Under the pieces are notes generated by a model that searched no databases, was not told the origin of the DNA, and worked only from the letters and a program-made list of their open reading frames with translations. From an uncultured Coriobacteriia bacterium (lineage in GTDB: Bacteria; Actinomycetota; Coriobacteriia; Anaerosomatales; PHET01), in the NCBI GenBank assembly GCA_942493275.1, contig OW818687.1, positions 1,519,522-1,583,521 of the forward strand: a stretch of 64,000 nt of DNA. Direction: 5' to 3'. This document shows, piece after piece, positions 1 through 64,000 of this stretch (positions within the stretch are counted from its first letter, which is position 1; each line of letters opens with the position of its first letter). The translations under genes were made by a program, and so were the position numbers.

Positions 1-1451
1 ACATTCTGTTCCCGTAGCGAGTCGTCAAGTTCGGACCACGGTCGCATGCTGCTGTCCGAACCCATCGAGTCGCTCTGGGCGAGTCGCGTCCGCAGGTACG
101 CTTGGTGCAGCGCCCGGGCGAGGCTCTCATCGGAACCGTGAAACACGAAGCGGGGTTCCTTGATGCCGTCGGTCCAGGAGAAGAAGCGCAGTCCTCGAGA
201 CATGCAAGCGCTGTAGGAGTTGTCGATGAGGGCGCCGAAGCCCCGGCTGTCGCTCAGGCACGCGACAACGGTGGAGGTCTCGGACAGGGGACCCGCGGCC
301 AATGCGAGGGCAGCCTTCACGGTCGTGGAGTCCTCGGGCGTGGTGACGAACGCGATGTCGAGCGCAGCCGAGGTCAGCCCGATATCCGCGAAGTCGAGGA
401 GCTGGACGCTGCGGTCGTCCTCGCCAGATTCGATCGCGCGCACGTCGATCAGCGAGTCAATCCCCCGGTAGATGCCGCTGGTGACCGACCACCACTGCTT
501 CGCGCCCGCCGCGATCAGCACCACGATGGGCCGCGGTGACCCGGGCGCACGCTCCAGCTGCGCTCGCTTGGCGAGGTGCACGAGCAGCGTCTCGGCGAGC
601 TGGTCGATTCCGAGCATCCCGATGCAGGCCTGGCCGCCTTCCTGCACGGACGCGAACGGGTCGAACTGGTTGAGCAGCGCGGCCGCCGTGCTCTCGAATG
701 AGCTGAAGAAGTCGACGTGCCCGGTCGACGTCCAGCCAGGCATCGTGACGGACTCGAGGTGCCTGCACAGGCCCAGATCGCTCACGTGCACAAAGCAGGA
801 CAGCCGCTCCGAGCCTTCAGCGGACTCGCCGATTGCGACGCGGGCGACCTCGGCGTTGAGCTCGTCACGACCACACACGGCGACGAGGCGCCGTGCCCTG
901 TCGACACCCGCGCGTTTGAGTACTTCGGGGTCGGTCGCGTCGCCGATCACCGCCGGTATCTTCGCCTGCGTCATGCCCTGCGAATCGCTCCGTGCCTCCG
1001 AGATGTCGATGGCGGCAACGGCTTCGCCTCGAGCCGCGAGCTCCAGGGCGATGGCGAGCCCCTGCTGTCCGAGTCCGCACACGACTGTGTGATCGCTCAT
1101 CGCCGCGATCTTCAGCTCGTTGAGACTCCTGCCCGCGAGTACCGCGTAGCCTTTCACCAGAGCGAGAACGGTGACCGCCGGCGCGAGGAAACGCGCAATT
1201 TGAAGCGCGAGAGGGATGTCACCTTCGACTGCGCCGTTGTTCAGGCCAAACAGCCCGAGGGTCAGGTAGAAGTAGCTGAGGACGGATTGGAGTGACCAAC
1301 GCTGCGCCTGCGGTACCAGGTGAGCGAAGCCGATCACGCCAAGCGCGAGCGCAATCAACGCGAAAGCGGCCGCCAGCGACCAGTCCGCATCGCGGACCTG
1401 GCTGAGCAGAAGTCTGAGCCGTCGAATCAGTGATTGAATCGTCCCTCGCAT
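1..1451 (-). CDS. 2TM pore-loop channel-like / TrkA-N (RCK) / RyR-domain membrane protein; 3' end lies beyond the left window edge
   Basis: Absent from the ORF track because it runs off the window. My reverse-strand translation from ATG 1451 (GAGGGGG 5 nt upstream) stays open to position 1: MRGTIQSLIRR... It has a TM helix WSLAAAFALIALALGVIGFAHLV, a pore-loop-like YFYLTLGLFGL and a second TM PLALQIARFLAPAVTVLALV. The Rossmann motif is VVCGLGQQGLAIALELAARGEAVAAIDIS. At the window edge, ARALHQAYLRTRLAQ...MRPWSELDDSLREQN looks like a RyR repeat. Confidence 0.7.
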   Translation of the reverse strand, partial: MRGTIQSLIRRLRLLLSQVRDADWSLAAAFALIALALGVIGFAHLVPQAQRWSLQSVLSYFYLTLGLFGLNNGAVEGDIPLALQIARFLAPAVTVLALVKGYAVLAGRSLNELKIAAMSDHTVVCGLGQQGLAIALELAARGEAVAAIDISEARSDSQGMTQAKIPAVIGDATDPEVLKRAGVDRARRLVAVCGRDELNAEVARVAIGESAEGSERLSCFVHVSDLGLCRHLESVTMPGWTSTGHVDFFSSFESTAAALLNQFDPFASVQEGGQACIGMLGIDQLAETLLVHLAKRAQLERAPGSPRPIVVLIAAGAKQWWSVTSGIYRGIDSLIDVRAIESGEDDRSVQLLDFADIGLTSAALDIAFVTTPEDSTTVKAALALAAGPLSETSTVVACLSDSRGFGALIDNSYSACMSRGLRFFSWTDGIKEPRFVFHGSDESLARALHQAYLRTRLAQSDSMGSDSSMRPWSELDDSLREQN

Positions 1452-1479
1452 GCATGCCCCCTCGCCGCCTGCGCTGCAG

Positions 1480-1509
1480 GTCAGTATAGTCGAGCAAGTC
1501 AGTATCGAG
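1480..1509. promoter_or_regulatory. Direct repeat GTCAGTAT(AGT)CGAG x2 plus a TATAGT -10-like box in the 68-bp divergent intergenic region
   Basis: GTCAGTATAGTCGAG at 1480..1494 and GTCAGTATCGAG at 1498..1509. This is the only non-coding DNA between the two divergent RyR genes. TATAGT lies at 1485..1490. Confidence 0.3.
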
Positions 1510-1519
1510 GGGGGTGCGC

Positions 1520-1996
1520 GTGAACGACGAAACGATAGACCGCCTTGCTCGGCGCGTCCATGAGGACTACGTGGCGCGTCAGCTCGAGCGTGGCGAGGCG
1601 ATGGGGGACCGTGTCGCCCTGCGCGGCTGGGAGGACCTGACCGAGGATGTGCGCGATGCCAATCGGGCTCAGGTGCGCGGCTATTCGCACACTCTCGCGG
1701 GCCTGGGGCTCACGATCGTAACGGCACACGGAGATGCCGGGATCGAGCGGTTCTCGGCCGAGGAGCTTGAGGCGCTCGCAGAGGGCGAACATCGCCGCTG
1801 GTCCGACGACCGCCTTGCCGCCGGCTGGACGTACGCGCCGGGAGACCCCTCGGACAAGCTCAAGACGACGCCGTGGCTGGTCGAGTACTCGGCGCTTCCC
1901 GAAGCCGAGAAGCAAAAGGACAGGGACGTGTTCCTCCGGCTGCCGCGGTTGCTTGCGGCGGTGGAGCTGGCGATCTCGCGAACGGGGACGGAATGA
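1520..1996 (+). CDS. Tandem RyR-domain protein
   Basis: ORF track gives 1514..1996. GAGGGGG (1507..1513) abuts GTG 1514, so GTG 1520 is the better-spaced start. Two RyR-type repeats are present: IDRLARRVHEDYVARQLERGE...WEDLTEDVRDANRAQV and LAEGEHRRWSDDRLAAGWTYAPGD...KTTPWLVEYSALPEAEKQKDRD. Confidence 0.8.
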   Translation: MNDETIDRLARRVHEDYVARQLERGEAMGDRVALRGWEDLTEDVRDANRAQVRGYSHTLAGLGLTIVTAHGDAGIERFSAEELEALAEGEHRRWSDDRLAAGWTYAPGDPSDKLKTTPWLVEYSALPEAEKQKDRDVFLRLPRLLAAVELAISRTGTE

Positions 1997-4900
1997 GTCG
2001 TGATGCCGCTATCGAGCGTGCTGTCCGCGTGTTCGTCTCGTCCACGTTTCGCGACATGGCTGCCGAACGCGAGCGGCTCGCGAGCCATGCCTGGCCGGCG
2101 CTGCGGACGCTGTGCGAATCCCGGGCGGTGACGTTCACCGACGTCGACCTGCGCTGGGGCATCACCCGCGAGCAGGCCGAGCGAGGCGACGTGCTCCCCA
2201 TCTGCCTGGCGGAGATCGACGCGTCTCGGCCGTACTTCATCGCGATTCTAGGCGAGCGCTACGGCTGGGTGCCCGATGAGATCCCCGAGCACCTCGTGAC
2301 TCAGATGTCGTGGCTGGAGGAGCAGCAAGGCAAGTCGGTCACGGAACTCGAGATTGCGTATGGGGTGCTCAACGACCCCAGCATGCACTCGCGCGCGTTC
2401 TTTTACTTCAGAGATGAGTCGGCCTCTCACGCTGCGGGCGCGGTCGAGACCGACCCTCGAGCGGTCGAGATGCTGGCGGCGCTCAAGGATCGAATCAGGC
2501 GCTGCCCCGGGGTGCGGCTGCGGGAGGGGTTCAGGACTGCTGAGGAGCTTGCGGTGCAGGTCGTGGACGACCTGCGGACTGACATCAATTTGGAGTTCCC
2601 GGCCGATACGACGCCCGATGCGACTAAGCGGGACCGTCTCGCGCACGCCGCATATGCCGGGGCGCGCTCGTATGCCTACATCGAGCGCCCCGAGGCGTAC
2701 GGCGCGCTGGACGAGTACCTCCGTGGCGGAGGGCAGCCCCTCGTTGTGACGGGTGATAGCGGCAGCGGCAAGAGTGCGCTGCTTGCCAACTGGGTGGCCC
2801 GTGTTCGAGGGACGCGGCCGGACGTTGCGGTGGTTGAGCACTACTGCGGAGCGGGCGCGGACGCCGCCGATTGGGCCGCCATGTGCCGGCGCATCGGCGG
2901 GGAACTCGAGGCCGCTACGGGAGTCGAACTCGAGCTGCCCTCGAACCGCTCCGCGTTGCTCCCCGCGTTCAGGGGAGCTCTCCATAGGATTCCGGCAGCG
3001 CACAAGGTAGTGATCGTCGTCGACGGCCTCAATCAGCTTGAGGACCGAGAAGCAGCGCCGGACTTGAGTTGGCTGCCCGACGAGCTTCCCGACAACATCC
3101 GGCTCGTCATCTCGACGCTCCCCGGCAGACCTCTCGCAGAGGCCCGGCGACGCGGGTGGGCGGAGTCTAAGGTGGGCCCACTGCAGCAGCCCGAGACCGC
3201 TGAGTTGATCCGGCGGTATCTGTCGTTGTACCGGCAGGGTCTCGACGAGGGCCTGGTACAGCGCATCGTTGCGACACCGCAGACCGCCAACCCGCTGTTC
3301 GTCCGAATATTGTTGGACGAGCTGCGCGTCGTCGGCAGCTTCGAGCGCCTCGGCGAGATCATTGATCGGTACCTGGAGGCATCCGGTCCGGCCGAGCTGT
3401 ATACGCGCGTGCTTGAGCGCTGGGAGCGCGACTACGAGAGCGTGAGGCCCGCGCTGGTTGCCGACCTTATGTCCGCGCTCTGGGCCGCACGCAGGGGTCT
3501 GTCGGAAACGGAGCTCCTCGCGCTTCTCGGAACCGGTGGGCTCCCGCTACCCCATGCGCACGCGTCTCCGCTGCTGCTTGCAGCCCACGGTTCGGTGGTC
3601 GCTCGATCGGGATACCTGGGATTCGGCCACGACTCGCTCCGACAGGCAGTCTCTCGCCGGTACCTGCCGGATCCCGAGTCCCAGAAGCGCGCGCATGCGT
3701 GGCTGGCATCGTGGTTCGAGCAGCAGGGCGGCCTGTCGGCCCGAAAGGTCGACGAGCTGCCGTGGCAGTGGATGCAGGCCGAGCGGTGGGATCGCCTCCA
3801 CGCGATGCTGAGCGATATCGGAACTCTCACCGCCATCGCCAAGGCGAACGACAACGACGTACAGACCTACTGGGCGGGTCTGGAGAGGCGGGGCTACCGG
3901 TCCTCGGATGCGTACGCCGATCTGGCACCGGGACCCGAGCTGGATGTGCCGCTGCGCGTGCTCCGGGGTCAGGGCCATCACGCGGCCGCGTTGCGTCTTG
4001 CTTCGCGGTGGCTCGACCATGCGCGCACCACCGGACGCGCCGTCGCGCCTCAGCTGCTCGTCGATACCGCGATTCTGAGCATGCACGCGGGAGAGACTGC
4101 GCAGTGCGATGGGCTGCTCAATGAGGCCGAGCGTCTCGCCGGTGCCGCAGGTGACCGCAGGGCACTAGCAACCGTTCATGGCACACGAGGCAATCTGCGC
4201 GAACGGGAGGGCCAGACGGGACTCGACGCTGCGCTCGAGGAGTATCAGACCGCCGAGCGGCTGCTCCGTGCCGAGGGGGCGATGCGCGGTGCCGCGGCAG
4301 CGATCAACAATCAAGCCTGGATAGTGTGGCGCCGCTACGATCCATCTGCGGCACTCCGCCTGTTCGGCGAGGCACGGGTGCTGTTCCGGGACTGTGGCGA
4401 TCTCCACGGCGTTGCACTCGCCGAGATGGGTATGGGTCGTGTCCAGGCGGTGACCATACGCGACTACGAGCGCGCCGATGCCCACTTTGCGAGCGCGGAG
4501 TCCCTGCTCCGCCGACTTGGTGATCGGCATGGTCTGCTCAAGGTCGCCGGGTTCATGAAGGACTCGATCGAGTTTCGTGGGGCGTCGGGTAGTGAGGCGC
4601 TTCCGCACCTGCGGGACTTCGCCGATCTGTGCCGGGAGCTGGACTTCGTCGAGGGGCTGGGCTCGGCGGTCGAGCAGATGCTGCCGCACGTGGCGGAGCC
4701 GGAGCGCGCTGAGCTCATCGCCCAGTGGGAGAGCGCGTGTCGTCGCCGTAAGCACGTCGCGGGCCTGCTCTCGGTGCTGCAACGCAAGGTCCGGATCGCG
4801 TTCGAGGCGCAGCGCGATGACGAGTGTGTCGGTCTTATCGGCGAGTGGGCGCAGCTCTCGGTCGACCCGTCGTTCTCGCGCGCTTCGATGGCGCCCTTCT

Positions 4901-6207
4901 CGTACGACGGCAGCGACCTGGATCTGAGGGGGCCGCGCGTGACCGGGACCTTCTCTCACGACGCGCTGAACCTCGGCGACTTGGCCGAGCCAGACCGGGC
5001 CGTGTGGCTCGGCGCGCACGTCGCCGGGATCTGCCTCAAGCATGGCGATCTTGACGGGTGGTCCGATGCGACGATGCGCATCGCCAGGACCGTGCCGGAG
5101 GAGCCAGACGCGGCCGCCATTCTCGCAGAGCATGAGCGGGAGTGCGAGGTGCGAGGTCATTGGTACGGGCTGATGGGATGCCTGTGCGCTCGCGCATTCG
5201 TCCTGTCGTCTCGGGGGCGCTTCGTGGAGGCTGATGAACTGCTGACTCGCGTAGAGAGGATCTGCGCCGATAACGGCGATGCGTCGGGTGCGACGTCTTT
5301 GGCTGAAAGGCGACTGGGGCTGCTGCGCGAGGCGGGCGAGTGGGAGCGAGTGCTTGACGGCACGGAGCAGCACGTGCGGCGCTGTCGCGAGGCGGGTGAG
5401 GCGGAGAAGCTCGCCTGGAGTCTCATGGACGTCGCGGATATCTGCGCGCGACGACTTGTGACGCCTCGGATAGAACGCTCTGTGGCCGCGTTGGAAGAGG
5501 CGCAGCAGTTGTGGGTCACGCTCGGCGAGCGTGACGAAGCGCGGACATGCCTTCACAAGCGAGCGTCTCACCTTGCGGAACTGGGTCGGCGTGAAGAGGC
5601 AATGGCGTTGCTCGGAGACGACGAAGCAGACTGCCGCCGGCGAGGTCTGCAGCGCGATCTGGCTGAGTGCCTGCTGGAAGAGGCGAAGATCTTGGGCGAG
5701 TCCGAGGGCCTGGAGCGCGTCAGCCCCTTGCTGGATGAGTACGATCGAATCGCACACCAGCAGGACGCATCGTACCGGCTGTTCAGCTCGATGGAGGTGC
5801 GGTCACAGATCGCCGAGCGCCGTGGTGACCCGGCTGCGGCCGCGCAACAGCTCGAGCTCATGGAGCGATGGTGCCGCGAGTCTGGAAACGTCGGGAATCT
5901 GCCGAAGGTCCACAAACTGAGGGCTGAGTTGGCTGAGCGGGAGGGGGACTGGCGGGGTCAGCTCGAGGCACTTCGGCGGCAGGAGGAGGCGTTCCGCGAA
6001 CGTCACGAGCATCCGGACGAGGAGCTGGTCGAGTGCCTTATCGCGCAAGTGAACGCGAGCGGGCGCCTGGGCATGGGCGATGAGGCGGCGCGGGTCGGGG
6101 GGATCGCGGCGATTGCCATCGACGGCTTGGGCTGGCCGGACCACGCACTCACGCGAATGCGCGCGTCCGTGGCGGCTGCGCTGGATGCGGCGACGCGCGA
6201 GGACTGA
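1993..6207 (+). CDS. DUF4062 (TIR-like) - NACHT-type STAND P-loop NTPase - TPR repeat protein (NLR-like)
   Basis: ORF track gives 1873..6207. I start it at ATG 1993 (MSRDAAIERAV), which overlaps the upstream stop as ATGA (1993..1996). VFVSSTFRDMAAERERL...YFIAILGERYGWVP is the DUF4062 signature. Walker A is VVTGDSGSGKSALL (2743..2784) and Walker B is VVIVVDGLNQLED. The C-terminal ~800 aa are TPR-like helical repeats. Confidence 0.85.
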   Translation: MSRDAAIERAVRVFVSSTFRDMAAERERLASHAWPALRTLCESRAVTFTDVDLRWGITREQAERGDVLPICLAEIDASRPYFIAILGERYGWVPDEIPEHLVTQMSWLEEQQGKSVTELEIAYGVLNDPSMHSRAFFYFRDESASHAAGAVETDPRAVEMLAALKDRIRRCPGVRLREGFRTAEELAVQVVDDLRTDINLEFPADTTPDATKRDRLAHAAYAGARSYAYIERPEAYGALDEYLRGGGQPLVVTGDSGSGKSALLANWVARVRGTRPDVAVVEHYCGAGADAADWAAMCRRIGGELEAATGVELELPSNRSALLPAFRGALHRIPAAHKVVIVVDGLNQLEDREAAPDLSWLPDELPDNIRLVISTLPGRPLAEARRRGWAESKVGPLQQPETAELIRRYLSLYRQGLDEGLVQRIVATPQTANPLFVRILLDELRVVGSFERLGEIIDRYLEASGPAELYTRVLERWERDYESVRPALVADLMSALWAARRGLSETELLALLGTGGLPLPHAHASPLLLAAHGSVVARSGYLGFGHDSLRQAVSRRYLPDPESQKRAHAWLASWFEQQGGLSARKVDELPWQWMQAERWDRLHAMLSDIGTLTAIAKANDNDVQTYWAGLERRGYRSSDAYADLAPGPELDVPLRVLRGQGHHAAALRLASRWLDHARTTGRAVAPQLLVDTAILSMHAGETAQCDGLLNEAERLAGAAGDRRALATVHGTRGNLREREGQTGLDAALEEYQTAERLLRAEGAMRGAAAAINNQAWIVWRRYDPSAALRLFGEARVLFRDCGDLHGVALAEMGMGRVQAVTIRDYERADAHFASAESLLRRLGDRHGLLKVAGFMKDSIEFRGASGSEALPHLRDFADLCRELDFVEGLGSAVEQMLPHVAEPERAELIAQWESACRRRKHVAGLLSVLQRKVRIAFEAQRDDECVGLIGEWAQLSVDPSFSRASMAPFSYDGSDLDLRGPRVTGTFSHDALNLGDLAEPDRAVWLGAHVAGICLKHGDLDGWSDATMRIARTVPEEPDAAAILAEHERECEVRGHWYGLMGCLCARAFVLSSRGRFVEADELLTRVERICADNGDASGATSLAERRLGLLREAGEWERVLDGTEQHVRRCREAGEAEKLAWSLMDVADICARRLVTPRIERSVAALEEAQQLWVTLGERDEARTCLHKRASHLAELGRREEAMALLGDDEADCRRRGLQRDLAECLLEEAKILGESEGLERVSPLLDEYDRIAHQQDASYRLFSSMEVRSQIAERRGDPAAAAQQLELMERWCRESGNVGNLPKVHKLRAELAEREGDWRGQLEALRRQEEAFRERHEHPDEELVECLIAQVNASGRLGMGDEAARVGGIAAIAIDGLGWPDHALTRMRASVAAALDAATRED

Positions 6208-6343
6208 GCGCAGGGCTCGCCAAACGGGGGTAGCCCTCTCCACCCCTCCAATGCGCTAGAGTAGGACCCGCACATCATCGGGCGGGGCCGAGGGTGCCCT
6301 TCTCGTCGTGCACGGGTTTTCACGCATCGAGAGGGGACATGCT

Positions 6344-9300
6344 ATGACGAGCCGGACACTCGGACGCATTCTTTCGCCGCTACTTGCGGTACTTCTACTC
6401 ACTTCGGGCGTGATGCCCGCATTCGCCGGAGACGCGCCGGCTGCCACTAATCCGCGTCCCACCGCGGTCAAGTTGGCGGTCGGCGACGGTCACACCGTCC
6501 AGATCAGGAGCGACGGGTCTCTGTGGGCCTGGGGCACCAACACCTACGGACGGCTCGGCTTGGGTGACTCCGCGACTCGCAGGCTCCCAACTCGGGTGGG
6601 GACCGATACGGACTGGGTCTCTGTGGCCGCCGGCGGTTCGGGGCAAACTCTTGCGCTCAAGAGCGACGGCACCCTGTGGGCCTGGGGCAGGAACTACAGC
6701 GGTCAGCTCGGCCTGGGCGACACTACGGATCGTTTCGTGCCCACGCAGGTCGGGACTCGCACGGACTGGGTGTCGGTCAGCACCGGCATGTACAACTCAT
6801 TCGGCATCAGGAGCGATGGCACGCTCTGGGCGTGGGGCTACAACCTCAAGGGCGAACTGGGCGACAACACCCAGACCCAGCGCACCAGTCCCGTGCAGGT
6901 ACCGGGCACCGGCTGGGTCTCAGTCGAGCCGGGCTTCTTCTACACGCTCGCGATTAAGAACGATGGCACGCTGTGGTCGTGGGGCCTGAACGACAGGGGC
7001 CAGCTCGGCCTGGACGACACCACGGACCGCCATTCGCCCACGCAGGTCGCGGGCACGGGCTGGAGCTCCATCGCCGCCGGTGACTACCACGGCCTCGGCG
7101 TGAAGACCGACGGCACCCTCTGGTCCTGGGGCGACAACAGCAACGGGCAGTTGGGCCTGAACGACAACGCTTCACGTCCGGTTCCCACGCAGGTGGCGGG
7201 CACCGGGTGGACCACGGTCGCGGCGGGCATGTATCACAGCCTCGCGCTCAAGTCCGACGGAACCTCATGGGCATTCGGTGACAACGGTTACGGGCAGCTG
7301 GGCGTCAACGACATGAACGATCGGCTGGTCCCGGCGCAGGTCACGACCACGGTCGACATGGTGGGCCTTGTGGCCGGTGCGCTTCATTCCGGCGCCGTTG
7401 CGAGCGACGGTTCGGTGTGGAAGTGGGGCTACAACCTCGGCACCGGCAATCTCGGCCTGGGCGACGTCGGAGGCCGGGTGTTGATTCCCATGCGGATAAC
7501 TCCCGCGGCCGACTGGACGCAGGTTGACGGCGGGTCGTTCCATACCGTCGGACTCAGGTCTGACGGCTCGCTGTGGTCATGGGGCAACGGCAACGGCCCG
7601 CTCGGTCATGGCGACAGCGTGATGCGGGTCGCTCCTGCGCGGATCGGCGGCGACACGTGGAAAGCCGTTTCGACCGGCAACGACCACACGGTGGCGGTCA
7701 AGGCCGATGGCACACTTTGGGCATGGGGCAGCAACTACTATGGTCAGTTCGGGAACGGAGCCTCAGGCCCCGCGGCCAGCAGCGCCTCGCCGGTGAAGAT
7801 CGGCACGGGGACGGACTGGGCTGCAGTGTCGGCGGGCAACGGTTTCACGCTTGCGCTCAAGAGCGACGGCACCATCTGGAGCGCCGGGCGCAACCGCAAC
7901 AGCGAGCTCGGGCTCGGGTTTTCGAGCGAGGATGAAGACCCGCAGTCGACGCTTGCACAGGTGGGCGCGGACACGGATTGGGTCCAGATCAGCGCCGGCA
8001 ACAACCACTCGATGGCGCGCAAAGCCGACGGAACGCTCTGGAACTGGGGCGCGAACTACTACGGTGAGGGCGGCCAGCCGAGCGTTGGCTCGAAGTACAA
8101 CGAGCCCACGCGGGTCGGAAGCGACTCGAACTGGAAGACGGTCTACGCCGGCGGGTATCACACGCTCGCCATCAAGACGGACGGCACGCTGTGGGCCTGG
8201 GGCTACAACTCCAACGGCCAGACCGGCAACGCCGGCGGCGGGACGGTCGCTCAGGTGGGAACTGACTCGGACTGGGCGTCGGTCGCCGCGGGCGACATGT
8301 TCTCAGTGGCGTCCAAGACCGATGGAACAGCCTACGGCTGGGGCTTCAACGCCGCCGGCATGGTGGGAGACGGGTCTGGCACCGACAGAAGCGCACCGAG
8401 CCTGATCGCCGATCACGATGACTTCAGCCAGGTGTTCGCGGGCATGCAGTTCGCGTTTGGCACCAAGGCGGACGGCTCGCTATGGGGCTGGGGCGACAAC
8501 GGCGTCGGCCAGCTCGGCGACAGCACTCAGGTAACGCGGCTCTCACCGGTCTTCGCGGCGCACGGACGTGCCCAGGGCACAGGCGGCGTCACGCCGGTCG
8601 TCTCGGCGGGGGCGTCACACACGCTCGCGGTCAGGGGCGACGGCTCGCTGTGGGCCTGGGGCGCCAACGACTACGGCAAGCTCGGCGTGGGCGACAAGGC
8701 GGTTCGCACGACGCCGACCCGCGTCGGCACCGATAACGACTGGCGCGCGGTCGCGACGGGACTCAACTTCTCGCTCGCGCTCAAGAGCGACGGCACGCTG
8801 TGGGCTTGGGGCCTGAACGACCAGGGACAGGCAGGTCTCGGCGGGACGTACGAAGCGCTGACTCCCACGCAGGTCGGGAGCGACTCGGACTGGGTGACCA
8901 TCTCGGCGGGCAACGGGCACACGCTTGCGGTCAAGAGCAATGGCACGCTGTGGGCCTGGGGCAACGGAGGCATGGGTCGCCTCGGCCGAGGAAGCACGGA
9001 GGACAGTAACGTGCCGGTGCAGGCGGGGACCGATACCGACTGGAAGACCGTATCGGCCGGCGGCGTGCACTCGCTCGCGATCAAGGACAACGGCACCCTG
9101 TGGTCGGCCGGCTACAACGTGTTCGGCCAGCTTGGCCTGGGTGATGTCGATGACAGGTTTGTCTTCACGCAGGTGGGTTCGGCGACGGACTGGTGCAGCG
9201 CGAGCACGGGCGTGTTCCACTCTGCGGCCATAAACACCGCCGGCGAGCTGTGGGTGTGGGGCGCCAACGATTCCGGGCAGCTTGGCTTGGATGACAAGAT

Positions 9301-11194
9301 CATGCGGCTGAGCCCCAACCCGCTGGGAACGGGCACGACGTGGACTTCGGTCGTGATGAGCTACTACCACACGCTCGGCACGCAGTGCGACGGCACGCTG
9401 TGGGCATGGGGCAGCGGCTCGAGCGGCCAGCTCGGTCTGGGCGCCGCGAGTGAGGCCCTGGCGCCCACGCAGGTACCCGATGACGTCGACTGGACCTCCG
9501 TGTCGGCGGGCTACTCGCACGCCGTGGCCATCAAGAGCGACGGCTCGCTGTGGTCGTGGGGCCGCAACGATGCCGGCGAGCTCGGGACCGGCGGCGAGGC
9601 GCTCGACGTGCGTAACCCGGAGCTCGCGTGGGCGCCTGGTGACACGGTGACGCCGATGCAGCCGGTGGTGCGCTCGACCACGCATCCGTTCGTCGCGCCG
9701 GTGGGTTCGGCGGACTTCGACGCAGCGCTGTTCGCGCTCGACAGCGAGTCAGACGTACGCGGCTTCTCCTGGACAATCGACCAGGCCGCAGACACCGAGC
9801 CGGACGACACGCTGGAGTCGGACGGCGCGGATGCGACCGTCTCGGAGAGTATGGCGAGCGGCACCTGGTACCTGCACGTGCGCGCGCAGGACCTCGGTTA
9901 CAACTGGAGCGAAACCACGCACTTCGCGTTCGTGGTCAACGCCGCACCGCAGGCGGTCGACGACGAGTTCACCTCCGATGAGGACGTCGTGCTCGAGGTG
10001 GATGCCGCCAACGGTGTGCTCGCCAACGACACCGACGCCGATGACGACGATCTGACGGTGAGCCTCGTCGACGACGTGGCCCACGGCACGCTCGATCTGT
10101 CATCGGACGGCTCGTTCACCTACACGCCCGACGCGAACTGGTTTGGCGAGGACACGTTCACCTACAAGGCAAACGACGGCACGGCCGACTCGGCTGCAGC
10201 CCTCGTGACCATCACGGTCAACGACGTCAATGATCTGCCGCCGGTTATCGCGGTAGAGGGCAAGAGCCGTTTCGCGACTGCGGTCAGGGCCTCCGAGGAG
10301 GCATACCCCGACGGGCTCGATGCCGTGGGAGACAAGACGGTGGTTATCGCGACCGGCATGAACTGGCCCGACGCGCTGGGCGGCTCGAGCCTCGCCGGCG
10401 CGCTCGACGGTCCGATCCTGCTGGTGGAGACGAACAGCGTTCCGACCTCGGTGACCGCTGAAATCACCCGCCTCGGCGCCGATAAGGCCGTCATCCTGGG
10501 CGGTACCGCAGCAGTCGGCGCCGGCGTCGAGACCGCGCTCAAGACCCAGCTCGGTGCTGGCGACGTCAGGCGCATCTCGGGATCGAACCGCTACGCGACC
10601 GCCGATGCGATTGCCGAGGAGGTCATCGCGCTTGCAGGACCGGGCTACGACGGCACGGCCTTCGTTGCGACGGGAGCGAAGTTCCCTGACGCCTTGGGCG
10701 CAGCTCCGCTGGCCGCCGCCAACGCATGGCCGCTCTTCCTGGCCGATCCCGTGACGGGTCTCTCGGCAGGCACCAAGGCGGCGATGACCGGCGTGGATGA
10801 GGTTCTGGTCCTCGGCGGGACCGCCGTGGTCTCGACTGGCGTGGAGACGTACCTGAACACGGAGTACGGCGACGCGAACGTCGAGCGTATCAGTGGCGCC
10901 AGCCGCTACGAGACCGCGGCGAAGATCGCCGACTGGGGCGTGGCCAACGCGGGTCTCGGCTGGAACCGCGTCGCGATCGCGACGGGAACCAACTTCCCGG
11001 ATGCGCTCGCCGGTGGGGTGCTCCAGGGACAGGTGGGCAGCGTCATGCTGCTGACGACGCCGGACAAGCTCGACGCGTATCCGGCCGCAGCGCTGACCGC
11101 GAACAAGGCCGAGATCACCACGGTCACGTTCTTTGGTGGCACCGGTGCGCTGCCGCAGGTGGTGCGCGACCAGGTGGGTGCTGCACTGCAGTAG
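6344..11194 (+). CDS. Secreted surface protein: 21 RCC1 blades + cadherin/Big-like domain + 3 cell-wall-binding-2 (CWB2) repeats
   Basis: ATG 6344 follows GAGGGG, so the track start 6308 is rejected. Signal peptide is MTSRTLGRILSPLLAVLLLTSGVMPAFA. There are 21 consecutive DG[TS]LW[AS]WG.N..GQLGLGD units. The cadherin-like segment reads AVDDEFTSDEDVVLEV..GVLANDTDADDD..FTYTPDANWFGEDTFTY..VNDLP. Three CWB2 units follow (SRFATA/NRYATA/SRYETA...NWPDALGG...PILL) from about 10259. Confidence 0.9.
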   Translation: MTSRTLGRILSPLLAVLLLTSGVMPAFAGDAPAATNPRPTAVKLAVGDGHTVQIRSDGSLWAWGTNTYGRLGLGDSATRRLPTRVGTDTDWVSVAAGGSGQTLALKSDGTLWAWGRNYSGQLGLGDTTDRFVPTQVGTRTDWVSVSTGMYNSFGIRSDGTLWAWGYNLKGELGDNTQTQRTSPVQVPGTGWVSVEPGFFYTLAIKNDGTLWSWGLNDRGQLGLDDTTDRHSPTQVAGTGWSSIAAGDYHGLGVKTDGTLWSWGDNSNGQLGLNDNASRPVPTQVAGTGWTTVAAGMYHSLALKSDGTSWAFGDNGYGQLGVNDMNDRLVPAQVTTTVDMVGLVAGALHSGAVASDGSVWKWGYNLGTGNLGLGDVGGRVLIPMRITPAADWTQVDGGSFHTVGLRSDGSLWSWGNGNGPLGHGDSVMRVAPARIGGDTWKAVSTGNDHTVAVKADGTLWAWGSNYYGQFGNGASGPAASSASPVKIGTGTDWAAVSAGNGFTLALKSDGTIWSAGRNRNSELGLGFSSEDEDPQSTLAQVGADTDWVQISAGNNHSMARKADGTLWNWGANYYGEGGQPSVGSKYNEPTRVGSDSNWKTVYAGGYHTLAIKTDGTLWAWGYNSNGQTGNAGGGTVAQVGTDSDWASVAAGDMFSVASKTDGTAYGWGFNAAGMVGDGSGTDRSAPSLIADHDDFSQVFAGMQFAFGTKADGSLWGWGDNGVGQLGDSTQVTRLSPVFAAHGRAQGTGGVTPVVSAGASHTLAVRGDGSLWAWGANDYGKLGVGDKAVRTTPTRVGTDNDWRAVATGLNFSLALKSDGTLWAWGLNDQGQAGLGGTYEALTPTQVGSDSDWVTISAGNGHTLAVKSNGTLWAWGNGGMGRLGRGSTEDSNVPVQAGTDTDWKTVSAGGVHSLAIKDNGTLWSAGYNVFGQLGLGDVDDRFVFTQVGSATDWCSASTGVFHSAAINTAGELWVWGANDSGQLGLDDKIMRLSPNPLGTGTTWTSVVMSYYHTLGTQCDGTLWAWGSGSSGQLGLGAASEALAPTQVPDDVDWTSVSAGYSHAVAIKSDGSLWSWGRNDAGELGTGGEALDVRNPELAWAPGDTVTPMQPVVRSTTHPFVAPVGSADFDAALFALDSESDVRGFSWTIDQAADTEPDDTLESDGADATVSESMASGTWYLHVRAQDLGYNWSETTHFAFVVNAAPQAVDDEFTSDEDVVLEVDAANGVLANDTDADDDDLTVSLVDDVAHGTLDLSSDGSFTYTPDANWFGEDTFTYKANDGTADSAAALVTITVNDVNDLPPVIAVEGKSRFATAVRASEEAYPDGLDAVGDKTVVIATGMNWPDALGGSSLAGALDGPILLVETNSVPTSVTAEITRLGADKAVILGGTAAVGAGVETALKTQLGAGDVRRISGSNRYATADAIAEEVIALAGPGYDGTAFVATGAKFPDALGAAPLAAANAWPLFLADPVTGLSAGTKAAMTGVDEVLVLGGTAVVSTGVETYLNTEYGDANVERISGASRYETAAKIADWGVANAGLGWNRVAIATGTNFPDALAGGVLQGQVGSVMLLTTPDKLDAYPAAALTANKAEITTVTFFGGTGALPQVVRDQVGAALQ
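6464..9620 (+). repeat. Array of 21 RCC1-type beta-propeller blade repeats (coding, ~150-165 bp period)
   Basis: I counted 21 W.WG/..G.LG.. blade signatures by eye in the translation, from SLWAWGTNTYGRLGLGD to SLWSWGRNDAGELGTG. Confidence 0.8.
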
Positions 11195-11211
11195 CGACAC
11201 GTTCACTGAGT

Positions 11212-11247
11212 AGAGGGCGGCGGCTGCATAATCGGCCGCCGCCCTCT
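11212..11247 (+). terminator. Rho-independent-type hairpin after the RCC1 gene
   Basis: AGAGGGCGGCGGC (11212..11224) pairs perfectly with GCCGCCGCCCTCT (11235..11247) across a 10-nt loop. It lies 18 nt after the stop. The T-tail is weak (GTATAT). Confidence 0.65.
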
Positions 11248-11412
11248 GTATATCCAGAGGGCAATGTGCGACAATGACACTCACATTTCGCGCGGCGGTA
11301 GCCGGATCTGCCGAGTGCCCCCGCGATATGGCTTTCCCCACGCTTACCAGCGTCCTTTTCGCGCCTCCGGCGCGCGCTGGTCGTGAAGTGACCTACGAAG
11401 GGATCGGTGGTC

Positions 11413-13728
11413 ATGAGTCAGATCCACGCACTCCGTTCTGCATACTCAACGTATTCCTCGCAAGCCCGCCGCGGTGGTCTCAGCCTTGTGCTGGCTTCCG
11501 CTCTGCTTATCCAGGGCATGATCGGTTTTGGGCAGCTGGCCGCACCGGCCGCTGCGTTCGCGGCGGGTCGCACCGTCAACGTCGCCACCGCCGCCGAGCT
11601 CATCTCGGCCGTGCGTGACCTGCAGGACGGCGACACCGTCGTCCTCGCAGCGGGCACCTACGACGTCGAGCGCCAGCTGGGCGACATGAACATGGGTGGC
11701 CAGACGGGCTGGTACTTCCCGATCTGGAAGAATGACGTCACCGTCCGCGGAGCCGGCGTCGGCCAGACGACTCTCACGAGTTCGGTCGACTCGCCCAACG
11801 GCGCGTGGGCTTCTCAGGACTTCATCTCGGTGTGGGCCAACGGTGTCACGATCGAGGGCATGACCGTCGTGTCCAAGAACCAGACCAACAAAGCCATCGA
11901 GATCATGGGCAAGGACTGCACCCTGCGCGGCCTGGAGTTCCTCACCAACCCGCTGCAGTCCGATGCCGGTGAGTTCTACGAGTTCAGCGGTTCCGTCTAC
12001 TTCAATCCCATGGCTTCCGTGACCGGCGCTGCCGGTGACGTGGGCGCTTCTCGGATGGAGGACGTGTTCATCGAATCGGCGTGGGTTTCGGCGCCGCTCG
12101 CTGTCGTCACCACCGGAACCATCGACCTCAGCGGGGTCACCCTCGACTGGGTCGAGGGCGGCTACGCGCCGTACAACGGCTACGGCATGATGAGCTCCAA
12201 CCCGTGCTTCCGCGTCGAGCAGGACGTGACGTTCGTGGTGGATAACACGATGTACAGCATCGCCACGCAGGCGAGCGCACGTCTGCCCATCGGCGCTGCG
12301 CTGCAGTATGAGGGCCCCGTCGGCCCCTCCGACGAGGTCACCTCCAGCGTATTCACGAGCCTCAAGCGCGGCGGCTCCTACCCCGCGTCCGGCACGGTCG
12401 GTTTCGCCTACGGTGATCCGATGCGGTACGCGTGGACCTTCCCGATCGGCACGCTGGATCCGTCGTTCGACGCCACGTTCTTCCCCGGCATCGCCGTGCG
12501 CACGACTCTCGACACCGCGGTGGGCGACATGTTCGCCTCCGCCGAGCTGCCCGCGTCCGGGCACGACGTAGTCGAGGTGTCGCTGGCTCACGAGGGCGCG
12601 CTTCCCGGACTCGCGCAGCTTGAGCTGCTCACCGATCCGGAGCTCGCAGGCAAGACGTTTGAGCTGTTCACCTTCGGTCCCGAGGTCGGTGGCGGCCCGC
12701 TCGCATCCGCAGGCCAGACCGTCATCGTGGATGAGGACGGCTACGTCACCATCGACGTGGACACGGGCGATGTGTGGTACCTCGTCGAGGTTCCGGCCGA
12801 GGTCGCCTTCATCCGCCACGCCGGGGCGAACCGCTACGACACGGCTATCAAGGCCGCCGAGGAGGCGTTCCCCGAGGGCGCTGACGCGGCCATCCTCGCG
12901 TGCGCCAAGGACTTCCCAGATGCCATTGCGGCCTCCACGCTCGCCGGCGTCATCGATGGGCCGATCCTGCTCACCGATACGGCCGTGCTGACCCCGCAGA
13001 CTGCCGCGGAGTTGAACGCGCTGGGCGTCGAGACCGTCTACATCGCCGGTGGCCCGAATGCCGTGTCGAACGCGATCCAGAGTGATCTCGACGACACCTA
13101 CGACGTGGTCCGCCTCGCTGGCCGCAGCCGCTACGAGACCGCCAAGGCAATCGCCGATGAGGCGGTCCGTCTGGGCGCGAGCGACACCGAGGCATTCCTG
13201 GTTCGCGGTGACGACTTCGCAGATGCCCTTGCCGTCGCTTCGATCGCCACTCAGCGTCAGGTGCCGGTTCTGCTCACCTTCTCCGGCGCGCTTGCCCCCA
13301 GTGCCGCAAGCTTCATCGAGTCCAACTCCGTTGGCGACGTCTACGTCGCCGGTGGCACCAACGCCGTGTCGAACGCGACCGCGAACTCGGTCACCTCGCT
13401 CGGCTCAGCGGTGACTCGTTGGTCGGGCGGCAACCGCTACGCGACGGCCGCCACGGTCGTCGGCGAAGCTGTTGCCCTGTGGGACATGGACGTCACCCAC
13501 ATCGGCCTGTCGTCGGGTGCGAACTTCCCCGACGCCGTCGCCGGTGGTGCCGCCATGGGCGCCAAGTCGGGCTTCCTGCTGCTGACCGATCCCAAGGCGC
13601 TTTCGCCGGAGGCCGAGACGCTGATCTCGGGTAACACGGCCACCATCGTTCAGGTCGAGTTCTTCGGCGGCGTGAACGCGCTGGCTGCCGATGTCTCCGA
13701 TGCTGTGATGGACCTGTTCGCCGAGTAG
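11413..13728 (+). CDS. Secreted right-handed beta-helix (pectate-lyase-fold-like) protein with 3 CWB2 repeats
   Basis: The N-terminal hydrophobic signal region ends in AAFAAGRT. TVNVATAAELISAVRDLQDGDTVVLAAGTYDV is typical of beta-helix proteins. The C-terminal half carries three CWB2 units (ANRYDTAIKAAE..FPDAIAAS..PILLTD; SRYETAKAIAD; NRYATAATVV). The start could be GTG 11407 or ATG 11413. Confidence 0.8.
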   Translation: MSQIHALRSAYSTYSSQARRGGLSLVLASALLIQGMIGFGQLAAPAAAFAAGRTVNVATAAELISAVRDLQDGDTVVLAAGTYDVERQLGDMNMGGQTGWYFPIWKNDVTVRGAGVGQTTLTSSVDSPNGAWASQDFISVWANGVTIEGMTVVSKNQTNKAIEIMGKDCTLRGLEFLTNPLQSDAGEFYEFSGSVYFNPMASVTGAAGDVGASRMEDVFIESAWVSAPLAVVTTGTIDLSGVTLDWVEGGYAPYNGYGMMSSNPCFRVEQDVTFVVDNTMYSIATQASARLPIGAALQYEGPVGPSDEVTSSVFTSLKRGGSYPASGTVGFAYGDPMRYAWTFPIGTLDPSFDATFFPGIAVRTTLDTAVGDMFASAELPASGHDVVEVSLAHEGALPGLAQLELLTDPELAGKTFELFTFGPEVGGGPLASAGQTVIVDEDGYVTIDVDTGDVWYLVEVPAEVAFIRHAGANRYDTAIKAAEEAFPEGADAAILACAKDFPDAIAASTLAGVIDGPILLTDTAVLTPQTAAELNALGVETVYIAGGPNAVSNAIQSDLDDTYDVVRLAGRSRYETAKAIADEAVRLGASDTEAFLVRGDDFADALAVASIATQRQVPVLLTFSGALAPSAASFIESNSVGDVYVAGGTNAVSNATANSVTSLGSAVTRWSGGNRYATAATVVGEAVALWDMDVTHIGLSSGANFPDAVAGGAAMGAKSGFLLLTDPKALSPEAETLISGNTATIVQVEFFGGVNALAADVSDAVMDLFAE

Positions 13729-13752
13729 CAGCAGGCACAACACGCGTTATTG

Positions 13753-13782
13753 GGAAGGGGTCGCCAATCGGCGGCCCCTTCC
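13753..13782 (+). terminator. Hairpin terminator after the beta-helix gene
   Basis: GGAAGGGGTCGCC (13753..13765) pairs with GGCGGCCCCTTCC (13770..13782). There is one G-U pair, a 4-nt loop, and TTGTG follows. Confidence 0.6.
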
Positions 13783-13820
13783 TTGTGCACACAGCCGCGG
13801 CGTGGACACCACGGAGCGGG

Positions 13821-13840
13821 GGGTATACATTGGGTATACA
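13821..13840. promoter_or_regulatory. Tandem GGGTATACA boxes (11-bp period, each containing palindromic GTATAC) upstream of the antitoxin gene; likely TA operator/-10 region
   Basis: GGGTATACA occurs at 13821..13829 and 13832..13840. The second box ends 25 bp upstream of ATG 13866. This is an AT-rich island in GC-rich DNA. Confidence 0.4.
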
Positions 13841-13865
13841 CGAAGTTCGGAATCAGGGAGCAGCG

Positions 13866-14141
13866 ATGAAGGTCAAGACGCGCAAGGTTGGCAACAGCCT
13901 GACCGTAACGATCCCCAAAGAGCTGGTCAGCGAGATGGACCTCTCGGAGGACACCGACATGAACATCTTCGTGCGCGAGGGCACGGTCGTCCTCGAGCCG
14001 GTGGTATCTCGCTGGGACCGGCTCGTGGCTCGTGTTCGTGATCAGGCAGCCGAGCGCGGGCTGACCGAGGCAGACGTCCGCGCAGAGGTCAGCGCGTTGC
14101 GCGACAGGCTCTCCGACGCTGACGGCGACTGCGTCGAGTGA
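13866..14141 (+). CDS. AbrB/MazE/SpoVT-family antitoxin
   Basis: MKVKTRKVGNSLTVTIPKELVSEMDL matches the swapped-hairpin AbrB motif. GGGAG lies 6 nt upstream of ATG 13866, so the track start 13785 is rejected. The stop overlaps the toxin start. Confidence 0.8.
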   Translation: MKVKTRKVGNSLTVTIPKELVSEMDLSEDTDMNIFVREGTVVLEPVVSRWDRLVARVRDQAAERGLTEADVRAEVSALRDRLSDADGDCVE

Positions 14142-14542
14142 TTCAGCCACGGATTCTCATCGACACCAATGTGCTGATCTCCGCCATCATCTTCGGGGGC
14201 GCGCCTGGAGAGCTGCTGGATGCTGCACGCGCAGGCCGCGTCCACGGGGTGGTCTCGCTCCACATTCTCGGCGAGTTCCGAGATGTGCTGACGCGACCGC
14301 GCTTCGGATTCGATGCTGCCACTGTCGACTCCCTGATCGAGGAGATTGCAGCGCTCTGCGAAGTGGTTCCCGTTGAACATGCCGTGCGCAGCTGGACGGT
14401 TGACCCCAAGGACGATCCCGTCGTCGAGGCCGCGATGGCGGCGCGTGTCCAGATGGTGGTTACAGGCGACCAGCACCTGCTCAACTTGAGTCTCGCTGCG
14501 TTTCAGACACTCTCGCCGGCGGAGGCGCTTGCCAGGCTCTAG
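14138..14542 (+). CDS. PIN-domain toxin (PIN_3-like)
   Basis: ILIDTNVLISAII...PKDDPVVEAAMAARVQMVVTGDQHLL carries the PIN acidic residues. GTG 14138 overlaps the antitoxin stop as GTGA. Confidence 0.85.
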   Translation: MIQPRILIDTNVLISAIIFGGAPGELLDAARAGRVHGVVSLHILGEFRDVLTRPRFGFDAATVDSLIEEIAALCEVVPVEHAVRSWTVDPKDDPVVEAAMAARVQMVVTGDQHLLNLSLAAFQTLSPAEALARL

Positions 14543-15459
14543 CGCCCCCGCGCCCCGACCCCCGCAGCCGCCTCCAGCACCAGCAGCGCCGCCAGCCGTA
14601 CGGTCCGCCCGTCGGGCGCGTCGATCGCCGCGTCGATCTCGGTGAAGTCGAGCGCCGCCACCCGCGGGTCCTCGGCGAGGCAGCCCACCAGCACCCGCAG
14701 CTCGTCGGCTGAGATCCCGCCGGGGGCCGCAGAGGGGCAGCCCGGCACCTCGGCGCGGTCGCACACGTCGACGTCAACGTCGACGAACACGCGGCGTCCG
14801 CCCGCACCGGCGACGTCGAGCGCCTCTGCGCACACCGAGCGCAGATCGGCTCCGCGCAGCGCCGATCGCGCCACCACCGTGATGCCGGCCTCGCGTGCGC
14901 GAGCCGCATAAGCGGCCGAGTTCGAGAAGTCCGCGATCCCTATCTGCACGACGTTGCCGCCGGGCAGCCCCGCCTCGAGCAGGCGGCGCACCGGCGAGCC
15001 GTTCGAGACCCCATCGCGCAGGTCGTGGTGCGCGTCGATCGTGATGAGCCCCCAGTCCTCGAGCCCGCCCTCGGCCAGCCCGCGCATGACGCTGTAGGTG
15101 AGCGAGTTGTCGCCGCCGATCGCCAGCAGGACCCGCGAGCGCCGCCCCGCCTCGGCGACCGCCGCCTGCGCCCGGTCCTCGCCGTCGGCGCCGTCCGGCT
15201 CGGCCACGTCACCGAAGTCGAACGCGAGCAGCTCGGCGACGTCGAACCCGCGGCTGGCCGAGTAAGTCGAGTAGAAGCGCAGCGCGTCTCGCACCGCACC
15301 CGGGGTCGCGTGCGCACCGGTCGGCGTGATGGAGGTGCGGTGAGTCGGTACGCCCAGCACTCCGATGTCGGCGATGCGCTCATCGGCAGGCTCGGCCGGA
15401 AGCAGCCAGTGCGCGGCACGCGGCCACAGCGGATCGGCGGGGAGCGGGTTGCTCGGCAT
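14539..15459 (-). CDS. hutG: Formimidoylglutamase (arginase-fold)
   Basis: Arginase-family motifs are GGDNSLTY, ITIDAHHDLRD and VDVDVDVCD. The gene is divergent from hutHUI. ATG 15459 is preceded by GAGGAG, so the track start 15516 is rejected. Confidence 0.75.
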   Translation of the reverse strand: MPSNPLPADPLWPRAAHWLLPAEPADERIADIGVLGVPTHRTSITPTGAHATPGAVRDALRFYSTYSASRGFDVAELLAFDFGDVAEPDGADGEDRAQAAVAEAGRRSRVLLAIGGDNSLTYSVMRGLAEGGLEDWGLITIDAHHDLRDGVSNGSPVRRLLEAGLPGGNVVQIGIADFSNSAAYAARAREAGITVVARSALRGADLRSVCAEALDVAGAGGRRVFVDVDVDVCDRAEVPGCPSAAPGGISADELRVLVGCLAEDPRVAALDFTEIDAAIDAPDGRTVRLAALLVLEAAAGVGARGR

Positions 15460-15630
15460 GGGACTCCTCAGGTTCGGCTGCTTGGCGGGGCACACCATCT
15501 CGCTGGAGTGGTGCACTGCAAACCCGCGCGTCTACACTCGCGGAGTTGTCCGCAAGGGGGACATACCCAAGAGTATTCGCGATTTCGGCGCGACGCCAAT
15601 CCGCCGAGGTCCATCCACGAGGAAGTGCCG

Positions 15631-17169
15631 ATGACCGAAACCGCCGTAGTCTCCACCGGACCGCTCTCCATCGCCGACGTCGTGAGCGTCGCCCGGGCCG
15701 GAGCGCAGGTCCGCATCTCCGAGGAGTCGCTGGCCGCGATCACCGCCTCGCGCGCGTACGTAGATGACATGGCGTCGTCGGGCCGTCCCGTCTACGGCGT
15801 GTCGACCGGGTTCGGCGCGCTCGCCACCACCTACATCGAGCCGGCGATGCGCGCGCAGCTTCAGCGCTCGCTCGTCCGCTCGCACGCCGCAGGCGCAGGT
15901 CCGTGCGTCGAGACCGAGGTGGTCCGAGCACTCATGCTGCTGCGCCTCTCCACGCTCGCGACCGGGCGCACCGGCGTGCGCGCATCGACCGCCTCGGCAT
16001 ACGCTGACTGCCTCAACGCGCACATCACGCCGTGCGTCCCGGAGTTCGGGTCACTCGGCTGTTCGGGCGATCTGGCGCCGCTCGCGCACTGCGCGCTCGC
16101 GCTGATGGGGGAGGGGGAGGTCTTCGACGCGAGCGGCACGCGGATGCCTGCCGCCGAGGCGCTCGCCGCGGCCGGCCTCACCCCCTTCGAGCTCGCCGAG
16201 AAGGAGGGCCTCGCGCTCATCAACGGGACCGACGGGATGCTCGGCATGCTGTGTCTCGCGATCACCGACCTCAACATGCTCGCCAAGGTCGCCGACATGA
16301 CCGCCTCGATGAGCATCGAGGGCCTCATGGGCACCGATGCCGTGATGGCTCCCGAGCTCCAGGCGTTGCGCCCGCATCCCGGGCAGGCGGCGAGCGCGCG
16401 CAACATGCGACGGCTGCTGCACGACTCGCCCATCGCCGAATCCCACCGCGACGGCGACGTGAAGGTGCAGGACGCCTACTCGCTACGGTGCGCGCCGCAG
16501 GTGGCGGGCGGCGTGCGCGACACCATCGAGCACGCGACGCGCGTGGCCGAGCGTGAGCTCGCAAGCGCCATCGACAACCCGGTGGTGCTGCCGGATGGCC
16601 GGATCGAGTCCAACGGCAACTTCCATGGGGCGCCCGTCGCCTACGCGCTCGACTTCCTCGCCATCGTGACCGCAGACCTCGCCTCAATCTCGGAGCGCCG
16701 CACCGACCGCATGCTCGACGCGGCGCGCAACCACGGCCTCCCGCCGTTCCTCGCCGGTGACCCCGGCGTCGACTCCGGCCACATGATCGCGCAGTACACG
16801 CAGGCCGGCATCGTGAGCGAGCTCAAGCGGCTGGCTGCGCCGGCGAGCGTGGACTCGATCCCGTCCTCGGCGATGCAGGAGGATCACGTCTCGATGGGCT
16901 GGAGCGCGGCGCGCAAGCTGCGCAAGAGCGTGGACGGCCTCGCGTACGTGCTCGCGATCGAGCTGCTGACGGCGGCCCGGGCACTCGACCTGCGAGCCCC
17001 GCTCACGGCTGCCGCGGGCACCGAGGCGGTTCGCGCGAAGCTTCGCGAGCACGTGCAGGGCGCCGGTACCGACCGGTACCTCGCGCCGGAGATGGAGCTC
17101 GCGTACCGGCTCGTCATCGACGGCAGTGCGCTTGCGGCGGCCGAGGCCGTCGTCGGCGAGCTCGAATAG
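15631..17169 (+). CDS. hutH: Histidine ammonia-lyase
   Basis: GSLGCSGDLAPLAH (the ASG/MIO-type region reads CSG here), and QDAYSLRCAPQV. ATG 15631 follows GAGGAAG. The track start 15025 is an Arg-rich antisense extension over hutG. Confidence 0.9.
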   Translation: MTETAVVSTGPLSIADVVSVARAGAQVRISEESLAAITASRAYVDDMASSGRPVYGVSTGFGALATTYIEPAMRAQLQRSLVRSHAAGAGPCVETEVVRALMLLRLSTLATGRTGVRASTASAYADCLNAHITPCVPEFGSLGCSGDLAPLAHCALALMGEGEVFDASGTRMPAAEALAAAGLTPFELAEKEGLALINGTDGMLGMLCLAITDLNMLAKVADMTASMSIEGLMGTDAVMAPELQALRPHPGQAASARNMRRLLHDSPIAESHRDGDVKVQDAYSLRCAPQVAGGVRDTIEHATRVAERELASAIDNPVVLPDGRIESNGNFHGAPVAYALDFLAIVTADLASISERRTDRMLDAARNHGLPPFLAGDPGVDSGHMIAQYTQAGIVSELKRLAAPASVDSIPSSAMQEDHVSMGWSAARKLRKSVDGLAYVLAIELLTAARALDLRAPLTAAAGTEAVRAKLREHVQGAGTDRYLAPEMELAYRLVIDGSALAAAEAVVGELE

Positions 17170-17178
17170 GAGACCCTC

Positions 17179-18846
17179 ATGACTTCTGGACCCCGCCCCG
17201 TACACGCACCGCGCGGCACCGAGCTCTCGGCCCTGAGCTGGCAGACCGAGGCACCGCTGCGGATGCTCATGAACAACCTCGACCCCGACGTTGCCGAGCG
17301 ACCCGACGACCTCGTGGTCTACGGCGGCACCGGCCGGGCGGCCCGCTCGTGGGAGGCGTTCGACGCGCTCGTCCGCACGCTGCGCACCCTCAAGGCCGAC
17401 GAGACGATGCTCGTGCAAAGCGGCAAGCCGGTCGGCGTCATGCGCACGCACGAGTGGGCACCGCGGGTGCTGATCGCCAACAGCAATCTCGTCCCCGACT
17501 GGGCCGCCTGGCCCGAGTTCCGCCGCCTCGAGCATCTCGGCCTGACCATGTACGGGCAGATGACGGCAGGCAGCTGGATCTACATCGGCACGCAGGGCAT
17601 CGTCCAGGGCACCTACGAGACCTTCGCCGCGATTGCCGAGAAGCGCTTCGGCGGCACGCTGGCCGGCACCCTCACAGTCACCGGAGGCTGCGGCGGCATG
17701 GGTGGCGCGCAGCCGCTCGCGGTCACTATGAACGGCGGCGCGGTACTCATCGTCGACGTCGACAGCTCCCGGCTCGAGCGGCGCGTACGCGAGCGCTACC
17801 TCGACGAGTGGACGAGCAACCTCGACGACGCCGTTGCCCGCGTGCTGGCCGCGAAGCGCGAGCGCAGGCCGCTGTCGGTGGGGCTCGAGGGCAACTGCGC
17901 CTACGTGCTGCCGGAGCTGCTGCGCCGCGGCATCGAGGTCGATATCGTCACCGATCAGACCTCGGCCCACGACCCGCTCTCGTACCTGCCGCTCGCGGTG
18001 CCCTTCGAGGAGTGGCACGCGTTCGCCGAACGCGACCCGGAGGGCTTCACCGAGGCCGCTCGCGAGTCCATGGCCCGGCACGTCGAGGCGATGGTGGGCT
18101 TCATGGACGGCGGCGCCGAGGTCTTCGACTACGGCAACTCGATTCGAGCCGAGGCAGAGCTCGGCGGCTTCGACCGCGCATGGGCGTTTCCCGGCTTCGT
18201 GCCCGCCTACATCCGACCGCTGTTCTGCGAGGGCAAGGGGCCGTTCCGGTGGGCCGCGCTCTCGGGCGACCCGGCCGACATCGCCGCCACGGATCGCGCG
18301 GTGCTCGAGCTCTTCCCGGACAACGAGCCGCTCCACCGCTGGATCAGCCAGGCTTCCGAGAAGATCGCGTTCCAGGGACTACCGGCGCGCATCTGCTGGC
18401 TCGGCTACGGCGAGCGCGACAAGGCGGGCGCCCGCTTCAACGAGATGGTCGCGAGCGGCGAGCTCTCGGCCCCCATCGTCATCGGCCGAGACCACCTCGA
18501 CTGCGGGTCGGTCGCGAGCCCGTATCGCGAGACCGAGGCGATGCTCGACGGCTCCGACGCGATCGCTGACTGGCCGCTCCTGAACGCGCTCGTCAACACC
18601 GCGTCCGGCGCCACGTGGGTGAGCATCCACCACGGGGGCGGGGTTGGCATCGGGCGCTCGATCCACTCGGGCCAGGTCACCGTCGCCGATGGCACTCCGC
18701 TCGCCGCCGAGAAGATCTCGCGCGTGCTGACCAACGACCCCGGCATGGGTGTAGTCCGGCACGTGGACGCGGGCTACGACCGCGCTGTCGAGGTCGCCGA
18801 GGAGCGCGACGTTCGGATCCCGATGCGCGAGAACGGCCCGGCATGA
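17179..18846 (+). CDS. hutU: Urocanate hydratase
   Basis: Full-length 555 aa. Motifs include [24 protein letters not shown] and [13 protein letters not shown]. Confidence 0.95.
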
Positions 18847-20018
18847 GCGCGACGCTCTTCGACAACATCGGCGAGCTCGTCACCTGCGACGCGCGCCTGG
18901 GCGACGAGTCGCCGCTCGGCGTGATCCGCAACGCCGCCCTCATCGCTGAGGACGACCGCATCGCCTGGGTCGGTACCTCCGCCCAGGCGCCGGCTGCGGA
19001 CGCGCGCGTCGACCTCGGCGAGCGGGCCGTGGTCCCGGGCTTCGTCGACTCGCACACGCACCTCGTGTTCGCGGGCGAGCGCTCCGCCGAGTTCGCTGCG
19101 CGGATGGCGGGCGAGCCCTACACCGGCGGCGGCATCGCCACGACCGTCGCGGCCACGAGGGCCGCTGGCGACGACGCCCTGCGCGCGTCCGCGGCCGTAC
19201 GACTCGCCGAGATGCGCGCGTTTGGTACCACCACTGTGGAGGCAAAGAGCGGCTACGGGCTCGACGTCGACAACGAGGCGCGACTGCTGCGCATCAGCTC
19301 CGAATTCACGTCCGAGACCACCTTCCTCGGCGCGCATGTCGTCCCACACGAGTTCGCCGAGAACCGCTCGGGCTACGTCCAGCTCGTGTGCGGCCCGATG
19401 CTTGAAGCCTGTGCGCCGTTCGCACGCTGGATCGACGTCTTCTGCGACCAGGGCGCCTTCACCGCCGAGGAGACGCGCGCGGTCCTTGCAGCCGGCGTCG
19501 CAGCCGGCCTGCTCCCGCGCGTGCACGGCAACCAGCTCGCGTACGGGGCCGGGGCGCAGATTGCTGCCGAGTTCGGCGCCGCGAGCGTGGACCACTGCAC
19601 GTTCCTCTCGGACAGCGACGTGGCTGCGCTGCATGACGCTGGAGTCGTCGCCACGCTCCTGCCCGGTGCCGAGTTCTCCACCCGCTCGCCGTACCCGGAC
19701 GCGCGGCGTCTGCTTGATGCCGGTGTCACCGTCGCGCTCGCGACCGACTGCAACCCCGGTAGCAGCTACGTGACCTCGATGGCGTTCGTGATCGCGCTCG
19801 CCGTGCGCGAGATGCGCATGACGCCTGCCGAGGCGCTGCTGGCGGCGACGGTCGGGGGAGCGGCCGCGCTGCGGCGTGACGACATCGGTCGGCTCGCGCC
19901 CGGCTCCCGCGCCGACTTCTCGGTTCTCGACGCGCCGAGCCACCTTCACCTGGCGTACCGGCCAGGGTCGCGGGTTGTTGCGGAGACGGGGATCGGCGGG
20001 TGCAAGTGCGTGGGGTGA
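18843..20018 (+). CDS. hutI: Imidazolonepropionase
   Basis: [16 protein letters not shown]..., [16 protein letters not shown] and [14 protein letters not shown] 18843 overlaps the hutU stop as ATGA, so the track start 18615 is rejected. Confidence 0.9.
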
Positions 20019-20129
20019 TGCGACGGCCCCTGGATTCGGCAGCCTGCGGGCTAGCGTGCGAGCGGCCTCGCAAGGTGCAGGAACAACCGTCCGCCGTCCG
20101 CGGCTCTGCGCTTTTCGCTGCCGCGCTGT

Positions 20130-21260
20130 TCAGAAGCCTGCTGCATCGGATGTGTCCCTTCTTTGCTCGGATACGTGCTGTGCAAGATCAGCGGCCAACG
20201 CACAGAGGGACTCGGCGACCGCGCTCAGATCTAGGACGTGGTCGACGCAGCCCTGTTCGATGGCGGCCTTGGGCATTCCCCACACGATTGCGGTGCGCTG
20301 TGATTCAGCGATCGTGATACCGCCCGCGTCCTTCACGAGGCGCATTCCATCGGCTCCGTCCGCCCCCATGCCCGTCAACAGGACTGCCAGGGTACCTGCG
20401 CCGTAGACGGCGGCCGCATCAGACATCGTCACATCCACCGAGGGCATGTGTACCGTGTCCGGCGGACGGCGATCTAGTCTGACGATTCGGGTGCCGTCAC
20501 CCGTCTGCACGACGTGCATCTGCTCGCCCGCACGCGCCACGAGTACTCGGCCGGGGCGGATCACGTCACCGTCTGCGGCTTCCTTCACTGCGAGTTCGCT
20601 GAGGCCGTTGAGCCGCCTCGCGAGTTCGGTGGTGAACCTTCTCGGCATGTGCTGTACGACAAGGATAGGCAGAGGAAAGTCACCCGGAAGCGATGACAAG
20701 ATGCTCGCCAGCGCAGGCGGCCCACCGGTGGAACAGCCGATAACCACAAGGGAGTCGCCTTGGGACGGACACGACCCTGAATGATGGGGCTTGGGTGGGG
20801 CCGCGTGCGGCCGCTCCGCCGCACGCGAGGCGAAGTGGGAGGGGTCGACGCCGGCCGCGATGCGGACCTTGTCCAGAAGCTCCTCGCCAATCGCTGGGAT
20901 GTTCATGTTGGGGTAGAGCGTGGGTTTGGCAACGACATCGATCGCGCCGATGCTGAGTGCCTCGACCGACTCATGTGCATTCGAGGTGGTGAGCGCACTC
21001 ACCATGACGACCGGCAGTGGTGACTCCGACATGATCCGCCGCAGCGTCTCGAGACCGTCAGCACCCGGCATCAGCACGTCGAGAGTGATTACGTCGGGGC
21101 GGTGGAGCGCCACGGCTGCGAGTGCTTCTTCGGATGAGGCCGCGCTCGCCACCACCTGGATGTCGGGAGCGGCATTGAGGATGCGTGTGAGAGCTTTGCG
21201 GACGAATGGCGAGTCATCGACCACCAGCACCCTGATGACGAGGTCGGCAGTCGCATTCAT
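20130..21260 (-). CDS. cheB: Chemotaxis response-regulator protein-glutamate methylesterase
   Basis: Receiver motif is VLVVDDSPFVRKAL..ITLDVLMPGADG. The methylesterase domain shows IGCSTGGPPAL and VLLTGMGADG. ATG 21260 overlaps the cheR stop. The track start 21500 is an Arg-rich extension. Confidence 0.9.
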   Translation of the reverse strand: MNATADLVIRVLVVDDSPFVRKALTRILNAAPDIQVVASAASSEEALAAVALHRPDVITLDVLMPGADGLETLRRIMSESPLPVVMVSALTTSNAHESVEALSIGAIDVVAKPTLYPNMNIPAIGEELLDKVRIAAGVDPSHFASRAAERPHAAPPKPHHSGSCPSQGDSLVVIGCSTGGPPALASILSSLPGDFPLPILVVQHMPRRFTTELARRLNGLSELAVKEAADGDVIRPGRVLVARAGEQMHVVQTGDGTRIVRLDRRPPDTVHMPSVDVTMSDAAAVYGAGTLAVLLTGMGADGADGMRLVKDAGGITIAESQRTAIVWGMPKAAIEQGCVDHVLDLSAVAESLCALAADLAQHVSEQRRDTSDAAGF

Positions 21261-22114
21261 GCACGCCTCGCGGCTGCCACATATCCGGCTACGGGAGAAT
21301 CCGCGCATGCCGGCACTACCCCTGGGGCTTGGTAGGCCAGACATCCACCAGGCCGTACGACGCGCATGTCGTCTCGGATGCCGAACAGCGACTCCGAGTG
21401 ACCGAGAAACAGGAGTCCTCCGGGTGCCATGCGCCGAATGAGGTTGTCGATAACCACGCGCTTGTGCGCTGCATCGAAGTAGATGAGCGCGTTTCGACAC
21501 ATCACAACGTCGAAGCCGCCGCCAGCGGCTGCTTCAGGGCTTTCGAGCAGGTTCGCCCGCTCGAAACGCACGGCATCTCGATAGCGTGACGCGAGGCGCA
21601 GTGCCGAACCCTCAGGGCTGAAGTGCGTGTCGAGGTACCGTCCCTCGACGCCGCGGAATGAATGCTGCCCGTACACTCCTCGCCTTGCCCGATCGAGCGC
21701 CCTGGAGCTGATGTCGATGCCGGTGATGTCGCACCGATCGAGCACTCTACGGTCATCGAGGACCATCGCAAGCGAGTACGGCTCCTCGCCGCTCGAGCAC
21801 GCCGCGCACAGAATTCGCAGATGCTCCCGCGACTCGGCCAGGTCCGCGATGGCGTCGAAATGCGCAAGCTCTCTGAAGAAATAGGTCTCATTGTTCACGA
21901 CCGCGTCTATCAATCCTTGTGCGAGCAGCCCGCCTTCGTACTTCACGCGCTGGTAATAGTCGAAGAACGTCTCGCACTCCGTCTCGGCTAATTGGGGCGC
22001 CAGGCGGCCCGCGAGCAGGAAGGTGCGCTCGCGGTCAAATGTCATGCCCACGAGGCTACGGACCAGCTCGGCAAGTAGCCGTCCTTCTGTCTCCGACATT
22101 TCCGGTCGTCGCAT
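21257..22114 (-). CDS. cheR: Chemotaxis protein methyltransferase (paralog 1)
   Basis: ETYFFRELAHFD, CAACSSGEEPYSLAM and VVMCRNALIYFD. ATG 22114 overlaps the upstream stop by 1 nt; ATG 22099 is an alternative start. Confidence 0.85.
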   Translation of the reverse strand: MRRPEMSETEGRLLAELVRSLVGMTFDRERTFLLAGRLAPQLAETECETFFDYYQRVKYEGGLLAQGLIDAVVNNETYFFRELAHFDAIADLAESREHLRILCAACSSGEEPYSLAMVLDDRRVLDRCDITGIDISSRALDRARRGVYGQHSFRGVEGRYLDTHFSPEGSALRLASRYRDAVRFERANLLESPEAAAGGGFDVVMCRNALIYFDAAHKRVVIDNLIRRMAPGGLLFLGHSESLFGIRDDMRVVRPGGCLAYQAPGVVPACADSPVAGYVAAARRA

Positions 22115-24318
22115 CACGCGTGAGCGCCGTTCGTGCCTAGCGCGAACTCCATCGGGAAGCGGATGCCCGGGTCGGCGTCCAGTGTGATGGCCGTGATGAT
22201 CTCGGCCGCCTCGGGCGTGTGGCAAGCGCACAGCGCCAGTGCCGAGAGGAGCGCATTGTGGGCGCGGCCTGCTCTGATATCGCACTCCAGGATCGAGTAG
22301 CCCGCCGGGCCGAGAGTGGCAAGCGCAGCGCGGGCATCGCCGCCGACCTCCGGGTCAGTCAACAGTTGTTCCAGGCCAGCCAGAGTCTCGCTTGAGCAGC
22401 CGGGTTCAACGCCGCGTGTGGCGGCCCGTCGTACCGTGGGATCGACATCGCAAAGTGCCTCGGCGACAACGACGTGCATGTCCGAGGGGGAGACGGATGC
22501 CACAAGCTCGACCGCAGCCGCGCGCACGTTCCAAGCCGAGTCCCCGAGCGCCGGCAGCAGGTACGTGCAGGCCTCGCGGCTCATCGCGGTACGGGCGCAC
22601 GCGCGGACGACGGCTTCCCTCACTTCGCTGAACTCGGATGCCGCAAGTCGCGCGAGTTGTCGGTTCAACCTGTCGTGCACCGGGCCGTCCAGTACACGCA
22701 GCGCGGCCACGACCACGCGCGGGTCCTCGTCGCCGAGCAGGTAGGCGACCAGGAAGTCCCCGCTGTGGGAGTGATCGTACGCGTGCCGGGCGACAGCGGA
22801 GCGCACGAGCGCACTCTCATCTTCGGCCCACGTCGCGACAACGTCGAGCTCCGGCTGCTGAGTCGTCAGTGCAAGATCGACAGCGGCAGCACGCACAGCA
22901 GCATCAGGGTCGCAGAGAAGCGACTCGGTCACCGTGTGGGTTGCGAGCGCCGGTGTCGCTCGGAGCGCGCGCGCCACGGCTGCGCGAACCTGCGCAGACT
23001 CGTCGCGCGCACACGCTTCGGCCAGCCGCATCGCGCACGGTGAGGGGCTGCACGCAGCGAGCGCACGGGCGGCCGACACGCGCGTCGCGCGGTCGCCCGT
23101 GCGGATCAGCGTCTCAAGCCAGCCGCAGTCCTCGATGCCGTGATCGAGCAGCCAGTCGAGGGCGGTCGCTCTGACGCCGGCGTCCGGATCGGTCAGGCAG
23201 CCGATGACGCCGGTCACTGCCGTGTCGGCTGAGAGCACACCGGCGAGCGCCAGGCCACGCACCCCTGCGTCAGTGTCATCGATGAGCCCGAGAAGCAGGG
23301 AGCCCTGCAGCGGGCGCCGGCACGCTTCGTGTGCCGCGAGGAGCCTTCGGGTTACCACCGGGGAATGCGCGGCGTGGAGGATCACCGACTCCTCGGCCGG
23401 AGGGGTGCAGGCAAGGACCTCGGCTGCGAGGTCGTACAATCCGGGCTCGTCGGCGACATCGAACAGTATCTCGGCGAAGCGCGCATCGTGAAGGTGGCTG
23501 ATCACGGTGAGTGCCGTTCGGGACGACTCGCCACCGCAGCGCAGCATGTGGTGGAGCGCCGTGAAAGCGTGATCGCCGACTGGTGGCATCGGGGCCATGA
23601 GCGACCGCACGGCGCTCTCAAGTGACATGGGCGCTGAGGCGAGCAGCCGACCGACGCTGATGACGAGCGCACCGGCGGCGGCCGGACCGCAGTCTGCCAG
23701 CGCCGCGCACAGTGAAGGAAGCGCTCGCAGATCGCCTATCAGACCCAGGGCGTTGATGGCGACTCCGCCTAGGAGGTCATCGTCGACCATGGCGAGCAGC
23801 GGCTCCACGGCATCGCGCGTGCCGAATCGTCCCAGCGCCTCCGCGGCAGGCGCGGCGAGCCAGCGGTCCTCTTCCAGGGCACGCAGCAACAAGGGTGTGA
23901 CTGCGGGACCGCCGATGCGCCCGAGCGCCTCGACGATCATGTACCTGACGTTGAGGTCCTCGTCGCGATCGAAGAGATCCCGCAGGAGCGGGACGGCAGC
24001 ATCGGAGCCAGTCTGACCGATTGCCACGGCGCACAGGATGCGTACGCGCTCATCGCCGCTCACGAGACCGTCGACCAGCAAGGGGAGCGACGTGTCGGCT
24101 CTCTTGATGAGGGCCTTGAGCGCGGCATTGCGCGTGCCGGGGTCGTCGTGGGCCACAAGCGCCAGCAGCCTGGTGTCTATCTCGGTGTCGCCCAGAGACG
24201 CGATGATGGCCGTGGCGTGACGACGCCCCTGCCAATCATCGCTGCTGAGCTCGGCTAGGAGCGTTTCAGGGCACGTTTCCGACCCCTTCAGCCCATCGGC
24301 GAGTGTTCCCTCAGGCAC
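22114..24318 (-). CDS. HEAT-repeat (PBS-lyase-HEAT-like) protein embedded in the che operon
   Basis: About 730 aa of recurring D..VR..A..AL(G/A)..G units, for example DERVRILCAVAIGQTG, LNVRYMIVEALGRIGG and AGVRATALDWLL. I place the start at GTG 24318 (AAGGGGGA 7 nt upstream), overlapping the cheR-like stop by 8 nt. ATG 24336 is possible. Confidence 0.8.
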   Translation of the reverse strand: MPEGTLADGLKGSETCPETLLAELSSDDWQGRRHATAIIASLGDTEIDTRLLALVAHDDPGTRNAALKALIKRADTSLPLLVDGLVSGDERVRILCAVAIGQTGSDAAVPLLRDLFDRDEDLNVRYMIVEALGRIGGPAVTPLLLRALEEDRWLAAPAAEALGRFGTRDAVEPLLAMVDDDLLGGVAINALGLIGDLRALPSLCAALADCGPAAAGALVISVGRLLASAPMSLESAVRSLMAPMPPVGDHAFTALHHMLRCGGESSRTALTVISHLHDARFAEILFDVADEPGLYDLAAEVLACTPPAEESVILHAAHSPVVTRRLLAAHEACRRPLQGSLLLGLIDDTDAGVRGLALAGVLSADTAVTGVIGCLTDPDAGVRATALDWLLDHGIEDCGWLETLIRTGDRATRVSAARALAACSPSPCAMRLAEACARDESAQVRAAVARALRATPALATHTVTESLLCDPDAAVRAAAVDLALTTQQPELDVVATWAEDESALVRSAVARHAYDHSHSGDFLVAYLLGDEDPRVVVAALRVLDGPVHDRLNRQLARLAASEFSEVREAVVRACARTAMSREACTYLLPALGDSAWNVRAAAVELVASVSPSDMHVVVAEALCDVDPTVRRAATRGVEPGCSSETLAGLEQLLTDPEVGGDARAALATLGPAGYSILECDIRAGRAHNALLSALALCACHTPEAAEIITAITLDADPGIRFPMEFALGTNGAHA

Positions 24319-25219
24319 AGTGCGATCCCCCTTCATCGGTGAGCGAAATTCCCCCGGGCTTGCGGTACAGGACCGCTCCCCCGAGATCGACGACTTCGAA
24401 CCTGTGCTGCATGACGTGTAGTAGCTCGGCGTCCCCCAGGAATAGCCAGCCACCCGGGCGCAGCGCCTCATAGAGCCGCTCGATCAGGGCGGGCTGAGAC
24501 GCGAGCGGGAAGTAGATCATCACGTTGCGACAGAAGATGATGTCGAGATCAGCGTCGGGCGCCGGCAGTCGAAGATTGTGCCGCTGGAAGGTAATCAACC
24601 GGCGGACGCGGTCACTCATACGCACTGTGAGTGCGTCCGCGGGCTCCGTATACGCCTCCAACGTGCGGGTCCACCCAGGTGCCACTCGCGCGATAGCGGA
24701 TTCGCTGTAGATACCGTTGGCCGCGACCTCGAGCGCATCCGCTGAGATGTCGGTAGCAAGGATGCTCACGACCCACGCGCGAGGGAACTTGAGAGCATCC
24801 AGTAGCGCCACGCCGATGGAGTACGGTTCTTCGCCCGTCGAGCACGCGGCTGACCACACCCGCAGCCGAAGTGGAGTGAGTGGCGAGCGTGAAGCTGCCC
24901 GCTGCGCCATCTCCACCTCTCGAAGCACCGGTCCGGCGAGCAGATCGAACTGCCTCGGGATTCGAAAGAAGTACGTCTCTTTCACGGTAATCGAGCCGAC
25001 CACGTCTTCGATGAGCGACTCGCGCTCAGCCTGCTGCATGCACTCAGCTGCCTCGATCAGCGAGGCGAGCCCGTCGTACCCTCGCTGACTGGCTGCCCGA
25101 TCTATTGCGCGACTGCGGACACCCGGATCGCGCAGCCCCGAAGCGCCCCCCGTGACTGCGAGAGCCAGTCGGTCGAAGCGAGTCAAGGCCTCACATCCAT
25201 CGGGCGTGCGCACTGACAC
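24311..25219 (-). CDS. CheR-type methyltransferase (paralog 2)
   Basis: ETYFFRIPRQFD, SAACSTGEEPYSIG and IIFCRNVMIYF. Confidence 0.85.
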   Translation of the reverse strand: MSVRTPDGCEALTRFDRLALAVTGGASGLRDPGVRSRAIDRAASQRGYDGLASLIEAAECMQQAERESLIEDVVGSITVKETYFFRIPRQFDLLAGPVLREVEMAQRAASRSPLTPLRLRVWSAACSTGEEPYSIGVALLDALKFPRAWVVSILATDISADALEVAANGIYSESAIARVAPGWTRTLEAYTEPADALTVRMSDRVRRLITFQRHNLRLPAPDADLDIIFCRNVMIYFPLASQPALIERLYEALRPGGWLFLGDAELLHVMQHRFEVVDLGGAVLYRKPGGISLTDEGGSHCA

Positions 25220-25241
25220 GTCTTGACGCCGTTCTATTCGG

Positions 25242-25279
25242 GGCCGGCGGACGGGACCTCAAAGTCCCGTCCGCCGGCC
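25242..25279 (-). terminator. 16-bp perfect GC hairpin between mcp and the second cheR (intra-operon attenuator/mRNA-stabiliser or partial terminator)
   Basis: GGCCGGCGGACGGGAC (25242..25257) pairs with GTCCCGTCCGCCGGCC (25264..25279) across a 6-nt loop. It starts 5 nt after the mcp stop. No U-tract follows on the transcribed strand. Confidence 0.45.
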
Positions 25280-25283
25280 GAGG

Positions 25284-27671
25284 CTAACCTTCGTTGACGA
25301 CGAATCCCTTGACGAGCTCGCGCAGCGTCTCCGACTGCGACGCCAGGTCGTTCGACGATCTGGTGAGCTCGCCGAGGGCGTCGACGTTCTGACGCGTCGT
25401 CTGCGAGATGTTCTCCATGGCGATGACCATCTGCTCGCCGCCGCGCTTCTGCTCGCCAGTCGCCGACACCACCTGCACGACCAGGTCATTGGTCCGCTCC
25501 ACGGCCTCGACTATCTGCTGGGTTCCGCTCGCCTGCTCGCGCACGGCGTTGTCCACCTGCGAGTGGAGGCTGCTCATCGATTCGACGGCCTGAAGTACCT
25601 GTCGACTGCCCTCCGACTGCTCGCGAGTGGCGTTCTGGATCTGGCGCATGACGTCCTCAACCTCTGTGAACGCCTCGACAACACCCGCCAGTGCTTCCTG
25701 CGCCTGCTCGCCAATGACGCGTGACTGAGCGGCCTCCTGTGCTCCGTTGAGCGTCGCGGTCACGGCGATCTCGGTGTCTTGCTGAATGGCCGAGATGAGC
25801 GATGCGATCTCTTTGGTCGACGAGGTGGCCCGCTCGGCGAGATCGCGCACCGCGTCAGCCACGACCGCGAATCCACGTCCGTGTTCCCCTGCACGCGCCG
25901 CCTCGATTGCGGCGTTGAGCGCGAGAAGGTTGGTCTGCTCGGCGATATCGTCGATGACCTCGGTAATCTCGCCGATCTCGCGCGACCGCTGGCCGAGTGA
26001 CTTCATGACGTCCGCGGTGTTCTCGATCGCACCTGCGATGGAGTCCATCGAATCGGCCATCGCGCCCACGGACTCCTGGCCCACCGACGCCGCGCTCATG
26101 GCCTTGCTGGTCAGATCCGACACGCCTCCGGCCCGCTCCGCGACCTGGTCGATCGACGCGGCCATCTGGTCGATCGAGGCGCTGGTCTCTTGCACGGCGC
26201 CACTCAGGCCGTCCATGTTACGGGCGACCTCTTCGATGGAGGCAGCCATCTGGGAGATGGTTGCGCTGGTCTCGTTGGCGGCGCCCCCGAGCTGCTCGGC
26301 GTTGGATGCGACCTGGTCGATCGAAGCGGCCATCTGCTCAATCGAGGAGCTCGTCTCGTCTGTGGCAGCGCTCTGCGCTTCAGCCCCGACGTTCATCTGC
26401 CTTGTGGTGACCGAGATCTCCTCGGCGGCCACGGCGAGTTCGTTGGCCGCCTCGGTGACGGCGCGCGCGACCGCGTTCAGGTTATCGAGGTTGGCCTTCT
26501 CGACCCTGATGTCTCGGATGATCTCGAGTCCGCCGATGGTCTCGCCGTTCGCGTTATAGATGGGTGCCGCGCTTGCAAGAATCGGAATCTCCTCGCCCTG
26601 CCGGTTCTTGATGGCGACTTCCGCCCCCCGAATCGCCGTGCCCGACGACATGCACGACTTGATGGCGCATCCGTTCTCGCAGATATTCGCGTTGAAGATG
26701 TCTCTGCACTGACGACCCATGGCTTCGTCCACGCTGAAGCCGGTGAGCCGTGCCGCCGCTTCGTTGAAGTACGTGATCCGGCGATCTTGGTCGGCTACGA
26801 AGAACGGGTCCGAGATGCCCTGCATGATCGAGTCGGACCGCTCCTGCTGGTCCTGGATGTCGCGAATCCGGGCGCCGATGTCGTCGGCCATCTTGTTGAG
26901 CGAGGCGCCGAGTGCCCCGATCTCGTCGCGGGACTTGATGTCGAGTCGCTGCGTGAGGTCGCCTGTTGAGATCGCCTCAGCGAACGCGGTCGCGCGAACG
27001 AGGGGACGGGTGATGGACAGCGAGAGCAGGATGCCGAGCCCGAGCGCTGAGACGACGCCGATGACAAGCACCACCACCAGCGCCGTGGTTGACTGAGCCG
27101 CCTGCTCGTCGGCTGCCTCCGCACTCTGAGCCGCCGCAACCGTGTTGATATCCACGACCTTCGAGAGCGCAGCATGCGCTGCACGCTCCGCGTCGCGCTC
27201 GGAGCTGACGTTGTGGTTGTACGCCGCGGTGAGGTGGGCCTGCTTGCCGCTGGCCATATAGACTCGGTAGAGCCTGATGAACTCCTCGTGCTCAGCCTTC
27301 CATGCGCCGCCGAGCGGCTCGTACTCCTGCCAGGCGACCTCCTCTTCGTCGGTCTGAGGGAGAGGCAGGTAGGTGCGCTGGGCCGCTTCGAACTCGGTCC
27401 ACAGCGCCTCGGTCTTTGCCAGGAGCTCCGTGGTCTCAGCGGCGTTCGTCGACAGGAGCATCGCGCGCTCCTGCGCTTTGATGTCAGCCTGAACCATGCC
27501 CATCTGCTGCAAGGCGACGATCGACGGAAGCCGGACGGCCGAGATGTCCTCCTCCATCGCCTCGACCTGCTTGACTCCCACGTAGCCGACCGCTCCGATC
27601 ACCGCGGCGATCACCGCAACGCTCAAGAAGCCCGCAATCAGTTTCGCTCCCACCGTGAGACGCAACTTCAC
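25284..27671 (-). CDS. Methyl-accepting chemotaxis protein (TM - helical sensor - TM - HAMP - PAS - MCP signalling domain)
   Basis: The signalling hairpin reads [35 protein letters not shown]. There are two TM segments. The PAS region reads [23 protein letters not shown]. Confidence 0.9.
26120..26375 (-). repeat. Three tandem 84-bp (28-aa, four-heptad) coding repeats in the MCP coiled coil
   Basis: GCCATCTG recurs at 26161, 26245 and 26329, exactly 84 bp apart. The peptides are [56 protein letters not shown] and [28 protein letters not shown]. Confidence 0.8.
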
Positions 27672-28201
27672 TGCGCCACCTCCACTTCTGCTGTGCCGGC
27701 GGCGCCGGCGAGATTGCCCATTGACTCGTGCTCCGCTGAACTGAACATTTCGCGGATATCAAGTGCGACGATCATGCGTTCATCGACGCGAGTGATGCCC
27801 TGGATGAAGTCGCTGTCGACGGTGGTTACCAGGTCGGGGAGCGTCTCGATCGACGAACTGGGCACCCGGACCACTTCGACCACTGCGTCCACGATCGTGC
27901 CGACGGTGCGATCGCCCGCATTCAGCACGACAATCCGACTGGTCCGCCCCTTGTCCTGTGCCGGCAGACCGAACCGGGTGCGCAGGTCCACGACCGCGAT
28001 CATTCGTCCCCTGAGGTTGATCACGCCGAGTACGAAACGGGGAGCGTTAGGAATCTCCGTGATGCGCACGTTGCGCATCCGGATGATCTCTTGCACGTCC
28101 ACGATCCTGAAGCCGTACTCCTCGTCAGCCAGCATGAAGGTGACGAGTTGGATGGTCTCATCGCTCTCAGCCTGTGCGACAGGCGTCCCTGCTGCTGCCA
28201 T
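27668..28201 (-). CDS. cheW: Chemotaxis coupling protein
   Basis: [45 protein letters not shown] 28201 follows AAGGAG, so the track start 28264 is rejected. The stop overlaps the mcp start. Confidence 0.9.
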
Positions 28202-30257
28202 GGTGTTCTCCTTTCTGCTGTAGGCGATGCGTCCCGGACTCAGCCGGTTCGCATGCGAATTCATGACGTGAGTTGCGCGCCCCGGCCAGCCGGGCTATGC
28301 GCTCGACGTCGAGAATGGGGGCGACGGAACCGTCGCCGAGGATCGTTGCGCCGCTGATCCCCGGCGTTACTCCGAGTGCGTCCTCGAGGTTCTTCACGAC
28401 GATCTCCTGCCTGCCCGCAAGCTCGTCGACGAGCAGACCGACACGGTGCCCGGATACGTTCACCTCGACCACGAAGAACTTGGCGGCGTCGCTGTCGTAC
28501 CCGGCGACGTTCAGGAGCTGCCCAACACTGATGAGCGGAAGCGTGTCCCCTCGGGAGTCAAGGACTCTCACACCTCTGACCGATGAGCACTGGTCCGCAC
28601 GTACGCGCATGACCTCTGACACGACGGACAGCGGCACGCAGAACAGTCCGGCGCCAATGCGCACCAGCAGAGCGGGCACGATTGCGAGCGTCAGCGGGAG
28701 GCGAAGGCGAAACGAGGTTCCATGCCCGGGGCTGCTGTCCACCTCGATGGTTCCGCCGATTTCGACGAGGCATCGCTGCACCACATCGAGACCAACACCG
28801 CGTCCGGAGACGTCGGTCACCTGGTCCGCCGTGCTGAACCCCGGCTGCATGATGATTTCGGCCAGGAGTTCGCTGTCGCCGCCTCCGGCATCGAGATCGA
28901 CGCCGGGCGCATGCGCGGCGATCGCCTGCAGGTCAAGGCCCTGTCCGTCGTCGGAAACGTCGATCACGATATGGCCACCCTCGTGCACGGCCGAGAGGGT
29001 CACGGTTCCGTGTCGGGGCTTTCCCGCAGCCACTCGGTTATCGGGGGGTTCGATTCCGTGGCCGCACGCGTTGCGAAGAAGATGGAGGATCGGGTCTTCA
29101 ATCTGTTCGATGAGCCGCTTGTCGAGTTCGGTCTCCTCGCCCGAGAGGCACAGCCGAATCTCCTTCTTCTCGGCACGTGCTATGTCGCGAACCGCTCTCG
29201 GATACTTCGCGAACAGCTGACCCACAGGGACCATACGCATGCGCATGACGCGCTCTTGGACCCCGGCGAGCAGAGCCGACATCTCCTTGACCGAGACGGT
29301 GAGCTCGCTGACGGTGTCGTCTCTGGGATAGCGGTCGTGCAGGCCCGCCGAGAGGTCGACCAGCCGCGTTCGCGCGGTGACTAGTTCCCCCATCAGGTCC
29401 ATCAACGTATCGAGGCGGCGTATGTCCACGCGGACCGCCTGTGCGCTCACCGACGTGCCCTGGGCGGGATCGCCCAGCCGGAGCACGTCCGTCAAGGGGT
29501 TCGACTCCTCCCGCCGGATTCTCGATGCCGCGAGACCCAATGCGTCGGCGATTGACTCTGTCGACAGCTGAGTGAGCACGAGGACCTCGACCGTCACATC
29601 CGCGACATCCACGTCCAGTGACTCGAGGGAGCCGCCGGACTCAGGACGGGCTCGTATCTCCACGATCTCGCCCTCGATGGCGCGCTCCACCGATTCAGGC
29701 GATAGGGAGCCCTGACGCAGCTCGATGCCCCATCGAAGCGAGAGGACGAGAGCGTCCAATTCCGCCGATGTCTCGCGGAGCCGGTGGAGCGCGTATTCGC
29801 TCCAATCGGCCCGCGGGTGGTCGGACGAGCGGCCGCTGGCCGCATCACTCATGCCGCCATCGAGAAAGCGGCTCACCTCTGCCAGCGTTGCGGCGGCCGA
29901 TGCGCACGATACACCTTCACCAGCTTTGGCGGTGGCGAGCTTCAAGGTGTCCACGCATGAGAACAGGACGTCGAGCGTGGATGAATCGAGCGCGAGCGCC
30001 TCTGACCGGAGCCGGTCAAGGACGTTCTCACAGGCGTGCGCGAGCTCCTTGACCTCTCTAAAGTCGAACATCGAGGCGAGGCCCTTCACCGTGTGCGTGG
30101 CCCGAAACATCTCGTCGACCCGCTCGCGAGACATGGGCTGACCCGCTTCGCACTGTCTCTCAAGCTCCAGGAGGTCTCGTTCCAGAACTCGGAAATGCTC
30201 ATCGGCCTCGGCAAGGAACTCGCGAAGCATCGCTTCGTCGGAGTACTCGTTGCTCAC
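28167..30257 (-). CDS. cheA: Chemotaxis histidine kinase
   Basis: Hpt motif is FRATHTVKGLASMF. The ATPase domain shows LLRNACGHGIEP, DDGQGLD and GRGVGLDVV. A CheW-like domain sits at the C-terminus. GTG 30257 overlaps the cheY stop. Confidence 0.95.
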   Translation of the reverse strand: MSNEYSDEAMLREFLAEADEHFRVLERDLLELERQCEAGQPMSRERVDEMFRATHTVKGLASMFDFREVKELAHACENVLDRLRSEALALDSSTLDVLFSCVDTLKLATAKAGEGVSCASAAATLAEVSRFLDGGMSDAASGRSSDHPRADWSEYALHRLRETSAELDALVLSLRWGIELRQGSLSPESVERAIEGEIVEIRARPESGGSLESLDVDVADVTVEVLVLTQLSTESIADALGLAASRIRREESNPLTDVLRLGDPAQGTSVSAQAVRVDIRRLDTLMDLMGELVTARTRLVDLSAGLHDRYPRDDTVSELTVSVKEMSALLAGVQERVMRMRMVPVGQLFAKYPRAVRDIARAEKKEIRLCLSGEETELDKRLIEQIEDPILHLLRNACGHGIEPPDNRVAAGKPRHGTVTLSAVHEGGHIVIDVSDDGQGLDLQAIAAHAPGVDLDAGGGDSELLAEIIMQPGFSTADQVTDVSGRGVGLDVVQRCLVEIGGTIEVDSSPGHGTSFRLRLPLTLAIVPALLVRIGAGLFCVPLSVVSEVMRVRADQCSSVRGVRVLDSRGDTLPLISVGQLLNVAGYDSDAAKFFVVEVNVSGHRVGLLVDELAGRQEIVVKNLEDALGVTPGISGATILGDGSVAPILDVERIARLAGARNSRHEFACEPAESGTHRLQQKGEHHGSSRDACRTG

Positions 30258-30643
30258 AACCTGACCGCCGGATCTCCAAACATCCGCTCGACGACCGCAT
30301 GCAGTTTCTGCGGCTGGAACGGCTTGACGAGATACTCGGTCGCACCCGCCTGGATGCCTCGACGGATGTCGTCGTCGCTACCCTCGGTGGTGATGACCAC
30401 GATGGGCAGTTCGCGGTGCCGCTCATCAGCGCGTATGTTCCGGATGAGTTCGAGCCCGTTCATCTCCGGCATGTTGATGTCGACCACCACCAGGTCGAAG
30501 GCGCCGGTTCCAAGCGCCTCCAGTGCCTCGACTCCGTTGCCGGCCTGGCCGATGGAGCAGCCCCAGTACTTGCCCAGCGCGAATGCGATCAGCATCCGCA
30601 TGGTCGGGGAGTCGTCGACGACGAGCACATCGTTGAGGGTCAT
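30254..30643 (-). CDS. cheY: Single-domain response regulator
   Basis: VLVVDDSPTMR, DLVVVDINMPEMNG and YLVKPF. Confidence 0.9.
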   Translation of the reverse strand: MTLNDVLVVDDSPTMRMLIAFALGKYWGCSIGQAGNGVEALEALGTGAFDLVVVDINMPEMNGLELIRNIRADERHRELPIVVITTEGSDDDIRRGIQAGATEYLVKPFQPQKLHAVVERMFGDPAVRL

Positions 30644-30996
30644 CGGAGCCCTCCGGAGTCGAGATGGTGACGCGCTTCGTCAGCGCTGGCAAACGTCGAC
30701 CAACCGGTGTCGATGCGCCAGGCGTCGAGAGAGGACTGAATGGGGGGTGGCACGACGAGCGCGTGATCTGAAGGGTCGAAAGCCTGGTGCTCGCTTGCGA
30801 CCATCAGGACCGCCACGATGGCGCTGCCCATCGCGCTGAGTTCGGAGCAGTCGGCGATCATCTGCGCTCCGGGCGCCCTCAGCGACTCGCGCACATACTC
30901 GCGAAGAACCTGTGCTTGTTCCGTTGCCGAGGAGGCAGCGTCCAGCACTGCCTCAATGCGCCCGCCTTGTGGCGGCGCATAACTGTGTCGTGCCAT
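30640..30996 (-). CDS. First gene of the che operon; STAS (anti-sigma-antagonist)-like small protein (tentative)
   Basis: 118 aa. MIADCSELSAMGSAIVAVLMVAS...LVVPPPIQSSLDAWRIDTGWSTFASADEA has a STAS-like layout. The stop overlaps the cheY start. The family call is weak. Confidence 0.45.
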   Translation of the reverse strand: MARHSYAPPQGGRIEAVLDAASSATEQAQVLREYVRESLRAPGAQMIADCSELSAMGSAIVAVLMVASEHQAFDPSDHALVVPPPIQSSLDAWRIDTGWSTFASADEARHHLDSGGLR

Positions 30997-31127
30997 TGGT
31001 TATCCACCCCTGCTGTGTGACCCCTCACGGATTACCCCACCCATATTCATTAACGGCTGAATGCGGTTAGAGGTGATTAGGAAACCGAGGTTCCCGAAAG
31101 TACCAATCCGGAATGTAGGGTGAAGAA

Positions 31128-31150
31128 CCGGCGCGGCACCGGGCGCCCGG
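31128..31150 (-). terminator. GC hairpin after the GGDEF-EAL gene
   Basis: On the minus strand the sequence is CCGGGCGCCCGGUGCCGCGCCGG followed by UUCUUCACCC. It forms a 7-bp stem with one bulge and lies 8 nt after the stop. Confidence 0.4.
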
Positions 31151-31158
31151 ACGCTTCG

Positions 31159-33627
31159 CTAGGCCGAGAGGACTCGACCGGCGCCGACCAGGTTTCCCTG
31201 GACGCAGTCGAAGCCAAGCTCCCCGGCCAACTCGAGTTCGCGCTGCGTTTCCACAAAGCAGGCGGTCGCCAGCGCGCCGCTCTCGTGTGCGGCAGACACG
31301 ATCGAGGCCAGCGTCGTACGTGCGTGGGATTGGGATGCCGCATCTTTGAGCATGAGACCGTCGGCCTTGAGCTCGCCAAAGCCCAACTTCGCCAAGAGCG
31401 ACGCCTGTGGCTCGGATGCGGTGCGGTGGAGCACCAGAGGGCACCCGAAGGAGCGCAGCTCGCTGAGCCACTGTGAGACGCCGTCGATTCCGAGGTGCCT
31501 CGCGCCACCCACTTCGAAACGCAGGCGCGCGGGGTCCACGCCGTGTTCCAGCAAGGAGTGCTCGATCATGAGCAGCAGCCCCTCGTCCAGAAGGTCCTCC
31601 GCGCCGAGGTGAACCGAACAGGAGGCGAGCTCATCATCGGCGAGGGCCCTGATGGCCCTGCTCACCACGATACGGGTCACCCCCGGCATGAGCCCAACCC
31701 CTCGTGCGGCGGGAAGGAACGCTGAGGGTCGCAGGATACGGTCGCCGTGGCTCAGACGCACAAAGCACTCGTGGTACTCGGTCACGCCGGACGCCAGGCG
31801 CATGACCTGCTGCGCCTCGAGTCGCAATGTGCCGTGGGCGACCGCATCCCTTACCGACGCCAGAAGCTGTTCGCGGGTCAGCTCGGCGGAGCCCTCGGCT
31901 GTGACGGCGCAGCCGCCGCCTCGGCCCTTTGCGACATACATCGCGCGATCAGCCGAGTGCAGCGCCTCGTCGACGTTCTGACCGAGCAGGGGAGTCACCC
32001 CGGTGCTGAGGCTCACGGACACCGGCGGCGAGGCGACTGGAATTCGGAGGTTCTTCATGCGACTGCACAGCTCCTCGGCGAGGGCCAGCGCTTCACCCAG
32101 GTCGTGCTCTGGCAGCAGCATCGCGAACTCATCACCGCACACACGGAAGACGCGAGCACTGCCCGGAGCTGCCGAGGAGAGGCATATGGCGACCGAGACC
32201 AGCACCTCGTCGCCCGCCTGGTGTCCGTGGGTGTCGTTCACGCGCTTGAAGTCGTCGATGTCGATGAACAGCAGATTGCCCCGACCGCACAGGTCCGCGC
32301 CCTGCAGCAGTTCGACCACCGCTGACTCCAGGCTGCGGCGATTGGGCAGTCCCGTGAGCGGGTCGTGCGACGCCAGGTGTGCCAGCCGGTCGTTGATCTC
32401 CCGAGTGTCCGTGATATCGATCGCGCCTCCGATGAAGCCGGCGAAGACCCCGTCGGTGGTCTCTACAGGACGGCCGCTGTCACGGAGCCAGCGGTACTCG
32501 CCGTCTCGGCGTTGCAGGCGGTACTCGATCTCGAATGATCGCCGTCTTGCGAACGCATCACTCACGGTCGATCTCACCAGTTCCAGGTCGTCCGCATGGA
32601 TGCCGGTCGACCATCCGCCGTGCATCTCGCTGTCGGTTCCGCCGCCGGTGAAGCGCAGCCACTCCGCGCTGAAGTAGTCGCGCAGACAGCTCTTGCTGGT
32701 GGCCCAGACCATGACCGGCAGTCCCTCCAGCTGTCGCACCAGTCTGTCGCGCTCGCTCGCGAGGATCTGTTGCGCCCGCGCGAGTTCGGTGATGTCGTCT
32801 AGCGTCAGCACCAGACCCTCGGATTTGCCGCTGATGTCATTGAGGCGCCGAATGCCCATGCGGAATCGCCGCGCCGGACCTCTCGCGAATGAGATGTCGT
32901 CCTCGAAGCGGTCCTCTTCGACCGCCGATTTGAGGAAACGCTCAACATACGGGTCCAACTCCGGCACCAGCACGGGAAGGATGCCCTGCGCATAGTAGGT
33001 GGCGCCCGCGCGGTCCGTCAGCCCTGCGAGTACAGCACCTTGCCGGTTCGCGTGCTGAACCTTGCCGCGTGCGTCGAAGATGAAGGCCGCAGCGGGCGTG
33101 GCCTCGAATGCGGTGAGCAGATTGTTCTTCTCGTTGACCGCGTCACGCACGCGAGCAGCCATCCGCTCATAATCGACCGGCCTGTCAGTGGCCGTCCACT
33201 CACGAATGAGCACAACCTCTGACAGATCGAAGAAGCGGGTTACGAGATTGTGACACCGCGAATTCTCTCGGGTGGTGGGGTCCCGCTCCAACAGGCCCAC
33301 AAATCCGTCGCGCATGAACTTGAGTAGGGCCACGTAGTCGGCGAGCGGGATTCCGCGGTCTCGGTGGAGGCGCGCCTCGCCGATCGCGAAGGCCCATGTG
33401 GCGTCCTCGATCATCGGCGGCCACCGCTTGTCGATCGGAGAGTGCTCGGCAAGCTCGGCGAAGTGGATGAACGACTCCGTAATGCCCTGCACTCCCAGCC
33501 GCCACGCCTCAGAGAGGGTCGAGGTGTAGGCCGTATAGCCCCCGCGTGCCGAGAGGGTCAGCCAGGTGTCGAGGAGCTCGCACTCGTGCTCGCGCAGGAC
33601 TCGCCGGAGCTCGCCCTGGTCGATCAT
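31159..33627 (-). CDS. PAS-PAS-GGDEF-EAL protein with variant signature motifs (CGDEF, ECF)
   Basis: GGDEF domain: LTGLPNRRSLE, FIDIDDFKRVNDTHGHQAGDEVL and RVCGDEFAMLL. EAL domain: EAQQVMRL..YHECFVRL...ACFVETQRELELAGELGFDCVQGNL. ATG 33627 overlaps the upstream stop as ATGA. Confidence 0.9.
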   Translation of the reverse strand: MIDQGELRRVLREHECELLDTWLTLSARGGYTAYTSTLSEAWRLGVQGITESFIHFAELAEHSPIDKRWPPMIEDATWAFAIGEARLHRDRGIPLADYVALLKFMRDGFVGLLERDPTTRENSRCHNLVTRFFDLSEVVLIREWTATDRPVDYERMAARVRDAVNEKNNLLTAFEATPAAAFIFDARGKVQHANRQGAVLAGLTDRAGATYYAQGILPVLVPELDPYVERFLKSAVEEDRFEDDISFARGPARRFRMGIRRLNDISGKSEGLVLTLDDITELARAQQILASERDRLVRQLEGLPVMVWATSKSCLRDYFSAEWLRFTGGGTDSEMHGGWSTGIHADDLELVRSTVSDAFARRRSFEIEYRLQRRDGEYRWLRDSGRPVETTDGVFAGFIGGAIDITDTREINDRLAHLASHDPLTGLPNRRSLESAVVELLQGADLCGRGNLLFIDIDDFKRVNDTHGHQAGDEVLVSVAICLSSAAPGSARVFRVCGDEFAMLLPEHDLGEALALAEELCSRMKNLRIPVASPPVSVSLSTGVTPLLGQNVDEALHSADRAMYVAKGRGGGCAVTAEGSAELTREQLLASVRDAVAHGTLRLEAQQVMRLASGVTEYHECFVRLSHGDRILRPSAFLPAARGVGLMPGVTRIVVSRAIRALADDELASCSVHLGAEDLLDEGLLLMIEHSLLEHGVDPARLRFEVGGARHLGIDGVSQWLSELRSFGCPLVLHRTASEPQASLLAKLGFGELKADGLMLKDAASQSHARTTLASIVSAAHESGALATACFVETQRELELAGELGFDCVQGNLVGAGRVLSA

Positions 33628-34271
33628 GGCGACACCAGTCCCCGCCGGATCGCTTCGACCGCAGCCTGGCCTCGGGATGAGACCCCGAGCTTCTGGTAGA
33701 CGCGGTACAGGTGATTTTTGACCGTGCGGTCACTGATGTCGAGGCGCTGGGCGATCGCCAGGTTCGTCAGCCCGTCGACGACATGGCCGAGGATCTGAAG
33801 TTCGCGCACGCTCAGACTTGGATTGAGTGCGCCTCGCTCGCGCAGGGAGCGAGGACGGCCTATCACCCTGCGTGCAGCCTTGCCCGCGCTCGCGGACGGG
33901 TTGGCAACCGTCGAGACGAGCAGGCTCGCGAACCCCGCCATCCTGAGCGGATTCTCCATGGTCGTGGCGCCGAGCGCGGCCATCTGAATCGAGATCGCGG
34001 GATCGCTCAGCATGCATCCGAAGACCACGACCCCTACGCCTGGAAACATCCGCTGGCAGTCGGTCACGTCTGTCATCAACTGCTGGGCGCTGCGGTAATG
34101 GGCGCTGATCGCCACCACGTCCGCAGTGAAACCTGACTCGGCGCAGCGGCTGAGCTCAACCATCGTGGACGCTCGTCCGACGCACGTGGTCAGGGGGCTG
34201 TCGTTGAGCGCGAACTCGGCGCCATCGACGCAGAGCGTCGACTGCCCGTACAGGAGCACCTTTGTCGGCAT
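33624..34271 (-). CDS. LuxR-family HTH protein with an atypical (pseudo-)receiver N-terminus
   Basis: HTH region: LSVRELQILGHVVDGLTNLAIAQRLDISDRTVKNHLYRVYQKLGV. The N-terminal region lacks the DD pair and the phospho-Asp context (VLLYGQS, VVAISAH). ATG 34271 follows GAGGG; ATG 34298 or 34328 is possible. Confidence 0.7.
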   Translation of the reverse strand: MPTKVLLYGQSTLCVDGAEFALNDSPLTTCVGRASTMVELSRCAESGFTADVVAISAHYRSAQQLMTDVTDCQRMFPGVGVVVFGCMLSDPAISIQMAALGATTMENPLRMAGFASLLVSTVANPSASAGKAARRVIGRPRSLRERGALNPSLSVRELQILGHVVDGLTNLAIAQRLDISDRTVKNHLYRVYQKLGVSSRGQAAVEAIRRGLVSP

Positions 34272-34401
34272 TGTCTTGACCCTCGCTTGAGATTGCATTC
34301 TTTGCAGCCCGCCGCTTGTCTCGGGCACCTCAGGGTACCATCGTGAGGGCGAGACTAACCAATACGGTGCGGGCTACATACCCAGTCGGCTAGCCCTCGG
34401 C

Positions 34402-34420
34402 ATACCCGCAGGGGTATACT
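34402..34420. promoter_or_regulatory. Inverted repeat ATACCC-GCAG-GGGTAT overlapping a TATACT -10-like box upstream of the NifX-like/OsmC/rhodanese operon
   Basis: The inverted repeat spans 34402..34417 and TATACT lies at 34415..34420. CATACCC also occurs about 26 bp upstream. The operon ATG is at 34468. Confidence 0.3.
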
Positions 34421-34467
34421 TCCCGCAGACCAGAACGCCCGGTCCAATCAGCAGGAGGCAATACGGT

Positions 34468-34842
34468 ATGACGGCACACAAGATCGCAGTCCCCACCCAC
34501 GGCGAAGGCGGCCTCGACGCCCAGCGCTCGGCCCACTTCGGCCACGCCGACTCCTTCACCATCATCGAGCTCAACGACGGCGAGATCCTCAACGCCGAGG
34601 TGCTCGTCAACCCTCCGCACGAGCACGGAGGCTGCGGCCTGACCGTCGCGCTGCTCGCGCAGGCCGGTGTGGACACGGCGATCGTCGTCGGCATGGGCGG
34701 CGGACCGCTCGCGGCGATGAGCTCGCACGGCATGACGCCGCTGTTCGACGACCAGTCGCCCACTCCGCGCGAAGCCGTCCTGGCATACATCGCCGGCCAG
34801 CGCGTCGAGTTCGGCGGCAATCACACCTGCCGAGGCCACTAG
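34468..34842 (+). CDS. NifB/NifX-family (dinitrogenase FeMo-cofactor-binding-like) small protein
   Basis: KIAVPTHGEGGLDAQRSAHFGHADSFTIIELNDG...AQAGVDTAIVVGMGGGPLAAMSSHGM matches the NifX/NifB-C layout. Confidence 0.7.
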   Translation: MTAHKIAVPTHGEGGLDAQRSAHFGHADSFTIIELNDGEILNAEVLVNPPHEHGGCGLTVALLAQAGVDTAIVVGMGGGPLAAMSSHGMTPLFDDQSPTPREAVLAYIAGQRVEFGGNHTCRGH

Positions 34843-34861
34843 CACCCTGAGGAGATTTCGA

Positions 34862-35314
34862 ATGGATATCGTCACCACACGCTGGACCAAGAACCGCCAG
34901 TTCGTCGGCTGGGACTCGATGGGTCACGGCATCGTCATGGACACCCCTGCGAGCGGCACCGGTGAGGGCACCGGCTGGCGGCCCGTCGAGCTGCTGCTGC
35001 TCGGGCTTGCCGGCTGTACCGGCGTCGACGTCGTCTCCATCCTCGAGAAGAAGCGCGAGGATGTGCGCGGGGTCGAAATCCAGGTCAATGGAGAACCGTT
35101 CATCGACGAGTTCCCTCACTACTACCAGACCATTGAGATCGTCTACAGGGTCACCGGTGTCGGCATCAAGCCGGGCTCGGTCGCCCAGGCCATCGAGCTC
35201 TCCGAGCAGAAGTACTGCTCGGTGAAGGGGAGCCTCGGCCCGCAGTGCAACGTGATCACCAGCTTCGAGGTCATCGAGTTCGAGCCGCAGATCGGCCCGA
35301 AGGACCGGTCTTAG
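34862..35314 (+). CDS. OsmC/Ohr-family peroxiredoxin-like protein
   Basis: RPVELLLLGLAGCTGVDVVSIL and SEQKYCSVKGSL carry the two conserved Cys. Confidence 0.85.
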   Translation: MDIVTTRWTKNRQFVGWDSMGHGIVMDTPASGTGEGTGWRPVELLLLGLAGCTGVDVVSILEKKREDVRGVEIQVNGEPFIDEFPHYYQTIEIVYRVTGVGIKPGSVAQAIELSEQKYCSVKGSLGPQCNVITSFEVIEFEPQIGPKDRS

Positions 35315-35628
35315 TGTTCGGCTTCGGCGCCAAGACCATCACCGTGGCAGAGCTCGCCGAGAAGCTCGCACACGGCAAGCCCACTCTCATCGACGTGCGC
35401 GAGCCCTACGAGTTCAAGGCCGGTCACGTCAAAGGGGCGGTGAACGTGCCGCTGGGGACGCTCGCAGGCAAGCTCGGCAAGTACAAGCCTGAAGCCGAGA
35501 TCTACGTGATCTGCCAGTCGGGGCACCGAAGTGTGACCGCGGTCAAGACGCTGAAGCGCGCGGGGTTCGAGCACGCGTACAGCGTCAAGGGCGGCACGTC
35601 GGCGTGGAAGGGCAAGCTGGCGAAGTAG
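35314..35628 (+). CDS. Single-domain rhodanese sulfurtransferase
   Basis: LIDVREPYEFKAGHVKGAVNVPL, with the active-site loop ICQSGHRS. GTG 35314 overlaps the OsmC TAG by 1 nt, so the track start 35245 is rejected. Confidence 0.85.
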   Translation: MFGFGAKTITVAELAEKLAHGKPTLIDVREPYEFKAGHVKGAVNVPLGTLAGKLGKYKPEAEIYVICQSGHRSVTAVKTLKRAGFEHAYSVKGGTSAWKGKLAK

Positions 35629-35637
35629 GGGCGGGGG

Positions 35638-36381
35638 CTAGCTCCTGCCAAGGTTCCCCAGCCCCTTCGCCACCAGAAGGTGCCAGACGATCATCAGCAG
35701 GCCGCCGGGAATCGCGATTCCGGTCACCAGCGCCTCCGAGCCCGACCCGAACGTGTAGGCGGTCGTGTAGACAGCGAGGATGCTGATGCCGACGATGCCC
35801 GTGAGCGCCGTCTTGCGGCCGAACACGCGGCCGCGCAGCATCGTCACCGCAATGACCAGCGTGCCGATCTCGGAGACCAGGAAGCCGAGATAGGCGCCCG
35901 CGCTGCCGTGCGCGCCGCTCGCGAGCAGCGCAGCAGCCGCGGGCTCGAGCAGCGCCTGCCCGACAGGTGCGGCCGAGGCCCACTGGCGGCCGAGCTCCAG
36001 CATCGGCAGTGCCGCGCTGTTGGCCGCGAACACCGCGGTGCCGGCGGCCACCGTCACCAGACCGAGGATGGCCAGCCCTGGCTCCGTCTTGCGGTGCGCC
36101 CCGAAGAGCGCGGCGTACATCGGAAGGCTGATGAGCGCCAGCACCACGTTGAGGAGATCGAGGTTGCGCAGGCCGAGCAGCGGGTTCTCGGCAAGTTGCG
36201 CGAGCCACGCCTCCGCCGTCGCTGGAACGGTCTCGGGGCCCCATCCGGGAATCATCGTAAGCACGATGTCGAGGAGCATGCCGGTCACCGCCACAAGCGC
36301 GACAACGCCGCCCGCCCGATACAGGAGGCGCCACCCCGCCTCGCTCGCGGTCGGCTCGTTGCGTGCGACTTCGGTGTTCAT
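35638..36381 (-). CDS. Polytopic membrane protein (DUF4386-like, tentative)
   Basis: 247 aa with about 6 hydrophobic helices. No catalytic motif recognised. Confidence 0.5.
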   Translation of the reverse strand: MNTEVARNEPTASEAGWRLLYRAGGVVALVAVTGMLLDIVLTMIPGWGPETVPATAEAWLAQLAENPLLGLRNLDLLNVVLALISLPMYAALFGAHRKTEPGLAILGLVTVAAGTAVFAANSAALPMLELGRQWASAAPVGQALLEPAAAALLASGAHGSAGAYLGFLVSEIGTLVIAVTMLRGRVFGRKTALTGIVGISILAVYTTAYTFGSGSEALVTGIAIPGGLLMIVWHLLVAKGLGNLGRS

Positions 36382-36411
36382 GGTTGCTCTCCCCGCAGGT
36401 GTGGTAGTAGC

Positions 36412-36447
36412 CTAACGGTGTTAGATTGTTGCACCTAACAGCGTTAG
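36412..36447. promoter_or_regulatory. Two copies of the palindrome CTAAC-N3-GTTAG, 23 bp centre-to-centre, in a divergent promoter region (operator pair)
   Basis: CTAACGGTGTTAG at 36412..36424 and CTAACAGCGTTAG at 36435..36447, between the membrane-protein gene (start 36381) and the hydrolase gene (start 36479). Confidence 0.45.
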
Positions 36448-36478
36448 GGTCAAGTCGCCTTCCGATGAGGAGCTGTCC

Positions 36479-37372
36479 ATGGCCGTGCCCGGCACAAGCG
36501 TCCGCGTTCTTCGCATTGTGGGCTGGATCGTTCTCGGTGTGCTGCTCGCGCTCTACGTCGGTTTCCCGACCGCTATGGCGATCGCGGCGATCTATCCGTC
36601 GCGCTCTGAGGTCGGGTCGCCACCTGATGGATTCCGCGAGATCACCATCACCACTGAGGACGGCGTGGCCCTGAAGGCGTGGTACAGAGAGTCCGACAAC
36701 GGCGCCGCCATCATCGTCGTGCATGGCGCCGGCGGCTCGCGCGAGTCCATGCGCCGCCAGTCCGAGATGCTCGGTGAGAACGGCTATGGTGTGCTGGCCC
36801 TGGATCTGCGTGGGCACGGCGACAGCGACGGCTCCACCAACCGACTCGGCTGGGAGGGAACCCGCGACATTGCAGCAGCTGTCGCGTTCCTGGGCGAGCA
36901 GCAGGGCGTGCGGAGCATGGGCGCGCTCGGCTCATCGATGGGAGGCGAGGTGCTGCTCGGCGCGAGCGGGGAGTGCCCAGAGATCGTGGCCGTCGTGGCC
37001 GACGGCGCGACCCGTCGCTGCACCTCTGAGCTGCTTGCGCTCCCTTCTGAACGCCCACTCGTGCGCAACTTCACGGCGCGCGTCATGTACACCGCGGTGC
37101 AGGGATTCACGCGCACGGCGCCGCCGAGCCCACTCCTGGACGAGATGCTCGGAGCAGACTCGACCGAGTTCATGCTCGTCGCCGCGGGTAACAACCAGCT
37201 TGAGACTGCGTTCAACGCGTACTTCGCCGAGGCGCTCGGAGAACGTGCGGAGCTGTGGGTGGCTCCCGGGGTCGATCACACTGGAGCCTTCACGCGCTAT
37301 CCCGACGAGTACGAACAGCGCGTCCTCGGCTTCTTCGCACGCGAACTGTCCGCCGCCCCGGTCTCGGAGTAA
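36479..37372 (+). CDS. Membrane-anchored alpha/beta hydrolase
   Basis: N-terminal TM segment, VVHGAGGSRESM, DLRGHGDSDG, and the nucleophile elbow GSSMGG. Confidence 0.8.
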   Translation: MAVPGTSVRVLRIVGWIVLGVLLALYVGFPTAMAIAAIYPSRSEVGSPPDGFREITITTEDGVALKAWYRESDNGAAIIVVHGAGGSRESMRRQSEMLGENGYGVLALDLRGHGDSDGSTNRLGWEGTRDIAAAVAFLGEQQGVRSMGALGSSMGGEVLLGASGECPEIVAVVADGATRRCTSELLALPSERPLVRNFTARVMYTAVQGFTRTAPPSPLLDEMLGADSTEFMLVAAGNNQLETAFNAYFAEALGERAELWVAPGVDHTGAFTRYPDEYEQRVLGFFARELSAAPVSE

Positions 37373-37383
37373 AGGACGCCACC

Positions 37384-38367
37384 ATGCCGCTTATCGACCA
37401 GCCGCTCGACTGCGGCCCACTGAGTCTCAAGAACCGCCTGGTGATGCCGCCGATGGCGACGTCGAAAGCGCACCCCGACGGGCGCGTGAGCGACGAGTTG
37501 CTCGCCTACTACGACGAGAAGTCGCGCAGCGGTCTGCTGGGGCTGGTGATCACCGAGCACTGCTTCGTGAGCGAGCAGGGCCGCAACCGCATCGGCCAGC
37601 CCTCCGTCGCCGAGGACTCCATGGTCGAGGGGCTCGCTCGCCTCGCGAACGTGCTTCACCGCAACGGCGTGAAGGCGGTCGTCCAGATCAGCCACGCGGG
37701 AGCCTCATCGATGGTGCCCGAGCGGGAACTGGTGGGACCATCCGACGTGGCGACCCCGCTGGGTCTCGGCGCCGCGCCGCGCCCCCTGACCAGCGGCGAG
37801 ATCGCTGACGTGGTCGCGCAGTTCGCGCAGGGAGCGCGGCGCGTGAAGGAGGCTGGCTTCGACGGGGTCGAGATCCACTCAGCCCACGGCTACCTGCTCA
37901 ACCAGTTCTTCTCGCCCCTGACGAATAGGCGCTCCGACGAGTACGGCGGCGACCTTGCGGGCCGAATCCGGTTGCATCTCGAGGTCATCAGCGCGGTCCG
38001 TGCAGCGGTTGGTCCCGAGTTCGCCGTGCTGCTGCGCCTCGGCGCCAGCGACTACCTCGATGGCGGCTCCGAGATCGCCGACAGCGTCGCCGCCGCGCGC
38101 GAGTTCGAGCACGCCGGGGTCGACGCGCTCGACATTACCGGCGGGCTCTCCGGCTACGTGCGGCCGGGGCACAGCGAGCCCGGCTACTTCTCGGAACTCT
38201 CCGAGCCCATCAGGCGAGCGGTGAAGGTCCCGGTCATCCTCACCGGCGGCGTCACCGACCCCAGTCATGCCGAGCACCTACTTGCCGAGGGGGCGGCCGA
38301 TCTCATCGGCGTGGGGCGTGCGCTTTTGAAGGACTCGAACTGGGGGATGAACAACGATGTTGAGTAG
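37384..38367 (+). CDS. NADH:flavin oxidoreductase (Old Yellow Enzyme family)
   Basis: LKNRLVMPPMATS, VEIHSAHGYLLNQFFSPLTNRRSDEYGG. ATG 37384 follows AAGGA, so the track start 37255 is rejected. Confidence 0.85.
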   Translation: MPLIDQPLDCGPLSLKNRLVMPPMATSKAHPDGRVSDELLAYYDEKSRSGLLGLVITEHCFVSEQGRNRIGQPSVAEDSMVEGLARLANVLHRNGVKAVVQISHAGASSMVPERELVGPSDVATPLGLGAAPRPLTSGEIADVVAQFAQGARRVKEAGFDGVEIHSAHGYLLNQFFSPLTNRRSDEYGGDLAGRIRLHLEVISAVRAAVGPEFAVLLRLGASDYLDGGSEIADSVAAAREFEHAGVDALDITGGLSGYVRPGHSEPGYFSELSEPIRRAVKVPVILTGGVTDPSHAEHLLAEGAADLIGVGRALLKDSNWGMNNDVE

Positions 38368-38410
38368 CGGCAGCGCCGCAGTCAGTCACCGACCTGCGAG
38401 GGGAACCGTC

Positions 38411-38692
38411 ATGAAACGCATCGCCCTGGCCGTCACGATCTTGGTCGCAGCGCTCGCGCTCACCGCTTGTGCACCGGATGCCACTGGCGCCGGCGGCGGC
38501 CCGGACGCCGCCGGGTTCCTGACCGGGTGGTGGCAGGGGTTCACGGTGCTGTTCACCTTCTTGTGGTCGCTGTTCAACGACAACGTCGCGATCTACGAGG
38601 TCAACAACAGCGGCGGCTGGTACGACTTCGGCTACCTTCTCGGAATCATGATGTTCTGGGGCGGCGGCGGCGCGGGCTCCCGCGGCCGCTAG
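38411..38692 (+). CDS. Small lipoprotein, unknown function
   Basis: MKRIALAVTILVAALALTAC contains the lipobox LTAC. GAGGGGA lies upstream of ATG 38411. The C-terminal part is hydrophobic and Gly-rich. Confidence 0.55.
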   Translation: MKRIALAVTILVAALALTACAPDATGAGGGPDAAGFLTGWWQGFTVLFTFLWSLFNDNVAIYEVNNSGGWYDFGYLLGIMMFWGGGGAGSRGR

Positions 38693-38702
38693 CCGTCTCG
38701 CG

Positions 38703-40637
38703 TCACCTGACCCGGTTCGATATCTGAGTCTTCACGCTGTCGCTCACCACGCCGGTGCCGCCGAACACGTCCACGCGCCCTATCTCATACGCGCGTCGGG
38801 TGAGGAAGGCGGTCACTCCAGAGGGCACGCTCGTGCTCGGCGTCAGAAGCAGCGGGCTCCCGTAGTAGCCCATGGCCGCGCCGCCGCCGAGTGCGTCGGG
38901 ATAGTTGGTGCCGACCGCCACGCCGAGCGTGTCGAGGTCGATCCAACCGCGCTGGAGGCCCCTTTCGATGACGGCCACGCCGGTGTCGTACCGGCTGGGA
39001 CCGGCGAGGCGATCGAGGGAGGACGAGGCGTGCTGCGCGACGAAGATGTCGATCTCAACGTCATGGCTGATCGCCGACTCGCTGCCGACCACGTAGCCCT
39101 CCTCGGGATAGTACGTGTGGATGAAAGCGTAGGTCTCCGCCGGGAGAGCGTTCGTCTGCACCAGCAGGATCGGCGCGTGCGCGCCTGCTGCAACGGGACC
39201 GGCTGCGAGCGCATCGGGGAAGTTGTCGCCGCGAACGTAGAACGCGACCGGGTCGATGCCGGGAGGCGCCAGCTCGTAGACCCGGGCTCCAACCGCCGCG
39301 GCTGTCGCGTAGCGGTTCGCCCCCGAGATTCTCTCCACGTCGAATCCGAGACCGATCAGCTGGTCGTAGACTGGGTCCGAAACCGCTGCCGTGCCGCCCA
39401 CGATGTAGACCGTCGTAACGCCCAACCGCGTGAGCTCATCCCTCGTCAGCGCGTTGAGCGAACTGGGATCGGTCAGCAGGAGCGGGCCCTGCAGCAGCCG
39501 TGCGAGCGGGGTGGCGCACAGTGCGTCCGGATAGTTGGTTCCCGAGCACAGCACTGCGGTCTTCGCCGCCGAGAAGTACTGCTTGCTCGCCTCGACGGCG
39601 GTAGCATAGCGGCTGTTGCCGGCGGTGCGGTGTGACTCGACGGGCCCGCTGACGATCTGGATGTTGTCGTCGGCCGCGCCCACGTTGATCTCGAAGGCGA
39701 CCTTTCGGCCGAACATCGACGGGTCGCTCTCGTCAGCAGCGACACTTGACGCGGCCTGGGCGTCGAACCCCGAAGCCTGGTACCACAGGTCAGTGTCGCC
39801 GGCCCGGTTCTCCCACGCCTTGTTCTTGTGGAAGACGGTGGGATTTCCGTTGTCGTTTCCCACTGTGCTGTAGCTGATGTAGGAGACCGCTTTAGTCCGC
39901 AGGTCGATCGACTGCGCGTCGAGCATGCCGTCAGCGTTGGTCCGCGTGGTCATCACCGCACGGTCGCCGTGCACCTGCAGCGACATGACGTCGCGTGACG
40001 AGGGCACCGTGTACACGAGCTCGCTCGTCGCGCCTGCGATGCCTGGACGCCACATGCGGATCTGCTCCTCCGCGAGCGACGTGACCCAGACGATGCGCCC
40101 GTTATCAACGTCGTAGTAGTCGACATCGGAGGCGCCGGGAACCGCGATGTTGCTGCTCACGCCCAAAACGCTGCACCTGAGCGAGTTGCTCGTGACGTTC
40201 TCCCATACGACGACGATGCCGTCGACGCGCGGATGGACCTCCGGCCCTGCCGAGACATCACTTGCGACCGTGGTGACCCCTTCGGTCACCGGGTCGTACA
40301 TCCTGACGCTCTTGCTGCCGCCGTCGGTCTCCTCCCAGACGGCTCGGCCTCGCGACACGTCCGGAAAGCGCTGCTCCAGTGCGTCGGTGCCGCTTGCGCT
40401 GAACGCCGTGGTGTTGCTGAGGAACCGCATCATGATGTCGCTATCAGTTCCCATCAGCACGTTCTTCGCCGTCCACACTACGGCGCCGCCGCTGAACTCC
40501 GGGTCGTACTGGTTGGTGTTGCCGCTGGCGATGGTGTCGACGCCCAGTACGCACGTCGCCGCCGTCGCGGAACTCGGCGTCAGCGCGAGCAGCATGATGA
40601 GCGCAAGAGCGAATCGGAAGGAGCTGGAGCGTTTCAT
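38703..40637 (-). CDS. Secreted beta-propeller-like protein with 3 CWB2 repeats
   Basis: Signal peptide is MKRSSSFRFALALIMLLALTPSSATA. Recurrent ..VVW.. strands occur (GGAVVWTAKN, GRAVWEETDG, GIVVVWENV, GRIVWVTS). Three CWB2 units are present (NSRYATAVEAS..YPDALCA..PLLLTD; NRYATAAAVG; SRYDTGVAVI). Confidence 0.8.
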   Translation of the reverse strand: MKRSSSFRFALALIMLLALTPSSATAATCVLGVDTIASGNTNQYDPEFSGGAVVWTAKNVLMGTDSDIMMRFLSNTTAFSASGTDALEQRFPDVSRGRAVWEETDGGSKSVRMYDPVTEGVTTVASDVSAGPEVHPRVDGIVVVWENVTSNSLRCSVLGVSSNIAVPGASDVDYYDVDNGRIVWVTSLAEEQIRMWRPGIAGATSELVYTVPSSRDVMSLQVHGDRAVMTTRTNADGMLDAQSIDLRTKAVSYISYSTVGNDNGNPTVFHKNKAWENRAGDTDLWYQASGFDAQAASSVAADESDPSMFGRKVAFEINVGAADDNIQIVSGPVESHRTAGNSRYATAVEASKQYFSAAKTAVLCSGTNYPDALCATPLARLLQGPLLLTDPSSLNALTRDELTRLGVTTVYIVGGTAAVSDPVYDQLIGLGFDVERISGANRYATAAAVGARVYELAPPGIDPVAFYVRGDNFPDALAAGPVAAGAHAPILLVQTNALPAETYAFIHTYYPEEGYVVGSESAISHDVEIDIFVAQHASSSLDRLAGPSRYDTGVAVIERGLQRGWIDLDTLGVAVGTNYPDALGGGAAMGYYGSPLLLTPSTSVPSGVTAFLTRRAYEIGRVDVFGGTGVVSDSVKTQISNRVR

Positions 40638-40746
40638 GACGTCCCCCCGTCACGTGAGTCTTCCTCCTTGAACTCTACCCACGTCCCAAACGAGACGAGG
40701 TCAGGCGCTGTGCGTCGCCTCGCGGGTGCGCGCTAGTATGGGGGCC

Positions 40747-41898
40747 ATGAGCACACACACCGACACCGCCCGACTCCGCGCCCTCACGGGCATCAAGTGG
40801 CGACGCTACGACGACGACGTCATCCCGGCGTGGGTCGCCGACATGGACTTCGCCACGAGCCCCGCCATAACCGCCGCGCTGCGTGAGATGGTCGACGCGA
40901 GCGACTTCGGCTACAACATGGCGTCTTTTGGTGATGCGATCCCCAAGGCGTGGGCCGCGTGGTCGTCTCGGCGGTTTGGGTGGGAGCCCGACGTCGAGCG
41001 CATCAAGGTGTTCTCGACCTCGCTGCAGGGGATCGCGGCCGCGCTGTCGGTGGGCACCGCGCCCGGCGACGGCGTGGTGCTGCTCACCCCGGTGTACCCG
41101 CCGTTCTGGGGCATGGTCACGGACTCGGGCCGCCGCATCGTCGAGTACCGTCTCGACGAGTCCGGCTGGCGCATCGACCTCGAGCGCCTTCGCGAGGCCG
41201 TGGATCCGGGCACCCGCGCGCTCATCTTGTGCAACCCGCACAACCCGAGCGGGCGTGCGTTCGACGCCACCGAACTCGCGGCGATTCTTACCGTTGCCGA
41301 GGAACGCGACCTGCTCGTCATCAGCGACGAGATCTGGCAAGACATCGTCTACCCGGGCGCCCGCCACATCCCGTTCGCCTCGCTGTGTGCCGAGGCGGCG
41401 TCCAGAACCGTCACCGTCACCGCCGCGAGCAAGAGCTTCAGCCTGGGCGGTCTCAGCTGCGCTGTCGCACACCTCGGACATGCGGCCGTCGCCGAGGCGA
41501 TCCGCGCGCTCCCGCCGCACCTGCTGGGTGGGGTGAACGCGCTCGGAGCGCGCGCGACGCTGGAGGCGTGGACGCACGGCGAGCCGTGGCTTGCTGACAC
41601 CGTCGCGACGCTGCATGCCAACCGCGACCACCTGATCGCGCGCCTGCGCGCCGAGCTACCCGAGGTCCCGGTCGACACCCCGGATGCCACCTACCTCGCG
41701 TGGCTCGACTTCCGCGCAACCTCGCTCGCCGAGGACCCCGCGGCAATACTGCTGGATCGCGGGCGGGTGGGACTGTCGGCCGGACCTGACTTCGGCGCGG
41801 CGGGAGCAGGGTACGCTCGGCTGAACTTCGCGACGCACCGCGAGGTGCTCGGCGAGATCGTCGACCGCATCGTGCGTACGGTGCGCGAGACCGGCTAG
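40747..41898 (+). CDS. PLP-dependent aminotransferase/C-S lyase (MalY/PatB type)
   Basis: GIKWRRYDDDVIPAWVADMDFATSPAI, ALILCNPHNPSGRAF and TAASKSFSLGG (PLP lysine). The start is uncertain (GTG 40726, ATG 40738 or ATG 40747). Confidence 0.8.
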   Translation: MSTHTDTARLRALTGIKWRRYDDDVIPAWVADMDFATSPAITAALREMVDASDFGYNMASFGDAIPKAWAAWSSRRFGWEPDVERIKVFSTSLQGIAAALSVGTAPGDGVVLLTPVYPPFWGMVTDSGRRIVEYRLDESGWRIDLERLREAVDPGTRALILCNPHNPSGRAFDATELAAILTVAEERDLLVISDEIWQDIVYPGARHIPFASLCAEAASRTVTVTAASKSFSLGGLSCAVAHLGHAAVAEAIRALPPHLLGGVNALGARATLEAWTHGEPWLADTVATLHANRDHLIARLRAELPEVPVDTPDATYLAWLDFRATSLAEDPAAILLDRGRVGLSAGPDFGAAGAGYARLNFATHREVLGEIVDRIVRTVRETG

Positions 41899-43592
41899 CC
41901 CCTCGCTCCCGGGTGCCGTCCGCGGCCGCCCATGAGCGCCGCGAGTCCCGGAACCGCCGAGGCGACCATCAACACGGTGCTCAGCGTGGGGTCGCTCTCT
42001 CTCAGCAGTGCGCCCGCGATCAGCAGCCCCGCGAACACCACTGCGCTTGCGATGCGACCGGTCGTGCGTTCGAGCTTGCGGATGCGGAACTCCAGCATCG
42101 GAGTCTGCACGTTGAGCTCGCCGCGCTCGATCTGCGTGAGCACGCGGTCTGCTCGGCCGGGAAGAGCGATGGCTGTCTGGAGGAGTTTCGTGCCCTCGGC
42201 CAGGATGGTGTCCCAGGTCGATCCGCCTTCGTCGGAGATGAGCTCGGAGGCGTAGGGTGCGATCGAGGTCCACACGTTGAACTGCGGCTCGAGCCCTGTG
42301 CACATGCCCGAGAGGATCGCGATGGTCCGGCCCAGCAGCAGCAGGTTCTCGGGCAGCTGGAAGGGCATGTCGAGCATGAGCTCTCGGAACTGCAGGCCAA
42401 AGTGCATCATCTCGGCGTGGTCGATGTTCTTCAGGTCGCCCATGCTCATCCCGCCGAAGCGGTCGAAAGCCTGCATGCTCGCCATCTCGATGAGCTTGAG
42501 GTCCGCTGAGGGCAACAGCACGTCGAGCGTCTTGAACGCTTGGATCATGCGTGCGCCGTCGCGCGTGCCGATTGCCACGAGGGCCTCGCGCAGACCCGCG
42601 CGCAGGTTCTCGGGAACGTGGCCCACCATCCCGAAGTCGATGAAGGTGAGTTGCCAGTTGGGGTTGCCGTCGGCGTCGGTGCCGGCTACCGGGGTGACGA
42701 ACAGGTTGCCCGGATGCGGGTCGGCGTGGAAGAAGCCGTCCTCGAAGATCTGCTGCATGTAGGTGTCGAGCAGCACCTGCGCGACCCGGGCCCGGTCGAT
42801 GCCTGCCGCAGTGATGGCCTCGTAGTCCCCGAGCTTGATCGCCGCGACGTCTTCGAGCGTGAGCGTGCGCCGCGTAGTGAGGCTCCACACAACCGCGGGC
42901 ACGTGCACGCGCGGGTCATCGGCGAAGTTGAGGCCAAATGTCTCGGCGTTGGAGCCCTCGGCGAGGTAGTCGATCTCCGCGCGCGTGGTGATCGCGAACT
43001 CCTCGACCAGCCCCGGCACGTTGGCGCGGCTGCTGACCGGCTTGTAACGCTGCAGCCAGCTTCCGACGCGACGCAGGGCGGCGAGATCGACCTCGACCAC
43101 CTGCTCGATGTAGGGGCGCTGCACCTTCACGACGACGTCGGTGAAGCCGAGCTCCTCGGCATCCTCCTCGCGCAGCCGCGCGCGGTGCACCTGCCCGAGG
43201 GACGCAGCAGCGAGCGGCGTCTCGTCGAACCACTCGTAGTGCGCTGAGAGCGGCTGCCCCAGCTCGGCCTCGGCAAGGGCACGAATAGCCGAGAACTCCT
43301 CGGCGGGGACCTCATCTTGGAGGCCGGCGAGCTCGTCGGTGATCTCAGGCGGCAGCACGTCAAGGCGTGCCGAGAGGAACTGGCCCACCTTGATCATCAG
43401 GCCGCCCATGCGGATCGCGAGCGCACGGAAGCGCACGGCGATGCTCCTGCTCCGCTCGGAGCGGGTCCGGCGCGACCAGCCGCCGAGCCCGATCCGGGGG
43501 AACAGAATCTCCCACATGATGAAGCCTGCCGTCACGCGCGCGAAGAAGAATACGATGCGCCAGTATCGAGCGCGCAACTGCGACCGATTCAT
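41895..43592 (-). CDS. ABC1/UbiB-family atypical kinase with C-terminal TM segments
   Basis: GGLMIKVGQFLSARLDVLPPEITDELAGLQDEVP, AAASLGQVHRA and FFHADPHPGNL. GGAGG lies 4 nt before ATG 43592. Confidence 0.85.
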   Translation of the reverse strand: MNRSQLRARYWRIVFFFARVTAGFIMWEILFPRIGLGGWSRRTRSERSRSIAVRFRALAIRMGGLMIKVGQFLSARLDVLPPEITDELAGLQDEVPAEEFSAIRALAEAELGQPLSAHYEWFDETPLAAASLGQVHRARLREEDAEELGFTDVVVKVQRPYIEQVVEVDLAALRRVGSWLQRYKPVSSRANVPGLVEEFAITTRAEIDYLAEGSNAETFGLNFADDPRVHVPAVVWSLTTRRTLTLEDVAAIKLGDYEAITAAGIDRARVAQVLLDTYMQQIFEDGFFHADPHPGNLFVTPVAGTDADGNPNWQLTFIDFGMVGHVPENLRAGLREALVAIGTRDGARMIQAFKTLDVLLPSADLKLIEMASMQAFDRFGGMSMGDLKNIDHAEMMHFGLQFRELMLDMPFQLPENLLLLGRTIAILSGMCTGLEPQFNVWTSIAPYASELISDEGGSTWDTILAEGTKLLQTAIALPGRADRVLTQIERGELNVQTPMLEFRIRKLERTTGRIASAVVFAGLLIAGALLRESDPTLSTVLMVASAVPGLAALMGGRGRHPGARG

Positions 43593-43637
43593 ATGACCTC
43601 CGAGGTCGTTCGCGAGAATATGCCCGTGTGGGCCGAA

Positions 43638-44216
43638 CTAGTCCTCGGCGAGGATGGCGTAGAGCTTCTTGCGCGCGTCGGCGAGGATCTCGACGGCGGC
43701 GGCGCGCTGCTCGGGAGTACCGCTCTTGCCGAGGGAGAAGACGACCTGCACGAGCTTGCCCGCGGCCTCGCGGTACTCGCCGATACCGGAGTCGCTGCTC
43801 GCGGCCGCGGCTTCCCACGGTGCGGGCTCGGCGGTCATCTCGGCGACTGCGGCAGTGCCTTCGTCGGTGAGGCTGAAGACCTTCTTGCCGGCGGTCTCCT
43901 CGGAAGCGATGAGGCCTTCGTCGGCGAGCAGTTGCAGGGTGGGGTAGACCGAGCCGGCGCTGGGGTTCCAGGCGCCCTCGCTACGGGCCGCCAGCTCCTG
44001 GATGATCTGGTAGCCGTGCATGGGCTGCTCAGCGAGCAGGCGCAGGATGGCGACGCGCATGTCGCCGCGGCGCATGCGGTGGGTGGCGGCGACGAAGCCG
44101 TGAAGGCCACCGGGGCCGAATCCGCCCTTGTGGCCGCCGTGGCCGCCGAAGTTCGGGTGATGGGCGCGCGCGCCGTGGCCGCAGCGACCCTCAGAACCGT
44201 GGTTGTGTCCGTGCAT
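43638..44216 (-). CDS. PadR-family transcriptional regulator with a His/Gly-rich N-terminal extension
   Basis: The winged helix is ILRLLAEQPMHGYQIIQEL...SAGSVYPTLQLLADEGLI. The N-terminus is MHGHNHGSEGRCGHGARAHHPNFGGHGGHKGGFGPGGLHG. GAGGAG precedes ATG 44216. Confidence 0.85.
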   Translation of the reverse strand: MHGHNHGSEGRCGHGARAHHPNFGGHGGHKGGFGPGGLHGFVAATHRMRRGDMRVAILRLLAEQPMHGYQIIQELAARSEGAWNPSAGSVYPTLQLLADEGLIASEETAGKKVFSLTDEGTAAVAEMTAEPAPWEAAAASSDSGIGEYREAAGKLVQVVFSLGKSGTPEQRAAAVEILADARKKLYAILAED

Positions 44217-44244
44217 GGGAGACTCCTCTCGAAGTGTGATAAAG

Positions 44245-44270
44245 GCGATATATCGCTATCTATCGCGATA
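44245..44270. promoter_or_regulatory. Adjacent perfect palindromes GCGATATATCGC and TATCGCGATA upstream of padR (candidate autoregulatory operator/promoter)
   Basis: The palindromes lie at 44245..44256 and 44261..44270, which is 29-54 bp upstream of the padR ATG. This is the AT-richest patch of the intergenic region. Confidence 0.4.
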
Positions 44271-44480
44271 CAAGCAGAAAGCGTGCCGAATCGTGTGACA
44301 GCGGCTGGCGCTGAGGCTCCGACCTGCTGTCGTTTGCCTATCGTCCGAGGCTGGGAATAGCCCACTTTGTGAGACCCTCGGGGAGGATCGTCTTGGCTCT
44401 TTTTGCTGAGCCGCCGCGCGCACGCGCAAGAATAGGGTCGATCGAACACGCGCTACGGCTCCCATTGTCGGGGGGCAGTC

Positions 44481-47400
44481 ATGGGCGCTCGAGAAATCGC
44501 CGGTAGGGTTCTTCGCTGGCGGGTCCTTCTTTGCGTAGGGATCGCACTCATCACAGCGGCGGCGCTGCCTTCGGTGGCCGCCGCTGCCACGTTCTCGGTC
44601 AGTTACGAGAACCCGCCTGACTTCATGTGGGCGAACGGCTTCGCTCCCGACGCCCCGGTCACCGTGACGCTCGATGACCCCTCCACCGGGCCAGGGGTGG
44701 ATCAGACCTACTTCCCGACGACCGACTCCACCGGCTTCTTCAGCCTTGGGCCGATCATCGACTTCGACGCGGGCTGGACCATCACGATGAACGATGGCGT
44801 GACCACCAAGGAACACGTGGTCATACCCATGGGGTTCGATGAGGTCGACCCTGTCACCGACACGTGCTGGGGTTACGCCGCTCCCAACTCGACGGTCCAC
44901 GTCGGCTTCGAAGACTACGACCTCGACATCGTCTACTACCGAGACGTCACCACTGACGGGACGGGCGCGTGGCAAGCGGACTTCAGCGTGCCCGTGCTCG
45001 ACGGGCTGGGGGGCAACGCCGCAGGCGATATCAAGATCACGACGGGCGTGAACCTCACTCAAAGTGACTCTGACGGCGACGCGACTCAGACCAACGGGCA
45101 GCCCGACAACCCCCAGATATGGGTCAGCCTCAATGACGACAACATCTCGGCCCATGGCTGGATCCCGGGTTCGAACGTCGAAATATACGTCGATGATCCC
45201 GCTACGCCCGAGCCGATTGACTACTCCACCAACTTCGCAACCAACTCGCAAGGCACCTTCTGGCCGACTGGCGCACTTCCCTACGACTTCAAGGTCGGGG
45301 ATGTGGTCAGCGCGGTCAGCGGCATGCAGACGACCGAGCTGACGATCGAGTTCGTCCAGATCGACGGCGTCGACCTGGACAACGATTCCGTGTGGGGTCT
45401 CGCAGACCCCGGCGCCTCGGTGTGGGTGGATTCGAGCGTCGGCGACCATGGCGAGGCCATCGCTGACGAAACCGGTGCGTGGGTGTACTTCTCGGGCAAC
45501 GACTTCGCCCAGGGCACGTTCATCACCGCGCACCGGGCCGATGAGGATATGGATCGCTCGCAGGTCAACCACGCTGTGCCCAACCCTCGCTTCGGCGTCG
45601 ACCCGACCATCGATCATGTGATGGGATGGGAGTGGCCTGCCAACACTACGGTGTCGGTATACGTGGATGCGGGCTACGTGGGCAGCACCGGCACGGATGA
45701 CTGGGGCAACTTCAACTTCAATTCCCTGGTCGACGTCACCGAAGGTTCGGTCGTGATGGTGACCGATGGCATTCTCGAGAAGACGACCATCGTCACCGCG
45801 CTCACGCTCACCGACGTGAACCCCGAGACGGACACGATCTCGGGTACCGCGGCCCCGGGCAGCTACGTGCACGTGTGGGTACACGGGATGAATCCCGCGC
45901 ACCGGCTTGCCGCGGTCGACGGCGAAGGCAACTGGGTCGCCGACTTCTCGGTCGCCTTTGGCGAGGACATCACGCGGGACCTCGTCCCGGGCGACAGCGG
46001 AAACGCGAACCAGGAAGACGCGGACGCCGACCAGACCGTCATCCACTGGAACCTCACCCGTCCGAACTTCGGCGTCGATCCGGATACGGATGAGCTCTTC
46101 GGCGCCGACTGGGCGCGCGGTTCCAGCGTGACCATTTCGATCGACGATCCCGGTACGCCCGAGGAACCTGACTTCCAGACCACAGCCGATACCGATCCCG
46201 GATGGGGCAACTTCGGCGTGTGGCTGGGGGACCAGTACGACATCCAGCCCGGCTTTAACATCACTGTGACCGACGGCGACAAGACGGCTCTGCACACCGT
46301 TGCCGCACTGACGATCACGAGCGTCGACCCTGATGCCGACACGGTCTCAGGGACCGGACCCGTGGGCGAGTGGCTGTCGGTGTATCCGTGGGACTCGCCC
46401 ACCAGCCGACAGGTCCAGGTCGACGGCGAGGGGAACTGGCTCGCCGACTTCTCGGTCGCGGGTGATGGCGAGCAGGTTGTCGACATCGTGCCCGGCGCGA
46501 TGGGAGAAGCCGATTGGAATGACGCCGAGAACGACTTCACGCGCGTCATTTGGAGCGTGCCGAATCCGACGTTCGCGGTCGAGTACGACCAGGACGAGAT
46601 ATTCGGCGGCGACTGGGAGCGTAATGCTCAGATCTCGATAACCATCGACGATGCCTCGAACGGCGTCGGGGTGGACTTCGAGACGTCGGCGACGTCTGAC
46701 GACTGGGGCAGTTTCGATTCCTGGTTCGGAGGCGAGTTCGACGTCGATGTCGGCGACACGGTCACCGTGAGCGACGGCGTGCGGCAGAAGGACCACCTGG
46801 TTCTCCACGTCGACACAACCGGCGCAGATGCGGATCTTGACCTCGTCTGGGGCTGGGCGGACCCGGGTGCAGAGGTCCGCGTCGCGGTGTACGACTACGA
46901 CGTGAGCAAGACGGTCACTGCTGATGGCGGAGGCTACTGGTATGCCGACTTCGCCACCGGCGAGCCGTGGGAAACCGCGGATCTGATGCTCGGCAACACC
47001 GGTGCAAGCAACCGGATCGATGAAGACGGTGACTCGTCACAGTCGTCCTTCAGAATCGCCGCGCCAAGCTTCGCGGTGAGGCCGGAAGAGAACGCGATCA
47101 ATGGTTGGGACTTCGCGCCGAACCAGGTGGCCCACATCACCATCGACGATATCTTCATGCCTGGCACGGTCGACTACGAGCAGTGGGTGCCGGTCGACGA
47201 TTGGGGCGGGTTCGAGTGGTGGTGGGATCCGGCCGAGTTCCAGGTCGCTGCAGGCCAGGTGGTGACCGTTGAGTGCGACGGTGTGACCAAGACCCACATC
47301 GTGACAGCCGTGGTAGTCACCGAGCTCAACGCAGATACCGACGTCGTCGCGGGCACGGCAGAGCCGGGCACGTGGGTGGACGTCTACATATACGAAGGCG

Positions 47401-50400
47401 CTCATCGCTACGTCGAGGTGGACGGGGCCGGCAACTGGGCCGCGGACTTCACCGAGCCGGACGGCGAAGAGAACGCATTCGATCTCGCACCGGGCAACAA
47501 CGGCGTTGCACAACAGGCCGATGAAGATGGCGACCAGACGCAGGACCAGTGGCACATCGCCAACCCGATGCTCGGGGTCGATCCCGACACTAACGAGGTG
47601 TTCGGCGGCGACTTCCAGCCGGGCGCGCTCGTGAACATCTCGATCGACGATCCGGGCACGCCTCAGTCTCCCGATTACGAAGCCGGCGTAGACGCCGACT
47701 GGGACTGGGGCAGCTTCGAGACCTTCACCGACTGGTTCGACATCCAGCCGGGCTTCGTTGTGACCGTTTCTGACGGAGTGAGCGTGCGAGAGCACGTGGT
47801 CGCGGCGATAGCGGTGACAGCCATAGATACCGAGCTCGACACGATCTCGGGCACGGGACCTGCGGGTGAGCCCGTGGTCGTCTGGTTCTGGGACGACGGC
47901 GCAACCCGCTACGTGGTGGCTGACGGCGAAGGCAACTGGACCGCCGACTTCAGTGTCGCGGGTCCCGACGAGTGGGTCGTCGACCTCCAGAAGGGCTCGA
48001 GCGGCGAGGTTCGGTGGTCGGACGGCGACGGGGATTACACGCGTCATATGTGGCACGTGCCGAACCCGAACTTCACGGTCGAGTACGGAAGTGACGCCCT
48101 CTGGGGCGGCGACTGGTTGCCGCTCTCGACGGTGACCATTCAGGTCGACGTCCCTGGCGTCGGCACTGACGTCGATTTCGAGACGACCGCCGAGGTGAGC
48201 GACTGGGGTGACTTCTGGGCCGGTCTCGAGGGTGAGTTCGACCTCGATGTCGGGCACATCGTGACCGTGACCGACGGGACGAACACCAAACAGCACGAGG
48301 TACTGCACGTTCAGATCACGAACGTGGATGCGGATCTCGATACCGTCACCGGCACCTCCGATCCAAACGTGTGGGTGCGAGTCGAGCTTGAAGGTTGGGG
48401 CATCGGCCGTGACGTCTTCTCGGATAGCAACGGTGACTGGATGGCCGACTTCTCGGCAGGAGAACCGTGGGAGATAGCCGACATCGCGCCGGGTATTGAG
48501 GTCGGTGCGTACCGCTGGGATGAGGACGGTGACTCTTCGCGCGCGCTGTTCTACCTGGCGAACCCTTCCTTCGTGGCGAGGCCGCTGGACAACAGCATCG
48601 GCGGATGGGACTTCCCCGCGCTGGGCGAGGTCTACATCACGGTCGACGATCCGGACACTCCCGACATGCCTGACTTCGCGCAACTGCTCCAGGCAGACGA
48701 ATGGGGCTCCTTCGAGACGTGGTGGGATCCGGCCGAGTTCCAACTCGAACCGGGACAGCTCGTCACCGTTGAGGCTGACGGCATCATGAAGCAGCTCATC
48801 ATCGCCCCCCTGTCGGTGACCGGGCTCGATGTGGACGCCGACATCATGACCGGGACGGCGGACCCCGACGCCTGGGTGAGCATCATGCACTGGGGCTTCG
48901 ATGACTATGGAGTGCCGGCTGACGGTCTGGGTGACTGGGTGCTCAACGATATCCCGCTCCACGCGGGCTCTGAAGGCAACGTCATGGAATGGGACCAGGA
49001 CGGCGACGCCACTGAGGTCTACTGGCGCATCGCCGACCCGACGATCGCAGTCGATGTCGTCAACGGTTCGATCTGGGGCTGGGAATTCACGCCGATGGCC
49101 GACGTCACCGTGACTCTGGACGATCCGGATACGCCGGCATCGCCCGACCAGACGCTCATACGTCCCACCGACGAGGGCGGCTACTTTAACCTCGATGACG
49201 TCACCTACGAGATGCAACCTGGGCTCACCATCGGCGTCACGGATGGTTCGCTCGTCAAGGAACTTGTTGTTGTTGACCTCGCGGTGACTTCGGTCGACCC
49301 GGACACAGACATCGTGGCCGGTACCGTGTCGCCTGATTCGACCGTCTGGTGCGATGCATGGACGAAGTTCGACGGGCAGAGCCGCAGCGTGCTTTCGGCC
49401 GGGGGCCAGTGGGAGTTCGACTTCTCGCAGCCCGATGGTGACTTCGGTCCGCTCGATCTTGAGCCGAACAACGACGGCCAGGCGTACGTCGATGACGCCG
49501 ATGGCGACATGACCATCGCGCCCTGGCATATACCGCGGGCGATGATCCGTGCGAATCCGGCCTACGAGGAGTTGTCTGGTAGCGATTGGCCTGCTGATGC
49601 GGAACTGATCGTGACCTACGACGACCCTGCGACGCCGGCGAATCCCGATCTCATCGAGGCAGTTCAGGCCTCACCGATAGGGGACTTCGTACTGCCGCTC
49701 GGCCCGCTGGGCGTGGACATCAAGACGGGTGACACCATCTTGGTGTCTGACGGCGAGATGCTCAAAGGGCTCACCGTTTCCACTCTCCGGGTCAACGGCA
49801 TCGACGTCGGCGCCGACCTCGTGTTCGGCGAGGCGACGCCCGACAGTACGATCTGGGTCAGCATCGATGACTCGATGGCCGGACTCGACGTGCTCGCCGA
49901 TGGGGCGGGCGGCTGGACCGCTGACTTCACGTGGTTCGACGCCTGGGACATCCTCTCCAGCACCACCGGTCAGGCGACCGAGCCTGACGAAGACGGCGAC
50001 GAGACGGTGGTGCCGTGGAACGCGGCCGGCCCGTACTTCACCGTGATGCCCGAGTCCGACTCGATCATGGGTTGGGAATGGGCGATGCCTGGTGTGGCAA
50101 CGGTTAGCATCGACGACCCTGGGACCGTTCCGAATCCCGACTGGACGCAAGACGTGCCGACCGCCGAATGGTGGGGCACGTTCAATCTCGATTCGATCGC
50201 ATACGACATCAAACCTGGTGACGTGGTGACCGTCGACGACGGCACCACCGCGAAGACGCACACCGTGACCGACGTGCACGTCCTTGGCGCCAACATCGCG
50301 ACCGAGGTCGTCTACGGCACAGCCAGCACCGGTGACGTGGTCTACGTCGGCTACTTCAATTCGGGCTGGATGGGCTTCGTCGAGGTTCCGATCGTTGGTG

Positions 50401-52607
50401 GTGAGTGGGCGGCGGACTTCTCGGTGAATGATCCGCCTATCGACCTCACCCTCGGCATGTCGGGTGCGGCGAATCAGCCTGATGCAGACGGGGATACCAC
50501 GGAGGTCGGATTCACGATCTTGAATCCCGTCGCGGTCGACGACAGTGCGACCGCCACTGAAGACACACTCCTGAGTGTCCCGGCGCCTGGCGTCCTGGCG
50601 AACGACACCTACAACCCGGGCGAGACCTACATCTCGGTCCAGACCCAGCCTGCGCACGGCGAGTTGACAATCGATGTCGATACGGGTGCGTGGACCTACA
50701 CGCCTGACCCGAACTACAACGGTGCGGACTCGTTCACCTACGTCCTCGCACAGGATGACTACGAGACCGAGGCTGCCACGGTGTCGATCACCGTCACGCC
50801 GGCCGACGAGACACCGGTCGCGGTCAACGACAGCGCCACCGCCACCGAAGACACGCAGCTGAGTGTCCCGGCGCCTGGCGTCCTCGCGAACGACACATAC
50901 ACGGCTGGTGGGACTGAGATCGTTGTCGACACGCAGCCGACACACGGCACACTCATACTCAACTCGACCACGGGTGCATGGACCTACATGCCTGACGCCG
51001 ACTACAACGGCGCAGACTCGTTCACCTATCACCTGAGTGAGGGCGCGTACGACTCGCCGACGGCAACGGTGTCGATCACCGTCACGCCGGTGGCCGAGAC
51101 GCCTGTCGCGGTCAACGACAGCGCCACCGCCACCGAAGACACGCAGCTGAGTGTCCCGGCGCCTGGCGTACTTGGGAACGACACGTACACGGCTGGTGTC
51201 ACCACGATCGTGGTCGACACGCAGCCCACCCACGGCACGCTGGTGATGAACACCACCACAGGAGCGTGGATCTACACACCGGCCGCGAACTACGCCGGAG
51301 CGGACTCGTTCACGTACCGTCTACACGAAGGCGCGTACGACTCGCCGACGGCAACGGTGTCCATCACGGTCACTGCAGTCAACGACGCACCCACGGCGGT
51401 GCCGGACAGTTACGCTGTCGATCAGGACGCAGTGCTGACCGTTTCGACCCCGGGCGTTCTCGCGAACGATTCGGACGTCGAAGGCTCGTCGCTCACGGCC
51501 GCTGTCGTGACCGATCCGGCACACGGTGTCCTCAACCTGCTGGCAAACGGCGGTTTCACCTACACGCCGAGCGCAGGTTGGTCGGGAACCGACACGTTCA
51601 CGTATACGGCCTCCGACGGATCGGCGAGCTCCACGCCGGCGCTGGTTACTATCACGGTCAGCCCGGCGGGCGTCATCGAGGTGCCGATCAACGGCACCAC
51701 ACGATTCGACACGTCGGTTGCCATATCGCAGCAGGCATTCCCTGAAGGCGCCGATTGGGTCGTGGTCGCAACGGGCCGCAACTGGCCTGATGCATTGGGC
51801 GGCAGCGCTCTCGCGGGCGCTCTCGGTGGACCGATCCTGCTGACCGATACGAGCGCACTGCCGGGCAGCGTGGTCGACGAAATCGACCGGCTCGGTGCTA
51901 CGGACGCCATCATTCTCGGCGGCACGAACGCGATTCACGCGAGTGTCGAGGCGGAGCTGAACCTGTTGCTGGGTGACGCGAACGTCGAGCGGATCTGGGG
52001 TTCCAGCCGTTACGCCACGGCCGACGCGGTCGCAGTTCGGACGATCGCCGAGCTGGGCGAGGCGTACGACGGGACGGCCCTGATGGCCACGGGCACCAAC
52101 TACCCGGACGCCTTGGGCGCCGCACCACTTGCGGCGGGCCTGCACTGGCCGCTGTATCTCACCCAGGCGACCGGCATCTCGGCATCGACCGAGCTGGCGA
52201 TGGAGGGCGTGGACGAGGTGCTCGTGCTCGGCGGAACGTCCGCGATCCCGGCCAAGATCGAGTCCGATCTCGTGCTGGAGTACGGCGATCCGAACGTCAC
52301 CAGACTCGCTGGCGGGAACAGGTACTCAACCGCGGTTGCAATCGCCACGCACGGTGTGGCGAACGGGCTCGGATGGGATCGACTCGCCATCGCGACCGGC
52401 ATGAACTTCCCGGATGCGCTTGCAGGAGGCGTGCTGCAGGGTCGTGACGGTTCGGTGATGTTGTTGACGCCGTCGAACTCGCTCGACATGAGCGTCGCTG
52501 CGGTTCTTGAGGCGAACAAGGCCCAAATCAACGAGGTGCGCTATCTCGGCGGATTGAACGCCATCAATCAGTCTGTCCGTGACGACGTCATGGCCATTCT
52601 GGAGTAG
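44481..52607 (+). CDS. Giant (2708 aa) secreted CWB2-anchored repeat protein
   Basis: Signal/TM region is RVLLCVGIALITAAALPSVAAAATF. About 12 bipartite ~165-170-aa units follow, then 4 cadherin/Big-like domains, then 3 CWB2 repeats (TRFDTSVAISQ..NWPDALGG; SRYATADAVA; NRYSTAVAIA). Confidence 0.9.
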   Translation: MGAREIAGRVLRWRVLLCVGIALITAAALPSVAAAATFSVSYENPPDFMWANGFAPDAPVTVTLDDPSTGPGVDQTYFPTTDSTGFFSLGPIIDFDAGWTITMNDGVTTKEHVVIPMGFDEVDPVTDTCWGYAAPNSTVHVGFEDYDLDIVYYRDVTTDGTGAWQADFSVPVLDGLGGNAAGDIKITTGVNLTQSDSDGDATQTNGQPDNPQIWVSLNDDNISAHGWIPGSNVEIYVDDPATPEPIDYSTNFATNSQGTFWPTGALPYDFKVGDVVSAVSGMQTTELTIEFVQIDGVDLDNDSVWGLADPGASVWVDSSVGDHGEAIADETGAWVYFSGNDFAQGTFITAHRADEDMDRSQVNHAVPNPRFGVDPTIDHVMGWEWPANTTVSVYVDAGYVGSTGTDDWGNFNFNSLVDVTEGSVVMVTDGILEKTTIVTALTLTDVNPETDTISGTAAPGSYVHVWVHGMNPAHRLAAVDGEGNWVADFSVAFGEDITRDLVPGDSGNANQEDADADQTVIHWNLTRPNFGVDPDTDELFGADWARGSSVTISIDDPGTPEEPDFQTTADTDPGWGNFGVWLGDQYDIQPGFNITVTDGDKTALHTVAALTITSVDPDADTVSGTGPVGEWLSVYPWDSPTSRQVQVDGEGNWLADFSVAGDGEQVVDIVPGAMGEADWNDAENDFTRVIWSVPNPTFAVEYDQDEIFGGDWERNAQISITIDDASNGVGVDFETSATSDDWGSFDSWFGGEFDVDVGDTVTVSDGVRQKDHLVLHVDTTGADADLDLVWGWADPGAEVRVAVYDYDVSKTVTADGGGYWYADFATGEPWETADLMLGNTGASNRIDEDGDSSQSSFRIAAPSFAVRPEENAINGWDFAPNQVAHITIDDIFMPGTVDYEQWVPVDDWGGFEWWWDPAEFQVAAGQVVTVECDGVTKTHIVTAVVVTELNADTDVVAGTAEPGTWVDVYIYEGAHRYVEVDGAGNWAADFTEPDGEENAFDLAPGNNGVAQQADEDGDQTQDQWHIANPMLGVDPDTNEVFGGDFQPGALVNISIDDPGTPQSPDYEAGVDADWDWGSFETFTDWFDIQPGFVVTVSDGVSVREHVVAAIAVTAIDTELDTISGTGPAGEPVVVWFWDDGATRYVVADGEGNWTADFSVAGPDEWVVDLQKGSSGEVRWSDGDGDYTRHMWHVPNPNFTVEYGSDALWGGDWLPLSTVTIQVDVPGVGTDVDFETTAEVSDWGDFWAGLEGEFDLDVGHIVTVTDGTNTKQHEVLHVQITNVDADLDTVTGTSDPNVWVRVELEGWGIGRDVFSDSNGDWMADFSAGEPWEIADIAPGIEVGAYRWDEDGDSSRALFYLANPSFVARPLDNSIGGWDFPALGEVYITVDDPDTPDMPDFAQLLQADEWGSFETWWDPAEFQLEPGQLVTVEADGIMKQLIIAPLSVTGLDVDADIMTGTADPDAWVSIMHWGFDDYGVPADGLGDWVLNDIPLHAGSEGNVMEWDQDGDATEVYWRIADPTIAVDVVNGSIWGWEFTPMADVTVTLDDPDTPASPDQTLIRPTDEGGYFNLDDVTYEMQPGLTIGVTDGSLVKELVVVDLAVTSVDPDTDIVAGTVSPDSTVWCDAWTKFDGQSRSVLSAGGQWEFDFSQPDGDFGPLDLEPNNDGQAYVDDADGDMTIAPWHIPRAMIRANPAYEELSGSDWPADAELIVTYDDPATPANPDLIEAVQASPIGDFVLPLGPLGVDIKTGDTILVSDGEMLKGLTVSTLRVNGIDVGADLVFGEATPDSTIWVSIDDSMAGLDVLADGAGGWTADFTWFDAWDILSSTTGQATEPDEDGDETVVPWNAAGPYFTVMPESDSIMGWEWAMPGVATVSIDDPGTVPNPDWTQDVPTAEWWGTFNLDSIAYDIKPGDVVTVDDGTTAKTHTVTDVHVLGANIATEVVYGTASTGDVVYVGYFNSGWMGFVEVPIVGGEWAADFSVNDPPIDLTLGMSGAANQPDADGDTTEVGFTILNPVAVDDSATATEDTLLSVPAPGVLANDTYNPGETYISVQTQPAHGELTIDVDTGAWTYTPDPNYNGADSFTYVLAQDDYETEAATVSITVTPADETPVAVNDSATATEDTQLSVPAPGVLANDTYTAGGTEIVVDTQPTHGTLILNSTTGAWTYMPDADYNGADSFTYHLSEGAYDSPTATVSITVTPVAETPVAVNDSATATEDTQLSVPAPGVLGNDTYTAGVTTIVVDTQPTHGTLVMNTTTGAWIYTPAANYAGADSFTYRLHEGAYDSPTATVSITVTAVNDAPTAVPDSYAVDQDAVLTVSTPGVLANDSDVEGSSLTAAVVTDPAHGVLNLLANGGFTYTPSAGWSGTDTFTYTASDGSASSTPALVTITVSPAGVIEVPINGTTRFDTSVAISQQAFPEGADWVVVATGRNWPDALGGSALAGALGGPILLTDTSALPGSVVDEIDRLGATDAIILGGTNAIHASVEAELNLLLGDANVERIWGSSRYATADAVAVRTIAELGEAYDGTALMATGTNYPDALGAAPLAAGLHWPLYLTQATGISASTELAMEGVDEVLVLGGTSAIPAKIESDLVLEYGDPNVTRLAGGNRYSTAVAIATHGVANGLGWDRLAIATGMNFPDALAGGVLQGRDGSVMLLTPSNSLDMSVAAVLEANKAQINEVRYLGGLNAINQSVRDDVMAILE
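44590..50520 (+). repeat. About 12 tandem ~500-bp coding units; each has two sub-modules, and there is a ~1.5-kb three-unit super-repeat
   Basis: Sub-module A: V.D.D.DT[VI].GT..P...V.V....R.V.ADG.GNW.ADFS......DL.PG..G...Q.D.DGD.T. Sub-module B: NP.F.V.P....[IF]G.DW....V.I.IDDP.TP..PD......WG.F.....FD[IV].PG..VTV.DG...K.H.V. Unit starts lie near 44844, 45370, 45816, 46324, 46830, 47325, 47826, 48324, 48825, 49296, 49800 and 50290. Confidence 0.8.
50526..51665 (+). repeat. Four tandem 288-bp (96-aa) cadherin/Big-like domain repeats; copies 2 and 3 are near-identical at the DNA level
   Basis: CC[CGT]GTCGCGGTC[GA]ACGAC starts at 50526, 50814 and 51102, exactly 288 bp apart. The peptide PVAVNDSATATEDTQLSVPAPGVL.NDTYTAG occurs twice. 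The fourth copy (from ~51390) is diverged. Confidence 0.85.
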
Positions 52608-52638
52608 CGCGAGAACGATGCGTGTTGCACGGCTCAAA

Positions 52639-52674
52639 AGAGCCGGCGTCGGTGAAGCTGCCGACGCCGGCTCT
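52639..52674 (+). terminator. Hairpin terminator after the giant gene
   Basis: AGAGCCGGCGTCGG (52639..52652) pairs perfectly with CCGACGCCGGCTCT (52661..52674) across an 8-nt loop, followed by GACTTTGT. Confidence 0.7.
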
Positions 52675-52794
52675 GACTTTGTCCCGGTTCAAACTCGTGG
52701 GCGCCTCGATGGCGCGTCCGTAGTAGGATTGCCTGCGGGTCGCGGCCGGGGAGTCCGGCCGCGCATTGCGCCCGTCATCGGAGGGGACACTCGA

Positions 52795-54171
52795 ATGAGC
52801 GACAAGACCACGCCTGCAACGACCGGTCGCGAGGGCTTCAGCTCGACCCTCGGTGTCCTGGCTGCCACGCTTGGCTCGGCGGTGGGACTCGGAAACATCT
52901 GGAAGTTCCCGTCGATGACCGGGCAGAACGGCGGCGCGGCGTTCGTGTTCGTCTACCTCATCTGCGTGGCGCTGATCGGCCTGCCGGTCATGATCTCCGA
53001 GTTCATCATCGGTCGCAGGGCCGGCGCAAACAACGTGGGTGCGTTCAAGAAGCTCGCCCCGGGCAAGCCGTGGTACCTGACCGGCGTCTTTGGCGTCGCG
53101 GCCGCGTTCCTCATCATGTTCTTCTACACCGACGTCGCCGGGTGGGTGTACGCCTACGCGTTCAAGGCGTTGACCGGCACCTTTGGCGGGGTCAATGGCG
53201 CTGAGACCTCCGAGATCTTCTCGGCACACATCGGCGGAGTCGCCGGACCACTCGCGTGGCAGTGGATTGTTCTCGTTACCATCAGCGTCATCATCATCGC
53301 GGGTGTGACCAAGGGCATCGAGCGGATGACCAAGACGCTGCTGCCGATCTTGCTCGTGCTGCTGCTGATCTGCGACGTTCGGGCGCTCACGCTTCCCGGT
53401 GCCATGGAGGGAGTGAAGTACCTCTTCCAGCCGGACTTCACCAAGATCACCGCGTCGGTCGTTCTGGCTGCACTTGGGCTCGCGTTCTTCAAGCTGTCAG
53501 TGGGCATGGGCACGATGACGACCTACGGCAGCTACATCGGCAAGAGCGAGAACATGCCGGGCAACGCGGTCAAGGTGGCGCTCTCGGACACGATGGTCTC
53601 GCTGCTGGCCGGCCTCGCGATCTTCCCGGCGGTGTTCGCGTTCGGGTTCGAGCCCGACGCCGGGCCCTCGCTGCTGTTCATCACGATTCCGGCCGTGTTC
53701 GAGACGATGCCGTTCGGCCAGGTATTCCTGACGATGTTCTTCCTGCTTGCGGCCATCGCCGCGACCGGGGCGATGATCTCGCTGCTCGAGGTTCCGGTCG
53801 CCTATCTCACCGAGGAGAGGAACTGGTCGCGCGTGATGGCCACGGTCTTCTCGGCGGGGCTGATGGGTGGGGTGGGCGTGCTTGCGACGCTTTCGACGAG
53901 CACGCTCGCCGAGACGCTGATCGCCGGCAAGACGTTCTTCGATCTGTTCGACTACGCGTCATCCAACATCCTGCTGCCGGTGGGAGGCATCCTGATCTGC
54001 CTGTTCGTGGGATGGAAGCTCGGACCGGCGGTCATCACCGATGAGGCGTCGAACGCGGGTGCGCTGAACAACGCGGCGTTGCTGAAGGTCTTCACGTTCT
54101 CGGTGCGCTACGTGGCACCCATCGCCATCCTTCTGGTGCTGCTCAACGGGTTGGGTGTGCTCAAGTTCTAG
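52795..54171 (+). CDS. Sodium-dependent SNF-family (neurotransmitter:sodium symporter) transporter
   Basis: SAVGLGNIWKFPSMTGQNGGAAFV, with about 11-12 TM segments. GGAGGGGA lies upstream of ATG 52795, so the track start 52579 is rejected. Confidence 0.9.
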   Translation: MSDKTTPATTGREGFSSTLGVLAATLGSAVGLGNIWKFPSMTGQNGGAAFVFVYLICVALIGLPVMISEFIIGRRAGANNVGAFKKLAPGKPWYLTGVFGVAAAFLIMFFYTDVAGWVYAYAFKALTGTFGGVNGAETSEIFSAHIGGVAGPLAWQWIVLVTISVIIIAGVTKGIERMTKTLLPILLVLLLICDVRALTLPGAMEGVKYLFQPDFTKITASVVLAALGLAFFKLSVGMGTMTTYGSYIGKSENMPGNAVKVALSDTMVSLLAGLAIFPAVFAFGFEPDAGPSLLFITIPAVFETMPFGQVFLTMFFLLAAIAATGAMISLLEVPVAYLTEERNWSRVMATVFSAGLMGGVGVLATLSTSTLAETLIAGKTFFDLFDYASSNILLPVGGILICLFVGWKLGPAVITDEASNAGALNNAALLKVFTFSVRYVAPIAILLVLLNGLGVLKF

Positions 54172-54189
54172 GAGGTGCTGCGCCGTTTG

Positions 54190-54203
54190 GGTACAGCTGT
54201 ACC
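54190..54203. promoter_or_regulatory. 14-bp perfect palindrome GGTACAGCTGTACC followed by a TATAGT box, upstream of the beta-grasp gene
   Basis: The palindrome is at 54190..54203 and TATAGT at 54211..54216. The related palindrome GGTACGTACC lies at 57332..57341, upstream of the AOR gene. Confidence 0.35.
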
Positions 54204-54244
54204 TGAACGGTATAGTCCGCCTCCACCAGGACGGTGCTTCCCAA

Positions 54245-54565
54245 GTGACTGACTCCGCCAGGCAGCAAACGTGCGTCACGGTCCGCGTCTTCTCCAGCCT
54301 GCGGCCGATACTGCAGGCGCGGGGGGTCGACGAGACGACGCTACTGGTGGAAGTTCCTGCCTGCGGCGTGACGGGTCACGAACTCGCCGAACTCATGGAG
54401 CTGCCTGCCGAGGCGATCGAGGGCGTCTTCGTCAACCACGTGGTGCACGGGATGGGGATCCACATCGATCGGGGCGACCGCGTGGCGTTCGTGCCACAGG
54501 GCACGCCAGGACCGCATCGCGTGTTCTTGGGGCTGTACCGCGCCGGCAAAGACGAGAACGCGTAG
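54245..54565 (+). CDS. Beta-grasp (MoaD/ThiS / Ub-Mut7C-like) small protein lacking a C-terminal GG
   Basis: VRVFSSLRPILQARG...HELAELMELPAEAIEGVFVNHVVHGMGIHIDRGDRVAFVP fits the beta-grasp pattern. It ends ...YRAGKDENA. The start is uncertain (GTG 54245 chosen; the track start 54155 overlaps the transporter). Confidence 0.45.
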   Translation: MTDSARQQTCVTVRVFSSLRPILQARGVDETTLLVEVPACGVTGHELAELMELPAEAIEGVFVNHVVHGMGIHIDRGDRVAFVPQGTPGPHRVFLGLYRAGKDENA

Positions 54566-54575
54566 GCGGTAGCGC

Positions 54576-55214
54576 CTAGGGCTCCGGGTACCCCAGCAGG
54601 ATCCGCACTGCCGCATGCGCCTCGTGAGCTGCTGCCGCAACCACACGGCTCGCGAGCAAGGGCAGATTCGCGGTGACATCGCTCGTGTGGTCGCCGGCCA
54701 TGTAGTACGTGTCGGCGAGGCGCTCGGTGGTTACATCGTTTGCCGAGTCGAAGCCGGCCAGCCCGGATGCGCTCACCACGGGCAGGTCCGGGCGCTCCTT
54801 GAGCAGAACGTTCGCGATCATCGCCTTTGTCTGCGCGGTGTCGACCGCCTCGATGACCACGTCTGCGCCTTCGATGAGCTCGAGCACGTTGTCCGCCGTC
54901 GCTCGTACCTGGTGGAGCAGCAGCGTCACGTCGGCGCGGATTCGCAGCAAAGTGTTGGATAGCGCGGAGGTCTTGAGCTGCCCGATCTGGTCATAGAAGT
55001 ACAGCTGCCGGTTGAGATTCGAAGGATCGACGGTGTCGAAGTCGATCAGAGTCAGCGTCCCGACCCCCGAGCGCACGAGCATCTCGGCGACATGGCTGCC
55101 AAGACCCCCGCAGCCGATCACGGCGACGTGGCTGCCGGCGAGCCGTACGCGCACGCCGGCGTCGTCGTCAGGCGCAACGGGAGCGAACTCGATGGGGCTC
55201 ACGATCCGGATCAC
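54576..55214 (-). CDS. ThiF/MoeB/HesA-family E1-like adenylyltransferase
   Basis: VAVIGCGGLGSHVAEMLVRSGVGTLTLIDFDTVDPSNLNRQLYF. The start overlaps the MoaD-like stop. Confidence 0.85.
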   Translation of the reverse strand: MIRIVSPIEFAPVAPDDDAGVRVRLAGSHVAVIGCGGLGSHVAEMLVRSGVGTLTLIDFDTVDPSNLNRQLYFYDQIGQLKTSALSNTLLRIRADVTLLLHQVRATADNVLELIEGADVVIEAVDTAQTKAMIANVLLKERPDLPVVSASGLAGFDSANDVTTERLADTYYMAGDHTSDVTANLPLLASRVVAAAAHEAHAAVRILLGYPEP

Positions 55215-55450
55215 CCGCCCGCGACCGGCGGGAAGATCGCGAGTCGGTCGCCTTCGGCAAGCACGCGGTCGTCGTCAGCGTGGCGACCGTTGACGAACAC
55301 CACACGCGGTCCCTCGGGGATACCCAGCCTTTCGATCACGTCGCCCACCGTGGCGCCGTCGACCACCTCGAGCGGGCGCGCGTGGCGGCCGCCCATCCCG
55401 TCAGGCTGGTAGGCGGAGAGGTATGCGAAGAGCGCGACCGTGATCGTCAT
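55211..55450 (-). CDS. MoaD/ThiS-family sulfur-carrier protein (C-terminal GG)
   Basis: 79 aa ending ...LAEGDRLAIFPPVAGG*. Confidence 0.8.
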   Translation of the reverse strand: MTITVALFAYLSAYQPDGMGGRHARPLEVVDGATVGDVIERLGIPEGPRVVFVNGRHADDDRVLAEGDRLAIFPPVAGG

Positions 55451-55522
55451 GGGGTTGGCTCCAGCGATCCCGTGCCGCCGGACGAGTTGCCGGCGGCACG
55501 GGAGTGCGCGTGGGTAGTGGTG

Positions 55523-57298
55523 TTACTGCAGGCCCATCTCGGCAGCCGTCTCGGCCACGAAGTCGAAGACCGAGTCCAGATCCTCGTCACTCACTGAGAA
55601 CACCGCGTCGTGCGGCGGCAGCTTATCCTCGTAGAAGAACTTGGGCAGGCGGTCGTCGGCGGCGGTGAAGCCCGCGCGTGTGTTGTACATCCGCTCCATG
55701 GTCAGGACCTCTCGGCCGAGCTGCATGAGTGCGGCGGCGTCCCACTTCTCGCCGGTGTGCGCTTCGACCATCTCATGGATGGCGACGAACGCCTCCGGGA
55801 TGTCGAGAACCGGGAAGGCCACGAAGATGCACAGTCCGAGCGAATCGAGCATCGCCGTCGCAATCTGAAGGTTCTTCGACAAGACGGCCTGGCCCTCGGT
55901 CTTGAGCGGGTCGACGTCGCCGCCGACGCTCAGGATGTTCGAGGTGATCGTGTAGCCGGCGGTGTGGTCCGCTCCCATCGTCGAGGTCGCGTAGGTCACG
56001 CCGATGCCCTGGATCGGGCGCGGGTCGTAGGCCGGGAGCGCCTGATGCTTGACGACCGGGATGCGGGCAACGCCGTACTTGATGCCGGTTGCCTCCGCGC
56101 CGTCCCACAGCACGCGCAGCTCGTTATCCGGATCGAGACCCGCCTTGAGCGCGGCGAGCCCGCCCTCGGCGTCACCGAACTGCAGCGCGCCGGAGTCCAT
56201 GTAGACCGCCAGCGTGGCGCCCATCTCGATGGTGTCGAGGCCCAGATCGCCGCACGCGCGGTCCAGCTCCGCGATGGCGTCGAGGTCGCCGATGCCGCAG
56301 TCCGCGCCAAAGGACCAGGAGGTCTCGTACTCCGGACCCTTGGTCTTGTAGTGGCCATCCTTGTCGACCCAGTAGCGCGAGCACTGGATCACGCAGCCCG
56401 AGTGACAGCCGTGGCTGGCGTTGCCGCCGCGCGCGAGAATCGTCTCGCGCTGGGTCTCGCCGCCGATGGCGTCCGCGAACTCGAACGTACCCGCCGAGAA
56501 GTTGCGCGTCGGCAGGCCGCCGGCCTCGTTGAGGATGTTGGTGAGGACGTTGGTGCCATACATCGGCAGACCCGTACCGGAGACCGCATGCTCCTTCAGG
56601 GCCGTCGAGAAGCGCCTCGTTGCGGCCGTGAATGCTTCCTTGTCGGCGTGTCCGAGCGAGGTCGTGCCCGCGTAGGAGACGACGATGCCCTTGAGGCCCT
56701 TGGAGCCCATCACCGCGCCGAGTCCGCCGCGACCGGCGAATCGGTTGGGATAGCCCTTGGGGTCGGATACGGCGATGCCTGAGGCCTTCGCGAGCGCCTC
56801 GCCGGCCGGGCCGATGCTGATGGTCGAGTACTTGTCGCCCTCGGGACGCATTGCCTTGATCCCGTCGGCGACCTCGTAGTTGCCGAGACCCGCCCACTCG
56901 TCCACGCGCTCGAGCCGCGCAGAGCGATCGGCCTCGATAACGAGCAGGTAGCGTGCGTCCGGGTCGGACGGCACGCCCTCGACGACCACTGCCGCAAGCC
57001 CGATGCGCGCGAGCGCGTGGGCCGCCTGGCCGCCCGAGTTCGACTCCTTGATGCCGCCGGTGAGGGGGCTCTTCGCTCCCACCGACAGGCGTCCTCCATT
57101 GGGGGCGGTGGTGCCGCCGAGCGTGCCCGGCGCGAAGACGAGCTTGGCCCCCGGGCCGAGGGCATCGCAGTCCGCAGGAACCTCGTCGTAGATGATCGCG
57201 TCCGTAAGCGCGCGACCCCCGTAGCGCGCCCACGAGTCACGCACCGGCTCGATGGTCGCGGTCAGGTCCGTCATGTTGACTCGGAGTAGCTCTCTCAT
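55523..57298 (-). CDS. Aldehyde:ferredoxin oxidoreductase (tungsto/molybdopterin AOR family)
   Basis: MRELLRVNMTDLTATIEPV..., GGRALTDAII, SVGAKSPLTGGIKESNSGG, HGCHSGCVIQC (the 4Fe-4S Cys region) and DSLGLCIF. GGGAGGA precedes ATG 57298. The track start 57856 is an antisense extension over the nitroreductase gene. Confidence 0.9.
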   Translation of the reverse strand: MRELLRVNMTDLTATIEPVRDSWARYGGRALTDAIIYDEVPADCDALGPGAKLVFAPGTLGGTTAPNGGRLSVGAKSPLTGGIKESNSGGQAAHALARIGLAAVVVEGVPSDPDARYLLVIEADRSARLERVDEWAGLGNYEVADGIKAMRPEGDKYSTISIGPAGEALAKASGIAVSDPKGYPNRFAGRGGLGAVMGSKGLKGIVVSYAGTTSLGHADKEAFTAATRRFSTALKEHAVSGTGLPMYGTNVLTNILNEAGGLPTRNFSAGTFEFADAIGGETQRETILARGGNASHGCHSGCVIQCSRYWVDKDGHYKTKGPEYETSWSFGADCGIGDLDAIAELDRACGDLGLDTIEMGATLAVYMDSGALQFGDAEGGLAALKAGLDPDNELRVLWDGAEATGIKYGVARIPVVKHQALPAYDPRPIQGIGVTYATSTMGADHTAGYTITSNILSVGGDVDPLKTEGQAVLSKNLQIATAMLDSLGLCIFVAFPVLDIPEAFVAIHEMVEAHTGEKWDAAALMQLGREVLTMERMYNTRAGFTAADDRLPKFFYEDKLPPHDAVFSVSDEDLDSVFDFVAETAAEMGLQ

Positions 57299-57331
57299 CG
57301 GTCCTCCCAACAATGGAGTTGCTTTGCTACA

Positions 57332-57341
57332 GGTACGTACC
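57332..57341. promoter_or_regulatory. Perfect palindrome GGTACGTACC in the AOR/nitroreductase divergent region
   Basis: It sits 34 bp upstream of the AOR ATG and shares the GGTAC/GTACC half-sites with 54190..54203. Confidence 0.3.
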
Positions 57342-57406
57342 ACCGACGGGCTCATTAGTGACGGGTATGAACCTCCTGACCCGCCACCCCTCGCCCGGGA
57401 GACCCG

Positions 57407-58189
57407 ATGAACCCGACTCTGGACCTCATTGCGCGCCGCACATCGACGCGAGCGTTCACACCCGAACCCATCACCCCCTCCGAGAAGGACGCGATCCTCT
57501 CGGCCACGTTTCGCGCGCCCACTGCGGGCAATCTGATGCTGTACTCGATCATCGAGGTGACCGATCAGGGCATCAAAGACCGGCTCGCCGAGACCTGCGA
57601 CGACCAGCCCTTCATCGCGAAGGCTCCGTGGGTGCTCATCTTCCTGGCCGACTACCAGAAGTGGACCGACGTGTTCGCGCATTCGGACGTCGGGGCGCTC
57701 GAGGGGGTGGCCCACCGTTCGGCGCTTGGGGCGGGCGACCTGCTGCTTGCCTGCTCGGACGCGCTGATCGCCGCGCAGACTGCCGTCATCGCCGCGGAGT
57801 CGCTCGGCATCGGATCGTGCTACATCGGCGACGTGCTTGAGAACGGCGAGGAGCATGCACGTATGCTGGACTTACCCGAGCATGTGATTCCCATCGCCAT
57901 GCTGTGCTTCGGGAGAGCTGCAGTGGAGCGCGAGCCGGTAGCCCGCTACACGGAGGGCGTGGTCCACGTGAACCACTACCACCGGCTCGACGTCCAAGAC
58001 GTGGTGCACACGAATGCGGCACTCGAGGCGACGCATGCGCCGCACGGCTTGCCGCCCGGCGTGGCGAACTACGGGCAGCTGGTTTACAGACGCAAGTTCA
58101 CGGCGGAGTATCAGGCTGAGATGAACCGATCGGCGGCATGGTGGCTGGAGCGTTGGCAGTCCGGCCCGATCGAGGGGAGGGACCGATAG
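57407..58189 (+). CDS. Nitroreductase-family flavoprotein
   Basis: LIARRTSTRAFTPEPI, APTAGNLMLYSIIEV and ESLGIGSCYIG. Confidence 0.85.
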   Translation: MNPTLDLIARRTSTRAFTPEPITPSEKDAILSATFRAPTAGNLMLYSIIEVTDQGIKDRLAETCDDQPFIAKAPWVLIFLADYQKWTDVFAHSDVGALEGVAHRSALGAGDLLLACSDALIAAQTAVIAAESLGIGSCYIGDVLENGEEHARMLDLPEHVIPIAMLCFGRAAVEREPVARYTEGVVHVNHYHRLDVQDVVHTNAALEATHAPHGLPPGVANYGQLVYRRKFTAEYQAEMNRSAAWWLERWQSGPIEGRDR

Positions 58190-58202
58190 TGAGTTCAGCC
58201 CC

Positions 58203-58361
58203 ATGACGTCGACACTTATGGCCGGTCCGCAGGAAGCCATGGACCAGGAGGCGAAGTTCCTCTCAGCACTCGAAAAGACCAAGCGGTTCGAGATGCTCGA
58301 CAGGAAGCTCGTTCTCATGGATATGGGCAACAACACGCTCGTCGTAATGGTGCCGAAATAG
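58203..58361 (+). pseudogene. 52-codon ORF resembling only the C-terminal half of a META (HslJ-like) domain; possible gene remnant
   Basis: Below the track's length cutoff. My translation is MTSTLMAGPQEAMDQEAKFLSALEKTKRFEMLDRKLVLMDMGNNTLVVMVPK*. Compare the META pattern T.MAC.....E..F...L......E.....L.L.......L.F. I saw no convincing SD. Confidence 0.3.
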
Positions 58362-58404
58362 CGCGCAGGCTCTCGCGCTCGACAGGAACGCGCGGTCGCA
58401 CAAC

Positions 58405-60177
58405 ATGATCAACCTCAGGGAACGCACGCGGCTCAGCAGGGCTCTGAACGACATCGACATCCGGATCCACTCGAATCTCGGGTCGGACGAGATCCTTCAG
58501 TCCGCGCTCGACGGGTTTGTCGAGGCGCTTGATGCCGATGCCGGTGACATCAAGCTGTTCGAGGGCGACGAGTGGGTCGTCCGCTACCAGCGCGGATTCA
58601 GCGCCGATGAAGTGGGTCTGACCCTCAGCATTCCCAACGCGCCCGTGGCCGAGGAGGTGAGACGGCTCGGAGAGCCCGTGGTCATCTCGGACTATCTGGG
58701 GCAGGACGTGATCCCCTTCGTCGGCTTCCCTGAGCGCCACGGCTTGCGCTCCACGATCGCCGTGCCGTTGGTCGCGCGAGGGAAGGTGACCGGCGCCCTC
58801 TTCGCGTGGATGCGCGAACCCCATAAGGCCACAGAGGCCGAGGTCGACTTCGCGAGAAGGATGGCCGCGTCGGTTGCGCTGGCGCTCGAGAACTCCCGGC
58901 TCTACGAGGCTGAGCGCGCCGCGCGCGAGCGCGCTGAGGCGGCCGAGAATCGGCTGGAGCTGCAACTCGGACGGACCCAGGTGCTGCTGAAGGCGTCCGA
59001 CGAGCTCACGAGCACCATCGACACCGACGAACTGATGGAGCGCCTCGCTCACGTGGTGCTGGAGGCGACGGGCATCTCCCGCGCTTTCGTGAACCTGATC
59101 GACATGGGCAGGGGCGTGCTGATTCCCAAGGTCGCCACCAGCGGACTCAATGCACTCGCGGGTGAAGCGATCCCTCTTGAAGACCTGAGTTGGACGTCGT
59201 TTCGGGCGATACAGAAGAGGCGGACCTCGCTGCTCGACTACGACGAACCCGAGATTCCCGTGCGCGATCGCGAGATTGCTAACGCGAACCAAGCACGACT
59301 CGTGCTGTTCGTCCCTTTGCTGCACCGGGGCGAGGTGACAGGCCACATCTCCCTGGACGAGCCGGGTGAGCGCTACGAGTTCACCCCCGAGCAGGTCCGT
59401 ACCGTCGAGGGCATCGCGGCAATCGCGTCGATAGCGCTCGAGAACTCGCGACAGTACGCGCGGGAGCATCGAATCGCCGAGACGCTCCAGCAGGCGCTGA
59501 TCACTCCGCCGGAGCCGATCGATGGAATCAAGGTCGCGACCGTCTATCAGCCGGCGTCAATGAGCTCCCGTGTGGGCGGTGACTTCTACGACGTGGTCGA
59601 ACTCGACGGCGGCCACCTGGCGCTCGTCGTGGGTGACGTCGCGGGCAAAGGCATCGTCGCTGCCCAGGTCACCGCGCTGATGCGCGACGGAATCCGCGCT
59701 TACCTCCTCGAGTCCTTCGACCCCGCGATGTGCTTCACCCGACTTAACACGCTCGCGTTCCGGTTCACGCCGGTGGGCAAGTTCGCGACCGCGTTTCTGG
59801 GAGTGCTCGACCGGTCCGACGGTGCGTTCCAGTACTGCAACGCCGGTCATCCCAGCCCGCTTGTGGTGGGAGAGGGCGGCGTGCGGATGCTGGGACAGCA
59901 CTGCGCGATTCTCGGTGCTTTCGAGGAAGTCCCCTATGACGTGAGTGTCGAGTCGCTCGCGCCCGGCGAGGTGTTCGTGGCGGTCACCGACGGCGTGACG
60001 GAGGCGCGACGCGGATCCGAGCTGTTCGGTCACGAGAGACTCGCCGACGCCCTGAAGCGCTTGCACGGCACCCCTCTCGAGGAGCTCCCCGACGCTCTTC
60101 TTAGCGAAGTCCTCGAGTACGCGGGTGGTCGCCTTCACGACGACGTCGTCATCATGTGCATCGCGCGCGAGGACTGA
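58405..60177 (+). CDS. GAF-GAF-PP2C (SpoIIE-type) serine phosphatase
   Basis: Two GAF-like regions are followed by SSRVGGDFYDVVELDGGHLALVVGDVAGKGIVAA, NAGHPSPLV and TDGVTEAR..DDVVIMCI. Confidence 0.85.
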   Translation: MINLRERTRLSRALNDIDIRIHSNLGSDEILQSALDGFVEALDADAGDIKLFEGDEWVVRYQRGFSADEVGLTLSIPNAPVAEEVRRLGEPVVISDYLGQDVIPFVGFPERHGLRSTIAVPLVARGKVTGALFAWMREPHKATEAEVDFARRMAASVALALENSRLYEAERAARERAEAAENRLELQLGRTQVLLKASDELTSTIDTDELMERLAHVVLEATGISRAFVNLIDMGRGVLIPKVATSGLNALAGEAIPLEDLSWTSFRAIQKRRTSLLDYDEPEIPVRDREIANANQARLVLFVPLLHRGEVTGHISLDEPGERYEFTPEQVRTVEGIAAIASIALENSRQYAREHRIAETLQQALITPPEPIDGIKVATVYQPASMSSRVGGDFYDVVELDGGHLALVVGDVAGKGIVAAQVTALMRDGIRAYLLESFDPAMCFTRLNTLAFRFTPVGKFATAFLGVLDRSDGAFQYCNAGHPSPLVVGEGGVRMLGQHCAILGAFEEVPYDVSVESLAPGEVFVAVTDGVTEARRGSELFGHERLADALKRLHGTPLEELPDALLSEVLEYAGGRLHDDVVIMCIARED

Positions 60178-60247
60178 CGCGCCGCATTCGCCCACATGTC
60201 GCACCCCTCAGCTACACTGCCCCAAGTCGACTGACGAGAGGGCCCGC

Positions 60248-62056
60248 GTGACCGTGCGCACCACCACCATCGATACCACGCTTGCCGAAATATTCGGCTA
60301 CGACAGTTTCCGCCCGCATCAGCGCGAGATCGTCGAGCGCGTCGTGGCGGGCGGAGACGCGTTCGTGCTGATGCCCACCGGCGGCGGCAAGTCGCTGTGT
60401 TTCCAGGTGCCCGCACTCCATCGTGACGGCATTGCTGTTGTGGTCTCGCCGCTCATCTCGCTGATGAAGGACCAGGTAGACGCCCTGCGGGCCAACGGAG
60501 TGTCCGCGGCCTGCCTCAACTCCTCGCTTTCCGCCGAGGAGGCGTCCGCCGTCCTGCACGACGTGCGCTCGGGCGCGCTCGACCTGCTGTACTGCGCCCC
60601 GGAGCGCCTCATGCTGCCGGGCACACTCGAGCTGCTTCACGGCGTGCGGGTCTCACTTTTCGCGATCGACGAGGCGCACTGCGTCTCGCAGTGGGGCCAC
60701 GACTTCCGCCCCGAGTACGTGCAGCTCGCCCGACTTCGGGAGCTCTTCCCCGGCGTCCCCTTCATCGCGCTCACGGCGACCGCTGACGACACCACGCTCC
60801 AAGACGTCCGCGCTCGCCTCGGCCTGCTCGACGCGCCGGTCTTCTCGGCGGGGTTCGACCGGCCCAACATCCGCTACACCGTCGTCGAGAAGCACGACGC
60901 GATCGGGCAGCTCAAACGCTTCGTCGCCGAGAAACCCGGGCAGTCCGGCATCGTGTACTGCCTTACGCGCAAGCGGGTCGAGCAGGTCGCGGCGAAGTTG
61001 AAGGCCGCCGGCGTGAAGTCCGGTGCGTACCACGCGGGGATGAACGCGGATGCTCGGACGCGCGTGCAAGACGCGTTTCTCGGCGACCGACTCGACGTCG
61101 TAGTGGCCACCGTCGCCTTCGGGATGGGCATCGACAAGCCCGATGTGCGGTTCGTGGTCCACTTCGACTGCCCCAAAAACATCGAAGGCTATTACCAGGA
61201 GACCGGCCGAGCCGGGCGCGACAACGCGCCTGCCGAGGCGCTGCTGCTCTTTGGTCTGCAAGACGTCGTCACCGCACGAAGCCTCATCATGCGCAGCGGC
61301 AATGCCGACCAGGTACGCATCGAGACCCACAAGCTCGACGCTATGGTGGCGATGGCCGAGGCCGTCACCTGCCGGCGACGCGTGCTGCTCGGATACTTCG
61401 GCGAGCCGCTCGAACAGGACTGCGGCAACTGCGACGTGTGTCTGGACCCGCCCGAGGTCTACGACGGTACGGTCGACGCCCAGAAGGCGCTCTCAGCGGT
61501 CTACCGGCTGAGGGAAAGCTTCGGGATCGCCCACGTGATCGATGTGTTGAGGGGCGCCCAGACCGAGAAGATCGTGCGACTCGGGCACGAGGCCCTTTCC
61601 GTCTACGGGATCGGCGCTGAGCACTCACACGACGACTGGAGCAGCATCCTGCGCCAGCTCATCCACCGCGGCTACCTGATGCAGGACATCGCTCGCTACA
61701 ACGTGCTGCGCCTCACGCCCAAGGCGACGCCGGTCCTGCGCGGAGAAGAGCCGGTGGAGCTTGCCCGGCCGCGAGCGAAGGTCGCGAAGCCAGCCGAGCA
61801 GAGGAAGGCGAAGGGCGCCGCGGGGTTCCAGCTCGCTGCCGAAGACGAGGAGTTGTTCGATCGACTTCGCGAGATGCGCCGCGTTATCGCCGCCGAGATG
61901 AGCGTGCCCGCGTACGTGGTGTTCGGCGACAAGACGCTCGCGGGAATCGCTGCGGCGCGGCCGACGTCCCACGAGGAGCTGCTTGCGGTCAGTGGCGTGG
62001 GTCAGGCGAAGCTCGATCGCTACGGCACGCAGGTTCTGGCGGTCGTGGGGGAGTAG
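60248..62056 (+). CDS. recQ: ATP-dependent DNA helicase RecQ
   Basis: FGYDSFRPHQREIV, MPTGGGKSLCFQVPA, FAIDEAHCVSQWGHDFRPEY, a Zn-finger CGNCDVC, and a C-terminal HRDC domain. GTG 60248 follows GAGAGGG, so the track start 60125 is rejected. Confidence 0.9.
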   Translation: MTVRTTTIDTTLAEIFGYDSFRPHQREIVERVVAGGDAFVLMPTGGGKSLCFQVPALHRDGIAVVVSPLISLMKDQVDALRANGVSAACLNSSLSAEEASAVLHDVRSGALDLLYCAPERLMLPGTLELLHGVRVSLFAIDEAHCVSQWGHDFRPEYVQLARLRELFPGVPFIALTATADDTTLQDVRARLGLLDAPVFSAGFDRPNIRYTVVEKHDAIGQLKRFVAEKPGQSGIVYCLTRKRVEQVAAKLKAAGVKSGAYHAGMNADARTRVQDAFLGDRLDVVVATVAFGMGIDKPDVRFVVHFDCPKNIEGYYQETGRAGRDNAPAEALLLFGLQDVVTARSLIMRSGNADQVRIETHKLDAMVAMAEAVTCRRRVLLGYFGEPLEQDCGNCDVCLDPPEVYDGTVDAQKALSAVYRLRESFGIAHVIDVLRGAQTEKIVRLGHEALSVYGIGAEHSHDDWSSILRQLIHRGYLMQDIARYNVLRLTPKATPVLRGEEPVELARPRAKVAKPAEQRKAKGAAGFQLAAEDEELFDRLREMRRVIAAEMSVPAYVVFGDKTLAGIAAARPTSHEELLAVSGVGQAKLDRYGTQVLAVVGE

Positions 62057-62076
62057 CCTTTCGGTGGCGCACGGCC

Positions 62077-62110
62077 AGGGCCCGGCGACCACATTCGGTC
62101 ACCGGGCCCT
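62077..62110. terminator. Bidirectional hairpin between convergent recQ and the Ig-like gene
   Basis: AGGGCCCGGCGACC (62077..62090) pairs with GGTCACCGGGCCCT (62097..62110). There is one mismatch and a 6-nt loop. Confidence 0.5.
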
Positions 62111-62132
62111 CTGTTCGTGCGATGCGGGCGGA

Positions 62133-63410
62133 TCAGCGCCGCGGAAGCAGCGTGAACAGCACGCTCTCGGCGGGCGTGTCCACGGTGAAACGCACCGGCA
62201 CGGCGCGCTTGAACCCGCGGGCGGAGGTGCTCACAGAGTAGGAGCCGTACGTCAGGCCAGTGAAGTCGGCGGTGCCGTCGGCCTTCGTCTTGATTACGTA
62301 GTTGGTTCCGGTGGTGAGGTTACGCAGCACGACCTTCGCGCCGACCACGGGGGTGCCGGTGACCGAGTTGACGGTGATCTCAACGTCGCTCTTCGTGCTC
62401 ACAGGCGGAGGCGGAGGTGTTGCGATGGAGACGGGGATCGAGGTGTTCGCCGTGAGGCCGGCACCGTCGACCGCCACGACCTGGATCGTGTGCGAGCCGG
62501 GCGCGGCGCTGGTGGCGTTCCACACGCCGCTGTACGGGGCGGTGGTGTCGCTGCCGACGAGCACGCCGTCGACCTTGAAGTCCACGCGGGCGATGCCGCT
62601 CATGTCATCGGTGGCGTTCGCCGAGATCGTCACGTTGCCGGCGACGGTCGCGCCGCTGGCGGGCGAGGTGATCGTGACCACCGGGACAGTGCTATCGACG
62701 GGAGGGGGAGGCGGCGGCGAAGCGATCGAGACCGCAATGGAAGCGGTCGACGAGAGACCCACGCCGTCGAACGCCTTCGCCTGTACGGTGTGCGAGCCCG
62801 GTGCGGCGAGCGTGGCGTCCCACAGGCCCGTGTACGGGGCGGTGGTGTCGGTGCCGACGAGCACGCCGTCGACCCTGAACTCGACGCGGGCGATGCCGCT
62901 CATGTTGTCGGCGGCGTTCGCGGTCAGCGGAACGAGGCCGGAGACGGTGGCGCCGCTAACGGGCGCGGTCACAGCCACGGTGGGAGCCGTGGTATCGGCG
63001 GGGGGAGGGGGAGGAGGAGGGGGAGGGGGAGCCGCGGGGCTCACGGTGATGGAGTTGGAGCCGTTGCCACCACTGCCGGCGGCGCCCCACACGGTGTAGG
63101 TCTTGCCTACGGCGACCGTGAAGGAGCCCGCGCCGTAGCCGTTGCGTACGTTGGTGGCGCCGTCAAAGACGGTCCAGCCGGTGACGCCGTCGTTCCAGGG
63201 ATTCGAGACGCTCACGCTGTAGGTGGCATTCACGCCGTCGTTGGCGGTCTGGGTCGCCGTCACGACGATTGCGGTGTTGCGATCGTGGCACCCGGTGCAG
63301 GCGCTCGTCCTACTGGGGAACGCTGATGCGACGGTTGCCGTGCCGACGATCGCCGCTGCGGCGATGCCGGCGACAGCGAGCGTCGCTAGTCTTCGAGTCG
63401 TACCGGTCAC
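62133..63410 (-). CDS. Secreted protein: CxxCH-containing N-domain, two Ig-like (Big) domains separated by poly-Pro linkers, and a carboxypeptidase-regulatory-like C-domain
   Basis: GTG 63410 lies 6 nt after a perfect AAGGAGG, so the track start 63506 is rejected. The signal TTRRLATLAVAGIAAAAIVGTATVASA is Tat-like. Two 100-aa copies read SGATV.G.V...ANA.D.MSGIARV.F.VDGVLVG.DTTAPY.G.W.AT.AAPGSHT. The linkers are PPPPPPPPPPP, PPPPPP and PPPPP. Confidence 0.8.
   Translation of the reverse strand: MTGTTRRLATLAVAGIAAAAIVGTATVASAFPSRTSACTGCHDRNTAIVVTATQTANDGVNATYSVSVSNPWNDGVTGWTVFDGATNVRNGYGAGSFTVAVGKTYTVWGAAGSGGNGSNSITVSPAAPPPPPPPPPPADTTAPTVAVTAPVSGATVSGLVPLTANAADNMSGIARVEFRVDGVLVGTDTTAPYTGLWDATLAAPGSHTVQAKAFDGVGLSSTASIAVSIASPPPPPPVDSTVPVVTITSPASGATVAGNVTISANATDDMSGIARVDFKVDGVLVGSDTTAPYSGVWNATSAAPGSHTIQVVAVDGAGLTANTSIPVSIATPPPPPVSTKSDVEITVNSVTGTPVVGAKVVLRNLTTGTNYVIKTKADGTADFTGLTYGSYSVSTSARGFKRAVPVRFTVDTPAESVLFTLLPRR
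62410..63010 (-). repeat. Two tandem 300-bp coding repeats (Ig-like domain + Pro linker)
   Basis: GTGTGCGAGCC starts at 62488 and 62788, exactly 300 bp apart, with extended DNA similarity. Confidence 0.8.
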
Positions 63411-63679
63411 AGTGGACCTCCTTGCATTGCAGATCTCATTTTGTCGGTACCGGAGCCGGCCGGTGCGTCCGGTAACCATGTCTTGGTTATCTTCGGTGGC
63501 TAGCATTAGAGGAACATGAGAGCCACGTGAGAGAACCCGAGTGAACGGGGCAGGCCGCCAACCGCCTTGGTGTCAGCCGGTTCACACTTCGCGACGACTT
63601 GGCGCGCCTCGCGCTACACTCTCCCTCGATGTGACCGCTCCGCCCCCACGCCGGGCGTCTTACGAAAAGGCCTCTTCGC

Positions 63680-64000
63680 ATGCCCGATCCCGACATGCCC
63701 GAGTTGAGAACCGCCCGCCGCCGCGGTGCGCCGAAGCGCGCTCCCAAGCGAGTTGCCGGGCGTCGCCGCGGCGTCATCGTCGCACTCGTGGCGCTGCTCG
63801 TACTCATCGTCCTGGCCGGCGCTGCTGCCTTCGCGGGTTGGTACCTGCTCCTGGTTCCTGACACCGAGATTGCACCGGGCGAGCCGGTCGAGGTCACCAT
63901 CGCGAAGGGCTCGGGCACCGAGGCCATCGGCGAGCAGCTGTCCCGCGCAGGCGTGGTCCCCAACGCACTCATGTTCCGCGTGAAGGCGCGTCTCGACGAG
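63680..64000 (+). CDS. mltG: Endolytic murein transglycosylase (YceG/MltG-like), N-terminal part; continues beyond the window
   Basis: Not in the track because it runs off the edge. My translation is MPDPDMPELRTARRRGAPKRAPKRVAGRRRGVIVALVALLVLIVLAGAAAFAGWYLLLVPDTEIAPGEPVEVTIAKGSGTEAIGEQLSRAGVVPNALMFRVKARLDE. The basic tail, single TM and 'I..G.s...I...L...GV' are typical of MltG. Confidence 0.6.
   Translation, partial: MPDPDMPELRTARRRGAPKRAPKRVAGRRRGVIVALVALLVLIVLAGAAAFAGWYLLLVPDTEIAPGEPVEVTIAKGSGTEAIGEQLSRAGVVPNALMFRVKARLDE

Follow-up and report, generated by a model that had tools for sequence, protein, structure and literature searches.

A candidate NLR-type NADase system with RyR-domain partners in an uncultured Coriobacteriia bacterium

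The DUF4062 domain, or NIR, has been described in 2026 preprints as the TIR-like NADase of Avs/NLR-like defense proteins, among them PsAvs2 (Le Mouellic et al. 2026, doi 10.64898/2026.09.04.749371). It converts NAD+ into ADPR by means of a catalytic Glu, namely, E108 in PsAvs2, E98 in Vulcan and E103 in VstA, which is required for defense. As a class, NIR genes are enriched beside defense genes and all members tested protect against phage, the published proteins killing via NAD+ depletion alone, as single genes and without a partner. RyR domains, in turn, are known from phages, where RyDEP is a 2'/3'cADPR-cleaving protein whose pocket contains linear ADPR, and where other RyR proteins bind the 2'cADPR/3'cADPR signals with nanomolar affinity; the statement of an initial annotation of the present locus, that these domains have no assigned function, is thus superseded. 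The Repeat12 domain of RyR3 (R12) binds ATP and ADP. A partnership of host RyR proteins with an NLR was not described in the literature that we found.

The locus studied here occupies the beginning of the window, that is, the whole stretch of 64,000 nucleotides analyzed. Its three genes, as judged from translations and Pfam, lie at the coordinates of the initial annotation, around a divergent region of 68 bp (Table 1). Gene A starts on the minus strand, with an ATG at 1451, and runs past the window start; genes B and C follow on the plus strand, and the ATGA overlap of the stop of B with the start of C, previously reported, is seen at 1993-1996. The intergenic region gave no match to the sigma-70 consensus, and its repeats, or the region as a whole, may have a regulatory role.

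Table 1. Coordinates of genes, domains and motifs at the locus.
Feature	Coordinates	Strand	Basis or location
Gene A, 2-TM/re-entrant helix + tandem RCK (TrkA_N) + C-terminal RyR pair	1..1451	-	translation, Pfam, AF2, Foldseek
First RyR repeat of gene A, beginning only	3..131	-	custom RyR-pair HMM 5.4e-12
TrkA_N/RCK1 Rossmann domain of gene A, aa 123-206	834..1085	-	Pfam TrkA_N 8.6e-16
Membrane region of gene A, aa 24-105: TM1, hydrophobic helix SLQSVLSYFYLTLGLFGL, TM2	1137..1382	-	AF2, low pLDDT
Divergent intergenic region	1452..1519	.	68 bp between genes A and B
12-nt direct repeat GCA(G/A)GTCAGTAT	1476-1487, 1494-1505	.	inside the intergenic region
Mirrored Shine-Dalgarno sequences CGAGGGGG	inside 1452..1519	.	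intergenic region
Gene B, soluble protein of 158 aa consisting of one complete RyR domain (Repeat12-type, two repeats)	1520..1996	+	Pfam, AF2, Foldseek
Gene C, 1404-aa STAND/NLR-like protein, DUF4062(NIR)-NACHT-helical repeats	1993..6207	+	Pfam, translation
DUF4062/NIR TIR-like domain, aa 12-122	2026..2358	+	Pfam 6.3e-13
NACHT/AAA_16 NTPase core, aa 238-411	2704..3225	+	Pfam AAA_16 1e-9, NACHT 2.5e-6
Walker A GDSGSGKS, aa 254-261	2752-2775	+	gene C
Walker B VVIVVDGLNQLED, aa 339-351	3007-3045	+	gene C
Degenerate TPR-like helical repeats, C-terminal ~765 aa	3910..6204	+	BLASTP to P0008

Gene C, which has more than 4000 homologues, carries the previously proposed DUF4062 N-terminus, NACHT core and Walker A and B motifs. 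Among 80 homologues, G254, G257, G259, K260 and D344 are conserved, and T117 and E120 are so in 100% of the sequences. E120 (nt 2350-2352), within the motif S115-x-T117-E118-L-E120, is the candidate catalytic Glu, and its comparable distance from the N-terminus, rather than an alignment, suggests that it is equivalent to the catalytic Glu of the known NIR proteins. The C-terminal 765 aa, presumed to be the sensor region, give BLASTP alignments in multiple registers with the TPR_12 region of the homologue P0008 (3e-30 and 4e-28), yet no Pfam TPR family matches gene C itself at E<=0.01, so that the TPR-like repeats of the initial annotation stand by homology only. The three closest homologues of gene C are paired with a TIR-STAND gene or small ORFs instead of RyR.

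Gene B, identical to database protein P0121, does consist of two RyR repeats: the Pfam RyR match (2e-16) falls on repeat 2, and the AF2 model of the entire protein (pLDDT 88.5) can be superposed on a complete Repeat12 domain, that of human RyR3 (TM 0.77). Its sequence matches in the PDB are R12 of RyR1-3 and 3NRT, and its Foldseek matches include complexes of RyR3 R12 with ADP or AMP-PCP, at TM 0.77. H91, W94, K115 and D134 are present, and Thr117 replaces the usual phosphate-contacting His. Across 110 bacterial RyR modules, the ligand or catalytic positions hold His in 93%, Trp in 78% (with Tyr or Phe in another 14%), Lys or Arg in 91% and Asp in 78%.

The window contains the 5' 483 codons of gene A (483 aa), the last 119 lying beyond its start; the full-length protein is P0125 (602 aa, 100% identity). 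Its AF2 model comprises helices at 24-45, 54-72 and 81-105, in a membrane part modeled at low confidence (pLDDT about 50), then two Rossmann/RCK domains and, at the C-terminus, a pair of helices. Foldseek matched it to the TrkA gating ring (1.5e-9) and the GsuK channel (1e-6), as well as to MthK and a B. thetaiotaomicron RyR chimera; GsuK, among the closest folds, is an RCK channel crystallized with NAD and ADP. Of the MthK-like layout once assigned to gene A, the TM segments and the TrkA_N domain are seen; Pfam Ion_trans_2 gives no match. The reported absence of a TVGYG-type K+ filter extends to the family: [TS][VIL]G[YF]G occurs in none of 40 members, and LYLSLQLFxLxSG is the motif that is conserved. 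Given this lack of a filter and the low-confidence membrane model, ion conduction is hypothetical. RCK1 retains GLGQQG and the acidic D149, and thus looks able to bind a dinucleotide, as judged from these residues; C125, G126, G128 and D171 are invariant in the family. At the other end, the window edge cuts the RyR region, leaving visible the start of repeat 1. The RyR of gene A is divergent, with a Pfam score in P0125 (22 bits, aa 519-568) below the cut-off of 27.4, but the RyR assignment holds, on the basis of the custom HMM and of the clear RyR domain in homologues P0126-P0130, which share with P0125 an invariant EHxRW/GW motif and one of which, P0127, is a TIR_2-TM-TrkA_N-RyR fusion. The RyR pairs of genes A and B are paralogous.

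The linkage of these genes was examined in two directions. First, among 80 metagenomic loci picked solely as gene C relatives, 27 have an RyR-pair ORF within 8 kb and seven a TM-TrkA module, whereas two thirds lack a nearby RyR gene. Where one is present, it mostly shares the strand of the NLR and immediately precedes it, the arrangement also seen in the window; for eight of the 70 NLR genes having upstream sequence, an RyR gene ends within 600 bp. Second, 22 of 48 genomic loci picked solely by RyR similarity have a TIR or DUF4062 ORF within 3 kb; 19 of 34 such ORFs start at most 500 bp from the RyR gene, a density of 3.9 per 10 kb against 0.1-0.3 further out. Pfam confirmed TIR_2 in 28 of 28, and 57 kb of control sequence gave no matches in this forward test. 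A TIR-family neighbor is absent from the sequence examined around roughly half of the TM-TrkA-RyR genes. The cassette itself recurs: a Bacteroidales locus (L043) reads TM-TrkA_N-RyR, X-RyR, a 96-aa RyR, DUF4062-STAND and DUF4062-NACHT-WD40, loci from Tannerella (L044) and Chloroflexia (L045) resemble it, and L010 and L039 keep the A and B pair beside ordinary TIR genes, with which TM-TrkA_N-RyR is also paired in L010, L011, L029 and other sister loci. In L123, a single ORF reads DUF4062-NACHT-TPR_MalT-RyR and adjoins a convergent TM-TrkA-RyR gene, a fusion that fits equally RyR acting upstream of the NLR or feeding back on it. The adjacency of RyR and DUF4062-NACHT is far beyond chance, and the proposal of a conserved three-gene module is supported; what this analysis shows is the identity of the domains, the structure of the operon and the RyR/TIR-family linkage.

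RyR fusion partners include TrkA_N (29 of 75), adenylate/guanylate cyclase, AAA+, SLOG/LSDAT, NUDIX, SpoIIE and a sigma-54 activator, and RelA_SpoT is fused to RyR in seven of 16 NLR-linked partners. Such variety, together with the conserved ligand positions, suggests that RyR behaves like a ligand-sensor module. We consider it reasonably probable that the locus is an NLR-type NADase system with RyR-domain receptors for an NAD-derived nucleotide. Gene C would be both sensor and enzyme, its helical-repeat C-terminus recognizing a trigger that is most likely a phage protein, and its NACHT NTPase driving oligomerization; genes A and B would then receive, through their RyR domains, the nucleotide made by gene C. 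Gene A, in which an RyR receptor and a tandem RCK ring that binds a dinucleotide would be linked to a small membrane domain, may be a second, membrane-directed effector that causes ion leak or depolarization, and gene B, a bare RyR translationally coupled to the NLR, may buffer or degrade the ligand as a threshold-setter or off-switch, by analogy with the ring nucleases of type III CRISPR and with MisB in Metis. The NADase activity of DUF4062 and the binding or cleavage of cADPR/ADPR by RyR are carried over from homologues, and we infer from them and from the linkage that the product of gene C is the RyR ligand, as well as the direction of signaling, the roles of A and B and an anti-phage function. 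Since RyR3 R12 accepts ATP and ADP, the ligand could also be a plain adenine nucleotide.

Rather unlikely, in our estimate, is that the RyR proteins are safety devices and neither is an effector, with the NLR killing by NAD+ depletion alone while A and B sequester or hydrolyze stray product, against autoimmunity or for reset. This would agree with the single-gene NIR systems, with the phage RyR proteins, which are sponges or glycosidases and whose His/Asp dyad positions are kept in gene B, with the bare RyR ORFs adjoining NLRs in six loci (L069, L078, L086, L106, L131 and L140), and with MisB and VstB, the accessory product-handling enzymes of Metis and Vesta. However, the millimolar ADPR of an active NADase exceeds what a stoichiometric sponge can take up, and fusion of RyR to toxic or output modules (toxSAS-type RelA_SpoT, cyclases, AAA+, membrane RCK) fits an effector better than a buffer.

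Somewhat unlikelier still is a non-immune role, in which a STAND-rich bacterium would use the module to monitor NAD/ADPR or adenylate status and to control its dormancy, development or programmed death, with no part against phage. The surroundings agree with it: a defense-island location, anticipated by the initial annotation, was not recognizable, PADLOC returned no matches on the locus and none of its 2023 models matched gene C, no mobile-element genes were found nearby, composition is native, and the neighbors are mostly housekeeping (Hut genes, AFOR, chemotaxis, cell-wall proteins). Fusions of RyR to a sigma-54 activator, SpoIIE and cyclases, and nucleotide binding by RyR3 R12, point the same way. 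Against it stand the defense enrichment and uniform anti-phage activity of the NIR class, the catalytic Glu retained by the TIR partners of RyR genes, and the TIR-SIR2 and tandem NLR arrays of sister loci; the earlier NLR/abortive-infection framing fits the published DUF4062 findings.

We find improbable the wiring first suggested, in which gene B bridges NLR and channel by RyR-RyR contacts, like Death or CARD adaptors, with no small-molecule ligand. The paralogous RyR pairs speak for it, as do the dimerization of RyDEP and RyR Tad through helices alpha1 and alpha4 and the single-repeat 96-aa proteins of L043 and L044, which must pair with another repeat. Yet gene B by itself forms a closed pseudo-dimer of its two repeats, the NLR offers no RyR domain for docking in most loci, and the conserved ligand-pocket residues and varied output fusions make a nucleotide-binding sensor or regulator likelier. 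Chance neighborhood, or capture of a RyDEP-like counter-defense gene from a prophage, recalls that the characterized RyR proteins of prokaryotic biology are phage anti-Thoeris factors only, but is effectively ruled out by the recurrent synteny in both sets of independent loci and the gene fusion, as well as by the real ATGA overlap, a window without phage genes, a viral-contig scan without a relative and a phage-genome search with weak matches only.

How does the favored NADase-receptor system compare with those described? The NLR half, which had been put forward as undescribed, is of an already known kind: gene C shares with PsAvs2 and the related Swarozyc, Evangelion, Vulcan and Vesta systems an N-terminal DUF4062 with its Glu motif, a STAND NTPase and C-terminal repeats, and by analogy would oligomerize upon a trigger and then convert NAD+ into ADPR. 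Those systems, however, consist of one protein or of NIR with a phosphatase, and none has RyR partners; for the host RyR partnership we found no description. Thoeris types I-XI share a common logic, namely, a TIR-family enzyme acting on NAD+ and a nucleotide-binding domain joined to a toxic or membrane module, and the types whose effectors are membrane proteins come nearest, namely, II (TM-Macro), V, VI, VII and X (the 'ion channel' effector ThsK). Here, the enzyme is a DUF4062 within a large NLR, not a small ThsB, and the proposed receptor is RyR, which is not among the effectors named in the Thoeris survey; neither 'RyR' nor 'TrkA' occurs in the survey text or in the supplements examined.

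Gene A shares with GsuK, MthK, Kch and TrkA an N-terminal 2-TM region followed by TrkA_N/RCK, in tandem as in TrkA and the NAD+/ADP-binding GsuK, and differs from this group in its missing filter and Ion_trans_2 match and in its extra C-terminal RyR pair. In animals, ADPR/cADPR-type nucleotides act on a cytosolic domain of the TRPM2 and RyR channels, an analogy that is functional only, as their pores are not homologous to gene A and their biology is different; SLOG and NUDIX, which are the ligand modules of TRPM2, occur as RyR fusions in bacterial proteins linked to NLRs. Finally, RyDEP and RyR Tad likewise have a Repeat12-type fold, with HxxW, K and D in the pocket, and bind ADPR-type nucleotides, but as homodimers, whereas gene B is a fused two-repeat domain with Thr for the phosphate-contacting His. 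They are phage-encoded counter-defense proteins, whereas A and B are chromosomal and operonic with an NADase, A being fused to membrane and RCK modules. The recurrence of NLR-RyR pairing across distant phyla suggests that RyR domains, beyond serving phages as counter-defense tools, are host-side receptors for NAD-derived signals.

Genes encoding RyR domains recur beside TIR-family genes far beyond the window, and it is very probable that the three genes studied here are functionally linked, namely, gene A (a minus-strand transmembrane (TM), tandem-RCK (TrkA_N) and RyR protein), gene B (a free RyR protein of two repeats) and gene C (a DUF4062-NACHT-repeat protein of the STAND, NLR-like type). 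A word-index search with gene B returned only three relatives, the nearest of which (P0123) first seemed unlinked to any NLR, and directly upstream of the three nearest gene C homologues (50-58% identity) we found a TIR_2-AAA_16-NPHP3_N STAND gene or small ORFs, not RyR. This first impression that the RyR-NLR association is not conserved was overturned by profile-based sampling of loci; the locus of P0123 has a TIR gene about 3 kb away. At two loci, L004 (6823-10008) and L005 (5207-9832), the end of a TIR_2-AAA_16-NPHP3_N-TPR STAND gene overlaps the start of a DUF4062-NLR that is among the nearest homologues of gene C, and this overlap, together with further TIR genes nearby, suggests paired NLRs.

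The sampling was done in both directions, with the following results. First, a genome scan seeded solely with a four-sequence alignment of the RyR pair yielded 48 loci from Actinomycetota, Pseudomonadota, Verrucomicrobiota, Chloroflexota, Bacteroidota, Acidobacteriota, Bacillota and one archaeon, in which most RyR modules, according to custom HMMs, are the C-terminal part of a TM-TrkA_N protein resembling gene A. A TIR or DUF4062 ORF lies within 3 kb of the RyR in 22 of these loci, and 19 of the 34 such ORFs start less than 500 bp from the RyR gene, a density of 3.9 per 10 kb, compared with 0.1-0.3 per 10 kb at greater distances. Pfam confirmed TIR_2 in 28 of 28 such ORFs, with one Glu invariant across them, and 57 kb of unrelated window sequence, used as a control, gave no match with the same HMMs. 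Second, a metagenome scan seeded solely with DUF4062-NACHT relatives of gene C yielded 80 loci (32-50% identity), with a RyR ORF within 8 kb in 27, a TM-TrkA module in seven and a TIR in 16. In this sample the RyR genes beside NLRs mostly share the strand of the NLR and lie immediately in front of it, so that the order is B then C, as in the window. Of the 70 NLR genes preceded by 1.5 kb of sequence or more, eight have a RyR gene whose end lies no further than 600 bp away, and in L069 the NLR starts 17 nt after the RyR stop, with a Shine-Dalgarno in between. Since the RyR-pair profile has only 13,094 matches among 1.84 billion cluster representatives, we estimate chance RyR adjacency at about 1e-4 per locus.

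Fusions and larger cassettes were also recovered. One 1332-aa ORF of L123 (4467-8462, metagenome OFEK01001802.1) reads DUF4062-AAA_16/NACHT-TPR_MalT-RyR, with the RyR at aa 1256-1326 (7e-19), and has a TM-TrkA_N-RyR gene (8453-10453) running convergently beside it; P0127, in turn, is a TIR_2-TM-TrkA_N-RyR fusion. The cassette of L043 (Bacteroidales), flanked by housekeeping genes, encodes in one direction TM-TrkA_N-RyR, X-RyR, a 96-aa RyR, DUF4062-STAND and DUF4062-NACHT-WD40, an arrangement varied in L044 (Tannerella) and L045 (Chloroflexia). The adjacency of RyR and DUF4062-NACHT raised in the initial annotation recurs in unrelated genomes. In L010, where the nearest gene B homologue resides (47% identity), the A+B pair adjoins an ordinary 265-aa TIR gene, and in L039 it is kept beside ordinary TIR genes, CHASE2-TIR and TIR-SIR2. 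Between the TIR-SIR2 and CHASE2-TIR proteins of L039 (2021-3613 and 13910-15547) lies a divergent pair, TM-TrkA-RyR and small RyR, whose arrangement is exactly that of genes A and B in the window.

Features of the RyR-NLR locus, as window positions or as residues of the protein named
Feature	Position	Details
Gene A	start ATG 1451, runs off window start (-)	from translation; identical full-length protein P0125, 602 aa
TrkA_N in gene A	aa 123-206	Pfam 8.6e-16
Divergent spacer between genes A and B	1452-1519	68 bp
Shine-Dalgarno of genes A and B	1457-1464 and 1506-1513	CGAGGGGG, identical and mirror-image
12-nt direct repeat	1476-1487 and 1494-1505	GCA(G/A)GTCAGTAT; 18-nt spacing, inside the 68-bp divergent spacer
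Gene B	1520-1996	158 aa; same as database protein P0121
Gene C	1993-6207	1404 aa; start overlaps gene B stop as ATGA
DUF4062 (PF13271) in gene C	aa 12-122	Pfam 6.3e-13, 49 bits against a cut-off of 24.7
AAA_16 / NACHT in gene C		Pfam 1e-9 / 2.5e-6; NACHT 27.8 bits against a cut-off of 26.7
Walker A and Walker B of gene C	aa 254-261 and aa 339-351	GDSGSGKS and VVIVVDGLNQLED; key residues kept in 80 gene C homologues

The three genes are as first described, including the ATGA overlap between the gene B stop and the gene C start, and the DUF4062, NACHT, RyR and TrkA_N domains proposed for them all have Pfam matches. Two reservations concern the RyR of gene A, which is weak, sub-threshold and cut by the window, and the TPR array of gene C, for which Pfam TPR has no match in the last ~765 aa. 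This region aligns in several registers to the TPR_12 array of the gene C homologue P0008 (3e-30), and the C-terminal repeats may therefore be called TPR-like by homology only. Pfam TIR and TIR_2 have no match in gene C either. Three 2026 preprints describe DUF4062, the enzymatic head of human TEP1, as a family separate from TIR with a TIR-like fold; it has a catalytic Glu and converts NAD+ by hydrolysis into ADPR and nicotinamide. Among 80 homologues of gene C, the motif hhhhDGLNQLED is conserved, and within the motif S-x-T-E-L-E, E120 is conserved in 100% and E118 in 95%. In position, E120, the candidate catalytic Glu, is comparable to E108 of PsAvs2, E98 of Vulcan and E103 of VstA, which are tested proteins with this DUF4062 TIR-like (NIR) domain.

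Pfam RyR covers only the second half of gene B (2e-16); the model of the whole protein (pLDDT 88.5) superposes on the complete two-repeat Repeat12 (R12) domain of human RyR3, with a TM score of 0.77 in Foldseek, and a sequence search of the PDB agrees with this match. The matched RyR3 structures were crystallised with ADP, AMP-PCP and ATP. RyDEP, a phage RyR-domain anti-Thoeris protein (2026 preprint), splits 2'cADPR and 3'cADPR at the ribose-ribose bond, and linear ADPR sits in its pocket with His75, Trp78, His100 and Asp117; other phage RyR homologues, RyR Tad among them, act as sponges that bind cADPR isomers and cADPR at nanomolar affinity (2026 preprints). At the pocket positions gene B has H91, W94, K115 and D134, with Thr, not His, at 117; across 110 distinct bacterial RyR modules from the sampled loci these positions are His in 93%, Trp in 78% (Tyr or Phe in a further 14%), Lys or Arg in 91%, His in 60% and Asp in 78%.

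The AlphaFold2 model of gene A has a mean pLDDT of 73.6, and of only ~50 over the first 100 residues. It places N-terminal helices at 24-45, 54-72 and 81-105, followed by two Rossmann/RCK domains and a C-terminal helical pair. Given the positively charged N-terminus and the necessarily cytoplasmic RCK and RyR domains, the topology would be two TM helices and a re-entrant helix. In the PDB, Foldseek matches the model to the tandem-RCK gating ring of TrkA (1.5e-9), to the channels GsuK (1e-6; NAD- and ADP-bound forms included) and MthK (5e-4), to CASTOR and to a B. thetaiotaomicron RyR chimera. Dinucleotide binding by the first RCK domain is conceivable, given its GxGxxG motif and acidic residue. 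The RyR of gene A has diverged, scoring 22 bits in Pfam where the cut-off is 27.4; its homologues P0126-P0130 have clear RyR domains, with EHxRW and GW invariant in the alignment. As initially noted, the K+ filter is missing: gene A reads TLGLFGL, and the signature [TS][VIL]G[YF]G occurs in 0 of 40 distinct family members, which rules out a K+ channel. These 40 members have in common the motif LYLSLQLFxLxSG, and Pfam Ion_trans_2, another profile proposed as a check, has no match. We would rate ion conduction as possible but somewhat doubtful.

The company that RyR keeps is varied. In the 75 representatives nearest to gene B by similarity, it is joined to TrkA_N (29), adenylate/guanylate cyclase (seven) and AAA+ (three), with single cases of RelA_SpoT, SpoIIE, a sigma-54 activator and NACHT. 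Moreover, 16 large RyR proteins are encoded beside relatives of gene C, carrying RelA_SpoT, a toxSAS-type fold, in seven, a prokaryotic TRPM-type SLOG/LSDAT in four, a cyclase in two and NUDIX in one; these NLR-adjacent proteins may represent one family of effectors, gated by RyR and either toxSAS-like or nucleotide-handling. Large RyR ORFs adjoin DUF4062-NACHT genes in L063, L087, L094, L096, L132, L134, L082 and others. In CBASS, type III CRISPR and Thoeris, the SAVED, CARF, SLOG and Macro sensors are likewise one small domain with many alternative output modules, and by analogy RyR appears to behave as a sensor domain. Cyclase-RyR fusions occur in L018, L019, L031 and L034 (Verrucomicrobiota/Bryobacteraceae); in L018 a TIR gene immediately precedes the cyclase-RyR gene, which hints at cross-talk between NAD-derived and cyclic-nucleotide signalling.

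We favour, with modest confidence, a reading in which an NLR-type NADase is combined with RyR nucleotide receptors. The domain identities and the linkage are observations of this analysis and the enzymology is that of homologues; from these we infer the ligand, the direction of signalling and the separate roles of genes A and B. The repeats of gene C would sense a trigger, leading to NACHT oligomerisation, activation of the NIR domains and cleavage of NAD+, and the product, ADPR or a related nucleotide, would be read by the RyR domains. Gene A would convert this nucleotide signal into a membrane event, and gene B, a free-standing receptor produced at a constant ratio to the NLR, would buffer or degrade the ligand and thereby set a threshold or reset the system. 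That an effector is driven by a TIR-made signal may be suggested, indirectly, by the RyR pocket residues conserved here and by the cADPR isomer binding known from the phage homologues. Against the NADase-receptor reading count the binding of plain ATP and ADP by RyR3 R12 and the poor modelling of gene A in its membrane part; the L123 fusion would fit feedback or upstream sensing equally well.

That the RyR proteins are safety buffers only is unlikely; the phage sponges and the published NIR systems, which work without a partner, speak for it, and the joining of RyR to RelA_SpoT, cyclases and TrkA_N speaks against it. The partner-free NIR systems and the two thirds of the sampled gene C relatives without RyR neighbours are further weak points of the NADase-receptor reading. 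We consider it likely that the module is a conflict or defence system, and hold non-immune NAD or adenylate signalling to be unlikely. The genomic setting bears on this question: no defence island was seen in the window, and the neighbours of the locus are CWB2 wall proteins, Hut genes, AFOR and chemotaxis genes. Horizontal transfer was ruled out by composition, GC and GC3 of genes A-C being equal to those of their neighbours. PADLOC-DB v2 (Avs1-5, bNACHT, Thoeris and others), which had been proposed as a check for known defence systems, gave no match for genes A, B and C at E<=0.01, gene C not being recognised as Avs or bNACHT, and none near the locus among 30 window ORFs; this release dates from 2023 and predates the NIR and RyR work. 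The missing island, the silent PADLOC and the native composition weaken the NADase-receptor reading. The initial annotation had RyR act as a protein-protein adaptor in a sensor-adaptor-membrane-effector circuit, which is improbable beside the conserved nucleotide pocket. Chance neighbours, or a gene B captured from phage anti-defence, can be set aside as very improbable, given the recurrent linkage. The phage genomes searched gave only weak matches, namely, Arthrobacter phage proteins at 31% identity and, in a partial match, two records of uncultured phages at 39-41%, and a viral-contig scan with the RyR alignment gave no relative.

Around the locus, the direct repeat in the divergent spacer could be an operator; no sigma-70 promoter or terminator was found in a scan of 1300-6500. 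The other PADLOC matches in the window are a 643-aa RecQ-like helicase 54 kb away (60125-62053, +; DpdF 2.6e-264 and PsyrT 5e-100, full length), probably a housekeeping RecQ; a HEAT-repeat protein (22114-24471, -; HEAT-ARM_XIII 4e-21); and one of the 30 scanned ORFs, matched by E1-E2 models at 2e-26. Giant secreted proteins with RCC1 repeats, cadherin/Big_9 domains and CWB2 cell-wall-binding repeats lie at 6308-11194, 11407-13728 and 44481-52607; the CWB2 proteins, four in the window, and AFOR point to a Gram-positive-type high-GC anaerobe with an S-layer-like surface.

More broadly, and only tentatively, RyR R12 may be a widespread host receptor for NAD-derived nucleotides of TIR-family enzymes, such that NLR NADases also emit a second messenger switching on RyR-gated effectors (the membrane RCK protein, toxSAS-type RelA_SpoT, cyclases and AAA+ ATPases), with free RyR as buffer or off-switch, RyDEP and RyR Tad as stolen host copies and animal R12 as a relic of ligand sensing. 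If true, NLR-type NADases would signal as well as deplete, RyR would be a new receptor domain with a new effector set, and NAD-based bacterial immunity would gain a class as large as the RyR-pair profile matches indicate. It would also explain the origin of the phage RyR-domain sponges and glycosidases, and it offers a testable hypothesis for the long-unexplained Repeat12 and for how cADPR/ADPR act on the ryanodine receptors of animals, a matter of debate. The three-gene cassette is compact, and L069, L102 and L010 provide even smaller, two-gene versions.

What appears to be new here is the partnership of host RyR with TIR-family proteins. Full-text searches for RyR with NACHT, TIR, TrkA or PF02026 returned only the two phage papers, with incomplete coverage, so that an earlier description is possible; RyR and TrkA are absent from the text and examined supplements of the systematic Thoeris survey, and RyR is not among its named effectors. 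The type VIII effector of that survey is annotated 'CMP hydrolase and TPR' (Table S2), and the 'CMP hydrolase' of PsAvs2 is DUF4062 (NIR paper), so a further role for DUF4062 proteins, downstream of TIR signals, is conceivable. A relationship to our locus is possible for type X ('ion channel' effector, signal unknown); in a plasmid search with the published type X TIR sequence, all matches examined were type II (Macro) loci.

Compared with known systems, gene C is a further case of the NIR-containing NLR-like (Avs-like) proteins and a putative NADase, with DUF4062 at the N-terminus, a STAND NTPase with Walker A/B in the centre and repeats at the C-terminus, as they have. Gene A resembles the RCK-regulated K+ channels (MthK/GsuK/Kch) in its TM helices, a segment modelled at low confidence, followed by an RCK/TrkA_N gating domain, but the T-[VI]-G-[YF]-G pore-loop filter is theirs and not its own. 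Gene B has the Repeat12 fold and the pocket residues of RyDEP and RyR Tad, save Thr117 at the His position; these are phage-encoded in anti-defence loci, whereas gene B is chromosomal and translationally coupled to an NLR. Finally, the logic proposed for the locus, a TIR-family enzyme with a ligand-gated effector, is that of Thoeris, where the producer is the canonical TIR ThsB instead of DUF4062; sister loci do have TIR_2 genes beside their gene A homologues.

Follow-up and report, generated by a model that had tools for sequence, protein, structure and literature searches.

The Che7 chemosensory pathway of Myxococcus xanthus is linked to development and stress and not to motility (PMC9040617), and the same paper, citing Darnell et al. 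2014, reports that the pathway works via a HEAT-repeat protein. The published system has one CheR, and its CheA and MCP products are 683 and 821 aa long, respectively (PMC3945109). The M. xanthus che7 cluster (L016) includes genes for CheY (125 aa), CheA, CheW (148 aa), an MCP, a HEAT-repeat protein (788 aa), CheR (273 aa) and CheB (348 aa), in this order, followed by genes for a desaturase and a PilZ protein. The sizes of CheY, CheW, CheR and CheB are exactly those published for Che7, and the ORFs for CheA and the MCP (687 and 850 aa) include the published products (PMC3945109). Given its position between mcp7 and cheR7 and its domain content, MXAN_6961 would be the gene for the HEAT-repeat protein Cpc7.

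Two other described systems share features with the locus studied here. OE2401F of Halobacterium salinarum, likened here by description, has repeats of the HEAT/PBS-lyase type, binds CheY and is encoded alongside che genes (PMC2666748), and the HEAT protein of the locus also matches HEAT_PBS (E 1e-10). However, OE2401F is archaeal, its gene adjoins DUF439/CheF and fla genes, and it acts on the archaellum switch. The CheR-TPR fusions of ACF pathways (FrzF, WspC) likewise bring a helical-repeat module together with a methyltransferase in a non-motility pathway (PMC3447774), but the TPR is fused to CheR there, whereas the locus encodes a separate HEAT protein.

Gene content of the operon and comparison with Che7

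The window, i.e. the whole 64-kb stretch of DNA that was analysed, includes a minus-strand run of nine co-directional, tightly coupled genes at 20130-30996 (Table 1) in the order STAS-like, CheY, CheA, CheW, MCP, CheR1, HEAT, CheR2 and CheB. The ORFs were checked on the window sequence, and domains were assigned by Pfam and NCBIfam searches. All nine ORFs, each with a single terminal stop, have the order, strand and coordinates given in a preliminary description of this DNA, and the recomputed junctions matched that description exactly. Overlaps of 4 nt join the STAS-like gene to cheY (stop to start), cheY to cheA, cheW to mcp, and cheR2 to cheB, while cheA/cheW overlap by 35 nt, cheR1/HEAT by 8 nt and HEAT/cheR2 by 1 nt; mcp and cheR1 are separated by 64 nt. 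The calls for the HEAT, cheA and STAS-like genes are identical to proteins on record at NCBI. The intergenic region 5' of the first gene is the only gap of more than 64 nt from the PAS-GGDEF-EAL gene to cheB and is probably where the operon promoter lies; a consensus scan of this region found no sigma-70-like site or terminator.

Table 1. Features of the chemosensory operon and the region upstream of it.
Feature	Position	Strand	Description
LuxR-type regulator	33624-34328	-	GerE (Pfam)
PAS-GGDEF-EAL protein	31159-33627	-	PAS_4, PAS_3, GGDEF, EAL (Pfam)
Intergenic region	30997..31158		162 nt 5' of first gene; probable promoter region
STAS-like first gene	30640..30996	-	118 aa; lineage-specific small protein; sub-threshold STAS matches
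CheY	30254..30643	-	129 aa; single-domain response regulator; Response_reg (REC) E 6e-32
CheA	28167..30257	-	696 aa; histidine kinase; Hpt, H-kinase_dim, HATPase_c, CheW domains
CheW	27668..28201	-	177 aa; coupling protein; CheW E 1e-38
MCP	25284..27671	-	795 aa; transmembrane; extracytoplasmic 4HB (4HB_MCP), HAMP, PAS, MCPsignal
CheR1	24311..25219	-	302 aa; CheR domain E 4e-47; 'upstream-of-HEAT' clade
HEAT-repeat solenoid	22114..24318	-	734 aa; HEAT_2 E 3e-49, six stretches
CheR2	21257..22114	-	285 aa; canonical Che7-type methyltransferase; CheR E 3e-47
CheB	20130..21260	-	376 aa; methylesterase; CheB_methylest E 2e-61, N-terminal REC E 2e-23

The gene order, all on one strand, is that of che7 with two inserted genes. 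CheY is a single-domain protein in both systems, and in the window its DD acid pocket, the phospho-Asp within VVVDINMP and the T and K positions are readable in the translation. The domains of CheA (residues 10-105, 273-340, 387-523 and 529-656) are placed nearly identically to those of M. xanthus CheA7 (14-111, 285-347, 397-529 and 535-664), and Pfam finds a receiver domain in neither. Each system has a protein of 730-790 aa made up wholly of HEAT repeats, and the alignment of the two is collinear (residues 20-649 and 39-645, 28% identity, E 6e-11, with the reservation that repeat proteins align easily). The downstream CheR of the window groups with CheR7. Hence the parallel with Che7 and Cpc7 in the preliminary description is correct and stronger than it was drawn there.

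The window differs from Che7 in the possession of a second CheR of another clade, encoded between mcp and the HEAT gene, and of the small first gene. The receptor of the operon spans the membrane and has 4HB, HAMP and PAS domains, none of which occurs in Mcp7, for which PMC3945109 lists neither a transmembrane segment nor HAMP; the soluble receptor of the Che7 type is thus not found in the window, and neither is an adjacent Des7. Downstream of the M. xanthus cluster lie the desaturase (Des7) and PilZ genes, whereas the window has neither there but a convergent hut operon, and an ORF scan of the 64 kb revealed no desaturase near the operon. The cluster in Polyangium lacks a desaturase as well, and the enzyme is therefore unlikely to be a core feature of the Che7 type. 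Identities between window and Che7 proteins are 28-43%, and the host of the window appears to have a Gram-positive-type envelope. With its gene order, homologous large HEAT protein, receiver-less CheA and separate CheY, the region is, judged from its sequence, a single, complete and apparently functional Che7-type chemosensory operon.

The methylation consensus [ASTG][ASTG]xx[EQ][EQ]xx[ASTG][ASTG] occurs at five sites in the MCP (441, 455, 490, 528 and 736; 0.37 expected), four of which are on the N-arm of a long signalling hairpin with its tip at about residue 596 and about 200 aa per arm. The alignment with the 44H receptor TM1143 covers 278 residues on both sides, hence there is no net length difference between the two, and the MCP reaches past the matched core at both ends. 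Inspection of the sequence revealed no C-terminal pentapeptide in the MCP. CheB scores above the NCBIfam CheB cut-off, and its catalytic motifs GCSTGG, QHMP and GMGADG are readable in the translation.

The first gene itself is present as described previously, but its STAS label is weak. Its best Pfam matches, STAS_2 (E 0.003, 18.1 bits; cut-off 29.2) and STAS (E 0.037), are both under the gathering cut-offs, which does not place it among the STAS/anti-sigma-factor antagonists (SpoIIAA, RsbV), and hhalign gave a probability of 17% against SpoIIAA/RsbV. Among 1.84 billion representatives one real homolog was found (P0361, 38% identity), whose own matches are STAS_2 (E 5.5e-5) and STAS (E 0.015); its score was 23.7 bits. 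Where a phosphorylatable serine of the DSSG type would be expected, the sequence reads MGSA/IGSS. A single-sequence AlphaFold2 model of the product (pLDDT 52) was unusable. Since STAS is the top family for both orthologs, the fold may still be of this type, and the gene is best regarded as fast-evolving and possibly STAS-like.

Upstream of the operon, the gene for the LuxR-type regulator overlaps that for the PAS-GGDEF-EAL protein by 4 nt, and 162 nt separate the pair, which the preliminary description had also noted, from the operon; the two may be functionally linked to it. The equivalent position in L006, an orthologous operon, is occupied by a gene for a PAS-HD_5 protein (HD-GYP motif) with a near-identical PAS segment. 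The same two operons share a CheW of 177 aa and a CheY that, at 93% identity, is better conserved than any other protein encoded in the operon. An output of the Wsp type, with a CheY-GGDEF protein, was considered and rejected, as CheY is a single-domain protein and the neighbouring GGDEF-EAL protein has PAS but no receiver. Flagellar and pilus families have no match among the 38 ORFs scanned in the window, and their absence as previously noted therefore holds. The GC content (64-72%) and the CWB2 wall-binding domains in four window proteins make a high-GC Gram-positive host plausible.

Distribution of the cluster and the two CheR lineages

A myxobacterial HEAT profile retrieved 80 loci, mostly from Myxococcota. 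A cheR-cheB pair directly follows the HEAT match in every one (80/80), and the core order cheY-cheA-cheW-mcp-HEAT-cheR-cheB is invariant in 69 of the 80, namely in all those long enough to show it. The same core order is found in Polyangium, and mcp/cheW-HEAT-cheR-cheB occurs in unrelated metagenomic or MAG contigs (L002, L004, L005, L156, L157 and L171). By two peptide patterns alone, 253 relatives were confirmed in species-representative genomes. The preliminary description would have abandoned its interpretation if the HEAT gene were not conserved within the cluster; it clearly is. Together with the collinear homolog in M. xanthus, the invariant core order identifies the HEAT gene as a conserved gene that helps to define an already known type of pathway, and not as an oddity.

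The HEAT family aligns across its full length, residues 101-200 being the best-conserved part, and the HEAT tree is congruent with that of the downstream CheRs. An AlphaFold2 model of the window protein is one continuous solenoid of 48 helices (pLDDT 87.5, pTM 0.74), for which the best Foldseek matches are the scaffolds SF3B1, CAND1, karyopherin-beta and PP2A-A.

The search for the cheR-HEAT-cheR arrangement in other genomes, which the preliminary description had called for, revealed at least five further sources (L006 with L001, L007, L090, L091 and L103). Thus, the arrangement is not confined to the genome studied here, but the view that it is uncharacterised stands, as a literature search found no published description of it. 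All of these clusters have orthologous upstream and downstream CheRs, and their HEAT proteins are 786-796 aa long, compared with 734 aa in the window. L006 with L001 matches the window in the layout of all nine genes, among them those for the small first protein and for the receptor with 4HB, HAMP and PAS. In contrast, L090, L091 and L103 lack the first gene, include an additional cheW and have another order of cheA and cheY; furthermore, the neighbourhood of L091 (GCA_049472355.1), which includes LpoB and multihaem cytochromes, is Gram-negative in character, and in L103 the N-terminal module of the HEAT protein is present in an extra copy of 289 aa, encoded between cheY and cheA. What is new here, on the evidence of these sequences, is a recurrent, uncharacterised variant of the cluster with a second CheR lineage and a small extra first gene.

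CheR1 scores 160.6 bits with Pfam CheR (cut-off 27) and was aligned to P. aeruginosa CheR1 (5XLY) over residues 37-286. The alignment showed the motifs FFR, CSTGEEPYS, TDIS and CRNVMIYF all intact. CheR1 thus has the SAM-binding domain and the FFR, GEEPYS, D-I/L-S and CRNxxIYF motifs of CheR protein-glutamate methyltransferases, and it is predicted to be catalytically intact. The residues concerned in FFR and CRNxxIYF are presumably Arg98 and Tyr235 in Salmonella numbering. Pfam CheR_N has no match in CheR1, but residues 37-80 align with the N-domain of 5XLY, and members of the same clade in L090, L091 and L103 do match CheR_N. The public annotation (P0124) begins at Met61 and gives 242 aa; the 302-aa reading is preferred because the preceding 60 residues are conserved in the ortholog P0125. 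CheR2 has an additional weak CheR_N match and was aligned to Salmonella CheR (1AF7) over residues 3-245.

The preliminary description spoke of a duplicated CheR. The two proteins share 34% identity and fall into separate clades, which rules out a recent duplication; CheR1 is, as judged from the trees, an old paralog of CheR2 that belongs to a distinct lineage. CheR2 clusters with all downstream-of-HEAT CheRs, M. xanthus CheR7 among them (support 162/200). The upstream-CheR clade had a bootstrap value of 100/100 among 14 CheRs and moderate support, 73/100 and 121/200, among 42 CheRs, when 28 others were added. In this sample it occurs solely at the cheR-HEAT-cheR-cheB position, in six independent sources.

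Proposed pathway and alternative roles of the HEAT protein

The operon as a whole is probably best explained as a Che7-type system in which phosphorylated CheY acts through a HEAT output adaptor on a non-motility response. The transmembrane receptor, with its 4HB sensor, HAMP, cytoplasmic PAS and unusually long methylatable hairpin, would govern CheA via CheW, and CheA would phosphorylate the single-domain CheY. CheY7 is reportedly a direct binding partner of Cpc7, and by homology CheY-P is expected to bind the 734-aa HEAT solenoid, which would serve as the output adaptor. CheR2 and CheB, whose genes follow the HEAT gene as a pair in all relatives, would methylate and demethylate the receptor for adaptation. 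CheR1 would most likely add a second methylation input, either at the many N-arm sites of the receptor or in a complex with the solenoid.

The location of the HEAT gene in the adaptation half of the operon suggests another role for the solenoid, that of a docking scaffold which brings CheR1, CheR2 and CheB to the long receptor and is a functional analogue of the NWETF tether or of the TPR in CheR-TPR fusions. The gene is always located between mcp (or cheW) and cheR-cheB and never adjoins cheY, the one exception being the small additional copy of L103. In the window and its relatives, the cheR start either overlaps the stop of the HEAT gene or directly follows it, and in the variant with two cheR genes the HEAT gene is translationally coupled to a cheR at both sides. 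The lack of a pentapeptide in the MCP, the congruence of the HEAT and downstream-CheR trees, and the multi-partner nature of the scaffolds matched by Foldseek are consistent with such a role, as is the finding that Pfam reveals a TPR domain in neither CheR, unlike in many ACF-type CheRs (PMC3447774). However, gene adjacency does not prove a complex, and the sole experimental report, as cited in PMC9040617, connects the response regulator of Che7, and neither CheR nor CheB, with the HEAT protein. A scaffold, which could coexist with CheY binding, is therefore regarded as possible though unlikely. That the HEAT protein is itself the methyl-accepting substrate of CheR1 is highly improbable. The predicted catalytic integrity of CheR1, the occurrence of its clade solely beside the HEAT gene and the 8-nt overlap would fit this role, but most HEAT-containing clusters, including that of M. 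xanthus, are without CheR1, and the five sites in the MCP, four of them on the N-arm, are enough for two enzymes. The preliminary description, which had raised this role, proposed a search for Glu/Gln methylation motifs, and a scan of all 734 residues of the HEAT protein found no MCP-type consensus site, against the five in the MCP; the proposal gains nothing from it.

The operon could also belong to an ordinary taxis pathway, with the HEAT protein as a switch-side CheY adaptor at a flagellar motor encoded elsewhere. The H. salinarum HEAT_PBS protein, which binds CheY, CheD and CheC2 and is needed for flagellar switching (PMC2666748), provides a precedent, and an extracytoplasmic 4HB sensor is typically taxis-like. 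Against this, motility genes are absent from the 64-kb window, c-di-GMP enzymes flank both orthologous operons (window and L006), and a Pfam scan found no CheC, CheD, CheX, CheZ phosphatase or CheV in the operon; furthermore, Che7, the closest characterised relative, is tied to development and stress and not to motility (PMC9040617). A taxis function is thus decidedly improbable, and a non-motility output remains the preferred reading.

A further, more speculative arrangement, considered improbable, is that the upstream-CheR clade is dedicated to the HEAT protein and not to the receptor. Both CheRs and CheB might then assemble on or modify the solenoid, and methylation might set a memory at the level of the output, and the first gene and the c-di-GMP enzymes might link the pathway, in a host of the Gram-positive type, to an output of the partner-switching or biofilm kind. 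If true, the pathway would hold a second memory, located at its output. We know of no Che system with output-level adaptation by methylation.

A non-motility partner of CheY is known for very few chemosensory pathways; Che7 is one of these and has so far been treated as a myxobacterial curiosity. The distribution reported here makes the HEAT gene a constant member of a widely distributed type of cluster that reaches well beyond Myxococcota, into an apparent high-GC organism with a Gram-positive-type wall, and that includes a recurrent variant in which a second methyltransferase lineage is coupled directly to the HEAT gene. The position of this gene in the adaptation half, flanked by two cheR genes, raises the testable question of whether its product serves as an adaptor at the output, as a scaffold in adaptation, or as both. 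The role of the solenoid would bear on the wiring of Che-like pathways to outputs other than motility.

Gene content and organisation of the operon

Each of the nine minus-strand open reading frames (ORFs) is open throughout with one stop, and all overlaps listed in the preliminary description were reproduced exactly. Four-nucleotide overlaps join the STAS-like first gene to cheY, cheY to cheA, cheW to mcp, and cheR2 to cheB, and overlaps of 35, 8, and 1 nt occur at cheA/cheW, cheR1/HEAT, and HEAT/cheR2, respectively. The 64 nt between mcp and cheR1 (the methyltransferase gene upstream of the HEAT gene) form the sole real gap within the operon. A promoter and terminator scan gave nothing above chance.

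Gene assignments, including those of CheY and CheW, were confirmed with Pfam and NCBIfam. CheA has Hpt, dimerisation, HATPase, and CheW domains and lacks a receiver, CheB carries a receiver domain, and the MCP consists of 4HB, HAMP, PAS, and MCPsignal domains. The two CheR domains were detected at E 4e-47 and 3e-47, and the 734-aa HEAT protein contains HEAT repeats throughout and nothing else. The catalytic or phosphorylation motifs of CheY, CheA, CheR1, CheR2, and CheB are intact. The calls for HEAT, CheA, and the first gene are identical to proteins recorded at NCBI for a single 2.5-Mb contig. For CheR1, the public annotation begins at Met61 (P0124, 242 aa); because ortholog P0125 (59% identical) conserves the 60 residues ahead of this Met, the GTG at 25219, giving 302 aa, is more likely the start. 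As described before, flagellar and pilus families had no matches among the 38 window ORFs scanned.

Coordinates of features in the window and in the comparison loci
Source	Coordinates	Feature
Window	1873-6207	1444-aa protein, DUF4062 then NACHT/AAA_16 STAND NTPase
Window	6308-11194	CWB2 surface protein, putative
Window	11407-13728	CWB2 surface protein, putative
Window	13785-14141	MazE-like antitoxin gene
Window	15025-20018	Histidine-utilisation set: aromatic amino acid lyase (HutH-like), urocanase, amidohydrolase (HutI-like); convergent with cheB
Window	20130-30996	Chemosensory operon, minus strand
Window	24311-25219	cheR1
Window	31159-34328	PAS-GGDEF-EAL gene and LuxR-type gene, mutual 4-nt overlap
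Window	38703-40637	CWB2 surface protein, putative
Window	44481-52607	CWB2 surface protein, putative
Window	55523-57856	Aldehyde:ferredoxin oxidoreductase
Window	58405-60177	GAF-GAF-SpoIIE (PP2C) phosphatase
L006	1-849	PAS-HD_5 protein, motif HHERMDGSGYP
L009 (Desulfocarbo indianensis)	8677-12416	632-aa HEAT protein and neighbours
L016 (M. xanthus)	15433-16554	PilZ gene after che7
L103	865-1734	289-aa HEAT protein between cheY and cheA

The first gene possibly encodes a STAS protein, and the earlier label stands to that extent: STAS_2 and STAS are the top Pfam families for both copies, at sub-threshold scores (for the window copy, STAS_2 E 0.003, under the Pfam cut-off). One true homolog was found among 1.84 billion representatives; P0362, a supposed 939-aa homolog, proved to be a repetitive artefact. 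Comparison by hhalign with SpoIIAA/RsbV sequences gave a probability of only 17%, a PDB sequence search returned noise only, and the single-sequence AlphaFold2 model (pLDDT 52) was unusable. SpoIIE-type phosphatases remove phosphate from STAS proteins in partner-switching systems. Thus, if the first gene is truly STAS-like, the GAF-GAF-SpoIIE enzyme, whose gene lies 27 kb from the operon, becomes a candidate partner.

Relationship to Che7 and the HEAT protein family

The M. xanthus Che7 locus (L016) encodes CheY (125 aa), CheA, CheW (148 aa), an MCP, a HEAT protein (788 aa), CheR (273 aa), and CheB (348 aa), followed by a fatty-acid desaturase and then a PilZ protein. The CheY, CheW, CheR, and CheB sizes equal those published for Che7 exactly, and the published CheA (683 aa) and MCP (821 aa) products lie within ORFs of 687 and 850 aa (PMC3945109). 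The published che7 locus tags are consecutive, with a single gene intervening between mcp7 and cheR7 (PMC3945109). As cited in PMC9040617, Darnell et al. (2014) reported that Che7 works via a HEAT-repeat protein. Residues 20-649 of the window HEAT protein are collinear with residues 39-645 of the M. xanthus protein (28% identity, E 6e-11). The gene order, the homology of the HEAT proteins, and the architecture of CheA and CheY therefore identify the operon as a Che7-type system, and the parallel with Che7 and its HEAT protein Cpc7 drawn earlier was borne out. The operon differs from Che7 in receptor type, is devoid of the desaturase gene, and adds a second CheR clade and the extra first gene.

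Homologs of the window HEAT protein comprise a single close one (51% identity) and many remote ones of full length. In three loci with remote homologs (L002, L004, and L005), the HEAT gene sits between mcp or cheW and cheR-cheB, and Polyangium fumosum has the complete order cheY-cheA-cheW-mcp-HEAT-cheR-cheB. Searching species-representative genomes with a profile of myxobacterial members yielded 253 confirmed relatives. Absence of the HEAT gene from related clusters had been named as evidence against the proposed role of the HEAT protein; instead, cheR-cheB immediately follows the HEAT match in all 80 loci retrieved with this profile, M. xanthus L016 among them, and the complete order is present in the 69 whose length allows it to be seen. 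The HEAT gene belongs to the conserved core of the cluster. Peptide patterns from the window HEAT protein and its 51% homolog recovered zero relatives from the species-representative genomes, so that, by those two patterns at least, the source lineage is absent from them.

AlphaFold2 with a nine-sequence family alignment predicted one continuous 48-helix solenoid (pLDDT 87.5, pTM 0.74). The best PDB matches of the model are multi-partner scaffolds, namely SF3B1, CAND1, karyopherin-beta, and the PP2A A subunit. Conservation among 12 family members is highest at residues 101-200. In the L103 cluster, the 289-aa HEAT protein has Pfam hits at 83-154 and 127-152, the same positions as in the N-terminal part of the cluster's 786-aa HEAT protein. 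The shorter protein looks like a stand-alone version of the conserved N-module, adjoining CheY. The L009 protein resembles that of the window and lies outside any che cluster, next to genes for a PilZ protein, a HATPase protein, and a single-domain response regulator. Pairing of a HEAT protein with a receiver may thus exist without Che machinery, and HEAT similarity alone is not diagnostic; synteny is. A HEAT gene in Geobacter beta-group che clusters was considered as a parallel and dropped because the paper on them mentions none.

Two CheR lineages and the methylation sites

CheR1 and CheR2, encoded upstream and downstream of the HEAT gene, are 34% identical. This identity and their separate clades rule out a recent tandem duplication, and the earlier description of a duplicated CheR does not hold in that sense. 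All clusters with a single CheR have a downstream enzyme that matches window CheR2 best. Close relatives of CheR1 occur in five further sources, always upstream of HEAT. P0125 is from L006, which with the overlapping L001 rebuilds the same nine-gene operon (JGI metagenome 3300021174); P0126 (L007) is followed by a HEAT N-terminus; P0128 (L090) and P0134 (L091, Gram-negative context) each lie in a cheR-HEAT(796 aa)-cheR-cheB segment; and the fifth, in L103, came from a second metagenome scan. That scan yielded mostly ordinary CheRs, with a HEAT gene in 4 of 80 loci, and a scan of metagenomes for the C-terminal signature of CheR1 gave zero matches. The cheR-HEAT-cheR arrangement had been put forward as one not known to be characterised; a literature search found no published description of it, but it is not confined to the window.

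In a neighbour-joining tree of 14 CheRs, the five upstream CheRs form a monophyletic group (bootstrap 100%). When L103 and 27 CheRs of the second metagenome scan, mostly from ordinary che clusters, were added, six upstream CheRs formed an exclusive clade (bootstrap 73/100 and 121/200), and 13 downstream CheRs including M. xanthus CheR7 formed a second clade (162/200). The HEAT and downstream-CheR trees are congruent. The triad type falls into two HEAT clades, among which one cluster with a single CheR (L002) is nested, a pattern that suggests an old origin and later loss. Conservation between the window and the orthologous L006/L001 operon is very uneven, with identities of 93% for CheY, 87% for the MCP signalling domain, 65-69% for CheA, CheW, CheB, and CheR2, 59% for CheR1, 51% for HEAT, and 37% for the first gene.

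The methylation consensus is matched five times in the MCP (at 441, 455, 490, 528, and 736; 0.37 expected), and the protein lacks a C-terminal pentapeptide. Judged by motif, the four N-arm sites would be enough work for two methyltransferases. The same Glu/Gln scan found 0 sites in the HEAT protein, leaving the proposal that it is a canonical methyl-acceptor, served by the extra methyltransferase, without support. The MCP hairpin is long (~200 aa per arm). Its match to the 44H receptor TM1143 covers 278 residues on both sides, with zero net length difference, and the MCP runs past this core at both ends.

Genomic setting and proposed pathway

The flanking genes bear on the host. Four large putative surface proteins have three CWB2 cell-wall-binding repeats each; one also contains at least 13 RCC1 repeats and cadherin-like domains, and another (2708 aa) four Big_9/cadherin-like domains. 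By their domain content, these proteins suggest an envelope that is of Gram-positive type or bears an S-layer and, with the GC content of 64-72%, would be consistent with a Gram-positive-type wall in a high-GC organism. The aldehyde:ferredoxin oxidoreductase hints at a possible anaerobic lifestyle. The DUF4062-NACHT/AAA_16 architecture is frequent in anti-phage or signalling STAND proteins. The HutH-like ORF has ~210 additional residues ahead of the lyase domain, and the mechanical ORF call therefore probably put its start in the wrong place.

The LuxR-like/GGDEF-EAL pair noted previously was seen upstream of the operon, beyond a 162-nt gap. The gene upstream of the operon codes for a c-di-GMP enzyme both in the window (PAS-GGDEF-EAL) and in the orthologous L006 operon (PAS-HD-GYP), and the PAS segments of the two are near-identical. 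With the PilZ gene after M. xanthus che7, a putative c-di-GMP link of this pathway type is recurrent.

The observations of the preliminary description were thus confirmed and its interpretation partly supported. In the best-supported pathway, the HEAT solenoid would be the output adaptor to which phosphorylated CheY binds; direct binding of CheY7 to Cpc7 has reportedly been observed in M. xanthus. The main rival, with which this reading is compatible, makes the solenoid a scaffold for the adaptation enzymes. The position of the HEAT gene is fixed between mcp and cheR, the gene is translationally coupled to its neighbours, and the system has neither a pentapeptide tether nor a TPR domain, all of which fit a scaffold; nevertheless, we consider this role rather unlikely. 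Still less probable is a role in taxis, with the HEAT protein serving CheY at a motor encoded elsewhere, as a haloarchaeal HEAT_PBS protein connects CheY with the motor (PMC2666748).

As an output-adaptor pathway, the operon would signal from the receptor through CheW and CheA to CheY, and the solenoid, on binding phosphorylated CheY, would direct a non-motility response. CheR2 and CheB would supply adaptation, and CheR1 would provide a second methylation input.
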